DNA of 44,880 nt from a virus (IMGVR_UViG_3300027644_000024:1-44880); one strand, 5' to 3'. Counted from the first letter of the stretch, positions 1 to 44,880 are shown. Translations and numbers: made by a program. The notes: generated by a model not told the origin, from the sequence alone.

Positions 1-81
1 TATTCCACTTGATGTTGCAAAGGTTGCTATTCCACTTGATGTTGCAAAGGTTGCTATTCCACTTGATGTTGCAAAGGTTGC
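1..81. repeat. 27-bp perfect tandem repeat x3 (coding ATFATSSGI), may continue beyond window
   Basis: tattccacttgatgttgcaaaggttgc at 1-27, 28-54, 55-81. Confidence 0.95.
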
Positions 82-1422
82 CGATGATGCGTTACCAGTA
101 AGAGCACCTACGAATGTTGTGGCAGTGATAATGCCCACTGTAACTTGTGAACCAGAGTATAGTGGTGGTTGTGCATCAATAGATATTGTGGAAGCAGATC
201 CTGAGGTTGCTATTGCAGTGATAGCTAATCCAACAAAATTAAGTGTATTAACATTGTTAGCTACAAGACTACCCTCTTCTTTAACAGTAATACCAGTAAA
301 GCTTAGTGGAAAATCAATATTGTAAGTAATAATTTCAACCAACTCATTACCAAAACAAGCAGCATTTAAAACAACACTAGTACCATTAGTTGCAGTGAAT
401 TCAGTACTTGCTAATTTTACTCCAGTAATAAAGACATCCAATGGTGTACCAACGGAATATGCTATATTAAAAGTAGTTTGTGCTGCGGTAGATGTAAAGG
501 TTGTAATATTCCTAAGAGAACCACTATCTTTCCAAGTAACTCCAACTCCTGTAGATACTAAAACTTGATTGTTAATTCCTGTAGTATTACCAGCACTTAC
601 ATAACCTTGAAGAGTTACGTTATTAAATGTTGATATTCCAGTAACATTTAAACTTTCAAAGATAACTGCATTAGATTTTGTTATCCCGGTAACTTCTAAA
701 TCACCAAAAACACGTAGTGCAGTCTGTCCTGTGGAAACTGGAGATCGTACATCTAAAAGATATGAAGGAAGTGTTGATCCAATACCAACAGAACCAATTT
801 CGGTGGTTGTAATGACAGTTCCAGAAGTTCCAACAATAAGTGTGGATGTTGTAACAATACCTGTACTAACGTTAGATGCTGTAATATTATTAACAGATAG
901 AGCACCAGTAATTCTTACATCACCCTGAACATAAAGTGCTGTTTGTCCTGTAGAAACTGGTGAATTAACATGAAATAGATATTGAGGAGATTCAGTTCCT
1001 ACACCTATTGAGTTTCCTACTCCAAGAACCGTAAGAACTGTTCCACCTGTTCCGACTCTTAATGTAGTCAGAACTGTAGAAACACCAGTCACAAAAGATT
1101 CGGTGACTCCGATTCCACCAATCACATGAAGTTTATATTGCGGATTTGTTGTTCCGAGACCAACAAAACCAGCATCAGTCGCAATAATAACTGTTCCGGC
1201 AGATCCTACGTGTAATATGCGAGTTGTAGAAACACCAGAAAAAAAAGAATCCGTTGCACCTATTCCACCCTTTACGTGAAGTAAATACTCTGGATTTGTG
1301 GTGCCGATACCAACCTTACCCCCTGGATTGGGGTCGATTGTGTTGGAAACGGCATCGGCAAAAATGAGGTTTGTACCTACCTCAAGACCATTTTTGACTA
1401 CAAAGTTCTTATTGATAGACAT
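1..1422 (-). CDS. Tail fibre-like virion protein, partial (runs off window edge; absent from ORF track)
   Basis: Hand translation from ATG at 1420-1422: MSINKNFVVKNGLEVGTNLIFADA..., repeated VGIGTTNP-x-Y-x-LHV motifs typical of cyanophage fibres; GGTGGAG RBS-like sequence upstream; frame open to position 1. Confidence 0.85.
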   Translation of the reverse strand, partial: MSINKNFVVKNGLEVGTNLIFADAVSNTIDPNPGGKVGIGTTNPEYLLHVKGGIGATDSFFSGVSTTRILHVGSAGTVIIATDAGFVGLGTTNPQYKLHVIGGIGVTESFVTGVSTVLTTLRVGTGGTVLTVLGVGNSIGVGTESPQYLFHVNSPVSTGQTALYVQGDVRITGALSVNNITASNVSTGIVTTSTLIVGTSGTVITTTEIGSVGIGSTLPSYLLDVRSPVSTGQTALRVFGDLEVTGITKSNAVIFESLNVTGISTFNNVTLQGYVSAGNTTGINNQVLVSTGVGVTWKDSGSLRNITTFTSTAAQTTFNIAYSVGTPLDVFITGVKLASTEFTATNGTSVVLNAACFGNELVEIITYNIDFPLSFTGITVKEEGSLVANNVNTLNFVGLAITAIATSGSASTISIDAQPPLYSGSQVTVGIITATTFVGALTGNASSATFATSSGIATFATSSGIATFATSSGI

Positions 1423-1452
1423 TGGGCTTCACTCTCCACCCTTTATTGTGTT

Positions 1453-1782
1453 CTAAGTATTTAGTTCTTCTGTTTTTTTCATAATTTCATCAAACTTTTC
1501 ATTCCAACCATCTTGACTTTCTTTCCATTTATCTTCTGGGCAACTATCTAATGCAAATGAGACCTTGGGAATAACAAAACATCCACATTTTTTACATTTG
1601 GATTGTTCGTTGTTATCATCATACCACTCACAAGATTTACATATTTCTAATCTTTGTGTTTTTATTTCAGTAGAAACCATAAGAGCACCACTTTGCAGAG
1701 CATTCTTAATTAAGTCAAAACTAAACTTTACTAAATTTTGTCCTTGTTTGGATAGAGAAGGATATTGATGTTCTTCAGTCAT
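1453..1782 (-). CDS. Small Cys-rich protein (DUF6171-like)
   Basis: RLEICKSC...CKKCGC...CPEDKW motif; late-promoter-like box upstream. Confidence 0.7.
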   Translation of the reverse strand: MTEEHQYPSLSKQGQNLVKFSFDLIKNALQSGALMVSTEIKTQRLEICKSCEWYDDNNEQSKCKKCGCFVIPKVSFALDSCPEDKWKESQDGWNEKFDEIMKKTEELNT

Positions 1783-1802
1783 AATAATATTATATTTCGT
1801 TA

Positions 1803-1809
1803 TATTTAT
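1803..1809 (-). promoter_or_regulatory. T4-type late promoter-like box ATAAATA
   Basis: tatttat on + strand, 20 nt upstream of ORF start 1782. Confidence 0.55.
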
Positions 1810-1814
1810 GACAA

Positions 1815-4046
1815 TTAAACTAATCTAATTATAATCTTAGAGAACCCAGTGCTTCCACCTAATTGAGTACTTACCACAGTCACAGAACCATCAGTATATC
1901 CACTTCCTCCACCACCACCACAACTATCTGTTCCACCACTACCCCCAGTTGCGCCAGCACCCCCATTACCACCTGCTGCTAGAGCAGGAGGATATGTATA
2001 ATAGGAACAGTCATAGTCTTCATCGTATGAATCATCATAGTCTTCATCATATGAACAATCATATGGTTGGTCATATGAACTATCATAAGTTTCTGTATAT
2101 GAGGTATCATAAGTTTCATCGTATGAACTATCATAAGGAAATCCACCAAGATAATATGGTGTTGGATATGTGTAATATGAACTATCATATGCATCCCCAC
2201 CAGTGGTATATGGTGCAGGATAAATGTAATATGAACTATCATATGATTCTTGTACATATTCTGGGCAGTAAATATTTTGATAAAAACATGCAGCTACGTT
2301 TCCAGTAGCACATTGAAACGCCCACACTCCACATGCACCAGCATATACTTCAACTGTACGTGTACTGGTTTGTTGAACATATATTGGGTCTGGAGTTACA
2401 GTTACCACTGGTGTATAAGAAGTCTGTTGAAAATATACTGGAGGTGGGGTATAGAGATATCTCTCGGTATATGAAGTCTGTTGAACTCTGCGTGTACTGG
2501 TTCGTGGAACTACTCGTGTACTGGTTTGTGGAACTCTTGTGTAGCAAGTGCTTGAAACTCTACGTGTACTGGTTCGTGAAACTCTACGAGTGCAAGTTCT
2601 TGGGTTGTATACTGCGTCAGGGTTTTTTCCATTCTCTCCTTGTCCAGAAGTCTGCCGAATATCATAACCAGATTTAAATCCTCTGGTGATGGATGCAGAA
2701 TTTGTAACTACAATTCCATTTGCAAGAATTATTTTGCTTGTTCCAACATCTGAACAAGGTGATTTACCTTGAGATATCCAATAATTTCCTTTAGGACAAG
2801 GAAGTACTCTTCCTCCAGATTGTCCTGTTGCTTTTGTATCTGAACTGATTGGTGTACTTGAGGATGATGACCCAAAAATACCATTAGATGGTAGTGTTCC
2901 TGGTGCAATTAGTGCCCCACCAGAACCACCACCTCTACCACTTCCAGATGTACCAGCAACGTTAACTCCACCACCTGCTCCACCAGTACCATTAGATGAT
3001 GCATCTCCACCCTTTCCACAAACTGCAATTAAAGTTCCTTTGCGATAAATGAATGGGCAATTATTGAATGATTCTAATCCAGCAATAGTGTACTCTTCAT
3101 TTCTATTCATAGTAAATCTAATTCTGGAATAACCTCCCTGAGCACCACCAATACCACTACCAGAATAAATATCCATTTCAACATTTATATTTGTTTCTGG
3201 GACATATAAAGATATTAAATTTGTTGAACTTATTTGATTTTGTCCCAATAAAGTTAGTTCTCCATCTAATAAATCATGAGAACTTAAAGTTGCAGTCGAT
3301 GATGTTGTATCGTATAGTTCAATGTTTATTAATCTTCTTGGTGAAACAAATTCAATATTAACATTATCAGAAAATATTGGAGTGTTTGATGCAAAAAGGT
3401 TTGAGATTTTTACTTGTAATGTATATGTTCCTATTGGACGTGATATCGTAAGATTTGGTGTGGTAGATCCACTTACTGTTGAATCGTCTGTAAGATTGAC
3501 ACCATTTAACGACCATTGATATAAAAAAGTTCCTTGAGAAGGATCTGTAGATGATGCAACAACATTAATAGTAGCATTTGTATTCTCTACAGCAGATGAT
3601 CCTATTGGTTGAGTTGCAATACTTATTTGTGGTCGTACTAATACTAGTGCGGTGCTTGAATTAATTGGTTCATTAATTGCATTTCCAGTCGAACGTGCCG
3701 TGCCTGCAGTGATTGGTGATGATGATTGATATGCAGATGGAACATAATCTGCTATTACATATACTTGACGTTTATGGTCAGTTGGACTAATTAAATTTGA
3801 TAATGTTAGAGTAGATGTTGCTGCTCCTGTAACATATGTTCCATTAGAGATTGTTCCATTTTGATCGTACCACTGATATGATATATTTCCAGTTGCTGTT
3901 GCAGAATTTGCAGGTATTTGTGTTGGAAATATTGCTGTTGCAATTCCAACAAATGTTGCTATTCCTGCATTATTAACTAAAACATTTTGAGGATTTGTAG
4001 TAAATGAAATAAATGGTCCATTTAGGTCTAAAGTCGTTTGTTTCAT
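1815..4046 (-). CDS. Virion protein with two N-terminal Ig-like domains and a C-terminal Gly-rich domain carrying a mirror-repeat insert
   Basis: Ig-like motifs SYQWY...GAATSTLTLSNL and QP...LYQW...GSTTPNLTI; GGxGG-rich C-terminus ending GGGGGSGY...KIIIRLV. Confidence 0.8.
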   Translation of the reverse strand: MKQTTLDLNGPFISFTTNPQNVLVNNAGIATFVGIATAIFPTQIPANSATATGNISYQWYDQNGTISNGTYVTGAATSTLTLSNLISPTDHKRQVYVIADYVPSAYQSSSPITAGTARSTGNAINEPINSSTALVLVRPQISIATQPIGSSAVENTNATINVVASSTDPSQGTFLYQWSLNGVNLTDDSTVSGSTTPNLTISRPIGTYTLQVKISNLFASNTPIFSDNVNIEFVSPRRLINIELYDTTSSTATLSSHDLLDGELTLLGQNQISSTNLISLYVPETNINVEMDIYSGSGIGGAQGGYSRIRFTMNRNEEYTIAGLESFNNCPFIYRKGTLIAVCGKGGDASSNGTGGAGGGVNVAGTSGSGRGGGSGGALIAPGTLPSNGIFGSSSSSTPISSDTKATGQSGGRVLPCPKGNYWISQGKSPCSDVGTSKIILANGIVVTNSASITRGFKSGYDIRQTSGQGENGKNPDAVYNPRTCTRRVSRTSTRRVSSTCYTRVPQTSTRVVPRTSTRRVQQTSYTERYLYTPPPVYFQQTSYTPVVTVTPDPIYVQQTSTRTVEVYAGACGVWAFQCATGNVAACFYQNIYCPEYVQESYDSSYYIYPAPYTTGGDAYDSSYYTYPTPYYLGGFPYDSSYDETYDTSYTETYDSSYDQPYDCSYDEDYDDSYDEDYDCSYYTYPPALAAGGNGGAGATGGSGGTDSCGGGGGSGYTDGSVTVVSTQLGGSTGFSKIIIRLV
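1992..2600 (-). repeat. Mirror-arranged 24-nt/54-nt coding repeats (xTS/xTC arm and YDxS arm)
   Basis: 8 xT[SC] motifs spaced 8,8,8,8,8,18,18 aa followed by 8 YDxS motifs spaced 18,18,8,8,8,8,8 aa. Confidence 0.9.
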
Positions 4047-4057
4047 TTTACTTTAGT

Positions 4058-7000
4058 TTAGTTTAGAAAGTTTTGACCGACAACCACTCCATAAAGTCCT
4101 ACACTGGTAATATTTCTACCATCAAAAATTTTAAAGGTGTAAATATCAGAACGATTTGCTGTTGGAGTTACAATCGGAAGAACACCACCACCGGGCCAAT
4201 AAACAGGAATTGCAACACTAACAGAATTCCTAAATGTATCAATACCAACAGTACGACCTCCTATAGAATCTTGATCTATTTTAATCGTAAATTCAGTAGA
4301 TGCAGAAGGAGGGTTGAGTAGATTAAACTGAGTAATGTCACTTGTTGCAGTGCAAATAAATGACTGTGCCTTGGAAAGGTCTATGGTTACCTGATTTGAA
4401 ACAACTAATAAGTACTCTATATTTTCACTGTAGGTTTTAAATCTTGTATGTCCTTCAATATCCAAATGTGCTCTTGGTACTGTGGTTCCAATACCAACTG
4501 AACCAATACCAGTTACTGCAAAGATATGTCCATTTGTAGGAACACCTAAAGTACTTGCAGTTCCAATTTGTAATGGTGTAATTGGATTTGTGGTTCCAAT
4601 ACCAATTGATGATGCTCTAATAACACCAGATGAGATGTTATTAATTTCATATGCACTTCTTGTTGTAAGAGCACCTCCAACAAACACACGACCCGTAGTT
4701 ACAAATCCAATAAATGTAGAGGTACCATTTACGTGAAGTGATGTTGATGAGGTTCCAATTGCACCTAGTTCTAAATTAAATCTTGGAACAGAAGTACCAA
4801 TACCAACATTATTAAGTGCAGTATTATAAATGCCTCCAGATATTTGAGTCCATCCAAGTGCAGCAGCATTTAAATTTATAAGAGAACTACCATCACCAGA
4901 GAAATAAGATGCAGTAATTGTTCCACCAATATTTGTATTTCCATTTACATTCAGTTTAAATTGATTTGCAGTGGTTCCAATACCAACTCCACCATTACCA
5001 TCTACAGAAAATTGACTTGTTCCAGAACCTACCAGAAGTTTAGAGTTTCCTGGAGATGTGGTTGCAATTCCTACTTGATCAAAAACATAAACATTTGCAG
5101 TTTTAGAAATGCTAATGTTTCCAAAACGATACCAATCATTATTTTTTGTATAAACCCAACCAAGATACCCACCCCCTGCTGGGGTATCAAAATACTCAAC
5201 ATCACCAGGGTTGCCTGAAAGTATTGGTTCAGTAGTAGTTACAGTATACTTTCTTGAGACTTTTGTATTGCCTTGTAAGAAGATTGAGTTTGTTTCAATA
5301 TCCGAATTTAAAGTAACTTTTTCAGAGAAGATTACTGGACCATTAAACTCAGAGATTGCTGTACTATCGGGACCACCTTCTACACGAATCGAACGACTAA
5401 AATTGCCCTCAACCGCATTAGTTAAATTAAATCCTGGAATATTTCCAGTATCTTCACCAGTTACTGTTTGTATGGGAGTATCAAAGATTTCTTCTTGACC
5501 AGTAACGCTGCTTAATCTCTTATTACCGGCATATGCAGTGCCCTTATCATTCATACCAGTATAGAAGTTAATACCTCCATCTTTTCTAGTTGATTGTGCA
5601 AGTAGTTCTTCTACTAAAGAAATAGAACGATCATGCTTATCGGGGAATGCAGTTGAGTAGTTGCCCGGACCAAATCCAACATACTCAAAGGTGTGCCCAG
5701 AAGCTCTCATAATAGAGTGTCTTCTGAGTTCTACTGAATCAATACGGATTTTTCTTGCAACACTATTAAATGCATGAAAAACTGCACGAGTTCCCAATAC
5801 ACCCCGGAACACATTGATTGGGTTTGTGGGGGGGTTTGAAACAGTTGTTTTGACTCTTACAATCTCATCATCAATCATCAGATAATCACCAATATTAACA
5901 TCAAGATCCTGAACGTTATTAAGATAAATTTCATCAGTCAGTGCATTGGATATAATTGTAGAGAGTGTTGTAGTAATACCTGCATATGTTGGAATCATTC
6001 TTCCATTTAGATTCTCATTCTCACGAGTAATCACTCCATTATTAGAACTCAGACCTTCACGATATGCAAAGAGAGTTCCTGTTGGAGACGAAGCAATTGT
6101 AGAGACTCCAATATTTACAATAAATGTAGTTAATCCCACATTTTCAGTAACAATAAAACTTCCATTATAAAGGGATTCGTTTGCACCAGTAATACGAATC
6201 TTTGTATCTACTTTTAATCCATGACGATTAGTAGTTGTTATAGTTGCAAGACCAACTGTATTATTATAAGTAAGTGAACTAATACCAAGTGATTCACCAG
6301 TTAGAACGGTGATTGCATCAGAAGTAAGAGTTTCTCCAACTGTAGTAGAGAATCCTGATACAGCAGAAGCAGATACTGCGGTGAAGCTCTTTGCAAGACC
6401 AACAGGGACACTAGTAATACGATAGAGATTATTATAATCCTGACATGAAGTAGAAGTTACTCCTGAAATTTGAACTACATCACCAACATTATTATAGATT
6501 TTCGATACTGTAAGAACTGCTTGAGTAAATGGAGCAAAGGTTGAGATACCAGATACAGTTAGTGTATTACCAATTCCATAGGCACTACCACCATCCATTA
6601 TCTTTACATCAGTGATAGTTCCAGAGGCATCAACAGTAATCTTTGCCGTTGCATGACTACCAACAGTAGAAGCACCAAATCCCACAAGACTTGTATTATA
6701 AAAATTTGTTGCAGTACTAGTGCCTATACCCAATCCACCATTGGTGATAGTAACTCTTGTGATACGATTCAGTCCGTGGTCTATTGTTGTATGAATGTCG
6801 TGTGAAGTGGATGATGTAGACCGAATATCAGTGAGTCCAACACCAATCTGACTATCATTAAATACTTTGTGAATTGTTTCTTTGGTTAAACTCTTACGAA
6901 CATTATTAACTACAACTTCTCCGATGAGTGAAGAAGACGCAAAAGATTGTGCTTTTTCTGGGTCTGCTTCTGGATTATCACGGTTGATTTGAGGGAAAAG

Positions 7001-9934
7001 TTCTTTGACTGATTGTGAAAACTTTTCTGCTGTAAATGGAGCAATACTTGGAGAGTTTGATGCATTCGTGAGAGTTAAGTAATAAACTCCATCTTGTTCT
7101 CCATTAATATATTTTTGTACTTCTTGACTTCTAAAAATAACATAAGTATTATTAAACTTCTTTCTTTTAAAGTATGGAAGTGCTGTTGTTCTTAAAGTCG
7201 TATCATTCGTAAATGTACCAGGATCGGTAGTTCTTGCATAAGTAAAAGTCTTAGAATTAGGAATAGCAATAACATTATAAGTTCCATTAAATCCAGTAAA
7301 TGTTGTTGCAGTTCCAGTGGTATTATTGGTGCTCTTAACTTGTAGAATCTCAACTTGAGATCCAATTGAAAGATTATGAGTAAGTTCTGTTGTAATTGTT
7401 GCAACATTAGAACTCCAATTTGCATTTGCAATAAACTTAAAGTTTCTTTGTTGAGTTACATTTGCAATTGACCCACTTCCAAAATAAGTTTGTATTTCAG
7501 TATCAGTAGGTCCAATAGATGTATTAGATTCCTGAATAATAAATCCATCACTTGGTGGCTTAGCAATCGAACCATCTTTAGGAAGAACATAACGAACACG
7601 ATAGATTGTATCAATTACATTACGATTATCTACAAGACGACTAATATAAGTTCTCGGAGTCGCAGCACCTAAAGAAGTGGTTCCGAGACCTACAATAGTT
7701 GAGTAGATTGTATTTTCAGTAGATGCTGTTGCAACATTAATATACCATTTACTTTGTGTAGTATCAAACTGAATTGGATGTCCGACTTCTCCGGGATTTT
7801 TATCTGATACACGGCTTACAATACTTAATATTCCACCTTTATTATTAACAGTTAATGCAGATGCATTAATTGCATCATTTTGTCTTTGTGCAATTTTAAC
7901 CTGATTTGTTCCAACTCCTGCAGTAATTGCATAATAAACATTATTAGGAATTAATCCGTCTGGAAGTTGTCCAGTATCACTTAAAACACGAATACTCTCA
8001 CCTGATTCAAAGGTATGTGGAGCAGTTAAAGTAAAGGTATTCGAGGTAATACTATTAATTCCTCCAACAGATCTATTAACTGTGAAAATCTTTTCAGAAC
8101 TGGTCTGCGAATTCGGCATTACAATTCTTGCACTATAAGAAGATGCTGTTCCACCAACTGATATAAATGCATTCAGAGTATCATTCTTTTTTGCACCAAC
8201 ACGATAACCTTCCAGAACATTTTGAGGGGGAACGTCAGGATTGGTTTGGGAATAAAGATAAAGATGTCCCGTGGATGCAACACCGACAACAGTTGTACTT
8301 ACGTCAATTGCATTAAACTCAATTGTTTTTTCAGTTTTTGAGAATTCTTTTGGTGGAATAGTGTGTGTAATGTACCCCCTATCGTCTTGTGGGAATGCAT
8401 TTTTTCTAAATCCTTCTGCAACCAGTGCTTTTGCACCAAAGTTAGAGTTAGAGTTAGTGATGGACATATCTCCACCACTTTCAACAATAAATTGATCTGC
8501 ATAACCAATCGCAAATACTGATACTGCTTGAATGAATGAGTCATTAATGACTTTAAGGTGAAAGTTGCGATACGTTGGCTTAAAGATTGCTCTTGAATTA
8601 TTGCTTAAAGTTTCATTCCCGGTAACAGTGCTATCTTGATAAATTCCAGAGGTTTTATCATAAATTACAAATGCATTATCATCTTTTTGCAGACCAATTC
8701 CGGTGAACTGTGCAACAACCATTGACTTAAATCCAGTTGCCTTGCTTCCATCTGCAAGTAATCCACACATACCAAAAACAGAACGCAGAGATATGTTAAA
8801 GATGTATGGTGATGCAGAAGTAACGGTATCTGACTGAAGTGTTAAGACAGCATTTGGAACTGTAGGAAGTGGGTTTACTGGTGCATTTTGTACTTGATAT
8901 GCAATTTGAGTATCACTTAATTTTTCAGTTACAACAAACTGACCATTATATCCAGGTGCAGTAACGCCACTAATTCTAAATGGAGTATCAACATCTAAAC
9001 CAGGAACCGCAGATGTAGTTGTAACTGTAATAATTTTTGTAGAAACAGCACCATCTCCAGCACGAATACTTGTAATTCCTGAAACTTCTCCTGTAGATCC
9101 TACAATTCGGAACTCATCAATTTTTGGTTGAATATCAAGACTAGAACTTGGATAATCAGGTGAAATTTGACGACCTGATGATTGTCCATATGCAAGACCA
9201 ACCTTCTCATAATACATCTCAAGATCTGTACGATCTGTAGAGTAAGTTTGGAAAGTATCAGCAATACGTACATCATTTACACCATCAGCATACTCAAAAC
9301 AAGTAAGTTTATGATGTGAGAAGTTAGGAACAAATTGATTGTTTGTATAATCAACAAAGCAGGTTCCATTTGGATCTGCATCAAAAAGTGAGAACTGCCA
9401 AATATAACACCCACCAGTGACTCTAAAGATACAAGATCTTTCAATATTATCATTATCTGGTTTTGGTACATATAAAGGTCTTATTTTTGTCTTTCTTAAA
9501 TCAAGACCAACAATAGAAGTACCACGAGGAATAATAACTCCACCGTGAATACTATTCAGTTTATAAAGTTGATTATTCGGATCTAGTAAATCAAAACTTG
9601 TAGTTAAATCAAATGGAGCATAGTCATTACTTGTTACTCCACTACGAAGTCTATAATTATTTGCACCGTCCGGAATCCAACCAGGACGATTATCAATAAT
9701 GTGCTCTCCAGGATATAGAAGAATTGTTGTTTTTCCAAATCTGTCGTTATTTAATCCTTGCTGATAAGAAAATCTTGCTGATTCTATAAGAGCACGTTGA
9801 ATTGTCCTGAAAGGACGTGTTAATGAACTTCCTACGTTCTGAACAGAGTCCGTTGCATCAAGACTGTTAGGATCTACATAAATGATGTTTCCACGAATTG
9901 ATTTAAGAAAATTATCAAGACGACTTAATCCCAT
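4058..9934 (-). CDS. Large conserved cyanophage virion structural/tail-fibre-associated protein
   Basis: N-terminus MGLSRLDNFLKS...PFRTIQRALIE recognised from cyanomyoviruses; Thr/Gly-rich beta domains, GIGTTxP repeats, fibre-type C-terminal domain (YWPGG...DIYTF). Confidence 0.8.
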   Translation of the reverse strand: MGLSRLDNFLKSIRGNIIYVDPNSLDATDSVQNVGSSLTRPFRTIQRALIESARFSYQQGLNNDRFGKTTILLYPGEHIIDNRPGWIPDGANNYRLRSGVTSNDYAPFDLTTSFDLLDPNNQLYKLNSIHGGVIIPRGTSIVGLDLRKTKIRPLYVPKPDNDNIERSCIFRVTGGCYIWQFSLFDADPNGTCFVDYTNNQFVPNFSHHKLTCFEYADGVNDVRIADTFQTYSTDRTDLEMYYEKVGLAYGQSSGRQISPDYPSSSLDIQPKIDEFRIVGSTGEVSGITSIRAGDGAVSTKIITVTTTSAVPGLDVDTPFRISGVTAPGYNGQFVVTEKLSDTQIAYQVQNAPVNPLPTVPNAVLTLQSDTVTSASPYIFNISLRSVFGMCGLLADGSKATGFKSMVVAQFTGIGLQKDDNAFVIYDKTSGIYQDSTVTGNETLSNNSRAIFKPTYRNFHLKVINDSFIQAVSVFAIGYADQFIVESGGDMSITNSNSNFGAKALVAEGFRKNAFPQDDRGYITHTIPPKEFSKTEKTIEFNAIDVSTTVVGVASTGHLYLYSQTNPDVPPQNVLEGYRVGAKKNDTLNAFISVGGTASSYSARIVMPNSQTSSEKIFTVNRSVGGINSITSNTFTLTAPHTFESGESIRVLSDTGQLPDGLIPNNVYYAITAGVGTNQVKIAQRQNDAINASALTVNNKGGILSIVSRVSDKNPGEVGHPIQFDTTQSKWYINVATASTENTIYSTIVGLGTTSLGAATPRTYISRLVDNRNVIDTIYRVRYVLPKDGSIAKPPSDGFIIQESNTSIGPTDTEIQTYFGSGSIANVTQQRNFKFIANANWSSNVATITTELTHNLSIGSQVEILQVKSTNNTTGTATTFTGFNGTYNVIAIPNSKTFTYARTTDPGTFTNDTTLRTTALPYFKRKKFNNTYVIFRSQEVQKYINGEQDGVYYLTLTNASNSPSIAPFTAEKFSQSVKELFPQINRDNPEADPEKAQSFASSSLIGEVVVNNVRKSLTKETIHKVFNDSQIGVGLTDIRSTSSTSHDIHTTIDHGLNRITRVTITNGGLGIGTSTATNFYNTSLVGFGASTVGSHATAKITVDASGTITDVKIMDGGSAYGIGNTLTVSGISTFAPFTQAVLTVSKIYNNVGDVVQISGVTSTSCQDYNNLYRITSVPVGLAKSFTAVSASAVSGFSTTVGETLTSDAITVLTGESLGISSLTYNNTVGLATITTTNRHGLKVDTKIRITGANESLYNGSFIVTENVGLTTFIVNIGVSTIASSPTGTLFAYREGLSSNNGVITRENENLNGRMIPTYAGITTTLSTIISNALTDEIYLNNVQDLDVNIGDYLMIDDEIVRVKTTVSNPPTNPINVFRGVLGTRAVFHAFNSVARKIRIDSVELRRHSIMRASGHTFEYVGFGPGNYSTAFPDKHDRSISLVEELLAQSTRKDGGINFYTGMNDKGTAYAGNKRLSSVTGQEEIFDTPIQTVTGEDTGNIPGFNLTNAVEGNFSRSIRVEGGPDSTAISEFNGPVIFSEKVTLNSDIETNSIFLQGNTKVSRKYTVTTTEPILSGNPGDVEYFDTPAGGGYLGWVYTKNNDWYRFGNISISKTANVYVFDQVGIATTSPGNSKLLVGSGTSQFSVDGNGGVGIGTTANQFKLNVNGNTNIGGTITASYFSGDGSSLINLNAAALGWTQISGGIYNTALNNVGIGTSVPRFNLELGAIGTSSTSLHVNGTSTFIGFVTTGRVFVGGALTTRSAYEINNISSGVIRASSIGIGTTNPITPLQIGTASTLGVPTNGHIFAVTGIGSVGIGTTVPRAHLDIEGHTRFKTYSENIEYLLVVSNQVTIDLSKAQSFICTATSDITQFNLLNPPSASTEFTIKIDQDSIGGRTVGIDTFRNSVSVAIPVYWPGGGVLPIVTPTANRSDIYTFKIFDGRNITSVGLYGVVVGQNFLN

Positions 9935-9964
9935 TTTATTAAAACTAATGATTCCGTTATAGAT

Positions 9965-9971
9965 TATTTAT
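9965..9971 (-). promoter_or_regulatory. Late promoter-like box ATAAATA
   Basis: tatttat 30 nt upstream of ORF start 9934. Confidence 0.6.
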
Positions 9972-10009
9972 CACATAACAAAACCCCCTGAGGAGATTTA
10001 AGGTTAATA

Positions 10010-10174
10010 TTAAATTAATGATTTACTGATAAGATATTCAACAGTATTTGCTACATCATTTATTGCATCACGAAGATTTTCACTTTGACCTGATCCCATA
10101 TCAAAAGTAATTGGATCTGTAATAGTCCATCTCCATTGCTTCATATCTTTGTTATGCCAGATATTTATGATCAT
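10010..10174 (-). CDS. Small hypothetical protein, 54 aa (below ORF-track cutoff)
   Basis: MIINIWHNKDMKQWRWTITDPITFDMGSGQSENLRDAINDVANTVEYLISKSLI*; fills the intergenic gap and is codirectional. Confidence 0.7.
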   Translation of the reverse strand: MIINIWHNKDMKQWRWTITDPITFDMGSGQSENLRDAINDVANTVEYLISKSLI

Positions 10175-10200
10175 TTTTATACCAAAAGGTATTGAGTGTA

Positions 10201-10237
10201 AATTTTTGCCGGGATTTTTTGCTCCCTAAAATGGAAT
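10201..10237. repeat. Dispersed intergenic motif, copy 1
   Basis: aatttttgccgggattttttgctccctaaaatggaat, near-identical to 36941-36977. Confidence 0.85.
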
Positions 10238-10420
10238 TTAAAATGGATTTGCGTATGAGAGAGTTTTTTCATCTACAGTTGCACGAACCAACTCTAATAC
10301 ATTCATAAATTGCTCTACGGTTTCACAGAACACTTGCTTCTCATTACCCTCATTGGAGTAGAGATACACTGTTCGATTAAGAGGATCGACCACACATCTG
10401 GTCAGGAACTCGTCTTGCAT
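10238..10420 (-). CDS. Small conserved cyanophage hypothetical protein
   Basis: 60-aa ORF directly behind a consensus sigma70 promoter. Confidence 0.75.
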   Translation of the reverse strand: MQDEFLTRCVVDPLNRTVYLYSNEGNEKQVFCETVEQFMNVLELVRATVDEKTLSYANPF

Positions 10421-10446
10421 TCGGTTTGTTTTTTGGACACTAATGC

Positions 10447-10475
10447 ATTATAGGGCATTTGGAGGGTGGTGTCAA
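10447..10475 (-). promoter_or_regulatory. Consensus sigma70 (early-type) promoter
   Basis: TTGACA (10475-10470), 17-bp spacer, TATAAT (10452-10447). Confidence 0.85.
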
Positions 10476-10482
10476 GAACAAA

Positions 10483-11223
10483 TTAAGTGGTGTAAGGATT
10501 AAAGGCGGGATTCTTCAAAGCATTTATTCCCATATCAAGTCTAACATTTTGTGAATTTAATGATATTATTTCAACTTTATTTCTATATCTTCTTACATGA
10601 TAAGGAAGTCTTTCTTCTTTAAGGAAATTAACTGGTTCTATTAAGGGAATAACTTTAAGTCTCAACGATTCAATCTGAGATTGTTTTTCTACAATTTGAT
10701 CTACAAACTCGGCACACAATTCACCACTATCACTACCTATACCTACATTGTAGAAAATAGATCCAATTCCAGCAGTTGGATCATTTGGAACATATTTTGA
10801 AAGTGTTCCGTACCCAACATTTTCATTTGATAATACATTGATTATTACATTAAATGCAGTTTCTTCACCATCAGAATTATAATCATAGTGATCAGGAACA
10901 ATATAATCCTCTTGATTTAGATTAAAACTCAAATTATATGCTACATCTTTGAACATCGTAGTTATTCCTACTGTAGTCCCACATCCAACATTATAAGCAT
11001 TTGTGTGAAGAACTACAATATCAGATTTAAGAGCATTAATATTAGACACTAATCGAACTATTTCTCTATCAAATCCTTCACAAGATGGTGTCCAATACTC
11101 AATAATAGGATCAATTTCGATTAGATCATCAATAAGATCTTGTATTGAACTTTCGTTTCCTTTGATAGTATCTTCAAATAACTCTATTAACTTTTCTCTT
11201 TTATCTTCATTAGTACTTGCCAT
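10483..11223 (-). CDS. Hypothetical protein, acidic with coiled-coil segments
   Basis: 246-aa ORF in the tail/baseplate gene run. Confidence 0.7.
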   Translation of the reverse strand: MASTNEDKREKLIELFEDTIKGNESSIQDLIDDLIEIDPIIEYWTPSCEGFDREIVRLVSNINALKSDIVVLHTNAYNVGCGTTVGITTMFKDVAYNLSFNLNQEDYIVPDHYDYNSDGEETAFNVIINVLSNENVGYGTLSKYVPNDPTAGIGSIFYNVGIGSDSGELCAEFVDQIVEKQSQIESLRLKVIPLIEPVNFLKEERLPYHVRRYRNKVEIISLNSQNVRLDMGINALKNPAFNPYTT

Positions 11224-11243
11224 TTATTTTCCGTTATAATTCT

Positions 11244-12056
11244 TTATCTAGTTATAGTATTATTATTTCTATTAGCATATTGAAGATCTTTGCTATCTGT
11301 ATCTGGATAATCCTCATAGGTTTCTCCTTCATATTCTACTATAAGTGGATTACAATCTTTTCTTTCAGCATAGACATGATAATAACAATCAATAGGCATT
11401 CCTCCTTTTGCTTGTAAGTATATTTTTTTCTCATCAATTCTTTTGACAATAATGTCTTGATGAGCACCAATAGGTTGTAACTGAACACTAATACTATTAG
11501 TATGAACCAAATCTTTCCAATACCAAGGCATTTCTATTTCAGTTCTATTTGTAAGTCTGCCTCTAAAATAAACTCCAACTTCTGGTCCTTCAATACAAGC
11601 ATAAGTAAGACGATGCCCCTTTCCTTTTGATGGGTGTTCCATGTCAAATTTTTTCGGTCTTGCATCTGCCTGTCTAAATCTAGCTGCTAATTTACCTTTA
11701 TTTCCACAATCAACCTTACCAGTAACAAAAACATCACCATCAACATAAAGAGCATTGATTCCTGATCCTCTTTTGATGCGTACAGCATTTGCTGTTCCAT
11801 TATCTCCTTCAATGGATACATTTCCTTTTACAAAAAGAGATCTATCTGGAATTTTTTGACAATCTTGATTAGAAGTTCTGCCAACCATTAATGTGGCCTC
11901 AGCAGATCCATAAGCACCAGCTTTCCCCACTTGCATTGGTGCCTCTACAAACATTGATCCTCGGATTTTTTTATCTCCGACTCCAAGTGCTGCTGGTTGT
12001 CCTGCACCACACATTGTTTGTCCACCACAGGCAACATCGTCTAATAAAAATGACAT
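11244..12056 (-). CDS. Virion structural protein with the C-terminal domain common to cyanophage tail fibres
   Basis: KKFDMEHPSK...LTYACIEGPEVGVYFRGRL...YYHVYAERKD; beta-strand repeats in N-terminal half. Confidence 0.65.
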   Translation of the reverse strand: MSFLLDDVACGGQTMCGAGQPAALGVGDKKIRGSMFVEAPMQVGKAGAYGSAEATLMVGRTSNQDCQKIPDRSLFVKGNVSIEGDNGTANAVRIKRGSGINALYVDGDVFVTGKVDCGNKGKLAARFRQADARPKKFDMEHPSKGKGHRLTYACIEGPEVGVYFRGRLTNRTEIEMPWYWKDLVHTNSISVQLQPIGAHQDIIVKRIDEKKIYLQAKGGMPIDCYYHVYAERKDCNPLIVEYEGETYEDYPDTDSKDLQYANRNNNTITR

Positions 12057-12068
12057 AAGTCTTCTCCT

Positions 12069-12692
12069 TTACTTTGGTTGTTGTTTATCACGAAATTTCT
12101 TACCAGCAACTTTTGAGTCTTTCTTTGCAACAGCATCAGTGATTCCACGAATACATGAGGAATAAATTGTCATAGCACTATTTGCAACTATTTCTGCTTT
12201 ACCTGCCGTTGCAAGTTTATACATTGCCTTTGCATTAATAAGAATTTTATTATCTGCATCAAGTTCAATATTTTCATTTGCCTTCATTCTAATATTGCCC
12301 TTACTGTTCCCCTCACCTACTGCGACTAGTTCTATATCAGTTCCTTGTAATCTTATTTTACCATTAGATGCAATAATATCTATATTACCATTTATAGAAT
12401 TAATGAATAGAGTATCTTCTGCTTCTTTTCTCTCCTCTCCTGACTGAATTGAAATTCTTCCAGGTGCAGTAACTTGAGAGCATCCTTTTCTTGGACCATC
12501 CTTATCTAAAAGGATTCCATGTCTTCCGTCGGATGCTTGAAGTTGTACATCAGAAGTGACTGAACCATCAGAAGCAACGTGCCCAAAGGAAAGTGATCCG
12601 TGATCGTTTCCTTGACGAGTTCCAGTATAGTTCTGTTTAGCACCAGCACTATTTCTACTTGGATTTCTATTTTGTGGGGTTATTCCGGACAT
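12069..12692 (-). CDS. gp5 C-terminal-like beta-helix spike protein
   Basis: Short alternating beta-repeats (NGNIDIIASNGKIRLQGTDIELVA...NIRMKANENIELDA); baseplate context. Confidence 0.55.
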   Translation of the reverse strand: MSGITPQNRNPSRNSAGAKQNYTGTRQGNDHGSLSFGHVASDGSVTSDVQLQASDGRHGILLDKDGPRKGCSQVTAPGRISIQSGEERKEAEDTLFINSINGNIDIIASNGKIRLQGTDIELVAVGEGNSKGNIRMKANENIELDADNKILINAKAMYKLATAGKAEIVANSAMTIYSSCIRGITDAVAKKDSKVAGKKFRDKQQPK

Positions 12693-12700
12693 ATAATTAC

Positions 12701-15700
12701 TTATAAGGGTGTGTACATTTCAATTGTTGGATATTCAGTAAATCCAAAACCAGGGTTAATAATAGCAACCCTGATTACTCTTCCGAAAGATCCAAAAATC
12801 GGTTCAAGAATAGCACCATTACTTGGAGTTATTCGAATTTTATCAGTTACATTATAATTGATTCCTGGGTCTTCTACAAGGACATATTTTAATCTCAAGG
12901 CTACTGGGTAGGTTGAGGTTTGGACTGGATCTGGAACAAATGATGGTGGGAAATAATCTCCATCACCAACAATACTGGTACTACTTAATGTTGACTGAAC
13001 TGTTCCCGGAATATTTAGTAGTGGATCATTACTTCTTATATCAGTACCTTGTCTTAATATTGCAGAAGGTGGAGTAATAATCTGTGCAAGAATACTTTCT
13101 CTTAAAGTATCATATACTATTACTGGTTCCCCAACAGTTTCATAGAAACCTGCATAACGAATACCTCTATCATAATAAACAGAACCATAGTAAGGTCTTC
13201 CATTTACATATCCAGTCTGCTTAAGACCCACAAGATCAGTTACTTGCAAAAGTTTTTGAGGGTCTGGTGTGATTGCGTCTCTTATAACTTCAAATTGTGG
13301 TATAAATCGTGCATTAACACCTGTTGGTGGTCCAGAAGGTGGAATTATTGTGATGAGGGTAGGAGTACCATCACCAAGATCACCACCAGGATCACGAGGA
13401 TCACTAAGATCACGAGGATCACCACCAGAATCACGAGGATCACCACCAGAATCACGAGGATCACGAGGATCACCACCAGGATCACGAGGATCACCACCAG
13501 GATCACGAGGATCACCACCAGGATCAGTTCTACCAATACCAATAAAAGTACCAGAACCTGTGGACCCTATTCCTGGTCTTGGACGATTACCACCACTGGT
13601 TATAATTATCTCTGTTACTACACCTTTACCCCTAATAAGTCTAGGGCAGGGAGGAGGAATTAGAATCGCACCAACACCTACAGGATTATCTCTCCAAGAT
13701 TCTTCTTGTATAGTACCCTCACGAAGAATGGTCTCTGAATAATTTCTTGTTATTTCTACAGAAGTGACCACAGGATTTTCTCTAAATCCGGTATTTGGAA
13801 AACTAAGGTTTGAAAGTTCTAATTGTAAAGTCCTTCTTCCTTTTGTTGCATTAAACGAGGATTGTTTAAAATTCTCTCCATCGGCATTTAGATCATGTCT
13901 TCCCACCTCTACTCCATCAACTCGAATAATTACTAAGTCATCTGCTAGTGCAGTTAGATTGTATTTACCATCTTCGGGGAAATCAACATTTTTCCAAGTC
14001 ATAATCCAAGTTTTTCCTTGAATTTCATCTGTTGGAGTCAAAGTGTTTTGAATAAGTGGAGAAATGAAACCAGGAACATAACTTGTAAGAGTAGGACCTT
14101 CATAAGTCACACCATCGTTAGCAGTTCCACCAGTTAATCCTCCGATTATTGTAGTTTTTGCTGTTTCAGCAGCAACCTGCCAGTCTAATGTTCTAAAAAT
14201 CTTTTGAGAGTGGGAGGTTGTGTCAAATATTCCTGCTGTTGTTGTAGTGTTATTTTTAATATCAATTCTAATATTATGAAGACCTTTTTCAAGTTCTATT
14301 TTTTTGCTACGTTCTCCAGTAGTTCTAGTTTTTATTGGTGGTGTGATTGTATACCCATTTATTTCCACACCATCCACGTAAATTGTAGTAGTATCATCTA
14401 AATCATTTTCTGTTACAAGTTTATAAAACCCCCTATAAGGAATTTCAATATCCCAAGAGGTTGATTGTTGATTTCCTCCTTGACCACTACCGGGAGTTTC
14501 TAATGGTTTAAATGGTGAGATTGCATAACGATTTAAGAAATTACTCCATGGATCGGTAGTAACAATATTTGTTTCTTCTTTTGTGGTTGGTGGAGTGGAA
14601 GAACTTTCTAAAACATAAACAATCTCACTTGTTAATATTGTTGCTGGTGTTATTGGTGGTGCTAGTGTTATTGATGCTGGTGTTATTGGTGCTACTGTAG
14701 GAGCATAAAATGCAATACCCTCACTTTGAAAACCCTGGCCAGGTAATGCTGATATTTCATTTATATCTGTAGTATAAAAATGTTCCCCTGGAATTGGTCC
14801 AAGACCTCCAGGATCTCCAGGGGGATTATAAAATCTAAAAACTTCAATTCGATCTGGTCCTGGTTGTGAATATACATAACCAACAATCCCTTCAAAGGAA
14901 TATCCACTTCTTATTGCAGAACTTTTTTCAGTATCACTAATTGTATATAAATGATCTCCACCAGAAAATAGACGATAAAGTGGTACTATTCCTTCAACAT
15001 CTATAGTTTCTCCAAACATTTTCCACCCAATTCCTTCAAGTTTCAAAAGATTAAAATCTATGAATTCTTTTGCTGGATTAGTAGTAAAAAAGTGTGTTGC
15101 ACCTGCTTCTCCACTAAAGTCTTTAGTAAAATACCTAAGCATATCAATCAATACTATAGGGGATGCAAGTGCTGGTACTTCTCTTGGTAATTCTTTTGTA
15201 TTAAGTGTTTTAAAGATACCCCCTCCAGGTGGAAGAATTACTTCAATTTCATTGTTATAATTTCTATACTTAGATCCCTGTCTTACAACACCAGCATCTT
15301 CTTTTTTTCTGATTGTAGCTGCCCAAGCAACATGAAACTCTGACATAAAATAAATGGTGTTTAGTCCTTCATTTAATTTAATTGTTATTTTAGTTGTTTC
15401 TTTTTGGTTTTCAAATAAAGTAACTTTTGTAGGGCCTGCAACAGGAACAATTCTGTCCTGCATCTCACTGATTGGATCTAATCTATATACCACACCAGTT
15501 CCCACGTTTCGTGTGCTAAAAATTGCCTCCCGGTTGATAGCAATTCTAAATGAATTTCCTGGGGGGGTTACTTTTTTAGCATCCAAATAAGTATAATAAG
15601 TTCGTAGTTCTAAGTTTCCTACACTTACTTCCAGTTCATATTCTCCAGCATAGGGAGCATTAATGTACCTCCCCAAGAACCCACCAGACATAAAAATCAG

Positions 15701-18700
15701 AGGACCCCTATCATCAGGAACTTTAACTGCATATCGTTTTAAGAAAGAGTTCCACTGAGGTTCTGGTGTATAATCAGTCGGATCTGTGGATTTAGTACTA
15801 TCATAACCATCAATTGGAAGTAATATTCCTTGTGATACAACATTAATATTTTTAATACCAATTCCATTTGTTCTTGTGTCCCATATTAACGTCCCAGATG
15901 AGGTGTCAGTGTAGGTTTCAGTATCACTGGTGCCTTCAGATAATGTAGATGCATAAATTTTAGTTGATTCTTTCTTTTCATCTGGTTCAATAAGTCCTTG
16001 TATTAATTTTTGTTGGATCTCTTTACTTACATGATTTGCTACAACGTTATAAATTACATTTTTTCTTACTTGTTGCGGATTAATTATTATTTTTTTATTT
16101 TCCGAAAACCCATTGATAGTAAATGAATCTAGTTTATCAGTAGAAGTAAAGGTGAATGAAAAATCACTGGGACTTGTGGAACCTGGTGCTGCTTTTATAG
16201 TGGCAGCTTTGCGTAGTATAGGATCACGCGATGTTCTAATAATTTCACCTTTAAAGTTTTTTAATATCCAATATCCACCAGAAGGCCCACCGAGGTTTGT
16301 GATCACCATTTTAATTTCATAGACTCCATTTTCGAGAGTCATTGACTTACTTATATTGTTAGTCCGAAAATGCGATTGTACATCTCCGGTCAACTCTTCC
16401 GTAATAAAATCTTGTGATCCTGCTGATAATGTAAGTTTGATTTCATTATCCGCACCATATTCAAAGTTATAGGTGTCTGCTAGAAGATCAACCGTATGGG
16501 TTATATCAAATTTCTCTCTAACAGGCACCCAATCCCCATTACCCCCAGCAGATGCTCCGGGAAGTGGTGGAGCACTTGCATATGTGTTCATTTCACCGGA
16601 CCAAATTCCTATAAGATTGACAGGAACCCATGAGTTTCGTATTTCTGATAATAATTCATCTGGTGGTGCTGCTGCTGTAGTATTACCATAAACATTAAAT
16701 CCAACTTCTTCGGTTTCTGAAACTGAAGTTGTTTCTATAGATGGTGCTGCTGCAACTTCAATTATTTTTTCAATTTTTTCTCCAAAATAATTTACAGGAT
16801 ACCAATATTGTCTTGGAGGAATTGTAGAAAATCTTGTTGTCCAAATTGGATTATCGGGGCATCTACCTTCTTGTTTTGGTATAGGTTCTTTGGGAATTGT
16901 TGGTTCTGGTGCATCAATTGTGAGTGCAACACCCATTGGATTATCGTACCAAGATGGTGGTTTTATTCTTGTGATTGTTGTGCTGCCTGGTGTGGTGTCT
17001 ACTGTTGATAAAAGTATGGTTGTTGTGGGTGGTGATGGTAGTATTAATGAAGAATGAAGTCTAAATTGCATACCATCTTGTCCACGGGGCTCAGATGTAG
17101 TTAAAACTCCTCCTCCTCCACCACCACCACCACCGGCAACAATAATATAAGTCTTGAGAAAAGCATCGTAAACCGCAGTAGCACCACCACCACCACCACC
17201 ACTAGATCCTGCTATTGATTCACCACCATCACCACCGGAAGCAACATCACTTACTCCCCCTGCTCCACCAGCAATTGCTGCGATACCTCTTGGTGTGGAT
17301 ACTACTTTACCATATATACCCGCATTTCCTTTCTTACCAATTTTAAGGTCTAATGATTTTGCTCCATCTGAAAGAGTAAATGTTCCCATTCTACCTAAAC
17401 CACCGGTCTCATCATTACCTGCATTGGTTCCTCCGTTACCGCCACGAGCAGCCGCAACTGTAACTTTAATATTTGTTGCTCCTGGTGGTATTGTTACACC
17501 AACATTTTCTTCATAAGTTTTATTAAATGATCCTTCCAGTGTTGTATATTCAATCGTAACATATCCATTATCTAATTTATTTGTGATGTCAGGTGATTGA
17601 AGTGTTGCTATTGTTTTTTCATATTTTGATTTACCACCGTATCCCCCTCTGGCCGCTACACCAGTGAGAGCTCGCGATTGTCCATAACGAGAAGAAAGTC
17701 CAGTTACTCCCGCATAGGACCCTCCAGATCCTCCAGGAGCGCCACCACCACCACCACCAGAACCACCACCACCAGCCTCACCAGATCGGGCACCTCCCGC
17801 AAAGTCAAAACCTTTCTTACCCGCACTAATAGGAATAGGTTTAATACGTTGTCCTGCTGGTCCAGCAATGCCCGATGATGCTACTGCTTCTATATTAGTT
17901 GGAGTAGTTGGGGCATTAAATAACTCAATCCTAATAGTATGAGGTCCTCTTGTAATGGTTTTCTTTATTTCCCCAAATCCACCATCCTCTCCTATTTTTT
18001 CTCCATCAACAAAATTCTTATCAAAAATACCTAGTGGACTAGGATGTTTTTTGATGTCAGCAATTTTTTCATTATCAATATATAACACTGCCTCATTATC
18101 ACACAATCCTCTAAATGTATACTCACCATCTGTTGGAAAATCTTCGTTCCACAAAAACGTAAAATCTTTATCAGAATAGTCAGTACCCTTTACATTTGAC
18201 GGAGAGACTGGTGAGATTGCATATGTGTTCATAAAGGAAGTAAGATCTACTTCTTCTTTAGGTGGTACTAGCACCGGATCAGGTTGCGTTGTTGGAGATC
18301 CTGTTAAAACATAAGTAATCTTACTTATTGATATTGTTTCTGGTGTTATTGGTGATGTTGGTTCTCCAACAACAAAAGAGCATTTATTATCCTTAATATT
18401 AAAGAATTTTCCTTTATCAATATTAATAGAAGCATCAAGAGTACCAATTCCAGCATCTTCATATTCAATAAAAGAATCATTTCTTAGTATTATAGTGCCG
18501 CCAGGACTTCCATTATTAAAAAATTCTACCTCATATACTTTTCCACTTTCACAATTTTTTGTTATATTTTGATCGATTCCAGTTTTGCTTGGTTTAAATA
18601 TATCAATGCCAAGTTCAGTTATTTTATAATTATGAGTATTAGAAGCATCCTGCTTTCCAAAAAATTTAAAGTTAACATCAATAATAGTAGATGATGCTGG

Positions 18701-20620
18701 TGCAGGAATTTCTCTTGGCAATTCTCTTGTATTAATAGACTCAAATATACCTCCTCCAGGTGAAAGAGTTACTTGTGCATCATTATCACTACCACTACCA
18801 AGTACATCAACGAAAATTTTACTTGATTGCTTCTTCTCATTTGGTTCAATAAGTCCTTGTTTTAATAACAAGTTGCCTTTATGATTTGCATTAACCGTAT
18901 AAATTACATTTTTTCGAATTTTTTGTTTCTGAATATTTTGTAAAGACTCAAGAGTAAATGTATCTCCCGAATTATCAGTAGCAGTAAAAGTGAATGAAAG
19001 GTCAGTGGGACTTGGTGTTGATGTTGATGTAGTGATTGGTTGAGTGATTCTTCTAAAAAATCCACCTGAAGTTGTGAGAGTAAAAGAAGTAACTCCTTCA
19101 TATTTAATGGGAGTATAGTTATTATTATCAGCATCTTCTGGTCTAAACTTATCAACTAGTGCAAAGGCATTCACGGATTCTTGAAGTAATGCACCCATGA
19201 ATCCACCCCCTTCTCCTTCTGCACCTCTACCAGTCAAACGTTGAATATGAGTTATATACGGAATCCAGGATTGGTTTGATCCATAAAATGCAGTATTTTG
19301 ATTCAGTTCAACATTAGCATCATTAACCATTCCAGCAGCCATTCCAATAAAAAGATCGGATTGTTTATACTCTGGATTTGGAACAATCGTAATCGGACCA
19401 TAAAGTCTTCCTCCCTTTAGAAATACTTCTCCTGCAAAATCACCACCCAAAGGTCTTGCTCCAGGACCTACGGTTTTTGCTTTGCCATCAGGACCCCAGG
19501 AAACAATACCAACCTCAGGAATATTAAGTGATGGTCCAACAGTAAATAATGCTCCAAAATTACAATAAACTTCTTCATCGGCACGATATTGTGTTAAATC
19601 AAGGTAAATTCCAGGGGCACTTGTAAAATGTCGTAAGGTTGGTGCTGATACAGATGCTATAGTAAATGAAACTTCTTCGGTTTCTGAAATTGTTGATGGT
19701 GGTAGTGCTCCGACTGGTGGTGATAATTCTTTTAGTTTTCCTCCCCAACTCCAATGAGTAACATCATATTTTAAAGGAATAATTGGTAAATCATCACAAG
19801 TAATTGATACTGATTTTGCAGTTCTTGTAGTCCAAAAAGGATTTCTTGATATTCTTCTTACGATATCTTGATAGACTTTAATTTCATCAAGAATTGGATC
19901 TGGTCCTGGGTTCATATAATTTTTGGGATCCCAGTCTCCTACATCTATTCCATTAATGCTCCAGGTTTTTCCATATGGAGGATCAGGTTCACAAATTTCA
20001 TACTCCTCAAAATCTGCTTCATTATCATAAGACTCTGTTGTCTGTGTAACTCCACCAATAATTGAAAGAAACGTTGCACCAACTGTATAATTGCAATGAT
20101 CTCTAGCAGTAACAAGTGGTGGATATTTATACCCATTACCACCACGAATAATATCTACTGCAAGAATACTATTATCATTACCAATAACAGGGTTTGCAGC
20201 AGCACCAATTCCACCACCACCAAAAATTTGAATAGTTGGATCACCACATTCTTTCTTTTGACTAGCTCCCCCACACTCATCCTTTGGTACAGAAAAAACC
20301 TCAACGGGATCTAACTTATTAACCTCACTAATACTTAAATATTTAACTGTTTGATTATTATCTTTAATAATAAAAGTTGTTCCAGGGTCGTTTTTAGCAT
20401 ATTCATTTGCTTCACAGATTGAAACATCCTCAACATATCCTAGAATAGGATCAATATAACCTACTTTAATATTATCTTTTGTTGCTGGTCCAAACAGATT
20501 AAAAGTAGTAGTTTTAGTTATGGTTTTGCCGGAAGAATCTGCACTAACTTCCGTAGTACTGAATGTGTTTCTACTACTTGGTGTACTGCCACTACTAGAT
20601 TGTCCTCCCGAATATGTCAT
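12701..20620 (-). CDS. Giant mosaic baseplate/virion protein with multiple PA14-like domains, a Gly-rich domain and a DUF5648-like domain
   Basis: PA14-like motifs DGEYTFRGLCDNEAVLYID and DGKYNLTALADDLVIIRVDG; HFFTTN/HLYT/HFYTT triple repeat; GGxGY beta-repeats at both ends. Confidence 0.75.
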   Translation of the reverse strand: MTYSGGQSSSGSTPSSRNTFSTTEVSADSSGKTITKTTTFNLFGPATKDNIKVGYIDPILGYVEDVSICEANEYAKNDPGTTFIIKDNNQTVKYLSISEVNKLDPVEVFSVPKDECGGASQKKECGDPTIQIFGGGGIGAAANPVIGNDNSILAVDIIRGGNGYKYPPLVTARDHCNYTVGATFLSIIGGVTQTTESYDNEADFEEYEICEPDPPYGKTWSINGIDVGDWDPKNYMNPGPDPILDEIKVYQDIVRRISRNPFWTTRTAKSVSITCDDLPIIPLKYDVTHWSWGGKLKELSPPVGALPPSTISETEEVSFTIASVSAPTLRHFTSAPGIYLDLTQYRADEEVYCNFGALFTVGPSLNIPEVGIVSWGPDGKAKTVGPGARPLGGDFAGEVFLKGGRLYGPITIVPNPEYKQSDLFIGMAAGMVNDANVELNQNTAFYGSNQSWIPYITHIQRLTGRGAEGEGGGFMGALLQESVNAFALVDKFRPEDADNNNYTPIKYEGVTSFTLTTSGGFFRRITQPITTSTSTPSPTDLSFTFTATDNSGDTFTLESLQNIQKQKIRKNVIYTVNANHKGNLLLKQGLIEPNEKKQSSKIFVDVLGSGSDNDAQVTLSPGGGIFESINTRELPREIPAPASSTIIDVNFKFFGKQDASNTHNYKITELGIDIFKPSKTGIDQNITKNCESGKVYEVEFFNNGSPGGTIILRNDSFIEYEDAGIGTLDASINIDKGKFFNIKDNKCSFVVGEPTSPITPETISISKITYVLTGSPTTQPDPVLVPPKEEVDLTSFMNTYAISPVSPSNVKGTDYSDKDFTFLWNEDFPTDGEYTFRGLCDNEAVLYIDNEKIADIKKHPSPLGIFDKNFVDGEKIGEDGGFGEIKKTITRGPHTIRIELFNAPTTPTNIEAVASSGIAGPAGQRIKPIPISAGKKGFDFAGGARSGEAGGGGSGGGGGGAPGGSGGSYAGVTGLSSRYGQSRALTGVAARGGYGGKSKYEKTIATLQSPDITNKLDNGYVTIEYTTLEGSFNKTYEENVGVTIPPGATNIKVTVAAARGGNGGTNAGNDETGGLGRMGTFTLSDGAKSLDLKIGKKGNAGIYGKVVSTPRGIAAIAGGAGGVSDVASGGDGGESIAGSSGGGGGGATAVYDAFLKTYIIVAGGGGGGGGGVLTTSEPRGQDGMQFRLHSSLILPSPPTTTILLSTVDTTPGSTTITRIKPPSWYDNPMGVALTIDAPEPTIPKEPIPKQEGRCPDNPIWTTRFSTIPPRQYWYPVNYFGEKIEKIIEVAAAPSIETTSVSETEEVGFNVYGNTTAAAPPDELLSEIRNSWVPVNLIGIWSGEMNTYASAPPLPGASAGGNGDWVPVREKFDITHTVDLLADTYNFEYGADNEIKLTLSAGSQDFITEELTGDVQSHFRTNNISKSMTLENGVYEIKMVITNLGGPSGGYWILKNFKGEIIRTSRDPILRKAATIKAAPGSTSPSDFSFTFTSTDKLDSFTINGFSENKKIIINPQQVRKNVIYNVVANHVSKEIQQKLIQGLIEPDEKKESTKIYASTLSEGTSDTETYTDTSSGTLIWDTRTNGIGIKNINVVSQGILLPIDGYDSTKSTDPTDYTPEPQWNSFLKRYAVKVPDDRGPLIFMSGGFLGRYINAPYAGEYELEVSVGNLELRTYYTYLDAKKVTPPGNSFRIAINREAIFSTRNVGTGVVYRLDPISEMQDRIVPVAGPTKVTLFENQKETTKITIKLNEGLNTIYFMSEFHVAWAATIRKKEDAGVVRQGSKYRNYNNEIEVILPPGGGIFKTLNTKELPREVPALASPIVLIDMLRYFTKDFSGEAGATHFFTTNPAKEFIDFNLLKLEGIGWKMFGETIDVEGIVPLYRLFSGGDHLYTISDTEKSSAIRSGYSFEGIVGYVYSQPGPDRIEVFRFYNPPGDPGGLGPIPGEHFYTTDINEISALPGQGFQSEGIAFYAPTVAPITPASITLAPPITPATILTSEIVYVLESSSTPPTTKEETNIVTTDPWSNFLNRYAISPFKPLETPGSGQGGNQQSTSWDIEIPYRGFYKLVTENDLDDTTTIYVDGVEINGYTITPPIKTRTTGERSKKIELEKGLHNIRIDIKNNTTTTAGIFDTTSHSQKIFRTLDWQVAAETAKTTIIGGLTGGTANDGVTYEGPTLTSYVPGFISPLIQNTLTPTDEIQGKTWIMTWKNVDFPEDGKYNLTALADDLVIIRVDGVEVGRHDLNADGENFKQSSFNATKGRRTLQLELSNLSFPNTGFRENPVVTSVEITRNYSETILREGTIQEESWRDNPVGVGAILIPPPCPRLIRGKGVVTEIIITSGGNRPRPGIGSTGSGTFIGIGRTDPGGDPRDPGGDPRDPGGDPRDPRDSGGDPRDSGGDPRDLSDPRDPGGDLGDGTPTLITIIPPSGPPTGVNARFIPQFEVIRDAITPDPQKLLQVTDLVGLKQTGYVNGRPYYGSVYYDRGIRYAGFYETVGEPVIVYDTLRESILAQIITPPSAILRQGTDIRSNDPLLNIPGTVQSTLSSTSIVGDGDYFPPSFVPDPVQTSTYPVALRLKYVLVEDPGINYNVTDKIRITPSNGAILEPIFGSFGRVIRVAIINPGFGFTEYPTIEMYTPL
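13370..13525. repeat. Imperfect tandem repeat of 9/12/21-nt units encoding (D[PS]GGDPR)n
   Basis: atcaccaccagg and atcacgagg units; 13 GATC sites counted by eye. Confidence 0.9.
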
Positions 20621-20657
20621 AGTTAACTTCTATATTTTACTTTCATCTTAGTAATGG

Positions 20658-20664
20658 TATTTAT
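20658..20664 (-). promoter_or_regulatory. Late promoter-like box ATAAATA
   Basis: tatttat 37 nt upstream of ORF start 20620. Confidence 0.55.
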
Positions 20665-20674
20665 TAGAAAAGAT

Positions 20675-22543
20675 TTAAAGTTGTAAAGTATTACGAATAG
20701 CATCTTTTTCAGCTTTTATTATTGCTTGGCCTTGAGGATCTTTTTCTCCTACCTTTAAATCTGGAGTATTCTTTGCTGGAGTTGCATAAGGTACTGGTGG
20801 TTCATTCTTTAGGTTGGCGCCCGAGTTTTCTATAGCTTCCCGATTAACTTGAGCAGGTCTTGGTTCTTGCGGTTCTTCTGCAGCACCAGAACCTTCTTGT
20901 AAAGTATAAAAATCTGATGCAGCACAATTTGGTTTTACGTCGCATCCAAAAATATCAAAAGTAATATTTTCAAAAGAAAGTGCTGATATAAGATTTAAAC
21001 TAATATTGGGTATGTCTATACCATCAAAATCAGGTATAGTTGGTATAGTTGGTATAGTTGGTATAATGCTATCAGTACTACTAGGAATAGTAGATATGTC
21101 TATCTCACCTATATCAGATGTAAATCCTTTCGGTTGTGCTGCCCGAATATCACTCACAAATATCTTTATTGATTTAATTATATTTTCAGCAGTTTCTTTA
21201 ATCTCTGGTTCATTTACTGCGATCAGCAATCCAGTCAATCTCTCAACAGAACAAATTGGAGGAAGAGGTGCATTACCCTCTGATGAAAGACCACCAGAAC
21301 CAGTACCATCAGAACCAGTACCACCAGAACCAGTACCATCAGAACCAGTACCATCAGAACCAGTACCATCGGAAAATCCACTTGAGGGATTACATACGTC
21401 TATTTCATCTGTTAGGGCACTTAACATTTGAGGACCTAAACCACCACTAATTTTACTGAAAAGACATTTAATTAATTCATTAATTTCTATCTTCATATCA
21501 AGAAATTGAAATCTCTGATTTGGAAACAACTTATCAGCTAAAGGACCAATTGCCTCATTAATTTTCTTTAACATATATTCCATAATTTTATTAAAAATAA
21601 TCTTCATATACTTTGCAAGTATGAGTGCAAATCTTTCCAGTAAAGATTGTATTCTATTAGTAACCCCTGGTGCTGCACCAGGAGAGTTAGTTGGACAAAT
21701 AGTTGGATGTGGATCTGTAAGAAGATTACCAGAAATACCACCTACGATAGAATTAAGTTGAAGTGGATTTGGGGAACTTGGAATACTAGCAAGTGGTGAA
21801 ATAACTTCAGAAACTGCATCTATATACTCCTGAGTTGATTGTAAAATCTTATCAATTTCTTTAGTAAGATTTTCAATTTCCGTCTGCATTGCTTTCATTG
21901 CAGATCCAGGAAGATCGCAAGGACTTAACATTACAGTTTTTTTGAGATATAAATCTAATCTTTTTACGTCAGCAGCACTTTGTTGGTGAAAAGAATCAGC
22001 ACTTTCTTTAGTTGCTCCTTGCCCCTGTGTAGTTGCTTTGTCGTCATCAGGAACTTTAATATTTGGATCTTTAGTTCCAATAGCAGGTTCTGCATGACCA
22101 CTTACTGCAAGACTTCCTGGTGATGCATTAGTTACCTTTCCATCACCAATTTTTGTTGCAAGTGGGGTCTGTGCATTATTACCAAGCACTCCCATAATCA
22201 CAGGAACTTGTTGCTCTTGACCATCTAAGAAGAAACCAAATACCATATTCCCCTGACGGAGATTTGGTGTTTGACCTGAAGACCCCTGACCACCACCAGC
22301 AGTCACAGGATACATCACCTGTGCCCAAGGAAGTTCCTTTGATTTTATTTCAGATTCTCCTTGATCGTGAAGACCTATAATGCGAACCTTATATCTTCTA
22401 CCCCACCCAGGAATTTGATCAGGACTTTCAAACTTTGCAGGTGCTATATTATCGCGCCAAGTTGAATCGGCAGCAATTTGTCCGATCCACCAGTTAAAAC
22501 TAGCACCAAGAAAACCTGAATTAAAGAGAGATCCACCTTCCAT
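20675..22543 (-). CDS. gp5: Baseplate hub subunit gp5 (N-terminal OB-fold; no recognisable lysozyme domain)
   Basis: WWIGQI...RYKVRIIGLH...LPWAQVMYPVT...VFGFFLDGQEQQVPVIMG is the gp5 OB-fold signature. Confidence 0.85.
   Translation of the reverse strand: MEGGSLFNSGFLGASFNWWIGQIAADSTWRDNIAPAKFESPDQIPGWGRRYKVRIIGLHDQGESEIKSKELPWAQVMYPVTAGGGQGSSGQTPNLRQGNMVFGFFLDGQEQQVPVIMGVLGNNAQTPLATKIGDGKVTNASPGSLAVSGHAEPAIGTKDPNIKVPDDDKATTQGQGATKESADSFHQQSAADVKRLDLYLKKTVMLSPCDLPGSAMKAMQTEIENLTKEIDKILQSTQEYIDAVSEVISPLASIPSSPNPLQLNSIVGGISGNLLTDPHPTICPTNSPGAAPGVTNRIQSLLERFALILAKYMKIIFNKIMEYMLKKINEAIGPLADKLFPNQRFQFLDMKIEINELIKCLFSKISGGLGPQMLSALTDEIDVCNPSSGFSDGTGSDGTGSDGTGSGGTGSDGTGSGGLSSEGNAPLPPICSVERLTGLLIAVNEPEIKETAENIIKSIKIFVSDIRAAQPKGFTSDIGEIDISTIPSSTDSIIPTIPTIPTIPDFDGIDIPNISLNLISALSFENITFDIFGCDVKPNCAASDFYTLQEGSGAAEEPQEPRPAQVNREAIENSGANLKNEPPVPYATPAKNTPDLKVGEKDPQGQAIIKAEKDAIRNTLQL
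21033..21067. repeat. 9-bp tandem repeat (PTI)n
   Basis: ggtatagtt units x3-4. Confidence 0.8.
21296..21370. repeat. 15-bp tandem repeat x5 ([DG]GTGS)n
   Basis: agaaccagtaccatc units, one with a single mismatch. Confidence 0.95.
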
Positions 22544-22578
22544 TAATTATTAAACCTCACATATCTTATATTGGTTTG

Positions 22579-23925
22579 TCATAATGGTATCTTGCCAGAG
22601 GTATGACTGCCTGTTCTACCCACAGAATCTCTCACTAAAATTAGTTTTGTGTAGGTTTCTTTTGGTGAAATATAGTGGCATAAATCTGCTATAATATATA
22701 GACCACCATCTTGCTTGTCCACTTCATCACTTTTTTTTGTATCTAGAGGTGGAGCATCCATAAAAATAGCATCTCCTGCATGTAAAGAAAAATCTCCGGG
22801 TATTGTAACTTCTGATTTAGATGTAAATAACTGATTATACCTCATAGTAGATTGATTCAAAATATCTTTTGGTTCAAAGTTTTCTTTCGTAGAGTTTTTA
22901 ATTTGTTCTTTTGTATCTCCTGTAGGTAGTGTTCCTTTATCAAGAAGCATATATTGAGTTCTTGTAAACTCTTTATTTGCTCCTTCTCTATTAAACTCTG
23001 GATTTAGAACTGGCAATTCTTTACCAGCAGTTTTAATACCATCTTTCTTTTCAATTGCTTTTGCATTTGGAGTAATCACTTCATAATAACAATTGAATGG
23101 ATCAAACAAAATTGTTCTTGTAGAGAATGCCCCCATTTTAAGTTTCTCTTGCACATCTACACTATTATCTTTTGAATAATCAAGTGCTTTTATATCGTAT
23201 CCTGCAGGAATATTAGCACCTCCCGAATCTGGAGTTTGGTTAAAGATAATAGATTTTTTCTTTTCTTGTGCGAAGAGAGAGTCTATTGACTTAAACTTAA
23301 ATCCTTCTGATGTCTCAAAGAAAAGAAATCCAGCAGAATTTCCTTTTGCATCCGGTAGATCTGGAACTGCTTTTTTAGATAACCAGTTCATTGCATAGTA
23401 AGGTTTTCTATTATTTCCAATAAAATTATAGTTATTAGAAGTGCTTTCTATATCAACTTTTTTTTCTGTTCCCAAATAATTTTTATCTGTTAATATTTTT
23501 TTAATGGACTCTGATATTTTTCCATCAAACCTTGTATTCAATCTTACCTTTTCATTCATAATATACTCTTTAGATGCAAGATTTATTTGAACCATAGATT
23601 TATTTGTCTCATTTACAAGAGGAGTGACTTTGTTTACATACAAAACTAAATCTAAAGTTTTCTTATTATTATCCGTAAACTTAAGTAAAATTTTTTCTTG
23701 TCCAACCAACGGCAATCCTTCAATCACATTTTTACCACCAAATGCATTTCCAGTATCTACATAAGTTATAGTTGCTCTTACAGAATCTTGTAGAATGCTT
23801 TCATAATACATCAATAAATTAACGCCATCAGCAATAGGTTGATTTCTTTGATTTTTATTAGAAACAACATCAATCTTCTCAATAAAAGACGATCCCGATG
23901 CCCTTGATGTTATCTGATTTGCCAT
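22579..23925 (-). CDS. Baseplate hub protein, gp27/phage late control D-like
   Basis: YYESIL...D; FLFFETSEGFKFKSIDSL; IPGDFSLHAGD...GLYIIADLCHY...TKLILVRDS; immediately upstream of gp5. Confidence 0.7.
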   Translation of the reverse strand: MANQITSRASGSSFIEKIDVVSNKNQRNQPIADGVNLLMYYESILQDSVRATITYVDTGNAFGGKNVIEGLPLVGQEKILLKFTDNNKKTLDLVLYVNKVTPLVNETNKSMVQINLASKEYIMNEKVRLNTRFDGKISESIKKILTDKNYLGTEKKVDIESTSNNYNFIGNNRKPYYAMNWLSKKAVPDLPDAKGNSAGFLFFETSEGFKFKSIDSLFAQEKKKSIIFNQTPDSGGANIPAGYDIKALDYSKDNSVDVQEKLKMGAFSTRTILFDPFNCYYEVITPNAKAIEKKDGIKTAGKELPVLNPEFNREGANKEFTRTQYMLLDKGTLPTGDTKEQIKNSTKENFEPKDILNQSTMRYNQLFTSKSEVTIPGDFSLHAGDAIFMDAPPLDTKKSDEVDKQDGGLYIIADLCHYISPKETYTKLILVRDSVGRTGSHTSGKIPL

Positions 23926-23948
23926 ATGCTATTACCTCTTATTTCTAT

Positions 23949-26900
23949 TTAACCACCCTGATATAAGGTGCTAAATGGATCATCACCACCACCACCATAT
24001 GCGATTAACATTCCTTCGCCACCACCACCACCATCACTATCATAATCATCAGGAGCACTTGGACGTGGGATAACGATTGTTTGGGGGGACATTGTATCAT
24101 AAGGAGCATACTGACTAATTGCGGCCATTACACCTTTATATCCTTTTGCTTGGTTGATAGCGAGCAGCATATCTTTTGCGTAAGGATAACTATCAGCATC
24201 AATAACTCCCTCTTCTCCATCTTCTCCCAACATTGCAAGGTGAGGTTTCCCCAATGTTTCTCCACCTTTTTGATAAGCAGCGTGAACGTGATGTGAATGA
24301 AGTGCATTTGGTGCTGATTCATATTTTCCAAATCCTCTGAAGGCAGGAGATCCGTGTATCACTTCAACGGGTTTTACATTGTTTTTTTTATTCCACTCTA
24401 TCATTGCTTTTATAATAGGTGCTTGCTCATCTTTTCCTCCCGACTGTGGGTGTGCAGGTCCATATCCACCCAAATCAATTGCTCTCCCCTCGTTGTGATA
24501 TGATTGATAAGATCTTCTTGACCAACCTGGATGTTTTGGATGTTGATGAACCTCTCCTGTTGGTATTTTCACTTGCTTCATATAATCTCCAAGATCTCCA
24601 GCAATTTTAGAACCACCAGATCCATATCCTGTACCAAGTGGCATAGAACCACCACTGGATGCCATATAAGTTCCAGCACCTTCTGTTGCTTTTCCTTGTC
24701 CAAGAACAAGTTTATCATATATTGGTTTAGACTTATTATATCTTTCCATTATTTTTGCTTCTGTTTTATGTCCTTCAGGAACTTCATATTGTTGCATAAA
24801 AATAGTTGATGCAGTTTTTACATCTTTTGCTTGTTTTATTTGACTCAAAACCTGACCATATGCGCCTTTAAATTCTTTAAGAAAAAACTGATACTCAATA
24901 TCCATTGAGAGTGGTTTGCTTAAATCCGCACCTCTAGATTTTGCATAATCAGCAAGAGCTTGTTGTCTTCCTCTACTAGTCCATTGAACAATTCCATATC
25001 CAGTTACATCATCAACTTTAAGCACCCCTTTAGTTCCAGGTAGTGTATTTTGAGGTCTTGCATTCTCAACTCCAGATTCAGCGTCCATATTTCCAACAAT
25101 ACCTGCAGCCTGATCTGCTGTTAAACCCAAATCTCTCATCAAGTTTCTAGCCATTGTAAGTTTATCTCCACTTGTTCCAGATGGTCCAGCCTCAAAATCA
25201 CCATCACCACCAGCATCACCATCACCATCACCATCTCCAGAACTATCATCTTGTTCTGCCTTTTTCTTATTCATATTTTCTTTAATCAATCTCATAGTTT
25301 TTTGAGCACCAGTTTCTATTTCTCCCCGAAAAACATTTGATACCCAACTACTAATATCACCACCAGTTTCTATTGCAGATAAAACATCAGGATCAACAAG
25401 TCCACCCTCAGCAAATGCAGGAATAATACCACCCTTTAATTGTCCATCCTGAACACCCTTAGCAATTAAAAGATTTAAACCAAGTCCAACATTTTTATAA
25501 TCCATTTGATCTGGTTTTTGTCCCAGAATCATTTTAGATGTGATAGCAAGAATTGGACCAAAGTAATCAGTCTTTCCTAAATCTTCTCCTACAGTTTTAA
25601 TAACATTAAACGGGTTAACAGTATCAATTACTTTTGCTGCTGCTTTAAGGGGGTTTGGAAATATTCCAAATATTTTATCTTCTCCACCAACATCAGCACC
25701 CGGTTTAATCTGAACTTGACTGGGTTTTTGTGCTATCGTTCTTTTATATACTTGTTTTTTCTTCATACCCCCAAAAGTTCTTTTTGTTCCAGCAGCAGAC
25801 TTACCACCTCTTGTAATTCCACCACTCTTATATGCATAAGGTTTTCCTGTTTTTGGATCATTGTCCACCAATCCCATTTTACGAAGTCCAGCCTCAGTCA
25901 ATTTATATGCTGCCTCACCTGCCAAATATGATGCAGCAAAACCTGCAATTGCAAGAGCAATAGCTGCAGGTATTCCAACTACAGATATTCCCAATGCAGC
26001 TACGCCAGCAAGCACTGCAGCATAGGCAGCCATACCAGCAGCAACACCAGCAACTGCACTTATAAGAGTTCTTATTCCGTCCTTACCTCTTCCTTGTGAT
26101 ACTAACATTCCAGATTCAATTAAATCTGGAATAAGGAAAACAAGACCCAATAGCCCACCTTTTGGTTTTAATCCTTTTGGAAGTTTAAGTTTACCTCCAC
26201 CTCCTCCACCACCGGTTGTTACTTTAGGTTTTTGTCTTAATGGATTTCTTATATCTGGTTTTCCTGCAGCACCACCACCACCAGTTGTTACCTTGGGGGT
26301 TTGTCTTAATGGATTTCTTATATCTGGTTTTCCTTGTGGTCCACCTCCACTGATTGTTCTAGTTCCCCGTGTGCCTGGTGCGGAAGGACCTCTACCTTTT
26401 GAACCTCCACCTTTTGAACCTCCACCTTTTGAACCTCCACCAAATCCACCAGATCCAGCAAAAAGCATTCCTGCAATTATTACAGTGTTTAAAAATGTAT
26501 TCAGAGTGCTTGATAACTGATCAAACTGGTTTTCTCCTCTCTTACCAAAAAGATTTTTTACAAGTCCTCTTGTTGCATCATATGCTTTGTATCCTATATC
26601 AATAAAAGTCACCAACCCATTTAAAAATTTTCCTCCAATATCAATAATAAAATCTGCAGCATTTCCTAAAAATTTAAGAATAGGCATTATTTTTGGAAGA
26701 TGCTCAATCAATCTTACTGCAAAATACCCAAGAATAATATTACCAATAAAGTTTTTAATCCAATCCAAAATGCCCATTCTTGGGGCAGCAGGAAGTTTGA
26801 CTTTACCACCACTCTCTACATTTGGTTTTGTTTCTAACTTTGTCTCTATATCTTCTTTTCTTTTTCTACTTGTTGCTTTCTTTTTATCATCAAGTTGTTT

Positions 26901-27098
26901 TTTGTCTAGTGCAAGTGAACCCTTAAGAATATCTTCTATTTTAATAACGTTTATTTTAATACCCTCTATACTTTTAATTGATTTTTTTGATAAAACAATA
27001 TTAGCAGACCCACCACCAATCATCCTTTCTTGCTGTGCCTTTTGCATTACAAGTCTTCCTGATGATTTATTTAAAAGTTTATCTGTGTTGATTGTCAT
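23949..27098 (-). CDS. Tape-measure-like tail hub protein with phage tail lysozyme domain and C-terminal Zn-peptidase-like domain
   Basis: QAAGIVGNMDAESG...GYGIVQWT...R (Phage_lysozyme2-type); SYHNEGRAIDL...HSHHVH (M15/Hedgehog-type H-x6-D...HxH). Confidence 0.7.
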   Translation of the reverse strand: MTINTDKLLNKSSGRLVMQKAQQERMIGGGSANIVLSKKSIKSIEGIKINVIKIEDILKGSLALDKKQLDDKKKATSRKRKEDIETKLETKPNVESGGKVKLPAAPRMGILDWIKNFIGNIILGYFAVRLIEHLPKIMPILKFLGNAADFIIDIGGKFLNGLVTFIDIGYKAYDATRGLVKNLFGKRGENQFDQLSSTLNTFLNTVIIAGMLFAGSGGFGGGSKGGGSKGGGSKGRGPSAPGTRGTRTISGGGPQGKPDIRNPLRQTPKVTTGGGGAAGKPDIRNPLRQKPKVTTGGGGGGGKLKLPKGLKPKGGLLGLVFLIPDLIESGMLVSQGRGKDGIRTLISAVAGVAAGMAAYAAVLAGVAALGISVVGIPAAIALAIAGFAASYLAGEAAYKLTEAGLRKMGLVDNDPKTGKPYAYKSGGITRGGKSAAGTKRTFGGMKKKQVYKRTIAQKPSQVQIKPGADVGGEDKIFGIFPNPLKAAAKVIDTVNPFNVIKTVGEDLGKTDYFGPILAITSKMILGQKPDQMDYKNVGLGLNLLIAKGVQDGQLKGGIIPAFAEGGLVDPDVLSAIETGGDISSWVSNVFRGEIETGAQKTMRLIKENMNKKKAEQDDSSGDGDGDGDAGGDGDFEAGPSGTSGDKLTMARNLMRDLGLTADQAAGIVGNMDAESGVENARPQNTLPGTKGVLKVDDVTGYGIVQWTSRGRQQALADYAKSRGADLSKPLSMDIEYQFFLKEFKGAYGQVLSQIKQAKDVKTASTIFMQQYEVPEGHKTEAKIMERYNKSKPIYDKLVLGQGKATEGAGTYMASSGGSMPLGTGYGSGGSKIAGDLGDYMKQVKIPTGEVHQHPKHPGWSRRSYQSYHNEGRAIDLGGYGPAHPQSGGKDEQAPIIKAMIEWNKKNNVKPVEVIHGSPAFRGFGKYESAPNALHSHHVHAAYQKGGETLGKPHLAMLGEDGEEGVIDADSYPYAKDMLLAINQAKGYKGVMAAISQYAPYDTMSPQTIVIPRPSAPDDYDSDGGGGGEGMLIAYGGGGDDPFSTLYQGG
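26208..26333. repeat. 66-bp duplication (GKPDIRNPLRQxPKVTTGGG)
   Basis: ttgtcttaatggatttcttatatctggttttcct occurs twice, 66 nt apart. Confidence 0.9.
26394..26441. repeat. 15-bp tandem repeat x3 (GGSKG)
   Basis: accttttgaacctcc units. Confidence 0.9.
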
Positions 27099-27103
27099 CT
27101 ATT

Positions 27104-29842
27104 TTATTTCCTATGCACACCAAGAGTTGTTTGTTTTGCATTACCACCCGGACCTTGAGCACTGAAACTTGGAGTGCTTGTAGATGCACCACTTCCTGGT
27201 CTATTTCTTTTTTGAGGTGCTGGTGGAGCATAAACTACTTTTGGTTTTGGATTTACTGGTGGTTTTATTACTCCCCCTCTTACATTTTTTGGTTTTGATC
27301 TTGGAATTTGAGCTTTTGTATTTTCGTCTTTTGGTTTTCCAGACATTCCCAATAAACCACCAAGCAATGTTTTACTTCCAGCGAGACCCATTTCTTCTTC
27401 GGCAGTTCTTTTGCCACCAAGAATCATATCAACATCACCTTTTCCTTTAAAAGGATTTAATTGATGTGCAGCTTGAAGTCTTTCTTTAAATGGAACACTT
27501 CTTCCAAACATTTTATCTCTAATTAGTTCTCCTGTATCAAGATCTTTATCAACTATTTTACCAGTCTTAGGATCTTTTACTTTTTTCTTAAGGGAATCAA
27601 AATTATACTTATCTTCTACTCTATACCCACCACCCATTTCTTTACTTCTTTTATTAGCCCAAAATTGACCAAGAATGTTTTTAGCATTCTCAGCAGCAGG
27701 ACTCATATTTCCTTTTGAGTCTGCATAATCTGTATATTGAACTCTTACACCACCTGCATCTAATTTTTTTAAGAAACTTCGTTGAATTGCTAATGCCTCT
27801 CTACCCTTTGGAGTTTTTGATGCTCCAGAATCCTCAAGTTCTTTAATCTTTGTTTCTGCCTTTTCTTTCTCAACACCAGTTCTCAACTTTGCTCTTTCAA
27901 TTGCTTTTTGTAATTCTGCTTTAGAATCTTTACCCAAATTCATTTCACTTACCGGTCCATCAAATCCACCTAACATTTGTTTAGCATATATTGAACCAGC
28001 ATCTAGATAAGTTGATGCTCCCGGTCCTGTTAATTTTTGTCCAATTTCTTCAAAAAATCCTGGAGTTCCTGGTTTTGATGATGATGGTTTTGAATCTTTT
28101 ATTCCCATTATTCTTTTTACAGCACCAAGTGGGTCAGTTAATAAAGATCCTGTTGATGTCGAACCTCTAGGTCTAGAAGAAGATGGTTTTGAATCTTTTA
28201 TTCCCATTATTCTTTTTGCAGCACCAAGTGGGTCAGTTAGTAAAGATCCTGTTGATGTCGAACCTCTAGGTCTAGAAGAAGATGGATCAGCACCACTTTG
28301 TCCTCCTCTACTGCCAGAAGATTGACCGTCACTGCCACCACCAAGAGTTAAGGATAAATTTTTAATAGCATTAAGTAAATCCCCGCCCTTTTCTTTACCC
28401 CCAGTTGTAATAGCACTGCCATAATTGTTCAAGGATGTTACTAATTTATCTCTTTTTTCTAAAATTGTATCCCTAACTTTTTCTTTTTCATCTCCAATCA
28501 TTCCACCACCCTTAGCATAAGTGGTTCCACTTATTATTTTTGGTTTATTTGTTCCTCCTCCAGCAGCATTCATTCCCTCAAGAGTATCCACACCATATTT
28601 TTGCACTGCTCCTGTAGACATCACAAACTCACCATCACTCAACATTGCAGGAACTTTATCTACACCTTTCTCACCACTCACAAACCCATTTACCATTTCT
28701 TGAGGTTTTCCAGAACCCAATGCACCACCAAGCAGCATACCAAGAGGTCCCAACATAGCACCCATTCCGGCACCACCCATCATACCTTTAAAGTTTAACC
28801 CACCACCAGAGAACCCATAAGATTTTGTTTGACCTGTTTTTAATGTTGAAAGTTGTTCGTCAATTTCTGACCCCTCACCCTGCATTTTTTGGAGGGGGTT
28901 GAGATTTGCTTTTTGTTGCTCTAACGATTTAATTTTATCTTCTGTTGAACCTGGTTTTGATTTAGTTTTTTTCTCTTGTTCGTCAACTGTTCCGGGGAAC
29001 ATAGCAGGTACTGTAGCTCCTGCAGTAAGTAATCCGACAGCAAGTGCTGCTTTTGGATTTCTTGCTATTAGTTTTAACAACTGAGGTATAAGAACCTTAC
29101 CAATTTTGAAAATAAATCCTCCTATCATTTTAGTTAGACCTAAAGTAAGCCTACCAAAGGATGTGCCAAATAAAACAAAAGCAGTCAGTATAGCGGGTCC
29201 AAAATCTTTGAGAAATCTACTAATTGATTTTACTTTATCAGCATTTTTAGGATCACCAAACCATTCTAATAGTTTATAGACAACTCTTCCAAGAAAAACT
29301 GTTACGAAGAAATCAATTATTCTATCCAGAATACCTTTGACTGGTGCTATAACTTTTTCTGCAGCAGACTTTAATCCTTCAAATCTCTTTTCTAAATTAC
29401 CTTCTGCAACTCCTCTTTTTTCTTGCTCTGCTTTTCTTCTATCAAAAGCAGCACTATTATCAAGTGCTTTTTTTCTACCTGCTAATATTGCTGCAATAGA
29501 AGATACTGATACAGAAATCTTTGTGATACTATCTTCTACATTTGAAGTAGAACTTCCTGGTAGTTTCGCACCAATATTTTCTCCACTTATTCTACTACTT
29601 TGACTCTTTAATATATTTTTAAGAATGGTTATTTTTCTAGAATTATTATTAACGATCTTTTCTATACTAACAACTGATGTAGCAAGTTGTCTTACATTAC
29701 CAATAAGACTTACAAATGTTTTTTGTACGTTGAGAATACTTTTAGAAACATCAACAGATCCCCCCTTCTTAAAACTTTCAGCAGAGATTAAAGTTTTTTT
29801 GAGTTGTGAATCTAGACTTTTTAAATCGTTAGAATCGGGCAT
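27104..29842 (-). CDS. Tape-measure/gp29-like tail hub protein
   Basis: Coiled-coil N-terminus, hydrophobic helices, GVDKVPAMLSDGEFVMS...YG motif typical of tape-measure proteins. Confidence 0.6.
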   Translation of the reverse strand: MPDSNDLKSLDSQLKKTLISAESFKKGGSVDVSKSILNVQKTFVSLIGNVRQLATSVVSIEKIVNNNSRKITILKNILKSQSSRISGENIGAKLPGSSTSNVEDSITKISVSVSSIAAILAGRKKALDNSAAFDRRKAEQEKRGVAEGNLEKRFEGLKSAAEKVIAPVKGILDRIIDFFVTVFLGRVVYKLLEWFGDPKNADKVKSISRFLKDFGPAILTAFVLFGTSFGRLTLGLTKMIGGFIFKIGKVLIPQLLKLIARNPKAALAVGLLTAGATVPAMFPGTVDEQEKKTKSKPGSTEDKIKSLEQQKANLNPLQKMQGEGSEIDEQLSTLKTGQTKSYGFSGGGLNFKGMMGGAGMGAMLGPLGMLLGGALGSGKPQEMVNGFVSGEKGVDKVPAMLSDGEFVMSTGAVQKYGVDTLEGMNAAGGGTNKPKIISGTTYAKGGGMIGDEKEKVRDTILEKRDKLVTSLNNYGSAITTGGKEKGGDLLNAIKNLSLTLGGGSDGQSSGSRGGQSGADPSSSRPRGSTSTGSLLTDPLGAAKRIMGIKDSKPSSSRPRGSTSTGSLLTDPLGAVKRIMGIKDSKPSSSKPGTPGFFEEIGQKLTGPGASTYLDAGSIYAKQMLGGFDGPVSEMNLGKDSKAELQKAIERAKLRTGVEKEKAETKIKELEDSGASKTPKGREALAIQRSFLKKLDAGGVRVQYTDYADSKGNMSPAAENAKNILGQFWANKRSKEMGGGYRVEDKYNFDSLKKKVKDPKTGKIVDKDLDTGELIRDKMFGRSVPFKERLQAAHQLNPFKGKGDVDMILGGKRTAEEEMGLAGSKTLLGGLLGMSGKPKDENTKAQIPRSKPKNVRGGVIKPPVNPKPKVVYAPPAPQKRNRPGSGASTSTPSFSAQGPGGNAKQTTLGVHRK
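28083..28285. repeat. 99-bp near-perfect tandem duplication (33 aa)
   Basis: PSSSRPRGSTSTGSLLTDPLGA[AV]KRIMGIKDSK twice; units start at 28083 and 28182. Confidence 0.95.
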
Positions 29843-29871
29843 TGCTCATCTGTTGAGTATCTCAGTTTAAT

Positions 29872-29878
29872 TATTTAT
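29872..29878 (-). promoter_or_regulatory. Late promoter-like box ATAAATA
   Basis: tatttat 29 nt upstream of ORF start 29842. Confidence 0.6.
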
Positions 29879-29884
29879 GGGGGA

Positions 29885-29950
29885 TGGACAGAACAAGAAG
29901 TGGCCACACCGAGTGATTTGTGGTGAATATGGTGTTATTATATAGAGGTA
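29885..29950 (+). promoter_or_regulatory. Cyanomyovirus early-promoter-like region
   Basis: TGGACAG...GAAGTGGCCAC upstream motif, TG-t-TATTAT extended -10, then GAGG and an A-rich leader before ATG 29964. Confidence 0.5.
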
Positions 29951-29963
29951 AACAAACAAATCT

Positions 29964-30206
29964 ATGAAAGGACTTCTTAATTTTTATCTTGCTTCATCTC
30001 TTTCAATAACAACTGTAGCAACTGGTGCTTGTTTTGTTTGGTATGTGCAGGAATATAATGCTGCATACAAGTATTATAAAATTGTACCAGAAACCTCTCA
30101 AATTCATCGCACTAACGCACTTTGGTTGGGTTTGTGGGGTGGGATCTATGGTCTTACTGGTGTAGTAAGTGCAATTGGTTTATCTCAAGGAATTAAAAAA
30201 AACTAA
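29964..30206 (+). CDS. Small membrane protein (2 predicted TM helices)
   Basis: Hydrophobic stretches at residues ~5-28 and ~52-74; RBS GAGG. Confidence 0.75.
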   Translation: MKGLLNFYLASSLSITTVATGACFVWYVQEYNAAYKYYKIVPETSQIHRTNALWLGLWGGIYGLTGVVSAIGLSQGIKKN

Positions 30207-30319
30207 TGAAAACTTTTATTCTCTCCATACTTCTTGTTCCATTTCTTCTTTATGGTGGAACAATAGTTTTGTTTGCAACACTACAACACGTAAAAGTAGA
30301 ATTACCAACACCAAATTGA
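30206..30319 (+). CDS. 37-aa single-TM peptide (below ORF-track cutoff)
   Basis: TAATG stop/start overlap; MKTFILSILLVPFLLYGGTIVLFATLQHVKVELPTPN*; followed directly by a terminator. Confidence 0.7.
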   Translation: MKTFILSILLVPFLLYGGTIVLFATLQHVKVELPTPN

Positions 30320-30343
30320 GGGTCATTAAGACCCTCTTTTTTT
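30318..30343 (+). terminator. Rho-independent terminator
   Basis: GAGGGTC-attaa-GACCCTC followed by T7. Confidence 0.85.
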
Positions 30344-30354
30344 ATGCGTCAATA

Positions 30355-30543
30355 TTAGAATCTGGTATTGCTTATTTGTTGTTTTTGTTTTAACTCTTCC
30401 TCTTCAAGATGCTGCTGAAGTAATCCAACATAAACATCTCTTTCCCAGGGAATCATATTTTCAATTTCCCATAATGAATATTTATGATACTGTATCAAAG
30501 AAAAATTTAAACGAAAATAATTCTCAAGGTCCATATGGACCAT
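30355..30543 (-). CDS. gp51: Baseplate hub assembly catalyst gp51
   Basis: YFRLNFSLIQYHKYSLWEIENMIPWERDVYV; directly downstream of gp26. Confidence 0.85.
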   Translation of the reverse strand: MVHMDLENYFRLNFSLIQYHKYSLWEIENMIPWERDVYVGLLQQHLEEEELKQKQQISNTRF

Positions 30544-30545
30544 TC

Positions 30546-31265
30546 CTATGCGAAAAAACTTGCTAACCCTTCTAAAATAACTTCACTTTCAACTTCTGTT
30601 TTTGGATTTTTTATTTTAAGAGTATGAGAGAGTTTAGGCATAGTATCAAAGAACTTCTCAATGTCTTTGAATTGGGAAGAGTTCATTGAGTCTAAAAATT
30701 CAGTAACTTCTTTTTTTGTTACATCAGCAGTAGACCAAACTTCATTTGCAGTGTAAATCTTATCAATACAAGATGCAATAAGATCAAAGGATTGATCCAT
30801 AGCATTTCCACCCTCAAAATCAAAATTGTTCTTAATGAATTGGTCCAGTGATGGATACTTCATCTCCATCATAACTGAATCATCAATCTTAATTTTTTTC
30901 TCGTGAGTTTCGTTTTTCTGAACCTTAATATCATCAAGGTTTATTTTTACAGGAACTTGAGTTTCCCCATCATCAGGGCAAATAATATTAACTTCTATTT
31001 CTTCTCCAACAGACTTACCACGAATATTAAGAAACAAAAATTCAATATCAAAAGTAGGAAGTGCTTCTACTTTAATATTTTTAGTTATGATGCAATTTTT
31101 AATTACTGTTTTGATTGCAGTTGTAATTTGCTTTGTATCTTCACTCTCAAGAGCAATAACTAAAAGTTTTTCTTCTTTAACTAGAAATGGTCTGTATTGA
31201 ATAGTCTCTTCAGTTGAGGGCAATTCAAGTTGATATGTTGGGGTAGCAATTTTTGGTAAAGGCAT
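30546..31265 (-). CDS. gp26: Baseplate hub subunit gp26
   Basis: MPLPKI.TPTY.L.LPS...YRPFLVKEEK.L...FDIEFLFLNIRGKSVGE...LEGLASFF. Confidence 0.9.
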   Translation of the reverse strand: MPLPKIATPTYQLELPSTEETIQYRPFLVKEEKLLVIALESEDTKQITTAIKTVIKNCIITKNIKVEALPTFDIEFLFLNIRGKSVGEEIEVNIICPDDGETQVPVKINLDDIKVQKNETHEKKIKIDDSVMMEMKYPSLDQFIKNNFDFEGGNAMDQSFDLIASCIDKIYTANEVWSTADVTKKEVTEFLDSMNSSQFKDIEKFFDTMPKLSHTLKIKNPKTEVESEVILEGLASFFA

Positions 31266-31293
31266 AATGTCCTATAATAACTTCAGGTATTGT

Positions 31294-31300
31294 TATTTAG
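31294..31300 (-). promoter_or_regulatory. Late promoter-like box CTAAATA
   Basis: tatttag 28 nt upstream of gp26 start. Confidence 0.5.
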
Positions 31301-31301
31301 A

Positions 31302-32132
31302 TTAGAATATTGGAGGTATACTTGAACTTGTGCCGAATTGAGCATTCTGTAATGCCAGTGCTTCTGTAGTTAAAATATCTTGTGCTTCAATTGCATCCAA
31401 TTGTGCTCCTGTAAGACCACCTGCTCCTACAAGTGCTTGTGGACTATCTGCTGCTCCTTTTGGAGATCCGGATGAAGACTTTTGTGATGCCTCAGCAGAT
31501 CCTTGCACCAAAACATATCTGATATAACTCATAGAAACCGTACATTTAAGTAGAGAAGAAGAATCATATGAAACCGGCATTGAATTAATGCTAATTGGGA
31601 AGGCTCTTATAAACTTATATTCTAATGTTTGTGTGTAGTCTCTTTCAAATTTTGTAACAGTTAATCCATCTGCTGTGTATCCATTTTTTCCCTCAGGATA
31701 CCTAACCCTATAAAAATATTCCCTATCTTCCGATCCAGCATTTTTATCTGCTTGTTTTCCCCTACTTTCGTCTACAATATACTTCATCCAAGTTTCAAAA
31801 TATCTAATTGGAAGATAATTACCAGCATCAACATAGAATGTTAAGTCAATACGATCATCATAAACTCTTCTATATGCATGTCGTTCTGTTACACCATGAA
31901 AATTATCATTAATCTCAAAGGTTGCTAAATTAGACCCAGGAAGAACTGCTTCTGAGCACATTAAATCCAACTTTCCTTGATTTAAATTAACACCATTATA
32001 TTTCAAAAACGCACTAAAGTCACCACCAATTGGTTTTGGAATTGTAACAGCAAAATGAGAGGTAAGTGCAGGACGAAGTAAGTTAAGTTTAATATCTGCT
32101 ATATTTTTGGGAGTGGGAGTAACACCAGCCAT
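31302..32132 (-). CDS. Tail tube gp19-like protein / baseplate tail-tube initiator (gp54-like)
   Basis: CSEAVLPG...LTFYVD...FETWM...AFPISINSMPVSY...CTVSMSY tube-fold motifs. Confidence 0.7.
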   Translation of the reverse strand: MAGVTPTPKNIADIKLNLLRPALTSHFAVTIPKPIGGDFSAFLKYNGVNLNQGKLDLMCSEAVLPGSNLATFEINDNFHGVTERHAYRRVYDDRIDLTFYVDAGNYLPIRYFETWMKYIVDESRGKQADKNAGSEDREYFYRVRYPEGKNGYTADGLTVTKFERDYTQTLEYKFIRAFPISINSMPVSYDSSSLLKCTVSMSYIRYVLVQGSAEASQKSSSGSPKGAADSPQALVGAGGLTGAQLDAIEAQDILTTEALALQNAQFGTSSSIPPIF

Positions 32133-32133
32133 T

Positions 32134-32141
32134 TATAAATA
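32134..32141 (+). promoter_or_regulatory. Canonical T4 late promoter TATAAATA
   Basis: Exact match 33 nt upstream of gp4 start. Confidence 0.7.
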
Positions 32142-32174
32142 CTTTTTGATCGTATATATTATGTAGTAGAGATA

Positions 32175-32618
32175 ATGGCTGAAAGTTTAAAGAGTGTTTA
32201 TAAGCCATCCTACCCACAAAAATACATTGGCAACGTTAATAATATCATATGCAGAAGCAGTTGGGAAAGGAGATTTTGTCGGTGGTGTGATCTAAATGAA
32301 AATATAATATCTTGGGGTTCAGAAGAGTTTTGTGTTCCATATAAATCTCCAATTGATAATAAAGTTCATAGATACTACCCAGATTTTATTATTAAAGTAA
32401 AGGAACAATCTGGTGAGATCAAAACTTATGTGATTGAGGTAAAACCTAAAAAGCAAACAATGGTTCCTCAGAGGAAATCAAGAGTTACAAAATCATATCT
32501 ATATGAATGTAAGACTTATGCAGTCAATCAAGCAAAGTGGAATGCTGCAGAGGAATGGTGTAAAGACCGAATGATTAACTTTATGATTATCACCGAAGAT
32601 CATCTTGGTATCAAATAA
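32175..32618 (+). CDS. gp4: Head completion nuclease gp4 (TnsA-like fold)
   Basis: KY.G....I.CRSSWE...W.SEE...Y.SP.D...HRYYPDF...IEVKP...VNQAKW.AA...TE. Confidence 0.92.
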   Translation: MAESLKSVYKPSYPQKYIGNVNNIICRSSWERRFCRWCDLNENIISWGSEEFCVPYKSPIDNKVHRYYPDFIIKVKEQSGEIKTYVIEVKPKKQTMVPQRKSRVTKSYLYECKTYAVNQAKWNAAEEWCKDRMINFMIITEDHLGIK

Positions 32619-33013
32619 TGTCACAAAAAGGATTTGGTCAGTACATAGACAACTCATCCACAGCAAGAGTTAGAAAACTTAAAAAGGAAATTGCGAAGCA
32701 AGGGAGTAATGACCCAGAAGATTTAATGCTCATAATTATGGAACTTTTTACAGAAGAAGTTTTATATCCAGAACCAGGAAAGTTTTATACTTTTTTCTAC
32801 AATGCAAAAACACCAAAATTAGAATATGACCAACATCCATTAATTGCTTGCACTTCACTGGAAAGGTGGGGGTTTAGAGGAATTAATTTTCATTGGAGAA
32901 AGGCAAGGCAATATACTTGGGAAGAAGTCTCAGGAAAACTTCATATTGTTAAATATAATGAACTTGATGAACTACTCACAATACCTTATGCAAAATTCCG
33001 TCTAAATAAATAA
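32618..33013 (+). CDS. DNA end protector gp2-like protein
   Basis: PGKFYTFFYNAKT...YDQHPLI...GFRGINFH resembles the T4 gp2 core; adjacent to gp4. Confidence 0.55.
   Translation: MSQKGFGQYIDNSSTARVRKLKKEIAKQGSNDPEDLMLIIMELFTEEVLYPEPGKFYTFFYNAKTPKLEYDQHPLIACTSLERWGFRGINFHWRKARQYTWEEVSGKLHIVKYNELDELLTIPYAKFRLNK
33002..33012 (+). promoter_or_regulatory. Late promoter-like boxes CTAAATA/ATAAATA
   Basis: ctaaataaata just upstream of gp48 start 33029. Confidence 0.5.
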
Positions 33014-33028
33014 AACCATTCGTGTCTA

Positions 33029-34315
33029 ATGGCAACTAGACTACCTCCAGGTCAAGGAGCACTTCAAAACTGGAACAATATAAATTTAAACAAACCAGAG
33101 CAATATTCATCAGAATTTATTGTTGGTGGAAATAAGTTTGCGAATGTAACTGATGTTTCCACAGGACAGAGACAATTATATTTTGTGCAACCTGTATCTA
33201 ATCAGAGAGGGTTACTCACAACAACAAATGCAGATGGAACAATAACAAAAGGTGGTAATTATGATAACTTTAATCAAGGTAACCCAGGAAAATTAGCAGC
33301 AGCAGAAGCAGCAAGCAAACAGGCATCTGTTGTACTTTTATCAACTCCAAATATATCAACACCAGCAGAATCAGCAGCAATAAAAAATTCAAGTCAATTT
33401 AAATCAACTGCTGCTGGAAATAATGCAGCAACTGGTGGATCTGCTAGTGAGTCTGCTCCAGTTGTAAACCCACCATTAGACAAAGATACAAAAAAAGGAG
33501 ATGCAGGATCTTTTGTGTATCCTGCAAACTTGGCTCAAACGCATCAGGATATAATTAAATTTAATCTGATAAAATACATCCCCGGTGGAATTCCAACCCC
33601 AGGTAGATCGGGAAGACCTGCTTCAGGTGAAATATTAGGAACTGTTGTTCTTCCAGTTCCTAATAACATTTCTGATGTCAATGCTGCCGAGTGGGGAGCA
33701 GATAAAATGAATGCTGTTGAAGCTGCAGCAGCAGCTGCTGCTTTTGCAAGTATTACGGATGGTTTTGGCGCAGGAATGGAAAGTGTTGGGGCATCTCTTA
33801 AACAATTTGGATCAGATCCAACAAGCAAAAAATTTGTAGCAGCTGGGTTTGCCGGTGCAGCCATGGGTGGTGAAGGTGCTAAAATATTATCAAGGGCAAG
33901 TGGTCAAATTGTAAATCCTAATGTGGAACTCTTGTTTAATGCACCAACATTAAGAGCTTTTAGTTTTACTTTTAAATTAGCAGCAAGAAATCCAGATGAA
34001 GGAAAAACAATTATTAAAATTATAAGATTTTTTAAGAGAGGGATGTCTCCAATTAGATCAGAATCAAATTTATTTCTAAAATCACCTAATACATTTACAA
34101 TTCAATATATGAAGGGGGACGCAGATAACCCCAACATAGGTAAAATAAAAGAATGTGCCCTACAAAGTATAACTACTAACTACACTCCTGAAGGACAATA
34201 TGCAACCTTTAGTGATGGTGTGATGGTTTCTTATCAAATTACAATGCAGTTTTCAGAACTTGAACCAATATTCACTAAAGATTATGATAGTTCACCAGAT
34301 GGAATAGGTTTCTAA
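33029..34315 (+). CDS. gp48: Baseplate tail tube cap gp48
   Basis: NPNVELLFNAPTLRAFSFTFKLAARN..E...I..I.RFFK...CAL..ITTNYTP.G...MQFSELEP. Confidence 0.9.
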   Translation: MATRLPPGQGALQNWNNINLNKPEQYSSEFIVGGNKFANVTDVSTGQRQLYFVQPVSNQRGLLTTTNADGTITKGGNYDNFNQGNPGKLAAAEAASKQASVVLLSTPNISTPAESAAIKNSSQFKSTAAGNNAATGGSASESAPVVNPPLDKDTKKGDAGSFVYPANLAQTHQDIIKFNLIKYIPGGIPTPGRSGRPASGEILGTVVLPVPNNISDVNAAEWGADKMNAVEAAAAAAAFASITDGFGAGMESVGASLKQFGSDPTSKKFVAAGFAGAAMGGEGAKILSRASGQIVNPNVELLFNAPTLRAFSFTFKLAARNPDEGKTIIKIIRFFKRGMSPIRSESNLFLKSPNTFTIQYMKGDADNPNIGKIKECALQSITTNYTPEGQYATFSDGVMVSYQITMQFSELEPIFTKDYDSSPDGIGF

Positions 34316-34316
34316 A

Positions 34317-34985
34317 ATGTCAAGTTATTTTCAAAGAGTTCCAGATTTCAATTATGTTAGCAGACTTCCTGATTCTAAAATAGGAGATTATATTCGTGTA
34401 AAGAATTTATTTAAAAAAGGAAAACTCAGAGAAGACATTTTTCAGAATCTTGCCTTTTTTGAGAAGTATAAAATCATTGGAGATGCTCGTCCTGATAATG
34501 TTGCATTTGAAGTTTATGATGACTCCTCATTAGATTGGCTTATTCTTTTATCAAATAATGTTCTTAATGTCCAATCAGAATGGCCATTACCTCAAACAGA
34601 TTTTGATAGATTTGTATTAGATAAGTATGGTGATTATAATACTCTTTATAATGGTGTTCATCATTATGAAACTATAGAAGTTAAAAATAGTCAAGGAGTT
34701 GTAATTGTTCCTAAAGAACTTCATGTAGATTCTTCTTATTCTGTAAGTTATTACGATAATCTTACAGGTGAACAAGTTACTACAGGAAATATTGCAACTC
34801 CAATCACAAATTATCAATACGAAGAAGAAATAGACAATAATAAGAGAAATATTTTTTTACTTAAACCCAGATACTTAAATATAGTTTTTGATGATATGGA
34901 AGAAATTATGGTATACAAAAAAGGATCCACTCAGTATGTGAGTGAATCCTTGAAGACTGGAGATAATATCAAACTCTATAGTTGA
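34317..34985 (+). CDS. gp53: Baseplate wedge subunit gp53
   Basis: YF...P...RPDNVAFEVY....DWLILLSNN....EWPL...HHYET...TNYQYE...N..KR.I.LLK. Confidence 0.9.
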   Translation: MSSYFQRVPDFNYVSRLPDSKIGDYIRVKNLFKKGKLREDIFQNLAFFEKYKIIGDARPDNVAFEVYDDSSLDWLILLSNNVLNVQSEWPLPQTDFDRFVLDKYGDYNTLYNGVHHYETIEVKNSQGVVIVPKELHVDSSYSVSYYDNLTGEQVTTGNIATPITNYQYEEEIDNNKRNIFLLKPRYLNIVFDDMEEIMVYKKGSTQYVSESLKTGDNIKLYS

Positions 34986-35936
34986 TTACTCTGCCAATTT
35001 TTGGAAATATGAGAGTGCATCATCCTCATCTTCATCAATAGCAGTGACTGTAGGAAGTGTAGGAGACTTAGAACGAGTATAAGACTGCTCAATTTCTTCT
35101 AGAACTTTAGCCTCACGATTTACTGGTTGATTATAAGATTCATACTCCTCTTCTTGTTCAACCACAGCACGAGATTGTGTAGGAGAAGAAGTATGAGTCA
35201 AACCAAGAACCATATTCATTCTACGCTCAAGATCCTCATAGGACTTAAATTGATCTGGTGCAGTGATTGCAATTAGAGAATGCTCTTTCTTCCAGATTGT
35301 TTCCATAGCATCATCGTCATTCAGTAAGGGACTTACACGATCAAACTCTGACTTATCATAATTCCAATACCCATCTTTCTTTACGATCTTCATCTTAAAG
35401 TTAGCACCTTGCCAGAAATCAAATGGATTGATTGGTGATTCATCTTCAAATTCTGGTTGCATTGCATTCAGAATTTTATCAAAGATTTTCTTGCCGTACT
35501 TAAACAAGAAGACCTTACCTTCATTGGAAGGATTTGTAGGATCTTTTACTACATAGATGTTGCTGTAGTAAGAGAGTTTGCGTTTCTGCTTACGAACAGT
35601 ATCCTTATCTTTCTCATTACCACTATTCCAGAGTTCACGATTATATTCTGAAACAGGATCTTTCTGACCTACAGTAGTCAGACTGTTCTCAATATACCAT
35701 CCACCATTTCCTTGAAATGCATGAGTGTATAATTTTACCCATGGAACTTCCTCACCATCAACGGCAGGAAGGAAACGAATTATTGCAGAACCCACCCCTG
35801 TTTTATCCATCTCTGGTTTCCAGAGACGTTCATCGGCACCACTCGAAGTAGTGCTCATTTTTTCTACTTGCTTCACTAATTTTTCAGTGAGTGAACCAAG
35901 AGATGATTGCTTTTTAAGATTAGCAAAATTAGTCAT
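34986..35936 (-). CDS. gp32: Single-stranded DNA-binding protein gp32
   Basis: DERLWKP..DK.G.G.AIIRFLP...HAFQ..GGWYIENSLTT.G..DPV; acidic C-terminal tail. Confidence 0.95.
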   Translation of the reverse strand: MTNFANLKKQSSLGSLTEKLVKQVEKMSTTSSGADERLWKPEMDKTGVGSAIIRFLPAVDGEEVPWVKLYTHAFQGNGGWYIENSLTTVGQKDPVSEYNRELWNSGNEKDKDTVRKQKRKLSYYSNIYVVKDPTNPSNEGKVFLFKYGKKIFDKILNAMQPEFEDESPINPFDFWQGANFKMKIVKKDGYWNYDKSEFDRVSPLLNDDDAMETIWKKEHSLIAITAPDQFKSYEDLERRMNMVLGLTHTSSPTQSRAVVEQEEEYESYNQPVNREAKVLEEIEQSYTRSKSPTLPTVTAIDEDEDDALSYFQKLAE

Positions 35937-35980
35937 TGATTACCTTTTGTTAGTTGGATTTGGCTTTTGTGTACTTCTTT

Positions 35981-36009
35981 ATTCTACAGGTCGGAACCTG
36001 TTTTGTCAA
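35981..36009 (-). promoter_or_regulatory. Sigma70-type promoter of gp32
   Basis: TTGACA (36009-36004), 17 bp, TAGAAT (35986-35981). Confidence 0.75.
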
Positions 36010-36328
36010 TTTGTTGTCTCATCACTCCAAGCATTTTTGTCATATTGCTAAAGATAACATTCATATCAACATTAATAGGAAGACCCATCATCTGAGCAGA
36101 GTCAGAAATTTTTTTCTTCATCTCTTTTGCTTCAGGATCATCAGATAAACTCAAACGTGTATAAAGAATTTGTTGTTTATTCAAAAGTTTTTCCAAGAGA
36201 ATGACGTGCTCAATTTTTTCCTCTTTTGTCATCAGAGGAAATCGAAATACACTTACATAAATCTCTTCCTGCATATTTGAGATTTCAATCATCTCTGCAT
36301 GGACAAGTTCAGAATTAAAAAAACTCAT
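35984..36328 (-). CDS. Conserved cyanophage protein (DUF1825-like)
   Basis: FF.SE.V..E...LL.KQ.ILYTRLSLSDDPEA; usual position between gp59 and gp32. Confidence 0.75.
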   Translation of the reverse strand: MSFFNSELVHAEMIEISNMQEEIYVSVFRFPLMTKEEKIEHVILLEKLLNKQQILYTRLSLSDDPEAKEMKKKISDSAQMMGLPINVDMNVIFSNMTKMLGVMRQQIDKTGSDL

Positions 36329-36921
36329 TGCTCTCCCAGAATAATTTCTTTCAAAATTTTACGAAAATGAAATATATCAATATTTATGAATGATCTATAT
36401 TTTTTAATTCTACGACTGACTGTTTCCCACACAGGGTCATTTAATTTCTTATCAAACGTGTTCCCGAACAGGAATATTCTATCATATATCACTAGGGTTT
36501 CTAGGCTAATATTCCCGCTCAGGAAATTCCTTAAAACGACTGGATGCCCCCTTTTGCAAGTAAATACATCTTCAAATTTGTGTTCTCCAAAGAGATATTC
36601 AGATTCTTCTTTAAAAAGATATGATAGTGATTGAATTTTTTTCTGCCAGTTCTTATACCTCTCTTCACCTTCTTTGATTATATCACCAATCCAAAGAGTT
36701 TCTGGGTCAGAGCAGGATGCAAAGTTTGCTACAAAGAAATCTATAACTTCTTGATCTGTTTTTTGTCTTGATACTTTCTCAAACCACATTCTATCCTTTC
36801 GTTTGTAGAAAGATTGTACCGTTGCTCTTGATTTACCACAATACTTATGATAATCATAAGTGTCTTTCGTAAAGTGATTCTTCAGAGCAAGATATTGGCA
36901 ATAGGCATCAAAGGGCATCAT
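36325..36921 (-). CDS. gp59: Helicase loader gp59
   Basis: Y..YLALKNHFT...YDYHKY.GK......F.KRKDR..F; ISLETLVI. Confidence 0.9.
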   Translation of the reverse strand: MMPFDAYCQYLALKNHFTKDTYDYHKYCGKSRATVQSFYKRKDRMWFEKVSRQKTDQEVIDFFVANFASCSDPETLWIGDIIKEGEERYKNWQKKIQSLSYLFKEESEYLFGEHKFEDVFTCKRGHPVVLRNFLSGNISLETLVIYDRIFLFGNTFDKKLNDPVWETVSRRIKKYRSFINIDIFHFRKILKEIILGEQ

Positions 36922-36940
36922 TCAAAAATGTAATATAGGT

Positions 36941-36977
36941 AATTTTTTGCCGGGAATTTTTGACCCCTAAAATGGAA
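36941..36977. repeat. Dispersed intergenic motif, copy 2
   Basis: aattttttgccgggaatttttgacccctaaaatggaa, near-identical to 10201-10237. Confidence 0.85.
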
Positions 36978-37235
36978 TTAGAAGACTAATTTGGCACGGG
37001 AAGTCTTCTTAAGAAAATTAAGTTCCGTTGCTTCATATTTAATTTTTTCTTTTAATGGTTTTGAAATAAGTTTAGGAACTGATTCTAAATCAATGCTATT
37101 CTTTTCACAAAAATAAACGATAGCATCAATGTAATTCATTTCAACATTAATTTTTACAAGGGTTTCAATCTCCTTAGCAAACTTAATTGGACAAAGGAAT
37201 TTGCTTTCAAGTATCTTTTCTAGTTCATTCTCCAT
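36978..37235 (-). CDS. gp33: Late promoter transcription co-activator gp33
   Basis: F..EIE.......YIDAIV.FCE.N.I..E.V.KLISKPLKEK...EA..LNFL; start moved to MENEL (37235) to limit overlap. Confidence 0.88.
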   Translation of the reverse strand: MENELEKILESKFLCPIKFAKEIETLVKINVEMNYIDAIVYFCEKNSIDLESVPKLISKPLKEKIKYEATELNFLKKTSRAKLVF

Positions 37236-37908
37236 TCGTTGCCCCAGTATTGTGATGTACAAATTCTTTGATATAACGAACTAATAACTTAATATAATCC
37301 CCTTTGTTTCTTTTGTCAAATACCTTCACTTCTCCACCAGGTGTAACCATAATAGTAATTAATTTAACAGGAACAATCTCAGTTAATTCATAGTATGCAG
37401 CAGCATAGAATGTTTCCTGAACGAAGTAATTTTCAAGCCACTCTTCTGGTTTAATTTTTTCGGAAGTCTTAAAGTCTATAACAGCAAGTTCTCCATCATA
37501 CTCTCCAATACAATCAACTCGTCCAGCAAGTCCAAAATACTCGGAGTAGAGTGTGCGTTCAATCGCATGAATATTGCTTATCTTATCCAAATAAGGTTTC
37601 GCATGATAGAACATAAACTTTGATGTGGGTTTATAGTTCTCCCATACAAGTTCTTTATTTTCCAAATAGTCCTGACAGACTTGGTGGAAATCAGTTCCTC
37701 TTGCTGTTGCTTTTTTTGTAATCCGGTTTGCTTCTTCAAGACCTACACGTTTCCTCCACTTAACAAAAATCTCACGATTATAAAATGAGGTCACAGTAGT
37801 GATTGAAGGAACCCACTTACCACTTGGTAAGTTATACAAACGAATGCTCTCTGTAGTCTTACAATTTAACTCAAGGTCACCCAAGTAATTATGATGAATA
37901 AATGTCAT
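37225..37908 (-). CDS. PD-(D/E)xK family exonuclease
   Basis: PSITTV, RGT.FH, AGRVDCI...IDFKTS, Q...YA motifs. Confidence 0.85.
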   Translation of the reverse strand: MTFIHHNYLGDLELNCKTTESIRLYNLPSGKWVPSITTVTSFYNREIFVKWRKRVGLEEANRITKKATARGTDFHQVCQDYLENKELVWENYKPTSKFMFYHAKPYLDKISNIHAIERTLYSEYFGLAGRVDCIGEYDGELAVIDFKTSEKIKPEEWLENYFVQETFYAAAYYELTEIVPVKLITIMVTPGGEVKVFDKRNKGDYIKLLVRYIKEFVHHNTGATNGE

Positions 37909-38657
37909 ACACCGATTTTCATTTTTGCAGTAATATATTCTTTAACAAATCCAGATCTTACAATATCCTCTACATCAAATTCAATAATATCAATTGATGG
38001 CATTACTCTTAGTATTTTCATAAAGTCAATGATACCATTCTTTTCATTAGTTCTTATCAAGTCAGATTGTGTAGCATCACCACAGAACATAATTTTAGAA
38101 TCTTCACCAACACGAGTAATGATAGAATCAAGTTCGTGAAAGTTTAGGTTCTGAAACTCATCAACAATAATGATTGATTTATCTAATGTAGTTCCACGAA
38201 TAAATGAAGTACTCCAAAATTTAATAGTTTCTTGTGATTTTAAATTTCCATAAAGCATTTCGAAAGACGCTTCATCAGGCAACTCAAACATATACTTTAC
38301 CATATTCTTATAAGGAATTTGATAAATATCAGACTTATCTTCATGAGATCCTGGTAAAAACCCAATTTCTCTAGTGGCAACGAGTGAACGAACGATATAA
38401 ATTTTTTCATATGGTGTTTTCTCATCTAAAACATCTCTAAGAGAATTATAGAGGGTAATAAAGGTTTTACCTGTACCAGCACATCCATATGCAACAAGAT
38501 TTTGATTTTTCTTATAAGAATCAAAAAGTATTTCTTGATTCTTTGTAAGAGGTTCAATCACTCTCATTATATCTTGATTGATTGGTTTCTTGCGTTTAAT
38601 TTGTTTGGCAGTCATTCCAACCTCAATTGGTTGTTCGCCTCTTCTTCTTCGTGACAT
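37905..38657 (-). CDS. phoH: PhoH-like ATPase
   Basis: Walker A GCAGTGKT; REIGFLPG; FIRGTTL; IIVDEFQN; CGDATQSDL; DIVRSG. Confidence 0.95.
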   Translation of the reverse strand: MSRRRRGEQPIEVGMTAKQIKRKKPINQDIMRVIEPLTKNQEILFDSYKKNQNLVAYGCAGTGKTFITLYNSLRDVLDEKTPYEKIYIVRSLVATREIGFLPGSHEDKSDIYQIPYKNMVKYMFELPDEASFEMLYGNLKSQETIKFWSTSFIRGTTLDKSIIIVDEFQNLNFHELDSIITRVGEDSKIMFCGDATQSDLIRTNEKNGIIDFMKILRVMPSIDIIEFDVEDIVRSGFVKEYITAKMKIGV

Positions 38658-38663
38658 ATGAGT

Positions 38664-38912
38664 TTAAACCGATTTTACTTTTGATCCAGGAACTTTTGAT
38701 ACCTTGTGAAGTACATCATTCCACCCCGGATGAGATTTTTTAAGTTTATCATAAACCTCACCCAGTTCTCCAGATCCAGGGCAAGTTGATGGATCGGACC
38801 AATCACGATCCCATTCAGAGTTATCATCTTTCCATTGATCCCAATCATGAACACTCAGAACAACTTCCTTCTGTTCACCTGTAACTTTATTATAAACGGG
38901 ATAAGATGCCAA
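38664..38912 (-). CDS. Conserved cyanophage hypothetical protein
   Basis: M.SYPV.N..TGEQKE...PGWNDVL.KVSK.PGS; usual thyX-phoH spacer gene; late-promoter-like box at 38939-38945. Confidence 0.75.
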   Translation of the reverse strand: MASYPVYNKVTGEQKEVVLSVHDWDQWKDDNSEWDRDWSDPSTCPGSGELGEVYDKLKKSHPGWNDVLHKVSKVPGSKVKSV

Positions 38913-38941
38913 ATTTAATTCTCCATAGTATGTAAGAGTAT

Positions 38942-39643
38942 TTATTCTAAACTAATTGCACTCTGATACTCGCAAGGGTTACAATTATCACGAGTCCAGT
39001 TGAGAGCAAAAGAGATTGTTGGAAATTCACATGTAAAGATACAACGAATTGCTTCTGCGATTTCTTTGTGCTCTGCCTGGGTTCCGTGAGCACTGCGAAG
39101 ATCTATGTAATGTATCCAAGACCTTATACTCCCACTCATATACATTCGTGTCTGAGTTGATTGTGGGAGTATGAAACGAGCACTTTCTTTTGCAACACCA
39201 TTATCCAACATATGCTTATAGAGAGAAAGACCTTGCTCAAAATAAGTTTTAATTTTCTTTTGCATCAAATCAACAAACACAGGATCTAAATCATCAGTTG
39301 AGTTCTGACGATTTTTAGTATCTTGCCTTCGCAATTCTGGAACTGGAAGTTTTACTTGTAGTTCTGTGCTGTCGGCATATCTCTGTGAGAACTGCTGAAA
39401 AGTGAAACTACGATGACGAAGAATTTGTGTCGCAATCGCAAGTGAAGTATTGATTTCTATTGTTAGAAATGCATGTTCAAAAATACTCCAGTGTTGATTT
39501 TGAATACAATACTTTAGTAATCCAGCAGAAGAATTGTTGAATTGATTTTTTGGATTACTGACACGAGCACAATATGCAATGTGTCTTTCTGCATTTGGAG
39601 TTACAGAAACTAATTTAACAGATTCATTTTTAGTCGTCGTCAT
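38942..39643 (-). CDS. thyX: Flavin-dependent thymidylate synthase
   Basis: ARVSN, HWSIFEH, QILRHRSFTFQQFSQRY, ESARFILP, R....TQAEH; start at 39643 preferred over 39667. Confidence 0.95.
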   Translation of the reverse strand: MTTTKNESVKLVSVTPNAERHIAYCARVSNPKNQFNNSSAGLLKYCIQNQHWSIFEHAFLTIEINTSLAIATQILRHRSFTFQQFSQRYADSTELQVKLPVPELRRQDTKNRQNSTDDLDPVFVDLMQKKIKTYFEQGLSLYKHMLDNGVAKESARFILPQSTQTRMYMSGSIRSWIHYIDLRSAHGTQAEHKEIAEAIRCIFTCEFPTISFALNWTRDNCNPCEYQSAISLE

Positions 39644-39797
39644 CTTCGAATACCTCATCGTAATCATCTATATCTCCAATACGTGGAGCAACTGCTTCAT
39701 ATGCATAGGATTCTGGACTTGAATATACTTCTGTCTTTAAAGAATCGACCAGAAGTTCAAGATTTTTAATAATCATTTTAAGTTTATCTTGATTCAT
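39630..39797 (-). CDS. Small acidic hypothetical protein, 55 aa (below ORF-track cutoff)
   Basis: MNQDKLKMIIKNLELLVDSLKTEVYSSPESYAYEAVAPRIGDIDDYDEVFEDDDD*; sigma70 promoter upstream. Confidence 0.75.
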   Translation of the reverse strand: MNQDKLKMIIKNLELLVDSLKTEVYSSPESYAYEAVAPRIGDIDDYDEVFEDDDD

Positions 39798-39818
39798 AAG
39801 TTTAAATATCTCGTTATA

Positions 39819-39847
39819 ATTATAGACAAAAAAAGAGAAAACGTCAA
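39819..39847 (-). promoter_or_regulatory. Sigma70-type promoter overlapping a terminator
   Basis: TTGACG (39847-39842), 17 bp, TATAAT (39824-39819). Confidence 0.7.
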
Positions 39848-39858
39848 GTTTCTCTCTT
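39828..39858 (-). terminator. Rho-independent terminator-like hairpin
   Basis: Minus strand AGAGAGAAAC-TTGAC-GTTTTCTCT followed by a T-run. Confidence 0.55.
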
Positions 39859-39867
39859 TATAATTTT

Positions 39868-40572
39868 TTAGTATTTTTGTAAGCAATATATTCCATTTTT
39901 TTCTAAAATTGCCGAACAAGTATCGCACCAGTCTCCACAACACATATAGGTAAGTTCATCAAAATTACGAATGTTTCCTGAGTGAATATGTCCACACACT
40001 ACTCCAGAGTATTCTTGACTTTTTTGAGAGCAATAATATGCAATATCAGTTTCATATTGGTTAATATAATTTTTTCCACGAATACTATTCTTTAAAAAAT
40101 AAACCAAAGAGAATCTAAAAAATCTTTCTAACCAAAAACTCAAAGGACTAATGATTTCATATCCTTTATTAAACATCAATTGTTTCCATGAACCAGAAGA
40201 ATATTCTGAATACTTGTCTCCGTGAACACAAAGAAACTTATTTCCTTTAGCATCTATATGAACATATTGGTCTACAATACTAAAATTATGATGTGTAAAT
40301 CCAGAATAACGACGAAGTTGTGATTCGTGATTTCCAAGTATATAAACTATTTCTGTTCCTTTTTTCGCAAGATTAAAAATCTGATGAATACATTCAGTAT
40401 GTTCTCTTCTCCATCTCGTCCCGTAATGTTCCATACAGGCAATATCAAATATATCTCCAACCATTACAAGTTTTTTTGTATCAAGTTTTTTTAGAAACTT
40501 TAAAAACTTTTCAGTATCACATCTAGTCGTTCCTAAATGAACATCAGAAATGAAAACAGTATCGAAATTCAT
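39868..40572 (-). CDS. Calcineurin-like metallophosphoesterase, UDP-2,3-diacylglucosamine hydrolase (LpxH)-like
   Basis: ISDVHLG, VGDIFD, LGNHE, VHGD, CGHIH, CGDW motifs; ATGA overlap with speD stop supports start 40572. Confidence 0.8.
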   Translation of the reverse strand: MNFDTVFISDVHLGTTRCDTEKFLKFLKKLDTKKLVMVGDIFDIACMEHYGTRWRREHTECIHQIFNLAKKGTEIVYILGNHESQLRRYSGFTHHNFSIVDQYVHIDAKGNKFLCVHGDKYSEYSSGSWKQLMFNKGYEIISPLSFWLERFFRFSLVYFLKNSIRGKNYINQYETDIAYYCSQKSQEYSGVVCGHIHSGNIRNFDELTYMCCGDWCDTCSAILEKNGIYCLQKY

Positions 40573-40895
40573 CGTTCTATGTAAGAAAGAGTGTGGTTTG
40601 TTGAACACAAATGATCGATAATCATATCACAACCCAATTTTGGATTTGAATCACCGCAAGTATATAAATCTGCGGCTGCCTTACCTTCTTCGGGCCAGGT
40701 ATGAATGCTAATATGACTTTCTGCGAGTAAACAAATAACTGTAACTCCTTGCGGATCAAATTTCTTAAATATTGTTTGTATTACTGTTGCCCCAGATAAT
40801 ATTGCCGCACTTTCTAATAATTTTATTAAAAATTGTTCGTCATTCAAAAGAACAAAAGAGCAATCGTATAGATTTAGTAGATAGTGCTTTCCCAT
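40569..40895 (-). CDS. speD: S-adenosylmethionine decarboxylase proenzyme
   Basis: F.PQGVT...LLAESHISIHTWPE.G.AA.D.YTCG with ES self-cleavage site. Confidence 0.92.
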   Translation of the reverse strand: MGKHYLLNLYDCSFVLLNDEQFLIKLLESAAILSGATVIQTIFKKFDPQGVTVICLLAESHISIHTWPEEGKAAADLYTCGDSNPKLGCDMIIDHLCSTNHTLSYIER

Positions 40896-41086
40896 TAGAC
40901 TACTGGATCCTCCTGTGCTTCTTTGATTAGAGAAGTGATAATACTTTCAGTCCCGTCAATAGTTTTCACAGCAAAAAGAGCAGACTTTTTATATTTATTT
41001 AACTTTTTATATTTTTTGAGAATTATATCTATTTCATCAACATTTACATTGACCTTTACCTTTCCATCATTAAAACCTTCACTCAT
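40895..41086 (-). CDS. Hypothetical protein
   Basis: Start MSEGF at 41086 couples (ATGA) to the upstream stop; stop overlaps speD start. Confidence 0.65.
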   Translation of the reverse strand: MSEGFNDGKVKVNVNVDEIDIILKKYKKLNKYKKSALFAVKTIDGTESIITSLIKEAQEDPVV

Positions 41087-41442
41087 CTTTTTTTCTTTTT
41101 CTCTGGTTGTTTGTATCCCCATAACCTTGGACTGATTCTCCCATAACCAAAGTCAATTTTCTGAACTGCTCCTGGACCGTACGTATCATAATAAAAGTCA
41201 AACAAATCAGATCTTTTTCCAGATCTAGTCAAATCAATATGAGTTTCTCCCTCCACAACATACCAAATTAAGTATGCATCATTTGGAAGGGACGAGTCTT
41301 TAGATTGTTCAATGGTTGTTTTTTCAAGAAGAATTTCGCATCCATATTGATTGGAAGAAATAGATTTCTCTTCCTTTTCTTTCTCTCTTTTGTTTTCTTC
41401 CATTTTCTTTTTCTGCGGTTTCTCTGGTGCGACGGCGGTCAT
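41083..41442 (-). CDS. Conserved cyanophage hypothetical protein
   Basis: LPNDAYLI.Y...DL.R...DLFDFYYD.YG....I..GYGR..P.LWG; ATGA-coupled start at 41442. Confidence 0.7.
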   Translation of the reverse strand: MTAVAPEKPQKKKMEENKREKEKEEKSISSNQYGCEILLEKTTIEQSKDSSLPNDAYLIWYVVEGETHIDLTRSGKRSDLFDFYYDTYGPGAVQKIDFGYGRISPRLWGYKQPEKKKKR

Positions 41443-42014
41443 GAACGATTGCCCCACAGAATATCAGGAAAAGCTTCCTTTACATTTTCAAAAGTTACCT
41501 TGTATTTATCTGTAAGTTTCTTATCTTTTGTAAGAATTAATAGTTGTGCTTCTTTTGGATGAAGTCCTTGAAGGACATTAATAAACATCATCTCTCTGCG
41601 AATTGTTGAGAGTGTATCATTTCCACCCTTTACATAGTGATAAAGGTTTTTATACTCCCTGCGAAGAGATGTGCGTCCTCTACCTTGTAGATCTTGAACG
41701 GTTGCAGATTCTCCACCAGCAACTTCTTTTAAGAGATTATCTGAGAGGGTTCCAGAGTAAACATTTTGATCCTTTACATCTCCATAGGGAACTTCTCCTT
41801 GTGGAAGAAGTGAAATTACAGTTGGATCAAAGTTCCAAATCAAAACTGTTTTAAGTGAATCGTGTTCATAAGTTTTTAGAACTTCTACTGTTTTAGCATT
41901 ATTTCTTTGTTTTGAAGCAAGTTCTAAAATTTCAAACACAAAAGGATTTGTTGGAAGAATTTCAATTGATTTTTGAGTCGATGTCTTCATCTTCGTTGTT
42001 GTCGTTGTCGTCAT
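41439..42014 (-). CDS. Conserved T4-like phage protein (DUF6433-like)
   Basis: WNFD....S.LP.G..P...RREMMFI..L.GLHP.EA.L....KDK.L...Y; start MTTTTTTK preferred. Confidence 0.7.
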   Translation of the reverse strand: MTTTTTTKMKTSTQKSIEILPTNPFVFEILELASKQRNNAKTVEVLKTYEHDSLKTVLIWNFDPTVISLLPQGEVPYGDVKDQNVYSGTLSDNLLKEVAGGESATVQDLQGRGRTSLRREYKNLYHYVKGGNDTLSTIRREMMFINVLQGLHPKEAQLLILTKDKKLTDKYKVTFENVKEAFPDILWGNRS

Positions 42015-42213
42015 AGTTATAATCGTTTTCAAAGTGTACAGCTACTATTTCGTCGGGAATTATATTACCATTTTCATCAAAGAATTCTGGATGTAGATAA
42101 GGAGGTTTGGATTCTAATGTGTGTCTGTAAGTTAACCAACCAATTATACTTCCTACCATAAAAAATAGCAAGATGAACATTACGCTGAATGCTACTACGT
42201 ATGCTGGTTCCAT
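41962..42213 (-). CDS. Small single-TM membrane protein
   Basis: Hydrophobic N-terminal helix, HPEFFDENGN.IPDE motif, acidic tail. Confidence 0.7.
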   Translation of the reverse strand: MEPAYVVAFSVMFILLFFMVGSIIGWLTYRHTLESKPPYLHPEFFDENGNIIPDEIVAVHFENDYNYDDNDNNEDEDIDSKIN

Positions 42214-42437
42214 TTTTTTTCTCCAAGAAGTTGATTTTTTTTAATATCAAAATGAAATTCTATAAAAAAATGAAACTCTCGTCGAAAAAGAGAAATCATT
42301 TTACCAAATTTAATCAAAAAAGTTTTTGGTTTAGAATCTCTTCTCCTTTTATTCCTAAGTAGTAATTCAATACCCCGATTGATCTCGGGTTCAGAATTAT
42401 TTAGGGTTTTTCTTTCGTCTTCCTGGTCGTTTATCAT
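42195..42437 (-). CDS. Hypothetical protein
   Basis: INRGIELLLR...F...REFHF.IEF; start uncertain (42437 or 42455). Confidence 0.55.
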   Translation of the reverse strand: MINDQEDERKTLNNSEPEINRGIELLLRNKRRRDSKPKTFLIKFGKMISLFRREFHFFIEFHFDIKKNQLLGEKKWNQHT

Positions 42438-42503
42438 AACTATACTTCCGTGCATCCTCTGCTTGCTTTACATCATAATAAACTTGGTGAAAGTTTGATT
42501 CCA

Positions 42504-42743
42504 TTAGATTATGTTTTTTTCCTTTAGATACTGAACAGTGTCAGTACATCCACCAAGTTGTTGTTGATCATTTAGAACAACTTGAGGAAAAGTAGAACCT
42601 TGACCAAACTCGGCATAAAAATCTTGACGATTAAAATGTTCTCCAAGTGTGTAGATAACGTACTCTAGGTTTGATAATTCTAACACATGTTTTACTTTGG
42701 TGCAATAAGGACAACCATTCTTAGAGTAAACTGTAAATTTCAT
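42504..42743 (-). CDS. nrdC: Glutaredoxin
   Basis: CPYC active site, TFPQV cis-Pro motif, LGGCTD. Confidence 0.92.
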   Translation of the reverse strand: MKFTVYSKNGCPYCTKVKHVLELSNLEYVIYTLGEHFNRQDFYAEFGQGSTFPQVVLNDQQQLGGCTDTVQYLKEKNII

Positions 42744-42747
42744 AATG

Positions 42748-43119
42748 CTAACTTGCGTTGTTTCTTCGTGGTCTGTAAATGTATAAGTCTTGTGGTTTTT
42801 CTGGTTTCATCCACTCGTATAATTTATATAGTTTTTCTTCTGTAAAAAAGTCTTGTTGACCATACCATAGTTTCCAGTGCTCATGCCCTTTAGATTGATT
42901 ACAAGAGTGACAACAAGCAACTACATTTATTTTAACATCAAGTCCACCTTTACACTGTGGAAGAATATGATCCAGTGTGATATTTTCTTCTGACCCACAA
43001 TAAGCACACTTGTATTCCCAGTGGTCTTTTATATTTGCCCTCCACATTCGTTTCGCTTCTGATTTATTTGTTGCTTGAAGATTAAACAAATAGTCCTTGA
43101 AGGAGTGTGGAGGAACCAT
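42748..43119 (-). CDS. HNH endonuclease
   Basis: CAYCG...TLDHILPQCKGG...NVVACCHSCNQSKG. Confidence 0.9.
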   Translation of the reverse strand: MVPPHSFKDYLFNLQATNKSEAKRMWRANIKDHWEYKCAYCGSEENITLDHILPQCKGGLDVKINVVACCHSCNQSKGHEHWKLWYGQQDFFTEEKLYKLYEWMKPEKPQDLYIYRPRRNNAS

Positions 43120-43139
43120 AAGTGTTTGCGACTTATGAA

Positions 43140-43146
43140 TATTTAG
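43140..43146 (-). promoter_or_regulatory. Late promoter-like box CTAAATA
   Basis: tatttag 20 nt upstream of HNH start. Confidence 0.5.
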
Positions 43147-43175
43147 ATTAACCTTCCGTTTTCAATTTGAGTATT

Positions 43176-44237
43176 TTATAAGGCATTTCCGCGAGGCATC
43201 ACTTCTTCAGGGAAGTTGAAGTTTTCGTGAGGTTGGTCTGCTGTTGATAACCATGCTCTAAGACCTTCATTAAGGAGGATATTTTTTGTGTAGAACGTCT
43301 CAAATTCAGGATCCTCAGCAGCACGAATTTCTTGAGATACAAAGTCATAAGCCCTCAAATTAAGAGCAAGACCGATGATACCAATAGAAGACACCCAGAG
43401 ACCCATCACAGGCACAAACAACATAAAGAAGTGCAACCATCTCTTATTACTAAATGCAATACCAAAGATCTGAGACCAAAACCTATTGGCAGTAACCATT
43501 GAATATGTTTCTTCTTCTTGGGTTGGTTCAAATGCCTTAAAGGTGTTTGCACCATCTCCATCCTCAAACAAAGTATTCTCTACTGTGGCACCATGAATAG
43601 CACACAACAATGCTCCACCAAGAATACCAGCAACACCCATCATATGAAAAGGGTTGAGAGTCCAGTTATGAAAACCTTGAAGGAATAGAAGAAACCTAAA
43701 GATTGCTGCCACTCCAAAAGAAGGAGCAAAGAACCAACTGGATTGACCCAGTGGATAGATGAGAAATACTGAAACGAATACTGCGATAGGACCAGAGAAC
43801 GCAATAGCATTGTAAGGTCTGATGCCCACCAAACGACTGATTTCAAACTGACGTAGCATGAACCCTATCAGACTGAAGGCACCGTGGAGAGCAACAAAGG
43901 GCCAAAGTCCACCAAGTTGGAACCACCTGACAATATCCCCCTGAGCTTCAGGACCCCAGAGAAGCATAAGAGAATGACCCATAGAATCTGCTGGAGTAGA
44001 AACTGCCGAAGTAAGAAAGTTTGCACCCTCAAGATAGGAACTTGCCAACCCGTGAGTATACCAACTCGTAACGAAAGTTGTCCCAGTAAGCCAACCACCA
44101 ATAGCAAGGTAAGCACAGGGAAAAAGAAGTAATCCAGACCATCCAACAAATATGAAACGATCCCGTTTAAGCCAGTCGTCGAGTACATCGAACCATCCTC
44201 GTTGTTGATTTGGAAATGAAAGTGTTGATGATGCCAT
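43176..44237 (-). CDS. psbD: Photosystem II reaction centre D2 protein
   Basis: [16 protein letters not shown]...[16 protein letters not shown]...[15 protein letters not shown]...PRGNAL; uninterrupted 353 aa. Confidence 0.99.
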
Positions 44238-44450
44238 TTACATAAATCCTTTTAATGTTTTTTGTTTTGTTTTTTTATCTAAGACTTCTGCATGACTTAG
44301 AAACATATTTGCAGTTTGAAACCAAGTTGCTTGAAATTCTTCGTGGGTATTAAATACCTTAAAGTGCCCATCAGTATAAACTATCTTATAGTCATGACGA
44401 TCATAAGGTTTATCACAAGTTTGTTCAAAAAATTCAGGTAGTCCAGTCAT
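44238..44450 (-). CDS. Conserved cyanophage hypothetical protein
   Basis: FEQT.DKPYDRH.YK...WFQ; abuts psbD start. Confidence 0.7.
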   Translation of the reverse strand: MTGLPEFFEQTCDKPYDRHDYKIVYTDGHFKVFNTHEEFQATWFQTANMFLSHAEVLDKKTKQKTLKGFM

Positions 44451-44764
44451 TTATCACCTAATACTGTTTGTGAATGATGTTGTTTGAGAGTTGAGTCTGC
44501 CGTAAATTCAATTACAGGATTTCTTGACTTGTTTTTGATAACGATGAAGGCATCTTTCTGATAGGTGGTGGTTCCAAATGGTTTAGACCACTTTGGATTC
44601 ACTCCTTCCTTTTGATGTATGGCACTTGTAAGAGCACCACCAACTTCAACTGCTATATTATCGTTCTCGTCCCATCCAAGTTCTTTGATTACATTTGCAA
44701 CTTGAGAATAAATCTCAGTTCTGTAGTCCATCACACGATCCTCTGGGGATAATTTACCTATCAT
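44447..44764 (-). CDS. Hypothetical protein
   Basis: 105-aa ORF whose stop overlaps the next start. Confidence 0.65.
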   Translation of the reverse strand: MIGKLSPEDRVMDYRTEIYSQVANVIKELGWDENDNIAVEVGGALTSAIHQKEGVNPKWSKPFGTTTYQKDAFIVIKNKSRNPVIEFTADSTLKQHHSQTVLGDK

Positions 44765-44784
44765 AAAACTTTACAATTCAGTGG

Positions 44785-44815
44785 AAAAAAATAGGGGGTC
44801 CTAAGACCCCTTTAT
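44785..44815 (-). terminator. Rho-independent terminator after psbA
   Basis: Minus strand GGGGTC-TTAG-GACCCC-cta followed by T7. Confidence 0.8.
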
Positions 44816-44832
44816 TATAACATGTTTTTAGA

Positions 44833-44880
44833 TCAACCGATTGCAGGTGCAGTAAGAGCAACAGGAGTTAACTCAGCAGC
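44833..44880 (-). CDS. psbA: Photosystem II D1 protein, 3' end only (partial)
   Basis: Translation AAELTPVALTAPAIG* matches the D1 C-terminal extension; terminator follows; psbD nearby. Confidence 0.9.
   Translation of the reverse strand, partial: AAELTPVALTAPAIG

Follow-up and report, generated by a model that had tools for sequence, protein, structure and literature searches.

We found that a 743-aa protein from the tail cluster of a T4-like cyanomyophage harbors two complementary repeat arms that mirror each other on either side of a small cysteine-rich tip, the whole being inserted in a domain predicted to be glycine rich. This insert probably folds, within one chain, into a ribbon that is locked in register and stapled by disulfides; by analogy with known phage adhesins, the variable tip that it carries would serve to recognize the host surface.

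The protein is encoded in a 44,880-nt stretch of viral DNA (here called the window), a phage genome fragment that also encodes PsbA, PhoH, ThyX, gp32, gp59, and baseplate and tail-tube proteins. The sequencing runs that hold the window best are freshwater or lake metagenomes. Within the tail cluster, the insert-bearing open reading frame (ORF) is placed between the gene of a 1958-aa tail fiber and a DUF6171 gene (Table 1). Its orthologs Bellamy gp28, S-SM2_031, and P-TIM68 gp021 are annotated as hypothetical, and each comes immediately after the same tail fiber gene, whose product in the window is 60% identical to the fibers of Synechococcus phages S-SM2 and Bellamy. Elsewhere in the window, a 27-nt repeat (9-aa unit) at positions 1-80, in the ORF at 1-1422, reaches the contig end and may be the cause of the assembly stopping there. 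About 550 nt just upstream of the tail fiber gene (9935-10482) hold no ORF of at least 80 aa, and a 2639-aa protein (12701-20620, minus strand) combines PA14 and DUF5648 domains with a Gly-rich stretch (near aa 940-1170) and a GDPRDP-type repeat (near aa 2365-2415). A promoter scan of the window stayed at chance level (11 found versus 13.0 expected).

Table 1. Coordinates of the insert-bearing protein, its parts, and other genes in the window
Feature	Position (nt)	Strand	Remarks
Tail-cluster gene downstream, cut at contig end	1..1422	-	phrog_8215
DUF6171 gene, 109 aa, six Cys	1453..1782	-	Pfam PF19668, E 1.3e-7, above cut-off
743-aa ORF bearing the insert	1815..4046	-	PHROG 24848 (phrog_24848) family
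Predicted glycine-rich domain, C-terminal part, aa 683-743, closing the domain after the insert	1818..2000	-	From model
Descending Tyr/Asp-rich arm, aa 599-682, 8 motifs	2001..2252	-	C664 codon 2055-2057, C680 codon 2007-2009
Tip (knob), aa 567-598, with C572, C579, C587, C594	2253..2348	-	Two helices in the insert model, strands in the full-length model
Ascending Arg/Thr-rich arm, aa 483-566, 8 motifs	2349..2600	-	C485 codon 2592-2594, C501 codon 2544-2546
Predicted TNF-like/glycine-rich domain, N-terminal part, aa ~237-482	2601..3338	-	Match to the glycine-rich domain (GRD) of ALK
Two predicted N-terminal Ig-like domains, aa ~10-236	3339..4019	-	Model match to MuSK Ig1-2
1958-aa tail fiber gene, immediately upstream of the 743-aa ORF	4058..9934	-	phrog_529; same order in annotated relatives
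phoH	37905-38657	-	Typical of cyanomyophages
thyX	38942-39667	-	Typical of cyanomyophages
psbA	43176-44237	-	Typical of cyanomyophages

The motifs of the ascending arm start at aa 483, 491, 499, 507, 515, 523, 541, and 559 (spacing 8, 8, 8, 8, 8, 18, 18) and those of the descending arm at aa 602, 620, 638, 646, 654, 662, 670, and 678 (spacing 18, 18, 8, 8, 8, 8, 8), and the centers of all eight motif pairs fall on one mirror axis (i+j=1165). Cysteines occur in the stalk solely as C485/C680 and C501/C664, and four more lie in the tip. Every one of the 8 + 8 motifs, the mirrored spacing, and the cysteine positions that a reading of the DNA sequence alone had reported is present, exactly as described. 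That sequence-only reading had also claimed that charge is matched unit by unit. Charge is indeed graded per unit, +3 standing against -4, -5, and -3 and +1 against -2 and -2, but it is not balanced, the arms carrying +10 (ascending) and -21 (descending), so that each stalk is net acidic (-11). There is no His in aa 483-682. With the same intervals, a mirrored order would arise by chance in 1 of 21 cases, and the two cysteine pairs of the window alone were reached by half of 2000 shuffles (p = 0.50). The window by itself gives modest, only suggestive evidence for the mirror; strong support comes from the homologs.

The insert was reproduced by contigs of the DNA runs X3 and X5 (1884-2397, 1867-2120, and 2091-2685) with 0 differing letters, which rules out an assembly artifact. 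A DNA palindrome origin was also rejected, as each arm is made of internal direct repeats and the arms are not inverted copies of each other; the inverted matches listed between them are only short (13-17 nt). One RNA run holds 1902-2085 and 1493-1774, which is no proof of transcription; coverage of the window by the RNA runs X15 and X16 is incomplete, and the uncovered parts carry no weight.

A search with the insert recovered 27 proteins, of which 26 had an insert of the same type and one was a compositional match. We compared the distance from the outermost cysteine to the knob with the return distance, leaving out the truncated P0021 and counting P0001, the window's own cluster. In 23/23 Cys-knob orthologs, the two arms differ by no more than 1 residue (21 orthologs) or 2 residues (the other 2), with lengths of 12, 19, 69, 87, or 113 aa, and 46/47 inner ascending stalk cysteines in 28 orthologs have a cysteine at the mirror position, both counts overstating the independent events, whose true number is far smaller, since the orthologs are related. 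The single exception is one unpaired cysteine in P0017; the anchoring outer pair was excluded from this count, and 20 descending-only cysteines (19 knob cysteines and one in a globular knob) were set aside. The inner pairs occur at eight distinct offsets (8, 16, 24, 32, 40, 48, 58, and 76). The insert is accessory, being absent in 26 of the 35 family loci. In a tree of the body, P0004 (span 197) belongs to a 100/100 clade whose five other members have spans of 160-164, and one protein lacking the insert falls among insert carriers, indicating that the body evolves more slowly than the insert.

A second host protein, smaller and Gly-rich, with six members, bears this stalk and knob as well. The arms match in P0022, P0218, and P0219, and in P0219, compared with P0218, a 32-aa block is duplicated in one arm and a matching 35-aa block in the other. 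The ascending arm is longer in the other three members, by one extra octamer in P0023 (6 versus 5 eight-mers) and by three extra 18-mers each in P0125 and P0220, where the cysteines number 5 versus 2 and 8 versus 5, respectively. The proposed co-variation of arm lengths and cysteine positions in homologs therefore holds among the orthologs and breaks down in half of the second family; arm symmetry is not strict in this second family, for which the sequence-only reading's own refuting observation of unequal arms in homologs applies. The unequal arms may be assembly errors in near-identical repeats, or they may be real intermediates in which the surplus units serve as a linker at the base.

At the position of the knob, the relatives listed carry nothing, a bare turn (P0028 and P0029), a knob with four cysteines, or unrelated globular domains (roughly 110-160 aa), the latter on stalks with one to seven Cys pairs. 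The stalk motif is kept while the tips swap among relatives. P0010 keeps the outer knob pair only, which suggests that the knob cysteines pair as C572-C594 and C579-C587.

A DUF6171 gene lies immediately downstream in 5/5 loci with a four-Cys knob, all close relatives and one of them the window's own sequence, and in 0/30 other family loci. L316, which has three stalk pairs and a globular knob, is among the loci without DUF6171, so that the gene tracks the knob and not the stalk. Among 53 viral loci with a DUF6171-type motif (those with enough flank, of 80 listed, L016-L095), a Cys-rich ORF was found within 2.5 kb upstream in 23 and downstream in 2 (Wilcoxon p = 4e-5), and these upstream ORFs are of many unrelated types. 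In a Gly-rich control, 0/40 loci had a Cys-rich ORF on either side, the matched gene itself being uncounted. One further case is gp053 of S-SRM01 (L137:2883-3971), annotated as a gp37-gp38 adhesin tip. Its Gly-rich part contains a Cys-rich insert, and the gene is flanked downstream by DUF6171 and upstream by a tryptophan halogenase gene. Speaking against a fixed role, no Cys-rich neighbor was present at 30 of the 53 loci, and several cultured phages carry DUF6171 in other contexts. We found no mention of DUF6171 in the open-access literature. Its gene neighborhood makes DUF6171 a candidate maturation helper for the four-Cys knob, which could act as an oxidase, a chaperone, or a metal donor.

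We modeled the insert (aa 464-743, 19 close homologs) and the full-length protein (42 mixed homologs) with AlphaFold2. The insert model is one long two-stranded hairpin with a two-helix tip (block pLDDT 72-92 over the insert, pTM 0.25), and the full-length model, with a mean pLDDT of 69 and a block pLDDT of 42-68 over the stalk, builds the tip as strands. In both models, every strand pair is symmetric about i+j=1163 (7/7 and 9/9), two residues off the cysteine axis of 1165. Register 1163 gives 10 direct Arg-Asp/Glu salt bridges, 0 like-charge pairs, and 17 hydrophobic pairs, compared to 2, 0, and 6, respectively, on the cysteine axis, and the same offset of -2 gave the most salt bridges in 5 of the 7 other zippers tested, with a tie in P0127 and second place in P0126. 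In the predicted register, Arg stands opposite Asp/Glu, Val opposite Tyr, and Thr opposite Asp. Because the strands follow register 1163 rather than 1165, the paired cysteines are predicted to be diagonal neighbors on one face and not direct partners, a less usual geometry. Of the proposed single-chain antiparallel hairpin with a small tip and facing Cys pairs, the long hairpin was recovered, whereas the cysteines came out diagonal.

Foldseek searches of the PDB and BFVD with the hairpin model returned generic long hairpins only. A wide structural search with the same model placed 3 of 48,161 chains at Z ≥ 2 (best 3.3), and β-pore-forming or collar β-barrel stems reached at most TM 0.15 and Z 3.3 among the matches listed. 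In the ESM Atlas, there was no usable match for the insert, and P0126 matched only Gly_rich_2 clusters, at 0.82-0.83. A lack of fold matches beyond generic long hairpins is no proof of a new fold. A complex prediction of the fiber C-terminal trimer with the N-terminal 240 aa scored 0.02 against a mark of 0.32 and carries no weight either way.

The N-terminal part of the model matched MuSK Ig1-2 (Z 12.4, rmsd 3.7, 177 aligned residues), Ig_3 was matched in 20 of 42 alignment members (E ≤ 0.05), and aa 1-240 of the full-length model contain no helix of at least 4 residues. The body model (range 261-743) matched the ALK GRD 7ls0 (Z 14.1, rmsd 3.0, 183 aligned residues, 14% identity) on both flanks of the insert, with aa 386-462 at low confidence in the full-length model. 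These matches to tandem Ig domains and to the ALK glycine-rich domain bear out the Ig-plus-Gly-rich body that had been proposed. The insert is predicted to leave from a loop of an ALK-type TNF-like/glycine-rich domain, an architecture of phage adhesins. A Pfam search gave 0 families for the window protein, and the stalk had no match above the curated cut-off; Cornifin was matched via the 8-mer Cys repeat in relatives, above the cut-off only in P0126, and we read this match as compositional. Searching the PDB by sequence yielded nothing beyond Gly-linker and weak Ig-type matches, and a second structural search with the full-length model gave Ig domains only. Five orthologs (P0082, P0087, P0089, P0091, and P0103) have C-terminal extensions of 250-550 aa past the Gly-rich domain, and P0104, P0111, and P0116 have domains inserted among the Ig-like units, so that the protein is modular at several sites.

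We also found the zipper outside this protein family. When 1.84 billion representatives were searched with a profile, 85 matches were obtained, among which, by motif count, 8 new proteins and the ortholog P0105 had both arms; the others had one arm or were unrelated low complexity. Mirror Cys pairs number 12 in P0126, six in P0127, 9 in P0128, 6 in P0131, and 8 in P0146, each above all 2000 shuffles in a test that ignores periodicity and therefore overstates low p-values. By this test, neither the window alone nor P0149, P0150, or S-SRM01 gp053 reached significance. P0126 skips two Cys positions, in both arms, and the six pairs of P0127 enclose ~690 residues. The basic arm precedes the acidic one in P0127 and P0128, and the order is reversed in P0126, P0131, and P0146. 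P0128 corresponds to WP_161625133.1 of Carboxydothermus ferrireducens, and MBO7642159.1, from an alphaproteobacterial metagenome-assembled genome, belongs to the P0127 cluster. Judged by its sequence pattern, the same zipper occurs in unrelated proteins, some of them bacterial, and in either arm order. Apparent signal or membrane segments were seen in zipper proteins among P0126, P0131, P0146, P0127, and P0128.

Blind DNA-pattern scans for single arms told little: of 45 loci for the acidic arm, only L267, and of 24 loci for the basic arm, only L316, fell within a real ORF that had a mirrored partner. The remaining loci looked like short off-frame matches. The 270-aa ORF of L267 (3003-3815 of the reverse strand) is an unrelated phage protein with a short zipper around a Cys-rich tip, and a DUF6171-like gene lies ~920 nt downstream of it. 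The family profile showed no homology to S-SRM01 gp053 (probability 0.7%). A wider idea, which we put forward tentatively although it is quite possible, is that of a portable, length-tunable class of single-chain β-ribbons, with complementary Arg/Thr/Val and Tyr/Asp/Glu octamer arms in either order and paired cysteines, by which phages and bacteria could display any domain at a set distance, phage DUF6171 being a dedicated maturation factor for the Cys knob.

For the window protein, we propose that the two nonidentical but complementary arms of one chain would zip into a long two-stranded β-ribbon, the charge and aromatic pattern setting the register while the protein folds in the reducing cytoplasm. 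Cross-strand disulfides, which likely lock the ribbon, would form afterwards, either assisted by DUF6171 in the case of the four-Cys tip or through oxidation by air once the cell has lysed. Reach would be tuned by adding matching units to both arms; at the β-strand rise of 3.3 Å per residue, 84 residues would give a rod of up to ~28 nm here, less with Pro kinks. The ribbon would project its exchangeable tip from a loop of a glycine-rich tail protein resembling gp38 and Pam3 gp24, and the tip would reach its receptor through the surface layers of the picocyanobacterium. We infer the disulfides, the virion location, and receptor binding alike; a search of the open-access literature gave no virion proteomics for any ortholog. 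A role in host recognition is likely by analogy with the gp38 loops and the Pam3 fiber.

The hairpins could instead assemble between chains, three of them giving a six-stranded needle similar to the T4 gp37 tip, or many of them a β-tube similar to the phi29 lower collar, with the cysteines bonded or metal bound across chains. Trimers are formed by Pam3 gp24, the phage protein closest in architecture (PMC9942802), and by the gp37 needle, which binds seven irons through His (PMC6957217), and the unpaired cysteines of P0125 and P0220 could link chains. The phi29 collar was moreover the top Foldseek hit of the insert model (E 4.8e-4), but the two share a long hairpin only (TM 0.15, rmsd 22.9). With arms that lack His, a complementarity already satisfied within one chain, a net charge of -11 per stalk that would disfavor bundling, and a zipper recurring in unrelated proteins in either order, we regard such assembly as unlikely. 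It is also unlikely that the hairpin is real but only a spacer or a nonspecific capture filament (for drag, for particle or mucilage adhesion, or for metal scavenging by the acidic arm and the cysteines) and no receptor probe. The optional nature of the insert, the bare turn at the tip of P0028 and P0029, and the strongly acidic stalk would suit such a filament; the exchange of tips for unrelated globular domains on a conserved stalk motif is what would be expected of a display platform, and the insert lies between Gly-rich motifs, by analogy the position of the gp38 specificity loops.

Finally, the insert could be a low-complexity, disordered repeat expansion, its mirror a by-product of DNA duplication and its hairpin an artifact of prediction. 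Each arm is a direct DNA repeat, the full-length model has low confidence over the stalk, and AlphaFold2 can yield confident artifacts on repeats. Yet the two arms are unrelated in sequence and are no inverted DNA copies of each other and still change length and gain cysteines together, their complementarity peaks sharply at one register, and the two Cys positions skipped in P0126 are common to both arms, all of which makes this explanation highly improbable.

If the single-chain ribbon is correct, it would represent a new building principle for phage host recognition, in which reach is set by the number of paired repeats in a single chain, and it would provide viruses of lake picocyanobacteria with plug-in tips. 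It would also offer a natural case of two separate repeat arrays that evolve in concert under structural constraint, the unequal-arm forms being candidate intermediates. The maturation of disulfide-rich phage parts inside a reducing cytoplasm could be put to a concrete test, and DUF6171 would gain its first testable role. In protein design, a small monomeric rod open to insertions at its tip would be useful as a nanoscale spacer. In the open-access literature, we found no description of such a phage appendage. For an analogy with Planctomycete YTV repeats, no paper was found in the same literature.

Like that of T-even gp38 (S16 gp38; Straboviridae), the gene of the window protein follows the long tail fiber gene, and both proteins have glycine-rich motifs with variable segments between them, the variable part being exchanged modularly (PMC12032242). 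According to that source, the gp38 loops between the Gly-rich motifs set host or receptor specificity; these segments are four-residue turns, in contrast to the one ~200-aa loop, predicted to be a rod, of the window protein (PMC12032242). Moreover, the N terminus of gp38 is an attachment domain that caps the fiber trimer, whereas here two Ig-like domains were modeled. As to the polyglycine II sandwich, the window protein has Gly-rich motifs and its model resembles the ALK GRD, with aa 386-462 at low confidence. The gp38 family gave no match in Pfam or PHROGs, and no gp38 chain is among the structural matches listed. The fiber of cyanophage Pam3 combines TNF-like and Gly-rich domains, and the Pam3 virion holds disulfides (PMC9942802). 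Pam3 gp24 is, like the window protein by its predicted fold, a cyanophage tail protein with both domains. In contrast to the window protein, for which no helix of at least 4 residues was modeled in aa 1-240, gp24 carries a helical bundle at its N terminus; it forms a trimer, and its described disulfides tie the fiber to the wedge; a long hairpin insert is not described for gp24 in the accessible part of the source (PMC9942802).

The glycine-rich domain of ALK/LTK (7ls0, 7nx3, and 7lrz) resembles the predicted body fold, but it belongs to an animal receptor kinase ectodomain without such a stalk, and a common fold shows no function. In the T4 gp37 needle, the chain follows an out-and-back path. 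Like the predicted ribbon, the needle is a phage receptor-binding rod with its tip at the far end (PMC6957217), but it is an obligate trimer with His-bound iron, whereas here the arms have no His, Cys pairs and charge complementarity lie in one chain, and length varies by repeats. The bovine ultralong CDR H3 is also a two-stranded stalk that rises from a loop and bears a disulfide-rich knob (PMC8602281), as the predicted stalk with its Cys-rich knob would be. The whole CDR has just over 50 residues, the knob distance is conserved, and extension is not beneficial (PMC8602281). The arms described here, in contrast, are repetitive, range from 12 to 113 aa, and have their own Cys pairs, and the bovine stalk and knob sit in an antibody VH, whereas this insert sits in a Gly-rich domain C-terminal to Ig-like domains. 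Cross-strand disulfides, as proposed here, are found in theta-defensins and protegrin-like hairpins, which are short peptides with closely spaced rungs (a cystine ladder). Here, the rungs are 8-18 residues apart, the rod is predicted to be much longer and is part of a large protein, and the cysteines co-vary in pairs. We regard the protein as a glycine-rich, phage adhesin-like tail protein that is not a member of the gp38, gp24, or gp37 families.
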